NCBI GenBank assembly: GCA_002633005.1
Contig: NMRA01000284.1
Span: 11,266 to 75,265 of the forward strand
DNA from: Phoronis australis
Taxonomy: Eukaryota; Animalia; Phoronida
Direction of reading: 5' to 3'
Length of the DNA: 64,000 nucleotides
Positions 1 through 64,000 of the stretch are shown in pieces. The notes under the pieces are model-generated. The model was not told the DNA's origin, ran no database searches, and worked only from the letters and a program-made list of their open reading frames with translations. Positions within the stretch are counted from its first letter, which is position 1; every line of letters begins with the position of its first letter. Position numbers and translations under genes: made by a program.

Positions 1-124
1 TCTTGGTTCCCCCTTTTTGCTACAGGGGGTCTTAAGTGGCTACTTATGTCGCTAAGTGGTCAGGCAAGTGGCTGTTTCGACTAGTTCACCTATAGTAAAA
101 GATTTACATGTATCTAACCTACAG

Positions 125-244
125 CGCAAATGTGAAAAGTACTGGCCAAATTTGGGGACGACCAAAGCTCACGGCGACATTAGTGTGACTCTCATACAGG
201 AAGATGTGTTACCTGAGTACACGATCAGGACCTTGTCTTTCACT
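125..244 (+). CDS. Internal exon of a classical protein tyrosine phosphatase catalytic domain (gene begins left of the window)
   Basis: Acceptor ctacag| at 124, donor |gtaagt at 245; 120-nt phase 0-0 exon translating RKCEKYWPNLGTTKAHGDISVTLIQEDVLPEYTIRTLSFT, containing the PTP KCxxYWP motif and a YTIRxL motif. Confidence 0.88.
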
Positions 245-619
245 GTAAGTTATTTTTGCTTGACATTTTCAAGATGACAGAAATTATCTCCCAGTATCAG
301 TTATTATCTCCCTTGGTACTTTATTTACTATTAGAGGTGTGTTGCAGCAGCTGTTATCGTATTGTTTTTCGAAAGACAATAACAATGTCAAGTCAGTTTC
401 TGTTGGGAAATGAGTTCCAGTGTAATCTCTTAACATTGAAGTAGTCTATAGTTGCAATAGAATAGGTATTTCATTGATCGTGACCATGTTGAGCAGATGA
501 AATTCATTTGTTCCGAACATTTGTTGTGGAGGATAAGAATGTTTCCACCTTCAGCTAAGCGTGTTGGATGAACTTCGCGCATCTCGGTGACTCAGATCTA
601 GAATTAGGTCATATACAAG

Positions 620-742
620 AGGAGCTGCAGTTCATGGTCCTTATTGCATGCTGGGATGGCTGATCTTGATGTAGCCAACCTTCTTAACTTGCCGAGAATA
701 CCAGTACTCTTCTCTGGCTAGAACCTGGCCATTGTTCACTGT
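620..742 (+). pseudogene. Probable decayed PTP exon (WPD loop to IVHC region)
   Basis: gga tgg c-t gat ctt gat gta reads GW(P)DLDV with a 1-nt deletion, then ANLLNL...SG*NLAIVHC in one frame with a TAG stop. Order and spacing match WPDxGVP...LLxF...PIVVHC, the part expected after exon 125-244. Confidence 0.35.
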
Positions 743-789
743 ATGGCCAGTCAACTTTGTAGTGTTCCTTCATTCTAGTTCCTAGAGAG

Positions 790-950
790 TGTTTAGTTCC
801 CCTATATAGGTGTGGGAGGGGTTCTCTATGTTTAAGTTTCCCCTATGTAGGTGTGATAGGGGTCTTCTATATTTAGTTTCCCCTATTCAGGTGTTGGAGG
901 GGTCCTCTATGTTTAGTACCCCTATGTTGGTTTGGGAGGGGTCTTCTTTG
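790..950. repeat. Minisatellite, ~40-bp unit x4
   Basis: Unit ~gtttagttcccctatgtaggtgtgggaggggtcctctat repeated four times with substitutions. Confidence 0.85.
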
Positions 951-1833
951 TAGCTGAGAGAGCTGGTAGACTATGCATGACTTAATTCTTGTCGTTGGGA
1001 GTAGGTTCCTTGTATCGTATAGTTGGTCAACACTTCAGCTTGTCAAAGACATGGCATCCTTCTGGGTCTGGAATGATTTTAAACATTGAGTAAATATTTC
1101 ATTTGTGAAAAATGGGTGAAGGTTGATAATAACCATACTCAAACCAGTGTGTTTGATGTGCAATGTCTGCTACATGTGTCTTACTTGGAAAGGAATGGGT
1201 AATTTTTTTAGAATGTTCTTGTATATTTTGCAGAAATTTGACGAGCTAAGACAAGTNGTGCTAAGTTTCAAAAAAATCGGTGATTTTGGGTATAGACTCT
1301 ACCTGTTGGTTTTTATGTGGAGTCACTCTTAATTAAACTGGCAGTCACTGGCCTTATTTCGGCGAATGTCTGGGAGAGATTCGGGTGAGAACTGACGATC
1401 TGTAATAAAATCAAAAACACAACGGATTGCCGTACTTTATAACTCTACAGTGAAACAAGAACCCCGTTGTAAAACAGATATCCCAGACGGTCGAAAACAG
1501 ACTCCCGCGCCTTCAACTGAAAACAGCTAACCAGCCCTAAAATCTCGAACCCTGCTCCGGTGACAGGAACACCCGGACAATTTTTCAAGGTTCGTGTTCA
1601 GTTTTCGGGCTGTGGTTAGCTATTTTGAAGTCGGCGGTATGTTTTTACACCGGGTTCCTTTTTCGATGGAATACCCTGCTCTCTAGTCAAGGCTAATAAG
1701 CCCAAGAAAATTATCCCAGAACCCCAGAAATGCAGGTTTCTGTCGTAATTTCGATAATGTCTATCTCAGCCCTGTAGTTAGGAGGTACTTGTGAACAATA
1801 AGTGTATTGGCAACCACAATGAACGCGACGACA

Positions 1834-1928
1834 GGGAAAATCCCAGTTCAGTTGGCGTGATGTCATGGGGGACTAAGACCCAGGTTCAGGTATTGAGCGG
1901 TGCTTACAATAGGTAATATTATGACTCA
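1834..1928 (+). promoter_or_regulatory. Cluster of NF-kB/Rel, CRE/ATF-like and AP-1 consensus sites
   Basis: GGGAAAATCCC at 1834-1844, TGATGTCA at 1858-1865, TGACTCA at 1922-1928; candidate splice donors at 1890 (cag|gtattg) and 1913 (tag|gtaata). Confidence 0.4.
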
Positions 1929-3541
1929 TTATTACTTTGGGGCATTCCATTAAATCGCACAATGGCGAGTATCGCAAATTTCGCGTTGCCTGTGACTTTG
2001 GGTTGGTAACGGAAACGGGATCCTTTCACGGTATGGAATATCATACAACTAGTGTCAAGAGAGTCAAAGGCCTTCTCTGGTGTTCATTTCAAGGCAGCTA
2101 AGCAGGACGAAATGTAACTTTAACGTATTTAGAAGTTTTTCATTTTCCGATAGGCAAAACGCTGAAGATGCTAACAGTAGTAAAAAGGTTCTTGTGTCGT
2201 GTTCATGAGTGATTCCACTTGGTGAGCTGATCCTTTGTAAATCAACAACAAATCACACACATCTTCCACAAATCTCAGGCTGAGTAAAGGAACGACTTGA
2301 GACGAGTACATAGCAGCTTAATTTGCATAACGTTTGTTACGTTGATCTGTTTTAGTTGAGCAATCTTCGTGGCAACAAGATCGGATATTGTCGATTTCCA
2401 ACTGCTGTACTCTGCATGGTATTCATTAGCGACACGAAAAGGCTTGTAGCTAGATGACCTTCATATAAACAGGCAGGTAATTATTACTTATTTTTGCATT
2501 TGTTCCAATCAGAAGACCCATTGCAATTATACGCGAACTCCAGTCAAGTATGTGTAAAACACGTTACCCTACAAGTGAAGTAACGGAATAACTTTGTTAT
2601 CAAGGATCGCATTGATACTAAACCAATAAAACTAAATATTTTCAAAGTCCTTGTTTATCCCACCTTCTTGCTGCGTGCAGGAAAGCGTTTCTGAGAAGTT
2701 CGTGATCTCATGATTAATTTTTATCCGAGCGACGAATTTTTCAAAAACACGATTTCTTTTCATCTATATTTTATTACATGTTTAAAGGTTATTTTTAAAA
2801 AACGATCTTTGGTAACGCAGGCGGTTATAAATCCGCTTTCCAACTCAGTAAACAACCTTTGATTTAGACCACTTTTAAACGTGGTAAAATTGATCACAAA
2901 TTGTACCTTAGTCAAATCAGAGTTTATTTCAGCACTGATAGTAGTTCATTGTTGCTGTAAACGAGCCTAGTCTGCAAGTTGGTTTGTCACGGAGTGTCAT
3001 TTTATGCGTCCAGCCTAGTCTCTAAGAAAGATCTCCGTCAGTTCTTTGCAAACATAGAGATCACTTCTCATTGGAGTAATGAACAAGTTGAGGCCAATTT
3101 TATGGCGGTAAGTAGCCTCAAACAAAAAATTTTTATTGGACGGAACGCCGCTTTATAACATGTAGGACCCAAGTAAATTATTCAGTGTTGGCTAATTACA
3201 AAACATCGTGTCTCAAAAACGGCTGTTTGGATTTATGTGAAACTTTTAGATACTACGTTTTTTGCGCTGTTCTCCAAACTTTTAGGAATTGTTTTTAAAA
3301 TGTTTCATCTGTGCATGAGGGGCAATCAAAAAATAGGACTTTTATCAGAGTTAAAAGTCAAAAGTGGCATAAAACGAAAACGAAATGATGATTTAGAAAA
3401 CTATAAGAGGCGTTTTTGAGGTTTTATCTTGAACATTAATAATATTACATGAAGTTTGGTCTTATTTTGTTGTCAATGTACCCTTCTTTTGTGCTACAAA
3501 AATGTAGTCGTGTGAGTCATTCAATGCCAGACTGCTTCCAG

Positions 3542-3802
3542 CAGTGGCGGATTTAGGTGGGAGACAAGGGGGCCATGGCCCCCCTAAAATTCGCAACCGG
3601 GCGGCTCGGAGGGTGATTAAACAATGCTTAGGCCTTGAACAAACCCCCGTTTACTTTTTTTTTAGTCAACAGGTGCGCAAACCCAAAAATTCGAGACCCC
3701 TGCATCCCCAGATTTTAGACTGGGCTCGCGCATCTGCCGAAATTCTGCTTATTCCTGTGCCCTGGCCCCCCCCCCTAACTCAAAATCCTGGATCGGCCCC
3801 TG
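3542..3802 (+). mobile_element. MITE family A copy (CAGTGGCGGAT...GATCCGCCCCTG termini)
   Basis: Terminal inverted repeats cagtggcggattt / cctggatcggcccctg; internal sequence shared with the copy at 58030-58343. Confidence 0.8.
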
Positions 3803-4837
3803 GCAAATACATACTTTTACTCAGTTACAATCTGTAGTTTTATTTTCTTTTGAAGACCGGGTTATAAGGAAAACATTGATGAAGAGGAAACTGTACGAAA
3901 CTGTCTGTGTCCATCAGTCTGTCAGGACTGCTACCGTATTTTTGATGACGGTGTACAGTGTACATGTCAAACAGATTAAGATGCTCAAAGTGCGTGCAAA
4001 TGCAATTGTAATCACAGCTTTCTTCGAGTTTAGAGTGCAAATTTGACTCATAAACCGTTTCAGGCCACCACTGCAACAAACCGAAATTCACGTTTACTCG
4101 AATAAATTTTGAAAAATTCTTGGGAGGGTGCCAAAAATCCTTGTCTCCAGTGCTCTCCCGGTTGTCCGTCAAGTTCATGTATTTCGGGGAAATCGCCTAT
4201 CCCAAACACCAAAGTGCAATAGTTGATTTTTGTAAATTTGAAATAACTCGATAATTAATTAATTAATTAATTTTGAGCGGCAGGATGATAAAATTCTGAC
4301 TTTTCAATTTAGGTTGCAAACCCCAAAATACCCATTTTCAACAAAGGAAGCAGTGTCCCTAATGCAGTGTACCAGTTAGGGAGCCCGGAACTGCACCCCT
4401 TTAAAGCGTATCTTCCAATGCATGTCCCTAATAAAGGCAATTTTTCCCCAAATTGGATTGGACCTTAATAATGTGAATCTTGACACTGAAGTGTCATTTT
4501 CTCTCTGGGAAATACATGTAGTAAGATAAATATATAAATGACGTTTCTGACGCGATTCCATCACTCATTTTGAGCTGATTCTTTTACTCCTAATATTTCT
4601 ACGGATTTCGCAGCTTGGGCTAGAAGTTCTTTTTACTTTACTTTTAAAAATTAATACACTCTGAAGAATGACTTGGATGGCACATCTCTTTGGCATCCTA
4701 ATAAAGTGAAATGTCGCTAAGAATGAAAGTCATTACCTGGCGGAGTAAATGTGTGACGTGCTCAAGTCTGGACAGTGACATTTGTCACACAGGCGCCTCC
4801 ACTGAGTTTGCGGCCCCACCCGTCAGCAACAAACTCC

Positions 4838-5445
4838 GGACGTCTGTGGCCAGGGGTGCTATGATCAGAAAAGAAGTAATCTGATTTTGGGACCACGTGG
4901 GCAAAAGTCGAATTATTTTGTGCCCCCGTTCAAAATAGTTTACCTGCCGGCTCCCTACGGACCTGCTGAAGCGATTAAAGAGGAAGACAGCTGATGGTGA
5001 GGTACAACTCGGAGGGTGCAGGCGGAGGTCAAACGGATGTCGACTAGGGTGGAGGGGAATAAAATTGGTCGACCTTGGGGGCGAAACTGTTTAGTAGCGG
5101 AGGTGAAACCGGAGTCGACCGGGGTGGGTGTGCTTTTCTCAAACCAAACCCTGGCCCCCTTCTCCAATACCCAGTCAGGACACCTATGGCAAAGGGCCAG
5201 GCTACGAAATTGGCAATGACCAGGTAGGAGAAGCATTTGACTTCGGGAACACGAGGGCAAAACTCGAATTAGTTTGTGCCCCCTTCCTCAAAAGCAGAGA
5301 CCTTCCTACGGGTCTGCAAAAGGTACGTATTAAAGAGGATGAGAGGGTAAAACTGTTGGCGGGGTGTAACTGGTGGGGATTGGGGAGGGGGGGGTGGCAA
5401 AGTGCAGGCGGAGGTAAAATAGGTGTCGACTGGGGGAGGAGGGGA
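4838..5445. repeat. Diverged direct duplication (two units ~340-390 bp apart) with three GC-rich subrepeats
   Basis: gggcaaaagtcgaattattttgtgccccc (~4899) vs gggcaaaactcgaattagtttgtgccccc (~5255); gcggaggt..aaa..gtcgac..ggg at ~5021, ~5097 and ~5408. Confidence 0.65.
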
Positions 5446-5594
5446 GCATACGTGTCCCATCCCACTAAAGAAAAATTGTCTACGCCTATGGGCATTATAA
5501 CAATATTTCATTGGACAGCACGAACTGTAAACCAGTCTGTTTTTTGTTTTGCAGTGCTATCGACGACAGACCCAAAGTATCGTGTGGCGACAAC

Positions 5595-5730
5595 ATGTCG
5601 AGTTCCGATAATTCACCCAGTTTGAATAATCAGGGGTCAACCGTTGTTGTTGCTAACAATGTTCAGATTGGCAACTACAACCAGATCATTCAAAGTCAAC
5701 CTGAAGATCATGTAGCCGATAGTGATCAAA
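5595..5730 (+). CDS. RHIM + C19orf12/Nazo-like membrane protein, coding exon 1 (RHIM motif)
   Basis: Acceptor ttttgttttgcag| at 5554, ATG at 5595 in acaacATG context, donor caaa|gtatgt at 5731 (phase 1). Translates MSSSDNSPSLNNQGSTVVVANNVQIGNYNQIIQSQPEDHVADSDQ; VQIG core at 5661-5672. The start could lie in an upstream exon. Confidence 0.72.
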
Positions 5731-6363
5731 GTATGTTTGTGTTTGATCATGTTTCTGTTCCTCAACTCTACCTGTCTATCCTACTTGCCTGTCTAACCAT
5801 GGGTCGTTACCTATTGGTCTATGCACCTGCCTGCCTGCCTGGTACACATATTTCCAGGAAAAAATCTCTGTCTGTGTATCTGTCTGTATGCCCGCCTGTA
5901 GCACTAGGGTCAGATAATTGGTAAAACACTAGCGAAAACGTAAACGAACAGCCCGCGAAGGGGTGATTTTCTTCAGCAGTATATTTCTTTACCACCCGAA
6001 TCATCGCTTTTTAAAAGAAAATTGATGTCAAAACACGTTCACTCTCTGCAATGAATTGATTAATGTGACGATAAGCAAAGGTCTTGCACCCTGCGTACTG
6101 TACTTGCGTCCTTTAAGCGGTCTGGATACAAAAGACCTGGCGAATACGCTAGCTGTTTTGGGGTAACTCAAGTCGCCAGCATACGTTCAAATGACTAGCG
6201 TTGTTTTTAGCTACTTTTCTCGATAATGTGCACCCATTGTTTGCATCCGCCGCTTCGCAGTTTGTATTCTATCCAGTATCTGTGTTGCGAGTTCGCAACG
6301 TACTTCGAAAAATGTTTTTACGATTGTTTACTATACAAATCACCAGACAGTATCCCTTCACAG

Positions 6364-6483
6364 GTAATGAGATGGAACAAGACCTTTCACAGCTACAAGA
6401 TTATGCCGAAAGGAAAGAGTTGAAAGCAATTGCACCAATCAAAAGAAACAGAGTTTATTTGCTTCTGTTCTTGATCTTAACAG
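6364..6483 (+). CDS. RHIM + C19orf12/Nazo-like membrane protein, coding exon 2
   Basis: Acceptor cccttcacag| at 6363, donor acag|gtacac at 6484; 120 nt, phase 1-1. Translates (S)NEMEQDLSQLQDYAERKELKAIAPIKRNRVYLLLFLILT(G), resembling the C19orf12 N-terminal helix followed by a hydrophobic segment. Confidence 0.68.
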
Positions 6484-7777
6484 GTACACATGGGCTGCTT
6501 TTTAACATTTTTGGTGCAAGATTGGTTGAGCACTTTGATTTATGCAGTGGCATCAAGAGATGTTAATTTTAGCTCACAACAGGTTAGGCACGTTCGCAAA
6601 TTTTACTGTCTGAGAAAAACGCAACAAGCAAAGCTACTCATCCGTTTTACGTTCGTTTAGCCTTCTGACTGGTCTTACTGAAAAGCAGACTTAAATCAAG
6701 TGTGTCTTTTTCATGCGATACTAGACTTGTCTGGATTTTTTCGCATGGATATTTTTTTAATTAAATAGGCCAACTGTGAACTCCTCCTCAGCGCCCAATC
6801 GAAACCAAAGCTGTCGCCTGGTAAAATCACATCGGATTGTGTTGTTTTATAGCTGTGGTCAAGGCTAATAACTTCAGTCTATCCCAATCAAAAGTAATCC
6901 CAAAAAATAATGTGTTTTCAGCTTTTAAACCCGATAAATGTTCCCTTAGCGTTCATAAAATGAGGGCACAGAAACTTGGAGAATGTGCTGCAAAGGTTTT
7001 GTGCAGAACACAATCCAGAAGTCAGAGCATTCAGCCAATAATAAAACCAAGGAGTTTAAGTCAACAAAGGCATTCACTGAAAACAGAAAGCCTGTGAAAT
7101 TTAGTTTTAGGCTTTATATTAAATCGAACGTTAACTGGGTCACATAAGCAAGGCTTTTATTGAAAATAAGGAAAAGTAAAAAGGTCTAATCGTAACAAAA
7201 CAGCAGTATCAACAATTAAGACCAAAGTTCGATTCATGCTCAAGATGAAATCTCCAAATCGCTATTACAATTTTCGAAGTTATCCGATTACGTCATACAA
7301 ATTTTCGGGTTTTTTTCATTATAATCTTGAAAAACCTAAAAAATTAAACACGTTTAAAAACTATTCCTAGCAGCGTTTTGGAGAATAACATGAAACGTAG
7401 TATGCAAAATTGATTAAATACACGACACTTGTCGTAGTTAACCATCTTTACTCCATTCCGTTCGTATCCTCTGTACAAAGTTCGACATTCAACAGAACAT
7501 TGGTGAAGCAAATGACCTGAGACAACATGTCTCTTTTAATCATGATGATTGAAAGACACACGATATTTCGAAACATACTTGTTTCATTCTCATCAAGTGT
7601 CGTGTATTTAACCAAATTTGTATAACGAATATCTGTTACTCAAGTATAGATGGCATAGTATTTGAAAGTTTCAAATGAATCCAACTGTACATTTCTGAGA
7701 TATGATCTTCCGCAGTCAGCCAAACCTCGGACATTTTTATATTCTCTACGTAATTATTGAATTGTCTGTGTTAACAG

Positions 7778-8229
7778 GGACGACAATGGCGCTGAACTTC
7801 GCTTTTACTTCAACGACATCAAACGAAACCAGCACACTTGTCAACTTAATGCGGGGAGTTTACGGTGAGATTCTTAACATGTTGACCCCGCCACCTCAAA
7901 TGCCTAAATTACGGATAGTTCATCCACCTCAGCAAACGGTAGAACGCGTCACGCCTGTATGCGATGGCACAGCAGTCATACTGAGTGCCTTGTCAGCATT
8001 GGTTGTGTCATGGATACCATCACTGGGAAGACGGTATGCTCTGTCTGAGTTGCTGGAACAATTGTCAAACCAGGAGAAGTCGCGCCTTAGAAAGGGGGCA
8101 AAAGAGTTGATGGAAGAAAGAAAACTTGGCGACTTTCAGACGGCTGTAGATGAAAACCGTGATGACGACATATTGGATGTTCTCAAGATTGCTCTTTATG
8201 AAACCAGTGGAATCCAGATCGTGATGTAA
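7778..8229 (+). CDS. RHIM + C19orf12/Nazo-like membrane protein, last coding exon
   Basis: Acceptor gtgttaacag| at 7777 in phase 1; open to TAA at 8227-8229. The three exons sum to 708 nt (235 aa + stop). Contains GTAVILSALSALVVSWIPSLGRRYALSELLEQLSNQEKSRL, resembling the C19orf12 core. Confidence 0.75.
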
Positions 8230-8579
8230 CAACAGGTAGTCGAATTCGACAAGAAATTTCAAAAATACTAGAAAACACTCCTCTGCGTGCCCATAATACA
8301 CTTCAGATCCCAAATAGACCCTTTACTTCAGTCCTAGATGGCCTCGAATGAGAAAATTATTCGCGGTGTAAATTTGTCTTGCGCTCTGTATTTGCTCCTT
8401 CCTCGCTACGCTTCCAGAGGCCACTTCTCATTCTATACTTACATGTGCTGTCCAGAGCTGGTGTCACAAGAGGGTAGATAATACGAGTTGCTGGTATGTA
8501 GATACTGTAGGAAACCTGGGAAGCTGAAGGGAAATTAACTAGGATAAGTGGAAATAGAACGTTGAGCCGTCAGGACAAA

Positions 8580-8839
8580 CCAAGGGTACCGTTCCAAGAA
8601 AACTGACTTAATAGCTAATACAAATCTTAAATTTATGTCAATTTTAACATAAAACTTCAACTCGTCTTAAGTTCGTTCCAGGAAAGTGATCTTAAGTTTG
8701 GCGTATGTTTTTGACCTAAGATTTTGTCTTAAGCTCGACTTACTTACCGGGTGTGGAAGTTTCAAAGTTTGGAAGTTAAGAAAAATTTTAGACTTAAGTA
8801 AATATGAGCTTAAGTCAATTTCCGGGAACGGGCCTCTGG
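8580..8839. mobile_element. MITE with ~30-bp imperfect TIRs and internal CTTAAG subrepeats
   Basis: ccaagggtaccgttccaagaaaactgactta at the left is the imperfect reverse complement of taagtcaatttccgggaacgggcctctgg at the right. Confidence 0.65.
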
Positions 8840-11800
8840 AATCAAGCCAATAGCTGCGAAGACCCATTCGCCTGTCTGCCTACATAATCTTCAAGTGCTA
8901 CCGAATAAGCTGGCAACTTAGGTATCAGGAAATGCGTGCATGTGTCATTTTCGAATTCACGATTCTAGGACTGGCCAACCCCAATAAACCCTGAAGCATT
9001 TCTTGTTGTGTCGCTGATGGTTTCAACGTTCTTGTTGGTAATGGAAATCGAGTATTTTGGAATAGGCCCAACTAGGAGAACGATTTTATTAACATAAGTG
9101 GCTTAATTAATTTCTCGCTTTTATGTGTAAATGTTGAAGAAATTCAGTTTTAATAGTTTGAAAAATATTGTTAAGCTGGTGTAGATAAATATCCAGCTCC
9201 CTCCCCTTGCACCTAAAACCGTCCATATTTATGAACCGCAACCGTCAGTGATATTATCAAGAGTAAGTGATTACACTTACACACAAGCGAATCTCTTTCT
9301 CATGGATGTATATACAGTAGTATACGAATTACAATGCAAATAACTCCTTGGCATTTCATGTTTTATCACTTGCAGTTCTTCACATTTTTTGTTTTATTTC
9401 AGATTTCTTTTTTACTTGTTTGAACTTCATACAGTTATAGTTGCTGAAACGCTGCTATGAAAATATGCGTTCAATTTAATTTTCTTACTACCGACTGCGG
9501 TTAAGTTACATATATGACACCTGGGATGGTTGAAGATGTACATGAAATTTGATGGTAAGAAAAAACGCGATCAGTGGGCTTGGAAAGAAAAGGCAGATTA
9601 GTATTGCTCGAGACCAACCTCGGCCCCTAAATGATCCGCCGTAACAAGCCAGCTTGATCCTATTTTCAAGCTAGTTCAAACGAACTGACAGTTCCAGGGA
9701 TGTGACGAAGATGGCCGAATAGGGCGTCGTCCCCCTCACTGTTTATAGCCAGAGAACTTTCTCCTCACCAAAATTCAAATTCTGAAAATTGTTGTATATA
9801 GTTAAATAAATTTCAGGGTATGCTTTATTTCTACGGAAATAGAGTAGCTTTTTACAGTACTAAAATACGTCATTAACTTGTGATTCTGTTCGCACGGCAA
9901 AGCTGAAAACCAAAGTTCAATAACGCTAATACCTCGCAAAAAGTAAGACCTTGCGAGATTCCGTGAGATATCGACCTGTATTTTCAACTAGAGCGTGTGA
10001 TTTTGGCAGGATTTTCTTGTCGCGAGACAGCCACGGAACTCTAGGCAGGCCTCGGGATATCTGTTGGTAAACCATGACGTTAAGTTCAGTGTGACAGCGA
10101 AATCAAATATTTATCACGCTTGTTTGTTTTCGTACATGGGATAAACATGATATTGTCAACGTTTGATTTCTTATTATTTACGTTACTACTTACACATGTG
10201 GGATTTTCTTTTAAATGTCTATGTTTATGGACGGCGTCAGCACAAAAAATGTGGCGTTAAAGCCATCCCAGCGCCCTGTGGTGCGTCGCCCATGCGTATT
10301 AACGTGCACCGAGTTGTGATTAGTGTAACGTGTCGCCACCTGTCGGTCTTCTTGTAATTGGGTATGACCGTGAGCACTTCCCGCCACTGCCTCTGTTGTA
10401 TATTAGCAGATTTGCAAATCTGTCAATTGGCTTTTAAACGTCCATCCGTGCCAAGTATGTGCCATGTATGTGAAGCACCATCAAGTTTTCACTGGTATTA
10501 GTTAGTTGTGTGGACAGTTGTGGCGGTTAGGGGTGATCGCAGACGAATAGTTGCGAGCTCTGGACTATAGCTCAAATGGGGTTACCGCCACACAGCGAGC
10601 AAAATTCTTACTTCGTCTGATCTATTCATTACGGTAAACATCCGTTGTAAATGTAGTACACGCGATTAAAATGCGCAAGTGAGAAATTTGTTGTTGTATG
10701 GTGATGTAATTATTAACTTTCATTGCTACCAACGGTAATCCGCTGCTGAGTCACGACCGACCTCGCCCGCTTGTCGTGAGGAATTACATGTACGCTAACC
10801 AGGTAAGTGTGTTCCAATAAGTGGAACATTACCTTCACTGCCTCGCCAGGCAAAATCCGTGCGGTTCATTTTGCTGCTGCAGATTGTGTGCTATGATCTG
10901 AGCTCATTTGCGTTCGAGGCACGTAACCCTTGGTCTGCGCTGGCCCTTTCAATGTACTGTGGCGATTATAGGCGGCTTTGCCTTGGTAACTCTGTGTGTT
11001 GTATTTGTGGTACCAATAAAATGTCCCAGTTAAACTCACGGTGTTTCGTTTCATTTGCAACATTACAAATATTTTACGGTGTGGATAGGTTTTTATCCAA
11101 AATAAATAAATGTAGTACTTCCGGATGGTATTGGTTCGTTCTTAATTGTCTTTTGGCTTGTTAGCAGTAATACGTCTACTCATTCCCGGCGGCACATGGT
11201 ATGAAGGCCCGGCCATCATTATCGGCGACAATCGAAACGAACATTTCAACAGTTGTTCAGGGCTTTTTTCATCAAAATACTTCGATTTTCTTACGTGAAC
11301 GTGTGTTTCTTTAGCATAAATCTGTGAGGCCTGTGATGCTCGACTTCCCCGCCTGTTGAGCCAGGTAACATATTTAAAGTTCCCTTTTAAAGCTCACTTT
11401 GCCCGGAATGTGATTTTAAAGTTCAGCCTTCATGTCCAACAGCACAGTAGACCTATTCTGGTAACAACAAAGATTGCACTGGTTACCAGTTATAGATGCC
11501 AAGTTTTCAAAACGTATTTTCAAAATTGTGATTTAGGAATATGAGGTTTTTGCAGTATCATACATGCTGTCGAGTGGCCGCGATCTTTCGGGAAAATTTG
11601 AAACTCGGAGAGGAATACAATCGATAATTAGTCAATTTATCCCCAAATGTTACTCTAGAGAGGTTACTACTCCAGTGTGCTTCGACTCACTATTTTCCTA
11701 TCGTATACACTCAGGAGCTTAGACCATCAGACACTCACGCGAAATCGACGGTTGAAGCCTGGTACTGAAACCGCCTAGGAACTAGTCGTGTGGTCAAATT

Positions 11801-11946
11801 CAAGGTTTATGTTTATGACATTGATAGTCGATGAAGGCAGAAACAATGTGTAGTGTCTGCATTCTGGGAAATTGGCGTGATTTAAGAAAATGTTGACAGT
11901 GGGGCTTGTATGACCGATGTTTCGAGCTTTTCGCCTTTGGTTAAGC

Positions 11947-12125
11947 TCATCTTTCCAAGACGCACACTTTGAAAGGAGAGGGTGAACGCGTAAGAGCTAG
12001 GATGCCATCAAATCCCGGTAACACGTGACCCTGCGGTTGTCTAAACGAGAATTTCTGGAGCAGCATTGTGAAGAAAATGAATAGTTCCATACGAGCTAGC
12101 GATTCTCCAAGACACACGCGCTTAC
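11947..12125 (-). CDS. Cytochrome P450 (clan 2, CYP2-like), coding exon 4 (heme-binding Cys, stop)
   Basis: Acceptor ttttcgcag|; (G)[27 protein letters not shown]...VLER*; completes FSIGKRVCLG (FxxGxRxCxG). Confidence 0.96.
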
Positions 12126-12543
12126 CTGCGAAAAGAAAAACGACATTATTAAAAGTAATATTTAACAAAGATTATGTTAGAAACTTCAGAGAAGAATTGC
12201 TCAACAGCGAATTGCTTAGTGAAACTCTCCCTGACTGCAATTGGCAATAAACAGAATAATATTTGGAAATTTAGTTAGCAACGTAATATTCGTAAGGTCT
12301 AAACATCCGCGCCTTCTCATGGCTGTCGAAGTCAACTTTTGATTTAGGCCACTAAGAACTATCTCAACTTGTTTTTTACAGACTGACTAGAAAGGGTTTC
12401 TTGGCTAGAGAAGAACTGACAGTTAATTATTGCTTAGACCCATGTTTGTAACGGCCATTGCGGGTTACTTTATAGGAGACAAGGCAAAGGATACCAACGA
12501 CACGGTGTTGCTTTAGACGAAGAGGGTTGCTATTTATGTAATA

Positions 12544-12790
12544 CCAGGGCCCAGGATCTAAGCTTCAAACTCCAAACTGTACTCGGAATTACTTTTTACC
12601 TTGTTCGTACTGCTTTCAATTAAACTCAAGTTAAGTGTTTATTATTCATGATTTACGCAGATGAGTTTTATTCCAAGTTAGCACTTGCTAAATCCTTAAC
12701 TCAAGTTACAAACTCGAGTAAAAACTCGAGATTTCGTGTAATGACTCAAAATTTCCGCGTTTTCAGACTCGAGCTTTGAATGCCGGGGTC
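12544..12790. mobile_element. Degenerate MITE with AAACTC subrepeats in P450 intron 3
   Basis: ggcccaggatctaagcttcaaactc at the left vs gagctttgaatgccggggtc at the right; repeated aaactc/gagttt words inside. Confidence 0.4.
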
Positions 12791-13183
12791 ATCAAGTGCA
12801 AACTAGGGCAGGACAGTCATCCAGGTAAACCATGCAAAGCTCGATCACAGAATAATGGACAATTATTTCGAGTTCATATTAGTGGAACGCGAAGTGTCAA
12901 AAAACATTCCGAGTTTGACCTCGAGAGCAAAGATTAGATCTAGGGCTAAGCATAGAGCCTCTAATCTCAATCCAAACTCAGATTCGACATAAACTCAGAC
13001 TCAGGGGCATGATTTGAGTAGAAAATTATAACTTTTTTCGAAGCGTAACATGCATTTTGTAATTTTCTAGTGGAGTTTCGAGTACCAAAATTACTTAAGT
13101 TATCGGGCCCAGAACATGTTTGAGTGGCTTTAAAAATTTCACATTTGAACTGACCACTTTACTACGACCTGAAACGAACTTAC

Positions 13184-13624
13184 CAATACTAAAAGGTATG
13201 AAAGACTCTGGTTTTGACACCTTCCCATCAGCATTAATGAAACGTTCGGGATAAAATGTTTCGGGATCGGGGAAAACGTCCGGGTTCATAAGCACTGCCG
13301 ACATATTTGGTAGAATCACGGTATCCGACGGGATGGGGTGGCCGTTGATCAGAACATCTTTTATTGTCCTGTGGAACAGGCCTAACGGGGTTATGTTACC
13401 CAGGCGGAGCGCCTCGCACAGAAACGCCTCTGTAAAAGGCATTTGTCGCATGTGAGTCATGCTGGGCAATTTGTCTCTCCCAATAACGTCATCGATTTCG
13501 GCTTGAACTCTCTGCTGGTACTCGGGGTGGTGTAAAAGGTACAGTATTGACCACCGCAATGTCGTGGACGTCGTTTCAGTGCCAGCGCCGAAAAAATCGT
13601 TGAATACTTTGGCCATTTGTGTCT
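13184..13624 (-). CDS. Cytochrome P450 (clan 2), coding exon 3
   Basis: Acceptor ttctttgcag|, donor g|gtaagt; contains I-helix AGTETT, K-helix EALR, PERF and FIPFSI; 441 nt, phase 1-1. Confidence 0.96.
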
Positions 13625-13944
13625 CTGCAAAGAAGATCAACATTAAACTAGTGACGTTACTTTTAGAAAGTGCATCTAGTATCTACCTAAAAACACAATG
13701 TTTGACTGCAAGATCGAAATAACGGGGGGGGGTGCTTTGCCAAAGTTTTTGCACTGCCGCACGCAGTTTTCTAACAGAAAGACAAAATAGCCAACGTGGA
13801 CTGTTTGCTCTAAGCTCAAAAGGTGGTGTGACAGGAAGATGTGACTGAAATAGTTTATTCACCATATGCTTTTAGTTCTAGATTTTAGTGCGTGTGAGTG
13901 CATTTGCGTTGGTGGATACGTTGTCATTGCGGTAAATAACTTAC

Positions 13945-14466
13945 GCAGTTCTTCCGACTTGTCAGGGCTTTTCCCATTCTCGTACATTGCATTGATATAG
14001 GCGTCGATAAAAGTTTCAATGTTTTGGGGGTCAAACCTTTTTAGACGCTCCATCACTCGGTCCTTGTTAAAGTTGGTCGATAACACGTCAGTATGATGAA
14101 TATAACTGAGCCAGAATAAATCGCCCGGTATGTGCCGTAAGGCGGGGATGAAGTTGACGATTGCGCCTTTTGCCATAAGCTGGAGACCGGTGTCGTATCT
14201 TTCGATCAAAGTGTGGAATGTTGGGTCGTCATATTCGAACCGCTGGCCGTATATAACAGAGCACGTGACATTGGATATGGCCTTCGCGAGAAAGTAGTGC
14301 ATGTGCACCGGTTTGCCGTCGGTTTTGACAAGTTCTTTGATCAGTATGGAGCACTCTTCTTGAATCTTGTCTTCCATTGTGGCTTTTCCAAAACCAAAGT
14401 CCCGTAAAATGTTTTGAAGAACCTTTCTATGAAGCATCCAAACCTCGCCGTCTGACATAACGATGC
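13945..14466 (-). CDS. Cytochrome P450 (clan 2), coding exon 2
   Basis: Acceptor cgtttcag|, donor c|gtaagt; (G)IVMSDGEVWMLHRK...LRDFGFGK...IQEE...FIDAY; 522 nt, phase 1-1; WxxxR C-helix motif. Confidence 0.95.
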
Positions 14467-14516
14467 CTGAAACGAGCACAATTAGGCGTTAGGTAACGCT
14501 AACATGCTTTCCGATN

Positions 14517-15061
14517 TTCCCATTCTCGTACATTGCATTGATATAGGCGTCGATAAATGTTTCAATGTTTTGAGGGTCAAACCTTTTTAGACGCTCCATC
14601 ACTCGGTCCTTGTTAAATTTGGTCGATAACACGTCAGTATGATGAATATAACTGAGCCAGAATAAATCGCCAGGTATGTGCCGCAAGGCGGGGATGAAGT
14701 TGACGATTGCGCCTTTTGCCATAAGCTGGAGACCGGTGTCGTATCTTTCGATCAAAGTGTGGAATGTTGGGTCGTCATATTCGAACCGCTGGCCGTATAT
14801 AACAGAGCACGTGACATTGGATATGGCCTTCGCGAGAAAGTAATGCATGTGCACCGGTTTGCCGTCGGTTTTGACAAGTTCTTTGATCAGTTTGGAGCAC
14901 TCTTCTTGAATCTTGTCTTCCATTGTGGCTTTTCCAAAACCAAAGTCCCGTAAAATGTTTTGAAGAACCTTTCTATGAAGCATCCAAACCTCGCCGTCTG
15001 ACATAACGATGCCTGAAACGAGCACAATTAGGCGTTAGGTAACGCTAACATGCTTTCCGAT
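14517..15061 (-). other. Near-identical second copy of most of P450 exon 2 plus acceptor, cut at an N gap (probable uncollapsed allele)
   Basis: 14517-15061 repeats 13971-14515 with a few SNPs; the junction is the N at 14516; this copy lacks the donor end. Confidence 0.85.
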
Positions 15062-17043
15062 CAGAAAGCAAATCGGAAATTTAATCTGACCTCCGAAAAA
15101 ATCACAAGTGAACGCCCATATATTATCCGTATCAAATCAGCAAACAGATTTGCCTTCCAATTAGCAGGCAACATTAAAATGACGCAAGCCTAACTTGTGT
15201 TGTGATTAGGCTCTGTTTGTCAGTTGTGATCGCACGTGATTGGCGAGAATATTAACATTTTGGTAATAGCTGACTTTCGTACTAGCCGCGCCATATTGCA
15301 ATTCACTATCCCGCCAGACGGCGAACTGCGTTTTAACACCTCCCCTGCTATTATAATGCTGGCAAATTTCCACTGCTGTGCGGTGGGACGTATTTAAGTT
15401 TTACAAGAGAGGCAAAATTTTTGAAATATCAATACATGAGCAAGGATGACATGTTCCATGGGCCTACATTTCCCACTACTGACGAATAAGAATCCGCTAC
15501 AAAACCAGAGGCTGCGGCTGATAAAGCGGGTGAATTCGATCACAGCCGAGATCAAAAATTCAAAAATCAATTACTGACTTTGAACTAATCAAACAATGGG
15601 AGGGGTTGACAAAATCTATTCCTCTACTTTTAGATTAATGAACCACTACGCAGTAATTGAATTTCAAGTGTCCGCCATGTTTTGGGTCGGAATCGGCAAT
15701 CGAAAGTCAGTTTCGTGTTTTCATTTTACTCTAGAGAACGTCAATACGAAAAGTCACCAGCTGTGGCTAAGCACAATGCAAGAGTAACTTGTCTGCTATA
15801 GAATAAGCATTTGATAACGAAATTGAGGGTTGGACTGCCTTGCGAAGTGATTTGAGCATTTCCGGAAATGCCGGCGATCTGACGGTTAGGCAATCGGGAG
15901 CCTGGTTACCTTTGCCTTACCTGATAGTCTTACAAATATAGCTTTACCTTTAGTTTCTTAGTTTCGACTGATTTTAAAGTTAACATATAAAGTTGTTTAT
16001 CGATGAAAAGCCAATAATCCCATTGCTCGAATAAGTAAGTGAGTTAAAAAGTTTTTCGAATGAACTCGTCATGTGGACACACTTTATGGTCAAATATCCT
16101 TTAAAAAATACGATAACTCGCTATATCTGCTAACCTAGGCAGCTTTTTGTAGAGTTTACTGTTACCAGGGTACTGCACTTTCCGATCACATCATGCCCGA
16201 CGCCGAGCGGAGTGAGCTCTCATGTAAGGCGCTGAAGGCTCGCTGGTCCCCTACGTGCCTAGCCAGCACGCAGGTATCACGCAGTGGCACGCGCTTTAGC
16301 ATTGGTTGATGTAACCTCAACAGTCATTGGTTAGCTTTACAACACCGTGAAAAATGGCGGACTGTAAACGATTTTTAGCCTTGTCAAGCAAGTGGCGCCG
16401 CTGCAACTATTTCGTTTCTGCAATGATGTTTAATAGCCGTGTGCTTGAAGCGCATACATGTACAATTAACACATATCTGACCGATTTATTATTGTGTTAT
16501 CCATACTGTATGAATACAAGACAGTATCGTAAACAAAAGTCATCGACAGTAGAAAGATGCATTCCGAAAAGGCGCAATCACAATTTCTAGGATTCACATT
16601 TCCTGAACATAGAATTTTAAGCACTGATTTGTCTGTACAACAGACCACATTTATACTTCAGTCCATCAGTCAAAATTAAGTGATACCTGCGCGCTGACTA
16701 CTGACCATCTCGCGGCACGTAAGGCACCAGGGAGTACCTGTAGGTCACGTGATTGAACAGCCGCGTGAAGCGGAGGGTTGTTGGTCTCGCACATTTGTGC
16801 GAAACTGTTATTAAAAGAAAACCACACTCACGTAAGAAAACCGAGGTAAATTTCAGTAATGAAATGCCGCTCCGAACAGCTGTTGTCTGAGATCAATTCG
16901 TGTAATCCTGTTCAACTCTGCGCATTTTATTCATGCTTTATTGCAGCACTACTACCGGTATATGGACATGTACAGCTCCAATATTGAAAATAAGATACTA
17001 ATGAATAATGAATTTTAATCGATTTGCTTTCAAACACTAAACG

Positions 17044-17198
17044 CTGTGGCGGATTTAGAGGGGGGAAGGGGTCCATGGCCCCCTTAAAATTCTCCCAGGT
17101 TCCATTTGACAGTTCAGGGGGTGCGAATGTCTGAAAGGCAAAATCCTGACTAATACTGTGCCCTGCCTACCCCACTCAAAATTCTGGATCCGCCCCTG
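17044..17198 (+). mobile_element. MITE family A copy (short form)
   Basis: ctgtggcggattt...ctggatccgcccctg; flanks aaacg / aaaca. Confidence 0.8.
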
Positions 17199-19293
17199 AA
17201 ACAGTGCTGTAGTGAAGAGTAGGCGTACGTAGGCGCAGCCAACCACCTTTAGGCAATTGAACGTAGCGCCTACGCACCGTAAGTTTACGATGGGCTTTGG
17301 GCGCCTACTTACCTCTAATTTAACCACTACAGCACTGCCCTGAAAAGGATATCAAATCCACTTTTAAGCCTATAAGTAAGTATTGACTACTACGACTAGA
17401 ACCACTCAAAGAAAAAAGCCCTGTTCCTGTTGCCAACTGTTGGAGCGAGCTTCGGCCGCAAACTCCTAAAAAAGTCTACTGAATACAGTTGGGTGCGCTG
17501 CGGGATACAGGTTGTTTTTCCTTTCAGTAGTGTCGAGTCCCAAGTATCAAGAGGCACCGGATTCTCCGATGTACGATTCTCGGGCTCGCAAAAAGACCAG
17601 TATGTAAAGTGTATCCGGCATCTCATGAAATTTGATCCCTACAAATTAGCTTATCTTCCGGTAAGAAGTTTCTGGGTCGGTTGCTACTTTACTTAGCTCC
17701 CACCTATTCCCGATGTGCTCGACTCTTTCGGCGGCAGTCACGGTTTCTAGTAATGCGTAACACTACGGACAATAGGGAAAACTACGAAGGAATGTCGTAT
17801 TAGTAAAAAATCATGCTTTGTTCCTGACGAAATCACGAAAGCAAGGTTTAGTATCCTTTTCAAGTTTCAGTGCCTTTTTGGCCGATACCGGGGCGACCAT
17901 GGATTTTGATAGCGGAAAAGGTCGTTTGCAGATCACAGACACTCTTTAGTGCATACTCCGGAGGCACTGATACTGATAAGGACGCGTCTCCAGCTGCCGT
18001 TCCCCCGCTAAACGTCGGTCCCTGGATCAGGAAAGGAACATCACATCCCGGCCCACGCTCCTAAACTTCACCCGGCCCAGGTTAATCCGTCAAACTCCAC
18101 ACCCAGGAACCAATNTTAGTACAGAACGCGATAGAACGTATTGTAGTGCGAATCTGAAGTTCATTTGCCATAACAGCAATGCTTTTGGACATTTTTCGAA
18201 CTAAACGGCTAAAAACTCGAAGACAATAACAGAATACACTCTGCTACCGTATTGGGCAAATGACCAAACGACGAGCTTTTGCCCCACTTCCCGTGACGTC
18301 ACAGTTAAGTCTCACATAATCTCGCGTTATTGTTATAAACTCGCAAAAGGCCTATTAAGGCGCTACCTGAAGGCTCGCTGGTCCCCTACGTGCCTAGCCA
18401 GCACGCAGGTATCACGCAGTGGCACGCGCTTTAGCATTGGTTGATGTAACCTCAACAGTCATTGGTTAGTTTTACAACACCGTGAAAAATAGCGGACTGT
18501 AAACGATATTTAGCCTTGTCAAGCAAGTGGCGCCGCTGCAACTATTTCGTTTCTGCAGTGATGTTTAATAGCCGTGTGCTTGAAGCGCATACATGTACAA
18601 TTAACACATATCTGGTCGATTTATTATTGTGTTATTCATACTGTATGAATACAAAACAGTATCGTTGACAAAAGTCATCGACAGTAGAAAGATGCATTCC
18701 GAAAAGGCGCAATCACAATTTCTAGGATTCACATTTCCTGAACATAGAATTTGAAGCACCGATTTGTCTGTACAACAGACCACATTTACACTTCAGTCCA
18801 TCAGTCATGCCGGCATAGACTATATAGAGTGTCTATGATGCTAGTTTGTTTGCGTAAAGCGCTGCCTGTTGAGAATTCGACTAGCCAATCAGAAACGCCA
18901 ATGTAAAAAAATTTCCCTAGGAAAATTAAGTGATACCTGCGTGCTGGCTACTGGCCATCTCGCGGCACGCAGGGAACCAGGGAGTACCTGTAGGTCACGT
19001 GATTGAACAGCCGCGTGAAGCGGAGGGATGTTGGTCTTGCACATTTGTGCGAAACTATTATTAAAAGAAAACCACACTCACGCAAGAAAACCGAGGTAAA
19101 TTTCAGTAATGAAATGCCGCTCCGAACAGCTGTTGTCTGAGATCAATTCGTGTAATCCTGTTCAACTCTGCGCATTTTATTCATGCTTTATTGCAGCACT
19201 ACTACCGGTATATGGACATGTACAGCTCCAATACTGAAAATAAGATACTAATGAATAATGAATTTTAATCGATTTGCTTTCAAACACTAAACG

Positions 19294-19448
19294 CTGTGGC
19301 GGATTTATAGGGGGGAAGGGGTCCATGGCCCCCTTAAAATTCTCCCAGGTTCCATTTGACAGTTCAGGGGGTGCGAATGTCTCAAAGGCAAAATCCTGAC
19401 TAATACTGTGCCCTGCCCACCCCACTCAAAATTCTGGATCCGCCCCTG
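19294..19448 (+). mobile_element. MITE family A copy (duplicate of 17044-17198)
   Basis: Same termini and flanks, inside the duplicated block. Confidence 0.8.
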
Positions 19449-20632
19449 AAACAGTGCTGTAGTGGAGAGTAGGCGCACGTAGGCGCAGCCAACCACCTTT
19501 AGGCAATTGAACGTAGCGCCTACGCACCGTAAGTTTACGATGGGCTTTGGGCGCCTACTTACCTCTAATTTAACCACTACAGCACTGCCCTGAAAAGGAT
19601 ATCAAACCCACTTTTAAGCCTATAAATAAGTATTGACTACTACGACTAGAACCACTCAAAGAAAAAAGCCCTGTTCCTGTTGCCAACTGTTGGAGCGAGC
19701 TTCGGCCGCAAACTCCTAAAAAAGTCTACTGAATACAGTTGAGTGCGCTGCGGGATACAGGTTGTTTTTCCTTTCAGTAATGTCGAGTCCCAAGTATCAA
19801 GAGGTACCGGATTCTCCGATGTACGATTCTCGGGCTCGCATTGAAAAGACCAGTATGTAAAGTGTATCCGGCATGAAATTTGATCCCTACAAATTACTTA
19901 TCTTCCAGTAAGAAGTTTCTGGGTCGGTTGCTACTTTACTTAGCTCCCACCTATTCCCGAACTTCATCAAAACGATGTGCTCGACTCTTTCGGCGGCAGT
20001 CACGGTTTCTAGTAATGCGTAACACTGCGGACAATTGGGAAAACTACGAAGGAATGTCGTATTAGTAAAAAATCATGCTTTGTTCCTGACGAAATCACGA
20101 AAGCAAGGTTTAGTATCCTTTTCAAGCTTCAGTGCCTTTTTGGCCGATACCTGGGCGACCATGGATTTTGATAGCGGAAAAGGTCGTTTGCAGATCACCG
20201 TCAGACACTCTTTAGTGCATACTCCGGAGGCACTGATACTGATAAGGACGCGTCTCCAGCTGCCGTTCCCCCGCTAAACGTCGGTCCCTGGATCAGGAAA
20301 GGAACATCACATCCCCGCCCACGCTCCTAAACTTCACCCGGCCCAGGTTAATCCGTCAAACTCCACACCCAGGAACCAATTAAGCTCCATTGACTCCTGG
20401 GGATCACACTGAGATTCCTGACTAGGTTGTGGCCGTTGATGGTCACCGGGTGGGCATGCAAGGCTCATGGAATTTGGGACTTGGGCTCTAGAATTTGAGG
20501 CGCTCGCATGGGAAACGGCCCCCCTGATACCAGTTCCTCACGATGACACGTAATCGATAGCTTTTACCCGAGTAAAAAACGCCACAACAATTAATTAACA
20601 ATTAACGCCAGAGAATAAAAACTCGATCTCAC

Positions 20633-20987
20633 CTTGCTTGTTCGAAGTCATTTCGAACATGACGAAGTTTGGTCGACCCGTAAAATTTCCTCCTTGTTTC
20701 GTAAACGCTTCTCTTATAGTGGCGTAGCTGTTCAAAATAACCATTGGTATGGTGCCAAAATAGATTGTGAATATGTCTCCATACCTCTTGCCTAATTCGG
20801 GAAGAGTTTTATCCACACGTCGGCCCACCGTAAGCAAATTTCCGATAACGGGAAGAGGTGTGGGGCCAGGCGGGTATCGCTTGCGTCGTTGCAGAACATC
20901 GAAAATCCAATGAGCGACGGCAAAAGTAAACAAAAAGATCGCAAATCCACCGCAGTAACGTATTATTATAGAGCTTACTGTAAACAT
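20633..20987 (-). CDS. Cytochrome P450 (clan 2), coding exon 1
   Basis: ATG at 20987; signal anchor then RRKRYPPGPTPLPVIGNLL...YGDIFTIYFG...IREAF...GRP; donor g|gtgaga. Four exons total 1497 nt = 498 aa + stop. Confidence 0.95.
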
Positions 20988-21334
20988 TTTCCCTGTGAAG
21001 TGAGGCTCGCTTGATATGACCTTCGACGGACTTTGCTTCGGTCCCGGCAGACGATTGCACAAACTAAGACTGAGTCAAGCCCGTTATCAGACGATCCACG
21101 GACTGATTGGTACTGCACAACGCAATTGTGTTGATTTCTATGCTATCGTTGTTATTTTGATTACCATCCTATATAAACTGTTGTGGATCCATTGGCCGCC
21201 TTAATTGCCAGATCTGGCGAAACTTCTAGCTTTGCGTTTGCAACCAAGAAGGCGGTCAATACTGTAACACACGTACTCCACTCTACCCTGTTTGTTATCA
21301 TACCCAGATCAAACAGGTTACACAAAAGCGTAAT

Positions 21335-21457
21335 GGTTCTCCTCCCTTGAATTTCATGCGGTTCAGTGTATGGACCAATAAAGCTTTGGTACATCAGCAC
21401 TCGCGGTTCTCCTTTGAATTTCATGCGGTTCAATGTATGGGCCAATAAAGCTTTGGT
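21335..21457. repeat. Tandem duplication of a ~68-70-bp unit upstream of the P450 start
   Basis: ggttctcc..ttgaatttcatgcggttca.tgtatgg.ccaataaagctttggt at 21335 and 21405; each copy carries CCAAT. Confidence 0.8.
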
Positions 21458-24400
21458 GTATAGGCCTACTCGCTTTTGACCTCATTATGCAAGCCCACTT
21501 GTACACTTATCTACCCTAAACCGACAGTGTCGCCATTATCGTTCGACATTTTTTAAAAGGCGCTGAAAACGGAGGTGTGCGGTAGGTGGTGAAAGCGTGA
21601 GAAGAACTGAAAACTATGCCGTTCAAAATAGTAGTCGCAGTATGTCGCAGTCTGCTGTCACCCCAACCAGACTAGCTGTACGCGTGGATCAAGCAATCCC
21701 AGTAACCCATGGCGAATGAGATTGCCCGGCGTCAATGTTTGCCGCCGTTCACAGATGCTTTGAACTCTAAAGCCGGAGAGAATGGCTACGAGCAGTAAAC
21801 AGAAAATAATACAATAAAATTAAATGATTCTCTGTAATTGAAGAAAGGCCAGTGGGTCAAATTTAACTTTTGGTTTAAAATGCGGTGTTGGCATTTCTCA
21901 TATTAGCCCTGTGGATGAAACGGAGTGAGCTACAAACCCGGAGTTGACCACAAACTAAATATGTATGAATAATTCCTACACTTACAACAATGCGAGGTGA
22001 TTCAGATTGCTTTTTTAATGTCGATTTACATGTTTTTTATATGAAAATGGCGCTTTAAGTCATGGAGTTGATTTCGCTGTACCGGAGTGGCGACCGGGCC
22101 AGGGTGCGAAACTTTCCCACGCTTATGTATTATTTAAAGAAAAATAAAAAAGTTTTGGGGACCGTTTTATGAAGTTTGTGTTAAAATTGAAAAACGTGTC
22201 ATCATCATGACGTTGCATGCGCGCACCCAGCCTTTAATATGGGGAGGCTCGAATTTCCAAAAATGTGGCCCTTTTACCGACAACTGAAAAAGTCGAACGA
22301 CCAAAAAACGGGATATCACGTCGAGAGATGTGAATTGTGCTTTTGCGCCTGTTTAGTGGACTTTTTGTCTCGTTTTCTCGGACTTTTTGTTTCTCTGAAG
22401 CGGACCATTTTCTCCACTTTGCCAAATGGGCCGGGGGGNGCGCGCATGCGTTGGCTATTAATATTTACTGTAGACATCGCAGAGTAAAAAATAATTATAC
22501 AGTACACGTTATCGCCATCTATTGCAGTTATTCAAGACTGGCAGGAGAGTCGCATGCAGTTTGTTTTTCACACTACTGGTATGACGGTAATTGATATAAC
22601 TAGTAGTGAAGGTACTGGTGTTCATGCTTCAACTCTACGTAATCGCTGGTGCTGAACGGCACTGGTTACAACCCTTAATGTCGCGTGGTCACGTGATCAC
22701 GTATGTGGCGGCCTCTGTATTTTGGCGCGAGTGTAGGTGTTATACCGCGAAAGTAGCTACGGCCGTCAGGGTGCAGACGCTCGGCAGTGTTGGTTAGGGG
22801 GCGAGAGGGTTATGACTGATTTACGTGCTCTACCAGGACTTCAAAGTGTTTTTGTCCGCGAATGATATATTTTTATGGATAGTGCTGGATTAACTGTTAA
22901 GCTATACTAAGCTACACGGCTTAAGGCCCGCGCAAAACAGGGCCTCATCTTGCAGAAACGGGGCCTACAAAAGCGTTGAACTTTTAAGTGGAAATTCACT
23001 AAGTCAAATTAGAAGTAGAGAACAGCACTGTCTCTCCAATTCATTGCCTGGTGTAAATGATAAATCCACTGCGAAACCAAGGACAATAAAAAGCAACCTA
23101 ATGACGGGGATGCTCATCTATAATTGAAGAGTTTTCCGTCGTAAGATCGAGGAAATAGAACTTCGCTAAAACATGTGAACGAATAGATTACTGTGTCACG
23201 CTGAACGCACATAAGCCAATTTTGTGCATTTGGATAAATGCTCACTAGATTATAAGGAGAGATTTTCCGGTACTGGGGAAAACATTGATTATTCCAACTT
23301 TCAAATTGTTTAGTTTACGCCATTTGGTATTCAAGTTACAAGAACAAAATTATGTAGGTCTACATCATTTACCTAAGAGTAGTCGATGGGGTCCCCAGTC
23401 TTCTGGTGGGTTAGAGCCCCACGAACCTCTTCGACGCTTACTCATTGGAGAATTCATTTAAGTAAGGCCCACGATTGGTCGAGGTCTGATACCTACAGCC
23501 TTTTTAAGGTTATGTAGTTCCAGAATGGCATGGTAGGGCTTTCCTGTAGTATCTTATTGGCTATTTAGCCAAATATTTTCAAAACTGTTGATTTTTTATC
23601 TCACCAAAAGTATATATTTTCTAAAAGTGGAAAGCCTGTAGAATTTGTGACGTTTTACCAACCTGTCTTTAGTTAGGACAAGTGACCGCGTCTTTTTCGT
23701 AAACTTTAGTAAAAAGACGGTACATTGCTATCAAATAACAGTATCAATAACATGATTAAATAAATGCTCAAAATGTGGTCTCAAAAACACCGTTACAGTT
23801 ACTTGTTCGTTTTCGTGTGATGCAACTTCACAGTTTTTTTTTCATGCAAATCATAAAAGTCGTATTTTTGATAAACCCTCATGCGAAAGTGCAATATTGT
23901 AAAAACGACTCCTAATATAGTTTTGGAGAATAATGCATACATGTGTAGAGCATACTGTCTGAAAGTTAGATATACCTTTGTATGAGTACGATTAGCCATT
24001 TTTGAGACATGATTTTCCTAACTTAGCCAAATTTGGACATTTTTCTAGGGTCTCTACGGTCTCTACATAACATTAAACTCACGATTCTTCTATCATTCCT
24101 TTAAGCAGTTTTATTGCGTAAGCCTTTAGCATATGATATGAAGTAAAGAATCTTTATAGCAAATTATTGGGTAAAGCCAAAACTCGGAAATGATATTATT
24201 GTGAACACTCAGGACATTGTGAAACGCATGCGCAGTCCTCTCTGTTAGGGGGTAGAAACGATTCCGTTATCACACCTCTAAACTTTCAGCTTCGATCCTT
24301 GACGATCCCTGAATCCCAGTGCCGTACCAGCAAACTAACTTTAAAATGTATTGCTTTTTTGTTATTTAATTTTAATCAAGTAATTACCAGTGTTGAATAT

Positions 24401-26908
24401 TGCTGAATTGCGTTAGTCTTCAAGAGTGATTAAGCTGACCTTCATTTTTTTAATTTAGGGAAATGTCACTATTACCTCCTGGGGTGACAACACACGGCTT
24501 GACTTTGGCCTGATCGGGTTTACTCTCAAATTCTGATCTCTCCGGTCTTGATGTGTGCTTTAATTGAGATACCTGTATTCCCAAGTGATGCCCTTTCAAC
24601 ATGACATTTACGTTTTAAAATATACACATTTTCGAAATTCTAGGCTACACGTTACTGTTTCAATCCTCTGCAAATTTGGATTTTTTCTAGTCTTCTGGAG
24701 GCTCTCTGGAAATATTCTGGTGCTTGATTTGTGCATGTATGCAAACACATGTTTATTAGCTTTTTCCTCAACAGATTATCAACAGTTTTAGTAACATAGG
24801 CTAAACCGTCCCGTCGGTGCTTAAAGAAGAACCAACTGTTTTCCATGCTGCGCATTCGACCTGTTTATCTTAGGAATATATTCTCCGTGTTAATTACTGT
24901 CCATGGACCAATAGAAATGACGCGAACGGCGAACATCTTGGTTTTTCATTTACTTGTCCATAGAAGAAACAAGACCACAGTCTGTGCACTGGACAATTCG
25001 TTCCTTGAATATTACCTACATGTCAAGGGAACAGGAATTGACCCGTGGAATGTCTCAAGTTAATCACGGAGCTACAGTTTTATTAAAAACGGTTTGCATT
25101 CTCGTTTACATGTAGTCTTGGGTTTCTTGCTCTAATTTCACTGGCAGTAGATATGTAATCGCTAGATCTACCGAGGTACCAGAAAATCCTGTATATAAGT
25201 CTGTGACTGACCAGTGTTGTTGTTTACAGCGCCCTCTACAGCTCAACATATGTAACCAGTAAATCCAACTTGAAACTTAAAACGTGGAACTTTTTAACTA
25301 ATAAATTAGAACAACTTGATCTATCCATGAAGGAAAAAAATAACGGGTGAAAGTACTCACGAAATGTTCTCCTAAAGCTCAGGGTCCACTAACCCTTCTG
25401 CAACATACACTGCGACAATCCCTCGTTCAAACACCGATTGCATGAAGAAGCTTTCACCATTGTTACGTCGAATGTACACACGTTTTCTCCATAACCAAGC
25501 ATCTACTTACGTGTGACCTTTTGTGTATTTCCAGTGTACCCTCTTGGGTTTATTTGAGTCATATCCTAATGTGACACCGCCTCTGATGTTTCAGCGGCAA
25601 CCTCTTTGATGATTCATAGAACTTAATCTTTCCAGGTCATAAAAATTCACACCTCCTTTTCCATGATCAAGTACTAATGTTAATCGATCATAAACCGTGC
25701 GCGTCTTTAATGTAACGTGACGTGAATCGGGATTATCTCGTCTCATTTTTCAAAGATTTAACAAAAATGATCACTGAGATGGAAGTTTTTGTTGGATGAA
25801 AATATTTTGTTTTCAGTAGCAAACGCAAAACTTGTACGACATGATAATCTGAGGTTAGGGCCATCATCATTTCTATATGATTCTTTTACGTACATCGCGT
25901 TGTAAGTCAGCCCAAGAGATAACACAGTTTTTTCAGTGAGCCGTCCAAAACCTGAAAAGTCTTCTAAATATTGTTTGATGGCAAATTCATGTTAGAAGCA
26001 AGCAGAACATATCGCAATCGCCCAAAACGATCACTGACCACTGTTCGTGAGGTTGCCAAGCCCAAAATTGCCAATTAACAATTACTGTCTTTGAGCTTAC
26101 CTTATAGTAATGAGGTAACTATGTACTTCATTGCAGGTCGTTACGAGAGCATACTCTCATTGGATAATGTTTGACTAATGGGGTTTACATAAGCCAACTG
26201 AAATGCAGGGTCATATAGAGAACAACTTCATGTATCTGCTTCCAGGCAAGCATTTGTGATTGATGCAATTTGCTTTAATTTAATTGGTCATTATTGAAAG
26301 TTGAAAGCTTAATTACACACGAATTCTGTTAAATTGGCATGATTTGACTTTGCAGTGTTGAATATGGAACAGTGTCTAGATTTGTTCAAAATTCTCGACT
26401 CCTCGTGGCTAAGCCCTATGGGCAAAGTCTCCGAGTCTCGAATCATATGATTCAGAAGGATTCGCATTGGGATTTGTAAATTTGTGCCTTTTGGTTTCAC
26501 AGCATTCTCAAGTTGTTATTTAATCTTATGCCTCTTGTATAGTTCAATCATTTGTCATCATGCTATGAATTTGCTGATGGCACGCTATAGTTCACACTAT
26601 ATTCGTATACCTATTTGGTCGTGTGTCCAACGTGGCTGAAAAAGGCTTGTGCGTTCACTAAGCGCCAAAGATAGAATTGGCTGAGAAAACAATATGCATT
26701 TTCTGAAGATTCAAGTGAAATTTAACATCTGTAGCAGTGCGGAAGAAAGAAAAGAGTAACTGCAAAATTCCCCTGTACAGATGAAATAACGCATTTCCTG
26801 GTAATACTGAAAAAGTGAAACAAAGGAATGCTTGTATTCGACTTTAGGCCACAGCATTCTCCGGATATCGGGCCAGAATACATTTTCTTGCATTTTCTCC
26901 AAATTAAC

Positions 26909-27066
26909 TAGGGGCGGATCCAGGATTTTGAGTTAGGGGGGGTGGGGACAGGCAAGAGTATTAGCCAGGATTTTGACCGTCCGACATTCGCACCACCGAA
27001 TTGCCAAATGGAATATGGGAGAATTTTAGGGGAGGACATGGCCCCCTTGCTCTGAACCCGCCTCTG
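26909..27066 (-). mobile_element. MITE family A copy, inverted
   Basis: aggggcggatccaggattttgag...aacccgcctctg, reverse complement of the 17044 copy. Confidence 0.78.
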
Positions 27067-27261
27067 TTGAAGTAAACAATAAAACAAAACTGCACAAGTT
27101 GCAAATGTTACAATAGATAGGTCGAAATAATACGATTCCTAATATAATTTAAAATTGGAAGATCTTTTATACGAATATAAGGCTTCTTGGTGGGAATTTA
27201 TGGTATCGTGATGCACTGACAAGTTCGAAGTTCTTGAATGTGTTTTATATAACAGACACCA

Positions 27262-27414
27262 GGCGTGCGTTCAGTAACGCTAGGACCTACGCTAGGACCT
27301 AGCTAAAATCTAGTTTTAGTCACGTGCTCTCACTTAAAATACACGGTAATATTTTAAGTAATCTCGCGAAGTCTTGCTTTTTAGCGAGGTCCTGGCGTTA
27401 CTGAACGGGAGGCA
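27262..27414. mobile_element. MITE with ~21-bp TIR
   Basis: cgttcagtaacgctaggacct (27268) vs aggtcctggcgttactgaacg (ends 27407). Confidence 0.7.
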
Positions 27415-28099
27415 GAAGTCAAATTATCAGAATTATACGTCGGGCTTGTTGTTGTTACAATGATGTTCATTTCGGTATACCACACAGGGAATTTGTGAGC
27501 CATATGTAACGAACTACCTGAAAGTGAAAATATTCTCAAAGACAGCACAGTTACCGAATCATGGAAAACAAAATTAACTTCTAAAATCCAAAGACAATAT
27601 TATAGTACTACATTTATCATCAATTCAGAAATTCTTACATGAGGTACAAATTAGCGATGTAGCTAATCACGTCTGAGAACAATAGAACAGACATTTGGAA
27701 ATAGCAATAGGCGATATGAATATTTTGGGAAGATGGAAAAAAACTTTATATGCTAAATTATTTTATATTTTTCTCAAAGCTATTTTCACTATCACGACCG
27801 GAACAACACATCGCTTAGAAATTTTCATTCGCCAGATACCTCAGGAAACTTCATTGTGACGTTTCGGTGCTACAATCCTATAGCCATGCTGAAAATAGTG
27901 CAAGGTATCTTCGTAGTGCCCGTATTCATTTTTTTCACATTTCTCAAAAATTCCCTGGAATCCGACGGTTATTCAGAATTCCACTACTAGACACAATTAC
28001 TCAGACTACGCATTAAAACCCATTGGAGGAAGAAAACTGGGTTTTAGCAAAGCATTCTTCATCTAGTGCAGTTACAGAAGTATTTGATGTGCCTTGCAT

Positions 28100-29050
28100 G
28101 GTGTCCAGTCAGAAACTCGGTCAGTACATTTCCTATTTAGAATGCTAGTGAATTGCAGTTTAAATTTACTTAATCGATTTGTAAACTGCTTGTGTCATGT
28201 CAGAAAAAAAGATGAAAGAAAAAAGTTCTGTGATGTCGGGCGGGAACAATGAATCTACTGCGCTGTGAATAGTACAATGTTCAAGCTTTAGTGTTAATCT
28301 GTTCAAACAATGAATTGAGCGATTCATTTAACCTTCATTCTGTTACAAATTACGTGCATTAAACTCCTGACAGATATGTTGGTGTCTTGCGTCTCTGCCA
28401 TTGCTTTGAACATTATGTAGATCTCAAATTCCTAGAGTAGATTTCAAGACCAGGGACAACAAGAAAAACGATTGTGAGATTGCTATTGAAGCACGAGCGC
28501 GCGCTCAGTTACAACGTATGAAGGAGTCAAGTAAGTTTAACTGTGTGAGAAAACATAATGCAGAAGCATTGGAAAGGTTTGCTGTTGAGGTTTAATGGCT
28601 TAAACACGCCGAAGTTGTCGACATTTAAAAGAGAGGCACAGTAACATTTGAAAGTGTCGATTTTTCATTCACAAAATATTACTATGTTTGTTATTTTGAC
28701 CAATTTGAGAACGAGTTTTTGAGGTGTCAGGCAGCACAACATGATTTCTTGGGTGATTTGTGGCGTATTCATATGCAATGGGGTGAGTTACAGGCTCATT
28801 TCCCAAACTTAGCGGGCATTATACTTTCAGTGGTGAGCATCCCTCTCTGAAATGCTGAGAGTGAGCGCATATTTTCAGTGGCATTAGACATGTGGTCACT
28901 GATTTTAGACAAGGCTGGTGAAAAGTTTGGCCATGCTTAAAATATCCTCAGTAGAAAGTGAGCGTGAATGTTTTAGTCACGAGTTTGATGCGAGGATTTA
29001 CTTAGCAGCGCAAAGTCTGCTGCGCCCAAAAGTTTAGAGAAAGTAAGTGC
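28100..29050 (+). pseudogene. Decayed hAT-superfamily transposase (C-terminal dimerisation region)
   Basis: 28800-28883 translates FPNLAGIILSVVSIPL*NAESERIFSVA, then VVTDFR after a frameshift, matching the hAT FPxL...IPxSNAxxERxFS...TxxR motif; stops and frameshifts throughout; boundaries approximate. Confidence 0.75.
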
Positions 29051-29091
29051 AAGTGTAAACTTGCCTAAGAGTGGTTATCAAAAAATACACT

Positions 29092-29225
29092 CATGGGCGG
29101 CGCAACACTGAAAAAATGGTGGCTATAACCTCCCAGCCCTCTGTGGTGCGCAGCCACCATGGGTTGCGCAGCACTGAAATAAGTGGGGGGCTATAGCCCC
29201 GGTCCCCTATGGTGCGCCGCTTATG
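29092..29225. mobile_element. Head-to-tail dimer of a ~66-bp mini-MITE
   Basis: Outer TIR catgggcggcgca / tgcgccgcttatg; second unit starts catgggttgcgca at 29158. Confidence 0.65.
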
Positions 29226-30039
29226 ATAATGAGTCGTGAACAAATTTAAAAGTTTTAGTGTGCTTATTTGTATCGTGTCATATTTCTTGGATCTGCGTTT
29301 CAATTCAAACACTCACTGAAATGGTCCCTATAGTCAAAATTTTGTGCAAGTATTTTTTTCTGAGCAGAATTTCTTTGATAAAACTTGCAATGGTTCTGAA
29401 TAGGCTTAAATTCTCACTAACGGTGGTTGGAGAGTGCAGTTAGCAAGCAGCTGACTGCACGGGGTAAAATATCAGGTCGTGGGCTCGTAGGCTGCCCTTG
29501 CATTTGTTTTGTGTTCGTGATTTTTGATTTGAAAATGTACGATATTAAGAGTAACTGCACGAGAACAGCAGGCAAAGGTGTGAAGACGATATGTCACAGA
29601 TGTTTATGACATATAGTTTATTTGAACACCTAGGTGGGAAGCTTAATAACAGAAATGCTATTAGATTGGAAAACTGGCAGCTTTTGTTTTGGAGAAATGT
29701 TTCGATCGGTTGTGAAGCCAATTTAAGCAAATTTTGAATAATTACTAGTCGTTTTGAATTTTCTACCCAGATTTGTAAGAACACGCAAAAACATTAATGG
29801 AAATTACTTTCGAAGTTATTAATTTCAAATAGGTTTTAACCTTGGCTCTTGAGGAGTTGTAGAATATAGGCTACATTCAAGTGCATGTGTACGGAGTGGG
29901 TATCATTCCACAGAAAAAAGACATGTGACATCTGAAAGAGGTTCCTCGATGTACCAATTGATGTACAGATTTCTGTGGATGTGACTTTGTGATCATGAAC
30001 ACAGCAAGTTGTGAAAAGAGAAATCCTCACCCAATTTTC

Positions 30040-30373
30040 AATTGCAAATGTACCTTACGTTTTGCGAGTTGATTCGTCATAGAAACCAAACTAAAAGACT
30101 AATCGAAAGTTCTAAACAGCGTAACTGGTAAAAACGGTGTCGGCAGAGGGGTTATTTTGCTATGAATATACCTTTTTAGAACTGAAATTTTGAATTAAAA
30201 AAGTGTCAACGTAATAACAATAATGGGACATAAATAAAAAAATATTTTATATTCCCTGGTCTTTTTTCTTTCAGGAAATGTGTACTTTTACTAGTTGACA
30301 AACTGAAGCCCAAGTTTTTTGATATACGAGTTAGGATGGAGGTCACTAAATATAATTAAGTTTCGAGATAACC
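30040..30373 (-). mobile_element. Terminal fragment of TTAA family B (Kolobok-like non-autonomous element)
   Basis: gagttaggatggaggtcactaaa...gagataacc|ttaa is the reverse complement of the left end of 34205-35611. Confidence 0.65.
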
Positions 30374-30377
30374 TTAA

Positions 30378-30495
30378 CCGTAATTGTCACAGTGAACTAA
30401 AAATTGATTATTATTCTGTAAAGGAACTTTAAATAGGTAGACCGCCAGAACTACTTTTTGAGTGACTTCCACATTTGGAAGCTTTTCTCAAGATG
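30378..30495 (+). mobile_element. End of a second TTAA-targeting element (family C), abutting family B at one TTAA
   Basis: ttaa|ccgtaattgtcacagtgaactaaaaattgattatt...acatttggaagcttttctc; inverted copy at ~41100-41241 ending ...gaaaattacgg|ttaa. Confidence 0.55.
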
Positions 30496-33400
30496 GCGCC
30501 ATTTGAGTCTTGGTTATTACCTTCTGCGCAATGATTGGCCGCTGCCTTGACGTCATTAAAACAGAGGCAGATTTTAATTATTTTCACAGGCGTTGTTGCT
30601 GCCATTTATGAAGCAGAAGGCATTGTTTTGGTTATTGTTTGGAATAAAGGTTGTTGACGTACTTATTTTCAATTCTTTTTACTAATATTATCATAGAAAT
30701 GTATCTGAATTCGAACTAAAGTACATAATTTTTGTAATGATTTAGACCTAAATAGCTGCAATATACCCTTAGTTTTCATTTTTATATCATACTGCAGAAA
30801 ATTTCAAAGTTGATATAACTTTATATTACTCGTGATATTCCGGCGATTTCCGTAAAAATGTGTCAGAATTCAGTCACATTTTATTTCCCATGAAATGGCT
30901 AAACCGATCAGCGCCATCTTGAGGCTTGGGGACTAGGCTTATGCAATTGTCTGCGTTCTGTGTTCATTCGTTGGCGGAGGAATTACTAGAGTTAGAGAGT
31001 GAATGAACATTTACGGGGACTCAGGAGCTGGAGAAGCACACGTAATATACCGAGAACGCTGCGCGTTGCAACTGTAATTCCTTTTTTTATTTAATCGCCG
31101 AGTTTACGCCAGATCGGCAACCGCAGATTTTATTTGGCGCCTGGGAATATCGGTTTTGGCGATCTCAGATTTCGTTTGGTGAGGTAGCCAATTGCGACTT
31201 AGCGTTAAGCTACCGGTAAGCGTCGAGCACTGCATCAATCCCGTAGTCTCCTATGCTATTGGCGGCTTGCCCTCGTCAGTGTCGTTTTCAGTGAAAGTGA
31301 TAACTAGTCTATTGTCACTATAGCAGCGTCCTCAAGGTCGTTAACGGTTTCGTTGTCGTTGCAGGAGCGTCAGCGTCAGAACCATTGCTCGGTGTGATTA
31401 CTAGGGCTATCCGGATTATGTCCGTTTCGACTTGTGCCTTGTTTTCGCAAGTGCGTGAAGCATGCTTGACGCATGTACCCCTTACGATGACCACAGCTCT
31501 TTTTTATGTTTTCACGTGTCTGTACAACATGATGTCCTTTCGAAAAAAACATTTAACGCTCATTTAACAATGAAAGTGATAATTTAATCGACAATTCGGG
31601 CAAATAAGCTGATACTTAACGTACATTCGATAACTTTTCAAAGATCTCATTAGTCAACGTATGCCATCTTATCCATATGCACGCAACCCGTTTCAAATAA
31701 ACACACTAAGGATTATGCATTTAGGGCCTACATTTTTTTTCACCTCAAATGGAAATACTCCTTTTGTTTTGTTTTGTTTATGCCATTGACGCTTTTCATG
31801 CGCGACTTTATTGTGACCTTCAGTTTTGTCCTTGTTATTGACCAAGTGTCCACACATCGAGTTGCTGACGACATCATCGGTTGTTGTCTGTGCCAGTGTC
31901 ATCAACGAAGTCTTGACGGAGGTCTAGAAAGAGGTTATTCTTGTTTTCATTTCCAACCTCAATTCTAAGTTCATCATCCGATTTTCCATGTGTCGCTCTT
32001 GGGCTTTCATCTGTTTGTTTATGTGGCATGCATGTGTTATTAGTATTTTAGTTGTTTGTTATTTTTAGTTTAACTCACCTTTCGTCAAAGTTGAGGAGGG
32101 ATGTAATATCCTGATTTGATTCATTTCTTTTGATTAACCTTAACAAATGATGACATATTGCATTCTTAGAATGTATTGTTCTTTGAACTTTATGAGATAT
32201 TTTTGTTTACTGGCAACACCTTATACCTTAGTCATGTTCATTTACTTCCTGTAATGTCTCTAGGTGTATATAAATGTGACCGCTTGTATTGTAATTGAGT
32301 TCGAATAAAATATTTGTCACAGCGAGATGTTCTTGCTGCGTTAATGCCGGGATATTGCATCGCAACGTCTTACAAAATAAGAAATTCAAAGAACGAACTG
32401 TTATCAGCAATTTAAAAGTCAAGGGACAAAACCACTCAATTTGCCGCCACCCTGTTGCAGAGAGCGTACGCTAAGACTTATTATTGCCAAATGTCAGCGT
32501 TATTGGTGAAAGGTTTTCCAAATCCCTTAGGATTTGAAATTTGCCGTATTCGGGCATATGTAAACGATCGTCGGGAAGCCAAAACTTGAACGCAGAGCTC
32601 ATTTGTAAGGTAAGTGTTTTGGTAAAATTCATTTCACCACCGGATTTGACTCAAGATTAAGTGACGATCAAGAGTATTTAGATGTTATTGATTTCAATTT
32701 CCATGCAATTTTTCAAAAAAAAAAATTATCCGTTACGCTCATAAAATGGATCCGCTTACAGTGGTTTGAGACGTGTTACCATCACTGTCTTGTCTAATTG
32801 CAATGGAATTTGCACTCTGTTGAAGAGGGAATTGGTAAGAAATGTCTTTCTGTACATTTTGCGACCCAAGATGATCTTGAAAATACTTTCAAAATTACGT
32901 CTACGTTTTTTGCCTGTTACTAGATTATTTTTGGCTACTGTTTTCAAAAATTTGTTTCGTTATTAAAGCCCAAATCATACCCGCGGGTGAGCGCAGCAGT
33001 GTTGTTTCTTCCGTTGAATGTTTTGCAATTGTCCTTCTGGCTGGGGAACGTGAAAAGGTGAGCATGATCACTTCTGTGTCATATTTTGCAGCCTGAACAA
33101 ACAACGGAAGAGCTGCAAAGTGCTTCTCACCCTAAAAGATAGAATATAGGGTTTGAATAGCTACGCTGTCCTTCGTCTTATATTTTGCTGTTACGTATGA
33201 ATAGATTCAGTACACAAATAATTATGTACTGACAAAGAAACTCAATATTAACAAAAAAACGCTTGGGAAGCCCGGTTAGACAACCATCACAAGGTCGTGA
33301 GCCACTGCTCCAACCGGCCATCAGTGATTGATGTTTTGGTTCAGGGCGGGTACAATTGAACAGTCAGCTGTGACCCCAGCGACCCAGCTCCCACTCTTAT

Positions 33401-33679
33401 GCTGTAGACTGTCAGTAAATTTCCGAGATTCCAATTATTGATGTTTTATTGTAAACTGTCAAGTAATGCTCTGGAGACAACATTTCGGACTTCTGGTGCT
33501 ATTCACTAGTAGTGTGACGTCATAGTTCCGTAACCTTTGACAATACATGCGTTTTTTCTGATTGGTTGGGATAAGCATGTGTTATATGGCGCTAAGCGTC
33601 ACCTAGCGTATTAAGAATATTACAAATTTCCGGCGACGTGGCCCATACATGCTTCCGTAGGCCTACATCCTCACTCATT

Positions 33680-33965
33680 CTCTACATCCTTCACAACCAC
33701 TGTTAACCCGATTATACTCTTCCTTTCTTTCCCAGTTACGCCCAGCACACGTAGTGCACGCTCACGAAACCCCTATATCCAACCGCCACGTTCTCCAAAA
33801 TTCCTGGTATGTTTCCCCCGGCTGCCTGATCATGAGTTTCTTCCCTGGGGCTCCCCCCACAGCACAGTAATTCCAGCTACGCTACTTATTTGGTTAGTCT
33901 TGGCCTGCGCAATACGCCTGAAAGATGGTTAGTCTAATGGCTTGTGCAAGTCCATTGCCAACCGA
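33680..33965 (-). pseudogene. 3' relic of a non-LTR retrotransposon with restriction-like endonuclease (HERO/R2-group)
   Basis: Minus strand with frameshifts gives, in order, MDLHKPL, E(L)TVLWGE, EETHD, GK.YQE, VAVGYRGF, RALRVLGVTGKERKSII, following the RLE pattern ELTVPWE..EEAHERK..KY..EVGCRGF..LGI.G. Confidence 0.6.
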
Positions 33966-34204
33966 CTCCTGTCTCTATGTGTAAAAACCTCATGCAAAAG
34001 CCACTGATCAGGATGAGAGCACATGCTTGAGATTTGCTGGTGCTTTACGTTATCCACACGTGTGATTATTTAAGAGAATAAAAACCGGATTTATTATCCT
34101 GTAAAATTTGATAGGAGACTGCAAATACGCACACGGCTACTTTAATGGTCTATTTTGATTGAGGTGCTCTACACAGCTGAAAACAAATGAGAGCATGTGT
34201 TTAA

Positions 34205-35611
34205 GGTTACCTTAAACCTTTTTAGTGACCTCCATTCTAACTCGTATGTCAAAAGGAAAGGTTTTGTCAACTAGAAAAAAGATTAGGGAATATAAAATAT
34301 GTTTTATATTTATGTGTCATAATTATTATTATTACGTAAACACCTTTTTAAGTTAAAATTCCATGTTTAAGAAAGGTTCATTCATAGCAAAATAACCCTT
34401 CTGTCCACTTTAATGAAACATTTTTTACAAGAAAACTTCACCAGTTACCTCAAAAATGCTGTTAGGAATTTTCGATTAGTCTTTTCTTTTGATTTTTATG
34501 ACAAATCAACTCACAAAACGTATTGTATTTTTGTAAAAAATATAAGTCGTATTCGTCTTTGTAATATTACGCAAAAACTAGGTGTTTATATCGAAAACCC
34601 TAACAGTGTTTTTGAGATTGACGAATAAATATCAAGTATGGAAGTTTCAGGTAAATCCACCAAGCCGTTTTCAAGAACTTGTGTTCCTAAGTTTAAATTA
34701 AATCGATTTTTTAAAACCGAGAAAAAACGATTATGTAGTGAGACGTGAAAATCTCAAGGATTTCGGTTAATTATTCTGTGAAAACTTGATTTTGGTCAAT
34801 ATAACCTATACGCCTCTTAGCCACGTTCATTATTTCAACATTCACTTGGATTGTCTTGTGAATTTGCAGGGCGTAATTAACTTAATTATCACAGAAACTT
34901 TAATTTAAACCAAGTCAATCTCCAATGCGTAGTTCCCAACTAGGTTACGGGCGGAGCCAGCATATTAAGTGGGTCCACCTTAAAGTAGGTCAACAGTCCA
35001 TTTTAGACACACCACGCGCTGGGAGACTGATATGAAAACTAAGTACGAAGTGGATACAGAAATTGGGTTGGTGGTTAAAACACGTCGTGAGCATGATATC
35101 GAAACAGCAAAATGTCAAATTACCTGATTCAATGAATTTGGGTGAGGATTTATCTCTTTTCACAATTTGCTGTGTTCGTGAACACTCAAAGAGGCGTGAG
35201 GCGACACGTAGCATTCGTTCTCAACGGTCGTATGCATGCAAACACCCAACTCTCTCAGGAGTTATGTTCTGTCTTTGTTTTCCCCGGCATCTTTCTATCA
35301 TATGTATACCTCTTCTACGCAATATTATGGCGACTCGGTGAATGAGTGGACTGAGGGTATTTAAGAAGCTGCTCTGTGTCTGGCGGGAGATTCGATTTGA
35401 GTGACAGCCCCGTAACCTTTGACCTCGGATAAGTAAACACATTTCCACGGGGTTGCGTGGTTCCAAGGTACGTCTGCCACATCTTTTTTTCTCGTTACAC
35501 GGTATATATATTGTATTTGAAGTTCCCCGAGAATGAAGAAAAGGTATTTTGCTAGACATGTGTGAAATATTGTAAAATGGTCAATTTTTGTGACTAAGGT
35601 TTGAGATATCC
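34205..35611 (+). mobile_element. Non-autonomous TTAA DNA transposon, family B (Kolobok-like), full length ~1.4 kb
   Basis: ttaa|ggttaccttaaacc ... ggtttgagatatcc|ttaa (imperfect TIR, TTAA on both sides, RR..YY ends); colinear inverted copy at 46330-47719. Confidence 0.78.
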
Positions 35612-38600
35612 TTAAGAAATGGCATTCGCAACTTACGAAAGAAGTATCTCATCGCCGTGTCCGGCAAACTCAAACTAGCAAAATGACACCAAAATTTACT
35701 TGAGACTCCACTGTGCAGGCCGAAATTGACAAAGTGGCCCAAATTGACACATCTTTCTGAGTTATGTCAATTCGGGTCAGCATTACCGGCCCAAGTTGAC
35801 ACAATAATGTTTACATCCGTACGATATGTAGTGTTCAACTAGCTATTTTATAATGATGGGATGTTTCACGGCATAAAGCAAGATTAGGTGATGATTAGCC
35901 CTTTGACAGGTCGGAGAATTGCCTATTGCGCCAACGAATTAAATGTGGTGAGTGGTTGTTTATTTTAGTAGGCGTGACCCTACTTCAAGTAACACCAACA
36001 TTGGTGCTTGTTGTTATTTGATTTATTGGTCCATGGTAAAATGATTTTTGTCAGTTTTCTGATGTAATGTCTGTAGCTTTATACTGTAACATGTTAATTA
36101 ATATAAATGCTATCTTTTTCGATCAACGGTTCTGCTCAATAGATACCGGAGCAAAATCAGGTTTTGATAATCTCTGCAACAGCCCAAATCGACACAATAT
36201 CGGAATTGAGTTGATTTGGGTCAGCATTGTCGACCCAAACACACAAATTTTTCGGAAATTTATATCAACTTGTACTTTACATTCTCTCTCAGTGCTACGA
36301 AAGGTAGCACTTTGGAAGGTTATTTAACGTGGCTTATCATTGGGTAAAGGGGCATAGAACAGTTCTCACTGGGTTTTGCCCTGCAAAACACACGTCACTG
36401 AATTTGTCACTTTTTCTTCACTCTGACGAAATCTGGATGCAAAGAATGACATGTTTTCTGTTATTTCACTTAAAAATCCCTACAGATGAGCACAGAAACT
36501 TTATTGTCTCACGTATTTTTGGCCCTTACACTCCTACTGAAAAGCAAGGTAGGCTAAGAAAAAAGGGGCAATAAAGCACAAAATCAGGCTCTTTTCACTC
36601 CAAAAAAACACCACTTCCCTGCCGATGCACGACTAAAGGCAACATTAGATTCTGAAAATGTGGTCTAAAAGTACTGTCAACTAACTAGTATTTTTAGCAA
36701 TTCTGGCTTGTTTGAGGGCTACCTGAAATCGCAGTCAATTTCTTAGTCGCTACCCAGCTAATGCACAATTAAAACCGGGAGCCGCGATCTTGGAGAAGAG
36801 AGCAGCTACAGCCAAACAAGTGGCTTTTTTCATCTTCAGCATGTTCACAACCACAAACAAACCACATTCACTGAGCCTACATGCAATGTTTACCTAAAAA
36901 ATACCCCCAAGCTTGGCCTATCCCCGAATATTTTGGGAGTGAAAATTGGCCGTGGCAGCATCTTAACTGTTTATTGCCACATAAGGTAATGAAACCGACA
37001 TCATAACATTCAGTCATTCCCATGGGTTGAAAGTTGGGAAACTCCTTTCAGTTTTCAGTTATCAAGTATGGCGACCACTTTTGACTTCCCTAGTCCGTTG
37101 CATTTTATTAAAACGGACAGTGATCAAAGTAAACAAGAGCAGGGAAACCAACCACAGTGCATAAAGGGGCGTGCAAGTGGTGGCGATGTGATCGGTAAAT
37201 TTCCGACCAAGGCATGCGCATTGATGCCCACACACGGAATTCCGTGTGTCAATCATCGTGTTTCCACAGGGCCAGTTTTCAGTATAGGTTGCGTTGTGTC
37301 AGAGGGTGCTTGTACTTACAATGCTAGCCTAAATTAACATCATAGGAATTGTGTGAATTTGGGCCGTTGTGTCAATTTGGATCTGCACACGCCACTCAAA
37401 ATTGATCAATTGCATAACGTTTAATGGTTTAAAAGTTTTCTGGAAGCAGGCTACGCGAATGGTGAGTTGTCGAGTCCAGTTTCGAGTAAATTTTAGTAGT
37501 ATGGCACTGAATGAAATGTTTTCTTCGAAGTAAAATATTTTTGGACTAAAATTGAAACTGAACCTTGTGGTATGTGTAACATGATATAATGTATAGAATA
37601 ATAGTAATTCAGTTCAGTTGTGTTTTCCATTTGGCCTCAACATTCAGTATTATCGAGCTCATAAACGACGCGCTAATTATAATCACTGGCCTATAATTTG
37701 CTTTAAGTGATGATCCAACATATTGTTTTTATTTTCTGGTTCATTCGGGTACATGGTTCCCTCCAGGGTCCAAATTGCCTAAAAGCGTGTTCAAACAAAT
37801 GCACCTCACCCCCGTACGTCACGATTCCACGCAATGTCATCCCAATCAAAGTGGTTCTTTTTCCCAATAGGGTTCAAGGAAAGATTTGTGTCTAATCAAT
37901 AAATGTTCTCACGCGTTTCCCACACAAGAGACTTGTAAATTTAGTTCATTCCCCGATAGAATTGTGATACGCCTAATCACAGAATTCTATCCTAGAGTTC
38001 TATGGTGATCATTTATGTGGTTTCTCGATGCTCGATGCTACATGTACATTCAAAATATGGGCACAATACTGGCGTGTTGTTCCGGCCTAATTATGATGTC
38101 CCAATCTGGCCTGGGTATGAAATGATTATTCCAGAACGCTATTAACGTAATAATGAACTCGTGAAATGATCATCTGGCCGAAGCATAGAATTTGAGCAAG
38201 TGATATTCAGTGTAACTCGGCATTTTGGGGATAAATCTTCCTGTTCACGGTGATTATGTAAAAATACTTTTCGCACACCTTCATATGAGAGCGTTCGGCA
38301 TATTACATCATCCAACATTTACCAATCCGCCTCCCTTTCTGTCACCACCCGTCATCATGATATAATCCCTTTGTACAGGCTCTAATTAGTGTCTCTCTTC
38401 AGCCAACCCTCCCCCTTTAAAGCAGTGATGGAGTGGGTCTGTCTTGCTCATATTTGTAAGGTAAGTCTAGTGAAATACGTTGATGATCAATTCTTGAAAC
38501 AGCGGGCGGGTCCCAATTTTAGAATTGGTCAATTCCACTATAACTGAGGTGAACCATTTTCCCATATATACAGTGATGGAGATATTTTAGTAAACCACAT

Positions 38601-41600
38601 GGTGTTGTCAGCGTTATCCTAATCCCCCCTTCCCATAACCCCCTCTCCAGTTTCATAAATCGTCATCTTTCCAAACCCCTCCCCCTCGAGTGATGGCGAG
38701 TGATAAACGCTGTAGAAAGAGTCGCGGTTCTGGTGCACATATAGCAATTCATGTCAAACTCCTGTATACATTGCCAGATTCAGGTTTTCTGGTGCCTTAG
38801 CCTTTAACAAAATTTGAGAATCCAGGTTATCTATTGTCGCCACAATTTCCACCCTCAATGGACACAATTTTTCATCCTCCACACCACCGGTCGCAGCCAC
38901 AATTTTCCAACCACGCCAAAACTGTCCAGTAATCGGGTCACCAGGAATTTTGTTACGATATCGTGCCATCCGGTCGCCACGAATTTTTCTCAAGTGTCAA
39001 AGGAGAGAAATGTGGCTAAGAAGTGGAGCCTATATTTTCTGAGTGGTCCTAAGCTGGCTCACTTTAAAGGATACCAAACCCGGTTTTGGCCTTTTTAACA
39101 GATATTAAAAGTGACCTTCTCATCTAGTCTTCTGAAACGAAATGATGCTTTGTAACCGTCGACAACTCTCAAATATTTCTAGGAAAATTTGAAAATTCCT
39201 GAACGAGTAGGCGTGACCTACGGTTTTAGCCAGTTTCACAGCAACTATAGGGAAAGACCACCGACCGAGTACTATAATGTCCTATCTGTGACAAAGAAAG
39301 TATGAGTTTTAGTTGAATCCTGATTTTATCACTCAAGTTAAACGCCAATGGCCTATTATTTGGTAGAGGAACGTGGATTGGTTGAAATCACGAAAACAGG
39401 GTTTAGGTTCCTTTTAACTTAATGGGTAATTTGCTACTGCTTCTATATAAGCGAAGCAATGTTCTGCATGCTTTGTTTTAGTTATGATACACATACAAAT
39501 GTATTGACACGGTTTATATCTCTGGTACATCAAGGAAAAGTTTCATAACCATGGAGATTCATCCTATTTGTGACATTTCGCGTCGTAATCTACGTTGTTA
39601 TTTTCCAGTTACACATTTCAAATACCCTTGTTTATTGGTGACATAAATTCTCAGAATTGTTTCTGTTTTCACACGCACGCGATGATACATGTTTTACGAG
39701 CCGGTTATCTGTTCATTCATTAATTTCCAGTTTCTATTCCTATTGGTGCAATGACAACAGCAGCAGTGGTTAATTATCAAATTATTATGGTAATGTATGT
39801 TAACTCATGGAGTTACCTGCACCAAAAGTAGTTTTATCGCATAATTGCTAGAATTCATCATGAGAAATGACAACAAACGCATTAAGCTTCTACTCATCTG
39901 TTTTGTGGTCGTTTTTCCTTGTAGAGCATCGCCTCGCGAGTCTCACAGCCAGTTGAGAGCATTTAGTGTATTATGCATTTATAGGCGACCTTTTTAGACA
40001 AATGAAACTTCAACACTCTAGTTTGCGCCTACCTTATCGCGTAAAGGCGTTAACCGTGTGCCTAATATAGAACTTAGGCTAGGAATATCATTTCAATGGA
40101 ATCCCTGAAAACTCAAAACACAAAAAATATTCACGGTAGATTCTCAATAAATATTGCCACGCGAGTACCACGTCGATTCGCATAACCTAGCAACCTGCAC
40201 GCGAGCACAGCCCGTTTCAAACTTTTGTCCTACTGTAAAACTATACGGGCCCACAGGTACAAAAAAACTAGGGGGTGTGAAGGGCCGGTCAGTTGATTAG
40301 GAGTGCCTGTATGTATCAATTTGTGAACAGGTCAGTGATCTTTAGGATGCCTGCATGTATCAATCAGGCAAAGACTCGTCACAAATTTTGAAATTGGGTG
40401 GACCAAAAAAATGAAAATGAAACTTATTTGCATCAACTGTCTATACATAAAAACAAAAAGTCATGCAGTCGTCACAACTTTATCGCTACTCTTGCTCAGA
40501 AACTTTGCCTTGTTCCAGGTTTATAAAAGGCCTACACATATTTAATGTACATCTGAACAAATGCAAATGCAACACTGTCTGCATTGATGCATCCTAATTC
40601 ATTGTTATATTACTTGTGTTCTGCTTTCTTAACATGACCACGTGATTTAGAGTACAAGCACATGTACCTCAACTCGGAATCCTTGTCAAAATCCTAAGCA
40701 ACATCCAATAGAATAAAGTATGATACATGTATGTTTAGATACCAACAGCTTTTAATATTTCAACTTTCATTTCGTTGAATCCATTGTTTTCTTCCACAAT
40801 CCACATTCTCGTGAAGGCAGTTGACGCTGTTTTACGTGAAATAAATAGTGCCAAAAGGAGGCCTATAAGCCGTTCGAGTTTCACTACTACAATTTTCAAA
40901 ACGCCAAAAAAATGCAGCGTTCTTGATAGGTATTGTATACGAACACTGTATGATTTGATTTCTGTCAGTTTCAAGTACTCTCACTAAGCGAAAACCGGGT
41001 TACATTCCTCATACAGATAACAAATACTGCTTTAACTATAATATCTTTGGAGATACTATGACTGAGGACATTTCTGCGCCAAATAACCGCGGGGATTTAC
41101 AAGAGAAAAGCTTCCAAATGTTAAATTCAGGCTAAAATGATTCTGTATCCAAACTAAGGTTAACGTGCAAGCGATCTGCGTATTTAATGTTGATTTACTG
41201 GCTAATAATCAATTTTAGTTATTTTACTGTGAAAATTACGGTTAACGCATCGTCTGCCGTCCAGCGGACATTAGGCTACAGTGGTTATGTTTAGTGGGTG
41301 GCCACGGAGTGCACAGGCACAGAAATCTTTACATAAACTGATACATCAAGGTATCCTATTCCAATGCTTTTCCGTATTCTGACAAACCTGGGTTGGAAAG
41401 ATTCATGTGGGAAATGTATTTCGAGGCAGTTGTCTAAAGTTTGCGTTATCACCGATCAAAATTTACCTTTATTTTTAATGAAAGGGGTTAAATTTTATAG
41501 AAGCTCCTAGTTTTTTTAAACTAAAACAACTCGCTTATTAGTAATTCCGCCTGGGTGCTCATATAAGCTGTATGTCAAAAATGCGTGACATGTCATGTGC

Positions 41601-44398
41601 CCACGTTTGCCTAATGCAGTAGATTCACTTTTTATGTGATTATCAGTCAAAAAGCGTTTGGTAGACTGAGATCGTTAAGTGATGACGACAGCTAAGCGTA
41701 AAATACAACTTTCAACGATTAACCCATTTTCGTGATGCATTGACGTAGATAATTCGTTATAAGTGAATGACAGTGACTTGTGTCTCTCATGAGTGAGTAT
41801 GAAGTACTTATACTTAAGTTTTCATTTACAACAATGTTCTTGATACCTATAATAAACAGTTTGGTTAACCTTGATACACTTGCAGATAGCAAAAAGCATT
41901 GGATATTTTTGCTTATGACCGGATTCCTAAATACTTTGTACGGACCTCTAGTTCCGGTCAATTCAGGGCAACCGTCTCTTACAGGGGTCTCAAATTTTGA
42001 GAACTAGTTTGACATCGGTCATTGTGTGGAGAAAAGTAGTTCCCAAATGCCTGACCATTGTACGTAACTATTACCCGATCTGTAAACACGACACGAGAGA
42101 TTACCTCATGTGTCCGAACTCCAAAACATGATTGTTAACCGATCCCTGAGACTGAAAGTGAATACATCCCATTCGGAACGCCTCGGGTATTTTCGAATTT
42201 CTCGGATCATTCAGAACACCGGGCTATTTTCGTAACTTAAAATTATCCATCGGAATATCCGGAACGTAACCGCTTTTTTCCTCAGAAGTGAACATTATTT
42301 GTGCGTGTGCGTATTTCAGCCACACAACAAGTCATGTGACTTGACCAAGGATATTGGGCATGCGTAGTGGTGTTATCACCAGAATTTTTTTAGTCGAGTT
42401 CCGCAAACGCAAGAATCTCTCGAAAGAAGGTAATATGATCACGTATTTTGCTTGTAATGCTTGGAAGTATCTCCTGAAGACCTGCCTGATTTTGCGTCTA
42501 CTGAACGCATAGCTCTAAAACTAGGGGTCGAAATCACTGTCATGGCGGATCACCCAAAGAAAATGCAAAATATGAGACGTACAAATCATAATTACGGAAT
42601 GCTGTGCATGTCTTTAAACACTTTTAAAATGGTTTCCTTTTATCGACAATTCGGCAAAACTTACATCATGCATCGTCAAAAAGTTTTGAAACCTTGCTTA
42701 TCACAAATTCTCAAGAGTTGAAGAAGGTGACCTTCCGCTTATTTATGTCCAATATATGTTGATTCTTTCCCACAGGCTATCTTTCTCTTGTTTCGGCGCC
42801 AATGGTACCTCTCAGCAACAGCAAGCTAGTCGACGTGCGCACAATCTGCCGGCCAAAAACTTCTTCTTTTCCGTAGCCAAACAGGAAGAGACCGTAGAAC
42901 TTCCTAGAGTAGACTGGTTACCCAAACTCATCAAAACGTCAGCAAACTCCGAGTTTGTGTGTGTTTGCGAACAAACGTTTAGTAGAGTTTGCCAGCGTTG
43001 ACGCTTGCTTGCAGTGGACATTGCGGTTCTACACAGGCGAGCCTAAGTGGCAGGGCGGTGAATTTGAATTTCTGAGCCGAAGACTCCCATGACTGGCTTT
43101 CTTGCTCAATAGAATGTAACTGCCTTGCGTTTGCAGTGGGCCAATCCACGTCCTGTTCTCCATATCAAGACTGTAGCACCTGACTGAGAAGTGTGGACTA
43201 GTAAAACCCTCTAATGCCGGGTGTCTGAGTTAAAACTCATTTTAACTGCTCGAACATTTTGAGCCCAGTGAGTTGAATTTCGCATATTTGTTTGCAGAAG
43301 GTCGTTATTCAGGCCCAAAAGCGACTGGATACCGAAGGCCCTGGTGGAGGACGGTGTTTTCGCCCCTTTGATTGAATTACTTTTTCATCAAAAAGTTTTT
43401 TTAGCCATTTGCTTTGCCAAAGAGCTATTGTGGAATGGCTGCTTTGCCAGTCCGATTAATTTATTGTCTGAACTGGGATTCAAACCTTTGGATTTAGCGT
43501 AGCATTGGTCTTACAGTTTGGTCTTCAACGCTCTTCGGTCGTCATCCGTATGCAACGAGTCATGTCCTCACTGGAGCGAAGATAACCGCGGGCTGTGCAC
43601 ATGCCGGTTGCAGCCCCCACCGTCCCCCTCACCCCAACGATCTGCCGAATTCTAACTGGTGATTACTGAGTATTACTAGGTTAAACCCGTGGGGACTAAG
43701 AGTACCTAGGTTTGTGCTTTAGAACACTTTTGGGAGTCTCTATTATGACATTTGTATACGCTTTAATAATTTCAAGTCAACATCTGCTTTAATGTTTGGT
43801 GAAATTACACGAGCACGGACTGTCAGAGTGTACGAGCAAATAGAGCGATTAAATTTTATTTCCATGCGTGAGTGAGTGTATAAATGTATTCTAAGCCATT
43901 CCATCAATTCCAACATACAAAATGGCACCGTCGAGACTAGTCCGTCCGGAGCCTCGTGCCGACAATAACAAATTCCAACTCTTCCCAAGCCCTGAAATCA
44001 CATCTATTTTGTCTAACGAATAATTTGAAAACAATTTCTAAACGGTAAGTGGTTTAAATCATTAGTTGTTTTGTGACGTAAGGAGGATTTGTAACCGCTT
44101 AATGCATGATAAATGTTAGGCATACGACACGTTACGATAGTCGTACATGTTCGACTTTTTGAGAAATAGCCACCGCTAAACTCGTCAACCAAATCAATAT
44201 TCCTAATTAACAAACAATAATACTGACACAAAGTCACTTTGTTATTTAAAGAAAAAGGAAGCTTTATCGTAATGGTAATTGTATTACTTTTTATCAATTA
44301 ACATTCTCTTCAACATCTTGAAATCAATATTCCCTCGTATTCTTGTTGTGATCTTTAAACTGATCTGGCTTCATTTTCCTTACGACTGTCATGATTGC

Positions 44399-44464
44399 GC
44401 AAATAGTTGAATTCAAGTGTTTGGGACGTTAAAACGTCCCAAACACTTGAATTCAACTATTTGC
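44399..44464. repeat. Perfect inverted repeat, 32-bp arms with 2-nt spacer
   Basis: gcaaatagttgaattcaagtgtttgggacgtt-aa-aacgtcccaaacacttgaattcaactatttgc. Confidence 0.97.
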
Positions 44465-44947
44465 CACGTATACAGAGTTGATTTTCAAAGATGTGTCTAT
44501 GTGCCAATTATCCCACAGAGCTTCAAATCTATGGGTCAGTTTTGAACACCTATATGTATGGGTTATCAATTTGTGTCTTCTGTCCATGCATTCACATGTT
44601 TTCTTGTATTGTTCGCACCCATCAACTTTGCTTTCGCTTAGGTTTATCTTCTCTAGTAGTGTACCACTAGTGTTTTTGTCTCTATGATTTTCTTACCACT
44701 AGATAACAATCCACTAAGTCATTTAAAGTGTACACAACATGACTCTAGTACCTCAAAATAAATTTTATTATTATATCTCACTTGATTTCAGAGCCTTTAG
44801 TACACAGCTCATAAAGAAACACACAATAATTCTGTACAACGTCAAGTGTTGAACCCAAGTGGTTCGCCATACTGTTCGGATCAGAGACAAAGTGTATAGA
44901 GTGAAATGAAATCAAAGTATTTTAGCGTCGAGAAGGTTCGTAGAGCG

Positions 44948-45215
44948 ATGAAAAGATGTGTTTGCGGAGGCTGCAGCAACAGCAGCCAGACGGAGAACGT
45001 CTCGGTGTTCCAAAGTACACTAAAGTTGCGCAGAAGTGGCATCGCTTCGTGCGCCGAACGAGAGTGTGGGACCTCAGCGTGGACCAAGCGATTCGGTCCG
45101 GGGCCACTCTGTGTTCTGCCCATTTTGAGGACTGGTGTTTCGACTTCAGTCAGAGGAGACGTTACGATGAAGGCCTGGTTCATTAAAGGACAATACCGGT
45201 ACTTACCATTCAGAA
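44948..45215 (+). pseudogene. THAP zinc-finger domain relic (transposase N-terminus), frameshifted
   Basis: MKRCVCGGCSNSSQTENVSVF in one frame, then KVAQKWHRFVRRTR...ATLCSAHFEDWCF in the next: the C2CH THAP signature CxxxxC...W...CxxHF. Confidence 0.85.
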
Positions 45216-45226
45216 ACATCGGCTCT

Positions 45227-45475
45227 TTATTCAGGATCGTCCGTTGGATGACTGGGTTGGCTCACCCAGCCCGAGGCCGGTTCTCTCGAGGGAGGATCCA
45301 GTTCGTAAAGCCTCAAAGTAGAAAAGTACGCTGCCGGAAGCACATCAAACTCGTTCTCGCTTTCGTGCAACCCCATTTTCTCATCCTGACCACCATTCCC
45401 ATACGTTTCTTCATAGTATTCGTTCAATTCTTGCTCATAATCGTCGTCGCTTTCAAATTCCGTACTCTCCGCCAT
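45227..45475 (-). pseudogene. Acidic N-terminal fragment of the element's second, convergent gene (KolX-like)
   Basis: MAESTEFESDDDYEQE...LRLYELDPP; good Kozak (acaATGG); convergent with THAP inside the same TIRs, as in Kolobok organisation. Confidence 0.5.
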
Positions 45476-46239
45476 TGTTCAATGCTAGTCACTGATCTCT
45501 TGTGTTCAACCCATAACGTCACATGGCGGGAAATGTGAAAATTGGCAAAATTGAAAGAAAAATCAAAATTTCAAGCTAATTACACAAAATAAGCATGGAT
45601 TTAGCTAAATTTTACGTCATACATTTAGTCTGTGGCCACCGATAATTCACAATGTGCAAAAATCCATGGTGTGTACTGTTTAAAATGTCTTGTGAACATT
45701 CTGATTATACATGTAAAACTTCAAAAGTACGTGGGTTTTGTCATTACCCAGGTTACGAGCCGTTACCTCATGGGCATGTTAGCTTAAAACCAAATTCTAC
45801 AAAGCCATTGTAATTAAAAAGAGAATATTTACGCAAAAGCTTTAAAAAGCACAATGGCTCCAGGCGTGGCGTTTATTGATTAACCCCCGCTACAAGGGCA
45901 AATGGTGTTTACAAGTCGTCCGTTCAAAAATATACTGAATTCGGCAAGACGCCAAGAGAATTAGTTGAATAACTTAGCTATATTTATCCAGGCAGTCTGT
46001 TCCTTTCACTACGAGGCCAACGAGCATTGTCTGCGATTGCTTCACAGTAAAACGAGGCATTTATAATGTATGTCCCGCATATTCGAGAAACTGGCAGTTA
46101 TTGGAGACCCATACAATGTAATTCTCGGTATTTTATTGCAAAATGGTGTCCATGAGAAGCTTTATAATCTCTGTGGTTCATAAATTTAATTTCAACTGAG
46201 TTAATCATGCGGGTATCTTCCTAGTCACAAGACGTACTT

Positions 46240-46283
46240 CACATCGACGTTTCGATATTCGTCAATATCATCACCTGGACACG
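46240..46283 (-). ncRNA. Degenerate minimal hammerhead-ribozyme-like motif (Penelope-type), copy 2
   Basis: Minus strand cgtgtc-caggtga-t-gatattgacgaatatc-gaaac-gtc-gatgtg; core mutated, stems I and II still pair. Confidence 0.45.
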
Positions 46284-46329
46284 GATGCAATGAATATGTA
46301 ATAAAGCGAGAAAACCAATTAATTGCTGA

Positions 46330-47719
46330 GGATACTTCAAAATTTATTCACAAAAATTTTCCGTTTTTACAATATTTCACATACGTCTACCAAAATGCCT
46401 TATCTTCATTCTCGGGAAACTTCATATACGAAAAATATGCCGTGTAGCAAGAAAAAAATTAGCAGAATCACTTTCAACCACGTGGAAATATTTTCACTAC
46501 TTATTCAAGGTCAAAGGCTACAAACTGTCACTCAAATCGAATCTCCTGCCAAGCATAGAGCAGTTCCTAAGTACCCTCACTCCCTTCATCCGCTGAGTTG
46601 CCATAATTTTGAGTCAACGAGGGGTACATAGCATAGAAAGATGCCTCGAATAAAAGAAGACTCAACGTGGTTTTGATCCGCTGTGCGTCTGCGCGCATAT
46701 GACCGTGGAGAACGATAGCACCGAGTCCGAGTCGCCGTACCAGGCTCTAGAGCTCAGGAACACAGTAAGATGTGAAAAAATATTCCTCGCCGAAATTCAT
46801 TGATTTCTCCGATAATGTGACGTTTCGCTGTTTCGATCTCGTGCTAACGGCATGCTTTAATCATCGAATCGATTTCTATTGTCTGTTTCGTACTTTTTTC
46901 TTCATACCAGTCTCTCCGGCGAGTGGTGTGTATCACAATGAAATGTTGGCCTACTTACTGCTGATTCCGCTTTTAACCTAGTTTGACTCGAGGCGCCGTG
47001 ACTCGGCGTAACGTCTTAGCGCTGGTTAAGTTGTTGCGCACTGCAAATTCAGTTGACATTGGAAGAGAACGTTGAAATAACGAACATGATTAAGGGTGTA
47101 CGGGTTATATTGACCAAAAACGAGTTTTCACAGAATAATTAAGAAAAAATCGTCAGATTCTGAAGACTCGCGACATTTTCCGCTTTTTCTTGACTTCGGC
47201 ATATCAACTTAATTTGAACTTAGAAACACTAGTTCTCGAAAACTACTCGGCGAATTTCAATGAAACTTTCCAATTTAAATTTTATATTTATTCATCAGTC
47301 TCAAAAAATTCTGGTAGCATTTTGCTTTTAAACGCCAAGCTTTTGCGTACCGTAAGATAAACCAGTACGACTGCCATTTTTTACAAAAATACCTTACGCT
47401 TTGCTAGTAAATTTGGCATAGAAACAAAACTAAATGAGTAATCGAAAATTTCTAACATAATGTTTGAGGTAAATTGTGAAGTTTAGGAAAGGTTTCATTA
47501 AAACCGGTGTTATTTTGCTATAAATGTACCTTTCTTAAAAATGTTGTTTTGACTTAAACAATGTGATAACGTAATGATAACAATGGCACATATAATATAA
47601 ACATATTTATATAATCTGTGACCTTTTTTACAGAAAATATATACTTTTACTGGTTGGCATAGCCCGTTTTGTGACATCTCAGTTAGAATGAAGGTCACTA
47701 AATAAGGTTTGAGAAAACC
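46330..47719 (-). mobile_element. TTAA family B element, inverted diverged full-length copy
   Basis: ggatacttcaaaa...ggtttgagaaaacc|ttga; internal blocks are reverse complements of 34205-35611. Confidence 0.75.
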
Positions 47720-48395
47720 TTGACATCACAGTACTGAAACTCAAACCTCTACCAAAACTGTACTTTGTATGCCCTAATGTTCCTGTTTGGTGACCTCTCT
47801 GCCCGATATTTCTTTATGAGGAGAATTCGTTGTGGTTACCATCTCTTTGATTTGGAGCTGAACTATGTTAAGTTGTTGTTGCTTGGCAGCGGCTACCCTA
47901 GTACTCCTATTAACTTTTTGTTTTCGATTTAATTTTTGAGAGACGACACTTGCTTCCTGCCCGCATGCAGGGTCCTGTACAGGAAAAGGTCTACATTTAT
48001 TTGGTTCTTCACATGTATTCCTAAACTGACAGTTACTGGCAATTATTGCTCTTTCCGTTAAATTGGTCTCCATATATAGACCATCTATGAGACTTTCTCG
48101 TTTGTTAAGTTTTCAACATAAATTAAAAGGTGTTCAGAGCATGCAGTGTACCATGTCAGTTGTGAAAATTTGGGGATTTTTTTATATTGACAATAACTGT
48201 ATTCGGTTGTTAGTCCTCGAGGCACTCTTTATTTAAGCAAAATCATGTAGAGAGATAACTAAACAGGAACTTTGGGGCATACATGCTAGAGCTATGGTAG
48301 AGGTTGGAGTTTCACTAGGGTATTAAGCACTGTGATGTTTCGTAGTCGATTCTTTTTCTCGCTTGCGTACATATTTATTGCATTTGTGTACTGAC

Positions 48396-48440
48396 TATGT
48401 GCCTGATGATGATATTGAGTAATATCGAAACGTCGATATG
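48396..48440 (+). ncRNA. Minimal type I hammerhead-ribozyme-like motif (Penelope-type), copy 1
   Basis: CTGATGA (48403-48409), T, stem II gatatt-gagt-aatatc, GAAAC, GTC (48432-48434); stem I imperfect. Confidence 0.6.
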
Positions 48441-49056
48441 AAGCAGTGTGTCTTGTTTTTGCCAAGAACTTACTTCCAAGTTACACCACACTCCATCGAC
48501 AATAGGTTCGCAACTCCAGCATTTTTGTATGGAATTCCCAGAAAAAGCACCACCTTCCGGTTAGTGAGCAGACGACTTAGTTGCAAGACGTAAGCCGTGA
48601 CTCACACCCGGCGCCGCTGGTGAATAGTGACTTTTTGGCTAATACTGTTTGGCCGTGTACGAACAAAGATATTGCTCATTGGGGATATTCACTGTTGGCG
48701 GTTTATGTCGGTTACACTAATTGCACACCGCTGGATAAGACTCCGCCGGACATTAATGCATTTCGTAAAATAATTCCCTAATTTTACACAACTTGTAATA
48801 AACATTTGCAGTCGCTTACTTACGTACGTCAATTTTATTTATACCTACGCCAGTTTTTGCTGTTTCTTCCACGGCATCTTTCACGCGCGTGGTTTCAATC
48901 GCTTCCTATTTCTGTTTGTTGCTAATGATTGGTCTAGACGTAAATCGCAATCACGTGTCTGCACGTGTCTGCACAGTGTGTTGACCCCCTTCCCCCCATT
49001 GCTTACATTGGGTTTGTTGTTTCGATCAGATGTTTAATTTGCAATTCAAGGTACCT

Positions 49057-49233
49057 AAACTACACGGTCAACGGACTCATAAACACGACTCACGGACCTG
49101 TAAACACCGTCCACTGACTCACAAACACGGGAACGGACTCACAAAACACGATCCACGCACCCAAATACACGGGACACGGACTCATATTCACGAGGAAACA
49201 CGGTTAACGGACCGCCAAACACGGGTCACGGAC
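49057..49233. repeat. Minisatellite, ~20-21-bp unit x8-9, next to an N gap
   Basis: Repeats of aaacacgg..cacggactca(c/t); N at 49249. Confidence 0.85.
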
Positions 49234-52200
49234 AAAATGAAGATGTCANAGGAAATTCCAGACCCACTATTCTAGCTACTGAAGATTGAAAAAACAAGAT
49301 TGCCAATTTTTAGTTTGAAATTTCTGGTTCCGCGGTAGTTCGAACAATATTCTTGGAAAATGTCTGCTTTTTTGAAACAGTATATAACTTCGTAAGTAGA
49401 AAATAGCATTTAACAGGTATTTGAAGAAACGTCATTCTTGGTAACGTTAGGTAATCACCTAACGACAAGTCTAAAAATTTAGCCAATTATCTACAAAACT
49501 ATAGATTTAAGCTCAGTAAATATATATATTTTCTTAAACTAGAAAGTATATCATTATCCATCCAGGAAAGTTCATACTTGAAAAATTAAACCCGTTCAGC
49601 TGGACTATGGTTTTTGAAATCCTTAAATTCTCGGGAGCCTCCTACTCCCTTCTTGAGGAATGGTTGGAATGGCGGGTCAGGTGGAACTTCCCTCGGTGCT
49701 TTTGCGGCTTGGAACTATACTATCGATCGTATCTTGCGAGAGCACAGCGGGAAGCTCCACCTAGTGTCCGCCATTTCAACCATTCAGCCATTCCTAAATA
49801 AGGGACGGAACGCTCCCCAGAGCTTAAGGATTTCAGTAAGTAAGCGACTCTTAATCTTTTAATGAAAATCAGAAGTCCTATTTTCGTAGCCAGTCATGCA
49901 AAAGTGGAATACTTTAAATACAATTGCTAATAGATTTTTGGAGGACAGCGCAAAAAGCGTAGTATCTGAACGTTTCACGTGAATCTGATGAGCCATTTCT
50001 GAGACATAATGTTCCGAAGTTAAGTAAATTTGGACAGTTCTTAAGTGTCCTTAACATACCTGAATGGTAAATGTCAGTGCAACAGTACCTGTATTATGAA
50101 ACGTCAACATGTATAGCATTTCACTGAGCACTTAGTTCGAACAAGAATAAAAAACGTGTTTTTGTAAAGAAAGAGTCAGAGAATAGTTTGTATTGTTACA
50201 TGTGTAATAACATAACAACAATTTCGGATAAAATAATTGCCAAAGTTGATCTTTTTCATTTTCAAAGACATCTAACGTTGTTGAGAATGCCTACAACTTT
50301 TCAAAATATCGACTGATGGTGGTAGCTGATGGTACGAATTTAAAACACTACAAAACATCCATTTGGTGCTACTGCTATGAGAAAATAAATATCCACCTGT
50401 CCGCCATATTGTATTCTACATGAGTGATTTCAACATATGAGAAATAAAGTTTGCACACTGTTGAGGTGTAACGACAGAGCACATGAATTTTCAGTTTTAT
50501 CGTCATCATAGGCACGCACAGCGTAACATTACGTTCGCCAAGTCAGTTGAAGCCTACAGCAGCCTTGCGGAAGAGTGACAGGCTGAGACGGAAAAGATTA
50601 GAAAGAAATGAATAAAAGTCAAACCTGGAATCCGCATTAAGAACGGATATGTGACAAATAGTCAGGCAAATGGGAAATTAAAATCTCATAAAATGTAATT
50701 AATATTTTTCCGGTTTACTGATCAAGTCCAATTCAATAATTCTCACGTTTTCCAGATTTGATTTGCATTATTAAACAGGTAAAAATCCATTATAGATGAA
50801 TCACGCAAATATCAAGCGATATTAATTTGCGTAGTACCAGCACAATCCTCACAAAAGCGAGCGAGAATCTTGACTCGAGCTAGTACGGTTTACCAGGCTT
50901 TGCCGTGCATATATCACTTAGGAGAAACGATTTAGCTCGAAGAAGAACAATATCCATGTTCGTGGAGTGCGCATCGGATCATATGTAACAAAGAAAAGGT
51001 ATGACTGAAATGGAAACTACAATCGCCCAATTGGGACATGATGGCTAGTTTTTTTCTGACGTCTTGATCGATTAACTTGATCTGTTTCTGCTTTTATCGT
51101 CTTACTTTCTTTTAAAAACCATAACACAAAAATAGAGCCCATTAATTCAAAAGCAATTGCGAATGTATTCGTTAACATAATTATGATTGTCCATTCTTAA
51201 ATTATAGATTGAACTTTCACTAAGCCAGCTTTATGCCGTCGGTGTGTCGCTCCTGTTGTTTGGTCGCTAGCTCAGCCGTATCATCCTTGCTGTGAATGTA
51301 ATAATAACAATCCGCTGTTGTCAGGGTATGAAAAACTATATTATTTTCTTTCTAGATAATTAAACGTTGACAGCATTAAACAAGATCTAATCACTCGTTC
51401 TGGGAAGAGAGAAAAGCAAGCCGTCGCAACCTTTTGTCGCATTTACAGCAAGGTAAAATATGATGATAGAAGTGAAGTCATGTCATATTTTTGACTGTTT
51501 TTTTTGTTCTGTTGATCGATACCGCTGGTATTTCTAAAACTAAACTGGGTCAGTCATTTTAGCGTATCACGAAGAATTTTAGTACCACAACCTAAAAAAG
51601 TACCTGATATTAGATAATGTCAAATTAATCAACTTGGGTCATTAAAATCAATCCGATATACACTGTATGTAATTCGTTGGCCTGAACACTTGGTGGCGAG
51701 CGTTGAGCTACATGTGTTGAAATCTCGTTTAAATACGTTTTTGCGGGAACTTGCTTCGAGAATTCTGCTCATAACGACATTTTAATTTGAAAATGGAAGT
51801 ATCATAACAAAATTTGCCCTGGGGATACAGTCTGATCGATTCCTTTATTGATATGCATGGCGACAGATAAGTACTCAAATGTTGTGATAGTTTATTAAGC
51901 TGTCCCATCAGTGACATTGAGGATTACCTATTCTCCTTATTATTTTTTTCTAGTCGCCCGTGCTTATGGTGGCACCATCAACATGTCTCGACATTGTCTG
52001 AGCCTTAAACTCTGAAACGTGGCAATCTAAATTGATATCTAATTTTAATAAACACGATGAGTTTAATCGCGTGTTTAGCACTGTCATTCTCCCCTGTGTC
52101 TTAGAAGCACTTGCATGAAGAAACGATGGACTAAGCCAGTATTGGTTGTGCAGCGTAACAAGGAGCTTCTTTTGGCAGCTTTCTACCAGTTTGCCTTTTC

Positions 52201-55200
52201 CTATTTAGAGTAGGTGTGCTTATGAATCAACACCTTGTAATTTGTTGCTGCAAACCAAATTTACTAGATATGTGGAAATATGTTTGTCAACAGTTGGATT
52301 TTGCGTCATAATGCACGACATTTCGGTGGGCTATTTCTCCGACCATCATCAGAATGGTGTCTTCCCTTCCTGAAATCACTTTCATATTGGGAACTTGTAG
52401 AGTTATACAATTCACTGTTCTGTCTACGTGTACCAACCTCTATCCACGACGTTTTGGTCGACATATTATCGACAATCATCAGATGAGCCATGAGCGATTT
52501 TGAGTGATACAAGTGCGTAACTCCACTAGCAACAGTATACCCACGATTGACAGAGTACCCAAAATCGTCACCTTACGATTTTCGGACGTCAACAGCGTCC
52601 ACTGGGCGAGTGCCACTGAACCGCACTTGCGCAAAATCGTGCTTTTTGAACGCAGGTAGACAACTTGGATGTTTCAATTTTTGAAACTTCGCTGATTTGA
52701 AGAAGAAATAAACATTAAATAGTATCGGAAATTCTTAAATGTAATTCAAACAAATTACTACTTTTCAGGAAATCACGTCGACTTCTGGAGACGAGCTTTC
52801 GGAAAGGCTGAATTGAGGGGTGTTCATTGCAGGTACACACTTTCGTGAGTCCGGTGAGTAAGTCGCCTTCTCTCGCTTGTAAAATTTTAGGTTCTTGGTC
52901 GATTTCTCTTTGGTGACATCATTCAAAAGCCCAGGAAAATATGTTTTTTACAATGAGTAAACATTTCCAGAAATGGCAGATAATGTACATGAAAGTACAA
53001 AATAATGTAAAAAGGTTAGAAAATGGCACACTTTTAAGCTACTTACCGTCGAAACCGTCCGTGTCGCGATAAGCACGTTATCAAATGTGTACCTTTCCAA
53101 AATACCCTCTTGAGAATATACCATGTATATTTCACGAAGAGGTAGCATTTTTTTATTCCATCAATCTTAAAATAGTGTTTCACACTGAATAATGTCCTTA
53201 TCATATCCTTGAAATACTCTTTACATGTTTTACGTCTCAACTGCGCGAGTTATACACGCTTCGACTACTTCGTCCACCGTCAGTCTTGAATATTCAAAAC
53301 TAGCTCACGCGGGTTTCCAGTGCAAGTGGACGAGAGAGTAAGCGACGGTTAAACCTGTATCTTTTAAAGGATATCGACCAGATTGTCAAAGAGTTGTAAT
53401 TATACCATATCCAAGATATTCAGCATTATTACAAACTCATTTTTCTTTTTAAAGCGCATTCAAAAATGCTGGTGGTTTTAGCGTTGCGTGGCCAGTCACG
53501 TGTTCGCAAATACCACCACCAGGGTCAGTAAGCATACTGGTAGTTAACACTCGTAATGAAAACAAGTTTTTAAATTACTGCAATCGGAACCTATAAAAAT
53601 ACCATTAAAATCGCCTGTTAATTTTGTTCTCGGTTACTCGGCCATCATCGGCTGACCAGCGAAGCTGAGGTATGCGCGATAAAAACTAACCTGAAGAATC
53701 GACTGTAAGTTTCGGAATCCAAACAACCCCGTGATATTCTCGTGCTGGTAAAATCGTATTATGATGAAGCTCTGTTCGCCATTTGCTTGTTATACTTGAA
53801 CACGCTTGGCAACCCGAAACCGTGAACTCGTGTATTTTTGCAGATGCATCGTAATTTCCAGGCCTTGCGATTTCAGTTGCATTTACTCAGTTCTACATTA
53901 CGAAGGATACATTAACACCAGGAGATTTAAAGTTAAACCCAACTATGGGAGCTACTCTATGCAGGATTAACTTATCTGCCATGTAGTCCAACCCGGCTTA
54001 CTGTTGCCATGTCTGGCAAAACAATAGACTCCGATTCATTGCTCTCCTTATCATTTCTGTTTATTTTTATGCAATGATCCATCTCCCTTGTTTTCCATGG
54101 CGAATGGCCCTCCGTAGAAAGTATATCTCAACTTGGTGATGACAGAGCTCAGCTACTGGACTTAAACCAAGGTGTACGCAGCAACCTCAGTGTTTCACTG
54201 AACTGTTGACAATAATATGCAAAAGGTCTGAGTGGAATAAACAGAAAGATTATTGCTTTGTGATCTGCTTATAGACCCAAAAATTAAAAATGGAATTCTA
54301 CTTACCTTTTAGGTGTCTCACAAATTCAAAAACACAACGACCGTTTCCTAATACATGTCGGTCACGCACGAACAACTAATACTCCAACACACAAATCTAG
54401 ATTGATAGGGGATTCAGGAAATATACGAGTCGGAATACGATTGTTATTCAGCGTAACATACTACCGGCCGTAGACAACTACATTTTTAAGCTTCTTGTGA
54501 AAAGTGAATGTTATATTTCATTCTGTTTCACAACCTTGTAAGCTATTATCTGCTTTTTAATCTAAGCAACAGATTGAAAATTGCAACTTACATTTATTTT
54601 TACTGTGACGGAGTTGTTAGCGTAATGTCAGGCTAGACTCAAGGATTTTTTTTATAAAATACGCTGTTTTGTTCATTGGTGAGGACCACGGTCTTATCAA
54701 CATTTTAAATAATGTTTCACGCGTTGGAACTAACGCTAAAGGCAATTTTATACCGAATAAGTCTGAACAGAAATAGCACTCGCTTAATTTGCCTCGCTAT
54801 AGTTAAGCTGTTGTATTATATTCAATGCAATAGGATTATCTTATAGGTTACAAATGTCAGTCGGGGTTTTAATGGAAATTCCTGCAAAAAGGTAGCGCAG
54901 CTTTATGTACCATTAGAGACGCCTGCTGTCGGCGCTCGCCAAGACCACTTACTGTAAGAAACTCGAGTCATATTATAATGTACTTTGACATCCAAGAACG
55001 TTTCCCGTACATGATTAGTGTCTGGGACTGATACGTGGGACTCAACTGTCAACAGTTTTTGCTGATTTTGGGAATGAAAGACCAGGCGCAAGCAGTTCCA
55101 CCTCTCTGTTGCACAGGGTGTACAAAACCTCAATGAAAATATGAGAAACTTACAGGGTCAAATATTCCAAAAGTCTTGCACAAAGTTCAATAAACTGATT

Positions 55201-55954
55201 TTAAAAAGAATATTCTATTTTTACGACTACTGCAATTACGGCCGGCAAAAATATACCGAGTCGTTAGTTTTCAACAGGAAGTCACCGTTCACATGCAATT
55301 ACTAAAAAGTGAGAGGCAGTGCATTCCGGGTCTCACGACCCTCGAAATTACAGAAATTAGGTGAAAGGTGAATGTCGACTAGACAATTTTTCAAAAATAC
55401 GAATTGGCTGAAAGGTGCCTGAATTTCCTGCTTGCGTGTAGTAGAGGTTTAAGAAAAGCCACGAGAGAGAAACAAATGGATCAATGGGTCAACAACTAGT
55501 ATTCTTTTAACCAGAACCGACTCAAAAATTCCATTCGTACCTTCACACGCAGCTCAAAAGCCAACAAGCCCAGCCAACCCAACAATTTTCTATATCAAAA
55601 TGGCGGAAGTAAATTCAACCGTGGCTCAAACAAACTATTGCATGGCACCAGTATTCCATGGCTTGTAGTGGGCATGAGCCAAGTATGAAGAACATAGTCT
55701 CGACTTAAAAAAACACTAATAACTGTGATAATTGCGATGCATTGATTGCTTCTAACATGAATTTGCCCGCAAACTTTAATTCTATTGAGAAAAAGAAGTT
55801 TGTGACAACTCTGAATATGTTGGGAATGGCACAATCGCCTACCTTTTGACAATCGAACAATATCTGTCGAAAAACGTTGATTTGAACAGGCCTTACTCTC
55901 CCATCCACTTAAAGGTATCGCCCGTGCTTTGGTTTGTTTAGTCTACTAAATTAA

Positions 55955-56005
55955 CAGTGGCGGATTTAGAGGGGGGGCCAAGGGGGCCATGACCCCCTAA
56001 AATTC
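55955..56005 (+). mobile_element. MITE family A left-end fragment
   Basis: cagtggcggatttagagggggggccaagggggccatgaccccctaaaattc; no matching right end seen. Confidence 0.6.
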
Positions 56006-58029
56006 TACCACTTGAACTCACCATAATTGAAAGCATTTATCCACTACAACATGCTTTTTCGTGCGAGTATGACCAAATAACAATCATACCCAAAGGAAAA
56101 AATGAAATAACCTACAAATGCACCGAATGAATACATAGACTTTAAGTAAATCTTCAATCACCAGGTGGCCAGACCGTCTTGTTCACGAGACGAGTCACGA
56201 AGAACTGCCAAACATGTCATGGAAATCGAGCACATAACGTGAGTCCGCTCAAAATTAGTTCGACAAAGAGATAATTTATTAGAAAGGGAAGCAGGGAAGT
56301 TATCAAAAGCAATGGTATTACAAGTTGATGTCGTGCTTTTTTCGTTTGAAAATGCCCCCATGTTGTTACATGTGGAGATCACGCTAGTGTTGGCTTACGA
56401 AGTAAATGGCAATTGTTTTATGCAAAGGCTCTCTGATCTCGAGACGCGCCATCGAATCACGCTGAATGTAAATCTCACCAGCTAAAACACCAGGCCTGCC
56501 TTCCATTGACCCAGAAAAACTCACGAGAACGCAAGATTTCGCATTGACTTCGCGAGATATGGCTATGCCTTTCAAGCAAGCATTTGACTCACACTAGCTT
56601 CACTCGCTAGTTACGTCTACAGAACGCAGCGGATGTTGATGAACCGACACCCGTTCCAAAATGCATTTGAAAAACGACCATCAACCCCGCGAGTACGTTT
56701 GGCGGTCTCCCAAATTGTGAGCATTTCGCATGCCTATATCAATCCAATAGCCCCTTGGCTTAAAGAGCCAGCGAAGCGGTTCGCTCCGCGGTTTTATCCA
56801 TGATATTGTCTAGCAAGAGCGGTTCAGCTTTGAGGAGAAAATTTTGACCTGATCTAGAAGAGCAGTAATTCATCTCGGTAGAATAAAGTAATTAAATCTG
56901 TCTTACAACCGAGCCTGGTTCATTTGCTCCTTGCTTTTCCATCGACATCTGGACAATTAATTTAATCCCTTTGAAGTGTTTTTCAAGTTTGTTTGACGTA
57001 GAAAAAATGACAGAATGAAGAAAACGGAAATGACAAAAAAAATTTCACAAGGAAGTTGAAAAATGATTCATCTTGAATCTTTTATCAAGTCCCTTAAGGT
57101 GTCCTGGATCTATAGACTTTATTCAACCAACTTTGGAAAGATATGCTGTTGCAACATCACTCAGTAAATCATCGTAACTTTTTAGCTTTTGGCGATGCAT
57201 TTTACGATACATGTATGTATTCACAGCATATTACAAGTTTGCACAAATTTAGGGCAGTGAGAACAATGAAGATTTTCAAATATCACCCAATGTGGCACTT
57301 ATAACTGTAGATATAAAAAGGTATTGCGTATAGGCCTTTACTCTTGTAAAATGGGTCTCAAAATGTTCCGAATCTTTTTGTTGGCTAAATCTGCTATAAA
57401 TTCTAAAGGACAATTTTATCGCCCTTTAGTACGCGCTCATTCGATATTAATTTCAGTTCCGTACAACGTTATCATGTACATATCGAAGTTAAGCTTGCGC
57501 AAACCAAAATTTGGAACAAATTTATCTAGGCTATGCTGTCAAACTTTGATGATCTGTGGATACTCACTGACGTCTCCTACGCATCTCCCGGTCATTTCAT
57601 TCAAAACACGTGTTCATGTAAATCATTGAGTTCGTGCACTTCAAACTTCTCCTAATACCCTAGCCCAGTCACTGATTGTCCTCTCCTCAGTTGTGCTGTA
57701 ACTGAAATCATACATCAAGATAAGATGAGTGTCAACGTAGAAACCTAAAGTCACTCAACCAACCTTGACCTTTAAAAGCCTCAGAAGTGAACAAGGCCCT
57801 ACGGATATTGTAGTTTTTCGGAATGATGATGATGCAATGTCGGGTTTTACTACAAACTGTGTAGGTTGATGAGCCTCAAAACTTGAGGACTGTGACCGCG
57901 CTTCCGTCAAGCGTACCTTTTTCTGGGAGTTAGTAGTTGAAATTTGAAATAGTGTCGTCCATGGTAGAATAATCATGAAATACTGTGGAATTTGTTTAGT
58001 ATGAAATACAAGTGTAATGGTACAACTAC

Positions 58030-58343
58030 CAGTGGCGGATTTAGGGGGGGGGGAGCAAGGGGGACATGGCCCTCCCTAAAATTCTCCCAGATACCATTTG
58101 GCAGTTTGGGGTGCGAATTGCTGACTACCGTATGCGCGCTCCCAGGGGGGCTCGGGGGACAATGCACAATGCATAGGCCTTGAACAAACCCGTTTACCGT
58201 TTTTTTTTAGTAATAAGGTTCACAAACCGAAAAATTCGAGACCCCTGCATCTCTACATTTTAGGCTGGGCACGCGCATGTGGCGAAATTCTGGTTATTCC
58301 TGTGCCCTGGCCCCCCTAACTCAAAACAATGGATCCGCCCCTG
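58030..58343 (+). mobile_element. MITE family A copy (longest), with 5-bp direct flank ACTAC
   Basis: actac|cagtggcggattt...ggatccgcccctg|actac. Confidence 0.85.
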
Positions 58344-61300
58344 ACTACCTTACCACTCCACGGTCTTTTTAATCTACATGTACGATTCATAAAATGGTCA
58401 TATTCACTCGATGAAATATGCGGCTGCGGGTTGCCCGTGTGATTGATTGCGAAAGTGCATTACTGGTACCAGCAATGTCAAACCATACGAATGCATTCAA
58501 AGCGTGACTGCGAGTGCATTGGAAGGTTCCGAAATTGACAATGTCAAAGACAAGCTTAAAGCGAATTCTGAATAATTTGTACGTGTTGCCATAGAATGGT
58601 ATTACCTCGCCTTGTTTAAGAACCTGATTTTAACGCATAATCAAAATAAGTCTCGTCATCTAAATACGCGCAATATGTGTCCTAACAAAGAAGTTGCCCA
58701 TACAGAGCCGTCAAAATTTTTGTTTACGGTTGTTAATACTTTGAGCACGTTGAAGTCGATAAAACGTTTAGATTGTCCGACATGTACACGACCATCAAAA
58801 ACCTTTCCACACGACAGTCTGATCTACACAATGAGAGAAGCCCGAGCCCCTTTATAATAATGCTTCCCTAAGAATGAACAGTCTGTTCCAAGTTTAGCAA
58901 AACTTCCACTCCAGTCAAATCTATCTTTGTTTTTTCAACACATTTTTGGTTGTTAGGGTCTCATGCCTTGGTGATGCGCTGTTTTGCATGAAAATGTTTG
59001 CGGTTTTCTTCACCAACTTCGAATTGAATCTATTTCTTTGCATTCTTCCTCCTATTTCACAGAAAATGCGATAGGCATGAAAATAAACAATTGATAAGAA
59101 TATTCAATGGTACATATTTCTGTGTGGAAGCCAAAACGCTAAAATTTGATGTACTAAAAATAATAAAAATCGTAAAGCAGGAAATATAATTTAACTTGTC
59201 AAAACACAAAACTGACATTGTACAACGAAATTAATCCATTTTAAAAGATTGGTGCTCACTTTTCAGTAACCCGTATGCAAATGTCAAATTTTTGCTGGAG
59301 GTGCATTTGTTTGGCTAATGTAACGGAAAAACTAATTTAGTGACCCCCACAATTTTTACAAATTGTACTTGGCAAAGACTACAATACAAATATGAAAATT
59401 TCCAAATATCAAGGATTAATAAAAATTTATGTCGAAGTCCCTTGATAATATGATTTTTAGTATAGAAATCAAGCGCTTATACAAACAATGGTGTGTCTCG
59501 AATGCGAAAAAGACTCCCCACGTCATATTCATAAGAGTACATGCGAAGTATTCGTTTTTGAACTTGAAGTGTGGTACGAGTTTTGTTCCGTAATAATGTT
59601 TTGCGGCCCGTGGTAAGGGTTCGTTCATTACTTGTGAATGAGTGAATACTGAATCGACTCCTAAAAAGCACAAGTCCACAATCGGTCGTTTGCAATCACC
59701 TGGGCTATTTCTTATGAGGGTCTGTTTGACAGCGTATAAAATTTCTGATTAATGAGGGATCAAATTCTTGTGTGGAACTACCCACGAAATGAAAAAGTAA
59801 ATGTTAAAAACTGTCCATAATATGTGTCGAATATCAAAAGGCGAGACAATGAACAATAAACTTTTGCCACGCAGTTGATGTTGTCTCAAATAATCTTGAT
59901 AGTATAAAAGCGTTTTGAGATTTCTCAAGGGCTGAAATGAAAATAGTCGTAATTCTATAACACTGAATTGAAAAATTCACAAAAGTTCATGGTTTACAAT
60001 TGATACGGACGGCTAGATGACGGCCAAAGTGGTGGAATAATTGAACCGATGACGGTGTGCAGGGGGTCGAAAATACGTGACGATCGGGTTAGCACGCATC
60101 GACGCTTATTCAATCCAAATATCCCAAATATGATCTTCAACTTTGACAAATCAAGCTTATCAATTCTGTTCTGAACCTGCCCCATGAACCCACATTGCTG
60201 TAAATCATTACATCGTCTCTTGGTTGACTGCTTGAGTTAATTAGATTAAATTAAATCACGTCCATCGAGCACTGCACAATGCAATCCACATTTGTCTACC
60301 ACATAATTTCTTGTCTGTAAACTTTCATCGCCATCTTTTGCGTCCCCATTCTTTTTTTCGCTTCACATCATGTCTGTCAAAAAATACCTTCAACTGCAGT
60401 TAACAGATTGGAACAGCATACCATTAAACCTTATTCAATCCATTTTCAATACTTAAATCGAGAAATGTCACTAAATTTTCAACATGCTACCTTATTACTT
60501 TTTATTTGTTCGTTTGAAAATCTATTTTTTGTTGTTGTTTATATTGTATAAGCTATTTATTTTTATTTTTGTGTATCACGTGACTGCAACGTTGAAAAAT
60601 ACGTCTCTAGACTGTCCTATTGTTGTCCTCAGTGTATTTAATGAGCTAATTCTTATTTACTTGTGTGTGTTTTACTCTACGTTTGATGATTTAACAAACA
60701 AAATCTACATGCCATTTTTGAAAGTCCTACCTCTCTGTTTCTTAAGATCAGGTATATGGCATCCATTTATATTTGTTTTATTACACCAGCGCCAATGCTT
60801 CTTTCATTTTATCTTTTCGTCCCTCATGAAATTGGTATGTTCTTACCCGCTTTGATGTACTTTCATCGTCTGCTTGTTTCGGTCCGTTCATGAACAGCGA
60901 CATCTGTCTTCTGGGCGGCTTGAATAAAACGTGATATTCTGAGGATGAAAAGGTGTGTTCCGTGGACCCAAGAACTAAGCGAAAATTAAAACCATGCAAA
61001 ATCACGCGAGAGAAATGTGAATATTTCGCAAATTTGTTCGGGAGCTTAATATCAGCTATAAAATGATTGGTGGTGGGGTTGGGAGGTTGAATCACGTGAT
61101 AAAACTTACTGCTTTTGCTCCGTAAGCTAGTATTTCTTACTGCAAGTGCAACGCTAGTGTTCTGGGTCTACGGAGCGCAGCTCTGGCCAACATCACATCA
61201 TTTCAGTAGTTATCGTACGGTGTTTTAGTCATGCAGAGGACAGAAGTATAAGCGGTCGTGTAATAATACACATGTACGTTGTTTAACTAAGATGCCACTG

Positions 61301-61413
61301 TCCAGGTTGGCTACTTGAGCCACGAAAGTGAATTTGTTACGGTTTTTGATGGTGCCATTTTGTTTATTTTCAGCAGAAGAAACCGGATAAAGAGTACTGT
61401 AGCGGGCGGCAAA

Positions 61414-64000
61414 ATGTTCCTCTATTGCGTCTTCGTTTTTCTTATAGCGCTTGGTGAGGCAACTTTATACGATTCCTGCTCCGGCAGTAGTGCCGATTAT
61501 AAGCCGATTGAAACCATTACGGAACAGTGTTACCAAAGCGCCAACGGAGCACAATGTAAAAATCAATGTGGGAGAATAACTAAAAAGGGAAGGTTCATGT
61601 GGAGTGCTGACTACACGTGCTCATGTGACGACCTGTGCGTCCATTACCACGATTGTTGTCCGGACTATTACGAGCAGTGCGCAAACGGCACCAAATTCAC
61701 TGATGAATACCCAAGTACAACGTGCCTGTTGGCTAGCACTGGGAAATCCAATGAACATTGGAACACTATAGTAGTAAGCGACTGCCCAACAGATTACAAA
61801 GACGAAGAGATAGTAGGTAACTGTCGCAACACCAATGGGTCGCTTTTCACCCGTGTGCCTGTAAGAGACAACATAACCAACATTCAGTATCGTAATCGCT
61901 TCTGTGCCATTTGCAATAATGTTACTCAATACAAATTCTGGAGGTTCGATTTAAGCTGTGAAGCTAACGCGACGGACAAGGTCAGAGGCACGCTAGAGGA
62001 GTTCCTGTCTCGTCTAGACCACCCAAAGTGTAACTTTACATTTTACGATCCAGCGCAACAGTACAGATTTTGTGTCCTTGGTTCCATTACGACCTGCAAA
62101 CGAGGCTGCAAGAACCAGGCATTGATTGAAAAGTGCCACAGAAGCCAGACACTGTTCACCTATAGGGGAAGCAAAACAGCTTTCAAGAACGCGTACTGTG
62201 CCATTTGTCACGGTAACAACGATATAGCAAACGCTGATCTGAAATGTAGCAGTCGTAAGTTTCCGGAGGATGGTCCAGGAATGGTTGCGGGAGATAGTAA
62301 TTTGTGGAAATTTTCATTTTCTCTTCTGCTTGACGTCAACTCGGCTGGAGGAGTCAACGTCGGCCTAAAGAGTTCTCTCACGTCTAACAACGACGCTTCG
62401 GCCGCCGCATGCGCTCCCGGTAATCTTCGCGACTGTGTTTTCAAATCCTGTCAAAAAGGATATGAACTTAAGAATGGAGTGTGCGTTCCAGGATACATAT
62501 TGTCAGATGTACAAGTTGAGATATCTTATATTCCAATCGACGCCCGTTTTACGTTTACGGACGTTTATTTCACTAACTATGTCGAGACTATACTTTATGA
62601 AGAAGGTTTGAATAGAGTATTCAAAATAAACATGCGTCCTGACGTTACTAGGTCCAAATTCAATGAATCCATTGGTAACAACCTTGTTGTTTTGGGGGTA
62701 ACAGTGGTGGCAACATTTTCTCAGAAGCTTTTGGCAAATTGCGATGCTAATGAAGAAGGAAGGCGCATCCAGTCTTCAAAGGAACTTTTAAAGGCAAGTC
62801 TCAAGGCTCTTTTCATCAGAAAGACAATAGGGTGGGTGAAATCGGTCGATATTAACACCAATGAGAGACTGTCTTGTAGTCAGAACGGTACCAATTCTTC
62901 ATGTTACGTCACAGAAGTCTACAACGGTACATTTGAAATTCGCAAAGGGGGTTCCGTGTGGCTGAGCGATCGCAACCAAACTTTGGAACCAGGAGAATAC
63001 AGGTTATTTAACGACACAGTTCTAATATGTGGTGAAAAAGAGAGGAATAAGGAATTTATTCCACAGGTCATGATTTCAAGTGCTCTCGGTATTGTGACCA
63101 TTGTGTGTCTGGTCATTTCAGAGGTGTGTCTTCTGGTCAGATTGGTTCTCCAGTTTTGTGTTCCTTTCTATCGCACGTTTCCAGCTAAACTACAATTTTG
63201 TCTCATTGTGACCCTTTTTGTTGGCGGTCTAGTCTTTTTGCTGCGACCTGTCGTCGCTGAAAGTCATGGGCTTTGCTTCGCTTTTGGCGTCCTAGCTCAT
63301 GCAGCTTATTTATCCGTTTTCGTGTGGATGAATCTTATAGCTATCGACACGTGGAACACGTTCAGTCCCAAAAGTCTTCTGAAAACCAGGTCGACTGGTA
63401 AGCGCTTGTTAGCATTTTGTCTGTGCGGGTGGTTGGTCCCTGCAGTGGTTGTTGCTTTCTCTATTGTCTTAGAATTTCTCGATATCGATGAAGATTTCAA
63501 GCCTCAGTACACACGCAATGGAGTCTGCTGGATCACACGCAAATACGCTCTCCTTGTAATGTTTGCAGCACCTCTCGCTCTCATTGTTTTAACCAATATT
63601 GTGATCTTCATCTTAACTGCTGTCACACTCCACCGGGCCATGAAATTTTCACATTCCACATCCTCTTCCAAGACGACGGAAAAGGACGAATTTGTCATGT
63701 ACGTAAAGCTATTTGTACTCCTCGGTGTAACTTGGGTGTTTGGATTCTTGGCCATGCTGGTTAACCACGAAGCTTTCTGGTACATTTTCATCATCCTGAA
63801 TGCCAGCCAGGGGGCGTTTGTTGTCATAACAACCGTACTTACGAAACGCGTTCGCGCATCCTTCAGACGGCGAGACACACCAGGTAACACCGTTGTAACA
63901 TCTCGTTCGGTGGTTCAAACCAGTGAAAACTGCTCCACTGTATCAAAATTGGCGCAGTCGGCCATTGCGAATAACGGATATGATCATGAAACAAAGACGC
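61414..64000 (+). CDS. Somatomedin-B-domain class B (7tm_2, Methuselah/adhesion-like) GPCR, intronless ORF running off the window
   Basis: ATG at 61414 with signal peptide MFLYCVFVFLIALGEA; SMB motif CKNQC...CSCDDLCVHYHDCCPDYYEQC (61555-61680); YRNRFCAICN and FKNAYCAICH repeats; seven TM helices ~63080-63840 with FVWMNLIAIDTW, GWLVP, CWI, KLFVLLGVTWVFG and LNASQG; open for at least 862 codons; acceptor ttttcag|cag at 61373 implies an upstream non-coding exon. Confidence 0.95.
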   Translation, partial: MFLYCVFVFLIALGEATLYDSCSGSSADYKPIETITEQCYQSANGAQCKNQCGRITKKGRFMWSADYTCSCDDLCVHYHDCCPDYYEQCANGTKFTDEYPSTTCLLASTGKSNEHWNTIVVSDCPTDYKDEEIVGNCRNTNGSLFTRVPVRDNITNIQYRNRFCAICNNVTQYKFWRFDLSCEANATDKVRGTLEEFLSRLDHPKCNFTFYDPAQQYRFCVLGSITTCKRGCKNQALIEKCHRSQTLFTYRGSKTAFKNAYCAICHGNNDIANADLKCSSRKFPEDGPGMVAGDSNLWKFSFSLLLDVNSAGGVNVGLKSSLTSNNDASAAACAPGNLRDCVFKSCQKGYELKNGVCVPGYILSDVQVEISYIPIDARFTFTDVYFTNYVETILYEEGLNRVFKINMRPDVTRSKFNESIGNNLVVLGVTVVATFSQKLLANCDANEEGRRIQSSKELLKASLKALFIRKTIGWVKSVDINTNERLSCSQNGTNSSCYVTEVYNGTFEIRKGGSVWLSDRNQTLEPGEYRLFNDTVLICGEKERNKEFIPQVMISSALGIVTIVCLVISEVCLLVRLVLQFCVPFYRTFPAKLQFCLIVTLFVGGLVFLLRPVVAESHGLCFAFGVLAHAAYLSVFVWMNLIAIDTWNTFSPKSLLKTRSTGKRLLAFCLCGWLVPAVVVAFSIVLEFLDIDEDFKPQYTRNGVCWITRKYALLVMFAAPLALIVLTNIVIFILTAVTLHRAMKFSHSTSSSKTTEKDEFVMYVKLFVLLGVTWVFGFLAMLVNHEAFWYIFIILNASQGAFVVITTVLTKRVRASFRRRDTPGNTVVTSRSVVQTSENCSTVSKLAQSAIANNGYDHETKT

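Follow-up and report, generated by a model that had tools for sequence, protein, structure and literature searches.

The 64,000-nucleotide stretch of Phoronis australis DNA analysed here (the window) contains a small gene whose first coding exon encodes a short motif resembling the RHIM of mouse RIPK3, placed at the N terminus of a predicted membrane protein. A second form of the same gene lacks the motif and remains in frame.

Translation of 5640-5687 on the plus strand yields 16 residues, comprising three valines, two asparagines, a VQIG tetrad and the sequence NYNQI, as the first-pass annotation had read them. The RHIM tetrad is defined as (V/I)-Q-(V/I/L/C)-G (PMC13506858 and PMC12119088, in the accessible parts of both papers), a pattern to which VQIG conforms, and it is followed in RHIMs by a conserved Asn-x-apolar tail (PMC4262963). 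When the motif is aligned with mouse RIPK3, the tetrad and the next three residues are identical at all seven positions, with the asparagine at position 454 and an isoleucine at position 456, which agrees with the RIPK3-like G-x-x-N-x-hydrophobic tail noticed earlier. The other ten positions of the 17-residue template (residues 441-457) show no identity (0/10), and the positions of F442, L456 and V457 are occupied by V, I and I. RHIMs also have a hydrophobic strand about six residues ahead of the tetrad, and the V at the F442 position fits this. F442, Q449 and L456 of the mouse protein are required for necroptosis, according to the available text of PMC7955032. The 17-residue core contains neither a charged residue nor a proline, and it is flanked by hydrophilic stretches rich in N, Q, S, D and E; this fits the RHIM criterion of 18-22 residues with unstructured flanks, as far as disorder can be deduced from composition. 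N, Q and S together make up 47% of the 45 residues of the exon, compared with 16% in the rest of the protein. Thus, the earlier description of an N/Q/S-rich exon ending in a phase-1 donor holds, with the GT at 5731 following 136 coding bases.

The ungapped score of the motif against the mouse RIPK3 template, which was picked after the motif had been seen, is 37; when the exon peptide was shuffled 20,000 times, 2 shuffles scored as high. It is also the top score among the 50,382 stop-free 17-mers of the window, the runner-up scoring 31. The looser pattern [IV]Q[IVL]G..N, proposed in the first-pass annotation, matches twice in the six frames of the window versus 0.22 matches expected from 60 simulated windows, and by itself is weak evidence. 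Its second match (about 21480-21504, minus strand) comes three residues after a stop codon and has no hydrophobic residue at the upstream position; it was read as a chance match.

Profile and database searches with this exon gave no family assignment. A Pfam scan of 45-, 32- and 22-residue cuts of the exon, with filters that drop weak matches, returned no match to the RHIM model, which we take to be PF12721. The sole Pfam match of the first coding exon was a hexapeptide repeat below the cutoff (E 0.03). Sequence searches of the PDB returned lectin and LpxA chains at E 2.6-5 with no RIPK fibril chain among them, and an Atlas search with the first-exon motif produced no usable match. A hexapeptide-repeat identity (Pfam E 0.03, LpxA E 2.6) was dropped, as the sequence occurs in a single copy and the match is below the cutoff. 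RHIM profiles are known to be short on statistical power (PMC4262963). Judged by its residues, the motif is quite probably a true RHIM-type motif.

The gene that carries it has a non-coding first exon and three coding exons (Table 1), which when joined give an open frame of 235 residues. The surrounding sequence has about 40% G+C and contains introns. The first coding exon follows an AG acceptor ending at 5554, its ATG has an A at position -3, and 136 coding bases precede the donor at 5731, so that the intron is in phase 1. An in-frame stop in the spliced leader precedes ATG 5595, which is thus the first in-frame start. Two short upstream open reading frames of 13 and 4 codons (2416-2457 and 2454-2468, plus strand) lie in the non-coding first exon, where they might reduce translation of the main frame.

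Six of the eight listed sequencing runs were compared with the window (X1, X4, X5, X6, X7 and X8). X1 is a DNA run, and X6 is an RNA run from a study other than the possible source of the window; X1 and X4 belong to one study and may come from one animal, X1 may itself be the source of the window, and the RNA samples may be pools. X4 holds spliced joints and has zero depth in parts of the introns, and was consequently treated as RNA, its DNA label being a guess; its spliced form may also be a retrocopy. The GT..AG joint 5730>6364 is found in two raw reads of X6 and in one contig of X4, which shows 0 differences from the window over 5552-5730. The upstream joint from 2476 is seen as loose ends in five X6 reads and six X7 reads, and the joint 6483>7778 in six reads of X5, two of X6 and twelve of X7. 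The reads map to a single strand, which is what a stranded library would give for a plus-strand transcript. X6 has no depth at 5635-5671, and the tetrad itself is therefore covered by the X4 contig and the DNA run X1 only, while X5 has window-type letters in the second coding exon and zero depth over the first. The motif of the window is thus spliced into mRNA, as the joint 5730>6364 is found in both X6 and X4, and ATG 5595, the first in-frame ATG, is the predicted start of translation. The further claim that the RHIM has an exon of its own is right in that the whole motif lies within one exon, which is not a pure module, as it also contains 40 bases of 5' UTR.

Table 1. Features of the motif-bearing gene and its upstream region, in positions of the window.
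Feature	Position	Strand	Basis and remarks
kB-like site	1835..1844	-	consensus match; about 500 bases upstream of the estimated start
Second, weaker kB-like site	1939..1948	+	consensus match
IRF/ISRE-like core	2138..2147	-	consensus match; 1 of 8 in the window, 6.49 expected
5' non-coding exon	2340..2476	+	start approximate; read depth and joint; two short upstream ORFs and an in-frame stop
First coding exon	5555..5730	+	40 bases of 5' UTR, ATG 5595, 45 codons plus one base, phase-1 donor 5731
220-bp segment absent from the second form	5600..5819	+	joints in X1, X4, X7 and X8; 3-base microhomology at the ends
RHIM-type motif (probable)	5640..5690	+	tetrad 5661-5672; 5661-5681 corresponds to mouse RIPK3 448-454
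Short coding piece of the second form	5820..5843	+	intronic in the window form; cryptic phase-1 donor GT 5842-5843
Second coding exon	6364..6483	+	phase 1-1; own ATG 6372; predicted membrane segment 1 starts at about 6456
Last coding exon	7778..8229	+	end of segment 1 (about 7806), proline-rich loop, predicted membrane segment 2 (about 7954-8022), four-helix C-terminal part, stop 8227-8229
Probable long 3' UTR	8230..11034	+	AATAAA at 11015; same-strand depth; X8 contigs end at 11034; continuity inferred from separate pieces

The same runs contain a second form of the gene, in which a 220-bp segment that includes the whole motif and the splice donor 5731 is absent. The DNA run X1, which covers all 30 bins including the introns, has two contigs at the locus: the first matches the window exactly (depth 14.5), and in the second 5599 is joined to the equivalent of 5820 (depth 11.1). 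The deletion joint occurs in four of the six runs (X1, X4, X7, X8) and linked markers occur in the other two (X5, X6); the window form of the exon is present in three of the six (X1, X4, X6). In the RNA run X7, all seven listed exon markers show second-form letters only (13/13, 14/14, 13/13, 16/16, 18/18, 14/14 and 15/15) and the depth over 5635-5819 is nil; X6 shows both forms. The loss of the 220 bases was not attributed to alternative splicing, since the skipped stretch lacks GT..AG ends and a genomic-type X1 contig contains the joined form.

The second form uses a cryptic donor that is intronic in the window form, and its splice to the second coding exon (window 5842 to 6364) is supported by seven X7 reads and one X8 contig. 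Its exon has 19 coding bases, which leaves it in phase 1 with the frame kept. A 4-base repeat is present in two units in the second form versus four in the window form; with the repeat number of the window the second form would fall out of frame. The predicted product has 197 residues, compared with 235 for the window form. Exon skipping offers another route to a motif-less product: an X8 contig joins 2476 directly to 6364 (depth 12.5 versus 22.8 for inclusion of the first coding exon), and the first in-frame ATG of this transcript, at 6372, would give about 187 residues. The motif is dispensable in at least some animals. The cryptic donor (5842-5849) and the donor of the second coding exon (6484-6491) share their first eight bases, which may be due to chance or to an old duplication.

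The two forms are probably alleles of one locus. They have the same flanking exons and introns, and three observations favour alleles: the diverged block lies within a shared locus, the dosage in X1 is equal, and one run contains a single form. The competing possibility, that they are recent paralogues at two loci expressed differently between samples, is rather improbable. It draws on the divergence between the forms in X1 (35 of 761 bases, 4.6%), which exceeds that between the duplicated segments flanking assembly gaps in the window (47 of 2462 bases, 1.9%; p about 0.0001), which are themselves likely two haplotypes. The equal dosage would fit two loci as well, and both forms or their markers occur together in four of the six runs. 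Against two loci speak the single form found in X7 at all marker sites, the lack of a second gene copy in the 64-kb window, and the X8 transcript: its coding part is of second-form type, and 83 of its 1455 bases within the gene (5.7%) are unlike the window, compared with only 8 of 1416 bases (99.4% identity) in the distal 3' UTR (9619-11034). In the second coding exon, four of the five substitutions between the forms are nonsynonymous, with pN at 4.3%, pS at 4.2% and an intron rate of 4.7%, and a 3-base insertion keeps the frame. With such small numbers, this pattern fits relaxed selection as well as diversifying selection.

As to which form came first, the motif-less form is likely the product of a deletion. 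The first-pass annotation had assumed that the RHIM was added as one shuffled exon and that near-identical exons would be found on other immune genes of this genome. No second copy of 5635-5819 at 83% identity or more was found in X1 (503 million letters) or in X4, each of which has a single contig; loose ends from this interval are likewise missing from the sampled X6 and X7 reads, and the 64-kb window has no second motif exon. These counts apply to contigs that can have holes and to about a fifth of the RNA runs. Exon-shuffled modules have introns of the same phase on both sides, as in a symmetric 1-1 exon; here the 5' intron lies in the UTR and only the 3' border is in phase 1. The idea of a shuffled exon thus finds no support at 83% identity or more, below which the traces of an older event may lie, and where the species varies, loss of the motif by deletion is the better reading. 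It is improbable that the motif-less form is ancestral and that the 220 bases were inserted from another immune gene. Such an insertion would account for a segment that carries the motif together with its own strong phase-1 donor, the 3-base repeat at the ends could be a target-site duplication, and the frame is kept in the motif-less form, an outcome expected of about one random deletion in three. An insertion younger than the 5% split should have left a source copy, and the lack of one at 83% identity or more in the contigs of X1 and X4 and the reads of X6 and X7 favours deletion. Moreover, the intronic part of the segment is pyrimidine-rich, with a 4-base periodicity of 0.38 (in the top 5% of the window) that reaches 0.59 past the right breakpoint; this continuous low-complexity tract points to a deletion from a motif-bearing ancestor. 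The 3-base microhomology was counted toward deletion, and neither a terminal inverted repeat nor a poly(A) is visible by eye at the ends. On a longer time scale, the studied C19orf12 proteins are short (141-152 residues in humans, in the available text of PMC12384588), which suggests that this lineage acquired the motif at some point.

The protein that carries the motif is predicted to span a membrane twice. Hydropathy shows two hydrophobic segments (residues about 77-95 and about 145-167) separated by a loop of about 50 residues that contains an N-glycosylation sequon. Basic residues precede segment 1 and follow segment 2, and this places both termini, and hence the motif, presumably in the cytosol. 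The gene had been called C19orf12-like. In favour of this, the Atlas places the last exon near the C19orf12 cluster with a score of 0.89, a recognition below threshold in which all ten family-bearing matches agree, and the hairpin with a helical C terminus is seen as well, its segments about 50 residues apart and thus wider than in human C19orf12. However, a Pfam scan of single-exon pieces gave no match to PF20721, and the glycine zipper described for the transmembrane region of C19orf12 (PMC12384588, accessible part) is missing: each hydrophobic segment has one glycine (positions 86 and 149) without the zipper spacing. For these two reasons the protein is described as C19orf12-like and is not filed as a member of the family.

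Structure and homology searches provided little else. The single-sequence model of the last exon is poor (pLDDT 43), and a model of the C-terminal 73 residues has four helices at a mean pLDDT of 65. The fold search with this model was uninformative, with a best Z of 4.2 among 48,161 chains, and none of the 21 viral fold matches reached E 0.001 or less. PYD death-fold rows at Z about 3 were read as noise and count neither for nor against a death fold; no catalytic or death-fold domain was detected. None of the 59 candidate homologues found with the last coding exon was significant, nor was either of the two longer proteins compared with the first coding exon. A phmmer search of 1.84 billion representatives gave six matches (E 1e-7 to 3e-4) that were dropped as repeat-driven, four of them carrying bacterial Ig/PKD repeats and two having no family. 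In a metagenome scan without the first exon, none of 372 pattern matches was confirmed. These searches yielded no orthologue.

Upstream of the transcription start, which was estimated near 2340 from read depth, consensus matches for immune-type regulators were found in a targeted look. One match to the IRF/ISRE core consensus lies at 2138-2147, and it and the two kB-like sites are within about 500 bases of the start. The window contains four kB-like matches versus 3.34 expected, and two of the four lie upstream of the gene; the chance of at least two kB sites in 600 bases is about 0.0005, for a span chosen after the look. In flies, Nazo acts in an NF-kB-mediated antiviral response (PMC10883546, which cites Goto et al.) and is induced by cGAMP (PMC10917227), as stated in the accessible parts of these papers. 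RIPK1-like proteins with a RHIM occur in some spiralians and in lancelets (PMC12119088, available text), which makes signalling partners plausible.

These observations can be combined into a tentative reading, to which somewhat less than an even chance is given: the window form would be an immune-inducible RHIM protein tethered to a membrane, with an optional amyloid plug, and the second form, likely a deletion allele, would be uncoupled from RHIM signalling. NF-kB- and IRF-type factors would induce the gene, as reported for fly Nazo. The two hydrophobic segments with their basic flanks would hold both ends and the motif in the cytosol, where the uncharged 17-residue core could stack as a cross-beta fibril, alone or with RHIM proteins such as RIPK1-like kinases. 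Stacking would then cluster the C19orf12-like membrane part on an internal membrane or anchor a signalling fibril there. Deletion of the 220 bp, or exon skipping, would leave the membrane part without the plug, in frame, as a protein of 197 or about 187 residues, respectively. The two forms are likely natural on/off versions of this predicted immune-signalling link.

Two other accounts of the motif have to be weighed against this reading. A true RHIM could also serve as an induced decoy that soaks up RHIM partners at the membrane and damps the pathway, by analogy with fly Pirk; Pirk/Rudra has a RHIM-like motif and inhibits the IMD pathway (PMC4262963). The upstream kB-like sites would fit such feedback, as would the lack of a detected catalytic or death-fold domain, and nothing speaks directly against it. 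However, the motif has all residues required for productive RIPK3 fibrils, and an antiviral effector role is reported for the closest relative that has been studied. A decoy is considered a minor possibility. Slightly more weight, still amounting to an unlikely explanation, is given to the view that the N/Q/S-rich leader resembles a RHIM by chance or as a decayed remnant; the gene would then be a fast-drifting C19orf12-like copy and the deletion an ordinary neutral structural variant. The missing family-level match to a RHIM in Pfam, PDB and Atlas, the chance matches that a loose pattern yields and the equality of pN and pS in the second coding exon are all compatible with this. The motif-less form is also common, its joint being present in four of the six runs, and hemizygous deletions are widespread in some invertebrates, being common in molluscs (10.1101/2020.09.15.298695, accessible part). 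Arguing against a chance likeness are seven identities in a row to a RHIM core of known structure, with hydrophobic residues at the expected flanking positions, the two in 20,000 shuffles, the in-frame location of the motif downstream of the first ATG in a spliced exon, and the frame kept in both forms, 3-base insertion included.

The motif-bearing protein can be compared with several known systems. With the RHIM of mouse RIPK3 (residues 441-460, in the available text of PMC7955032) and the RIPK1/ZBP1/TRIF family it shares the tetrad and the next three residues, the hydrophobic residues at F442, L456 and V457, and an uncharged core in a low-complexity region. In contrast to these proteins, the motif is located at the N terminus of a small predicted two-pass membrane protein in which no kinase, TIR, Z-alpha or death domain was detected. 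Its first strand is a run of valines, its amyloid formation is a prediction, and it is missing from the second gene form. RHIM-type motifs on varied invertebrate immune proteins are already known. In Branchiostoma and in Drosophila PGRP-LC/LE, Imd and Pirk, the RHIM is a plug-in on varied immune proteins, some of which have a transmembrane region, and PGRP-LC has a cytosolic motif on a membrane protein (PMC4262963). The phoronid motif differs from the cryptic insect form by its canonical tetrad, and its partner domain is C19orf12-like. C19orf12 and Drosophila Nazo and CG3740 (PF20721) share with it the small size and a hydrophobic hairpin followed by a helical C-terminal part; the Atlas proximity and the upstream kB-like sites are further points of likeness. 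The phoronid protein differs in its wider loop (about 50 residues between the hydrophobic segments), in the 45 N-terminal residues added with the motif, and in the lack of a glycine zipper and of a PF20721 match on exon pieces.

In fungi, RHIM-like motifs are attached directly to effectors that attack membranes, and balancing selection acts on het loci (PMC5485727 and PMC12881547, accessible parts). HELLP, with its PP/RHIM-like motif, and HET-S/HET-s resemble the locus described here in that a motif is joined to a membrane-associated domain and polymorphic forms differ in their ability to act, as far as the same parts of these two papers describe. In these fungal proteins, however, the motif follows a soluble HeLo-type pore former on its C-terminal side, and the NLR partner is encoded by the adjacent gene. 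The phoronid motif stands at the N terminus of a predicted integral membrane protein in which no HeLo/4HB fold was found, and the neighbouring genes encode a tyrosine phosphatase and a P450. The gene was not placed in the HeLo/HELL class, since the motif is N-terminal and the window contains neither a second motif copy nor a neighbouring NLR. It is nevertheless conceivable, if doubtful, that an antiviral-effector-type, C19orf12/Nazo-like animal membrane protein has been wired into RHIM amyloid signalling and that this wiring is kept as a long-lived balanced polymorphism, in which alleles with and without the plug, diverged by about 5%, segregate within a single species; this would parallel the logic of fungal amyloid effectors and het loci in an animal. 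The searched literature, which lay outside most subscription papers and outside Figure 1 and the supplement of PMC4262963, describes neither the pairing of a RHIM with a C19orf12-like protein nor the in-frame loss of the motif; the single paper in which both terms occur is an MRI review, and the exact seven-residue string occurs in none of the papers searched.

A working motif would provide a first mechanistic handle on the C19orf12/Nazo family, namely activation by clustering, in a family with an unexplained antiviral role in flies and a role in human disease. The natural motif-less form would be a built-in control, allowing versions of one gene with and without the plug to be studied side by side in wild animals. 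An inert motif, by contrast, would make this an ordinary variable invertebrate gene.

Several other features were observed in the window. Upstream of the gene, 123-244 and 1234-1256 (plus strand) are exons of a protein-tyrosine phosphatase (Pfam Y_phosphatase, E 6e-5) joined over a GT..AG intron in four of four runs; the assembly has an N at 1257, and the remainder of the 1523-base transcript lies outside the window. The 75 bases at 1258-1332 have 152-181 X7 reads on the opposite strand that are loose at both ends, and are probably a repeat shared with another transcript. A dispersed repeat of about 200 bases (3599-3802 and 58145-58343, 83% identity) draws reads from other transcripts on both strands. 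A stop-free frame of 136 codons at 63504-63914 (minus strand) has no Pfam match. The pair at 34203-35612 and 46329-47721, inverted, about 1.4 kb long and 71% identical, probably represents two old copies of a mobile element. Downstream of the gene, 13095-21074 (minus strand) contains a cytochrome P450 gene (Pfam p450, E 8e-53) with duplicated segments around the N gaps at 14516 and 18115 (13971-14515/14517-15061, 98.7%; 16225-18114/18356-20380, 96%). Two haplotypes were likely assembled in tandem at this site, and one P450 exon consequently appears twice.
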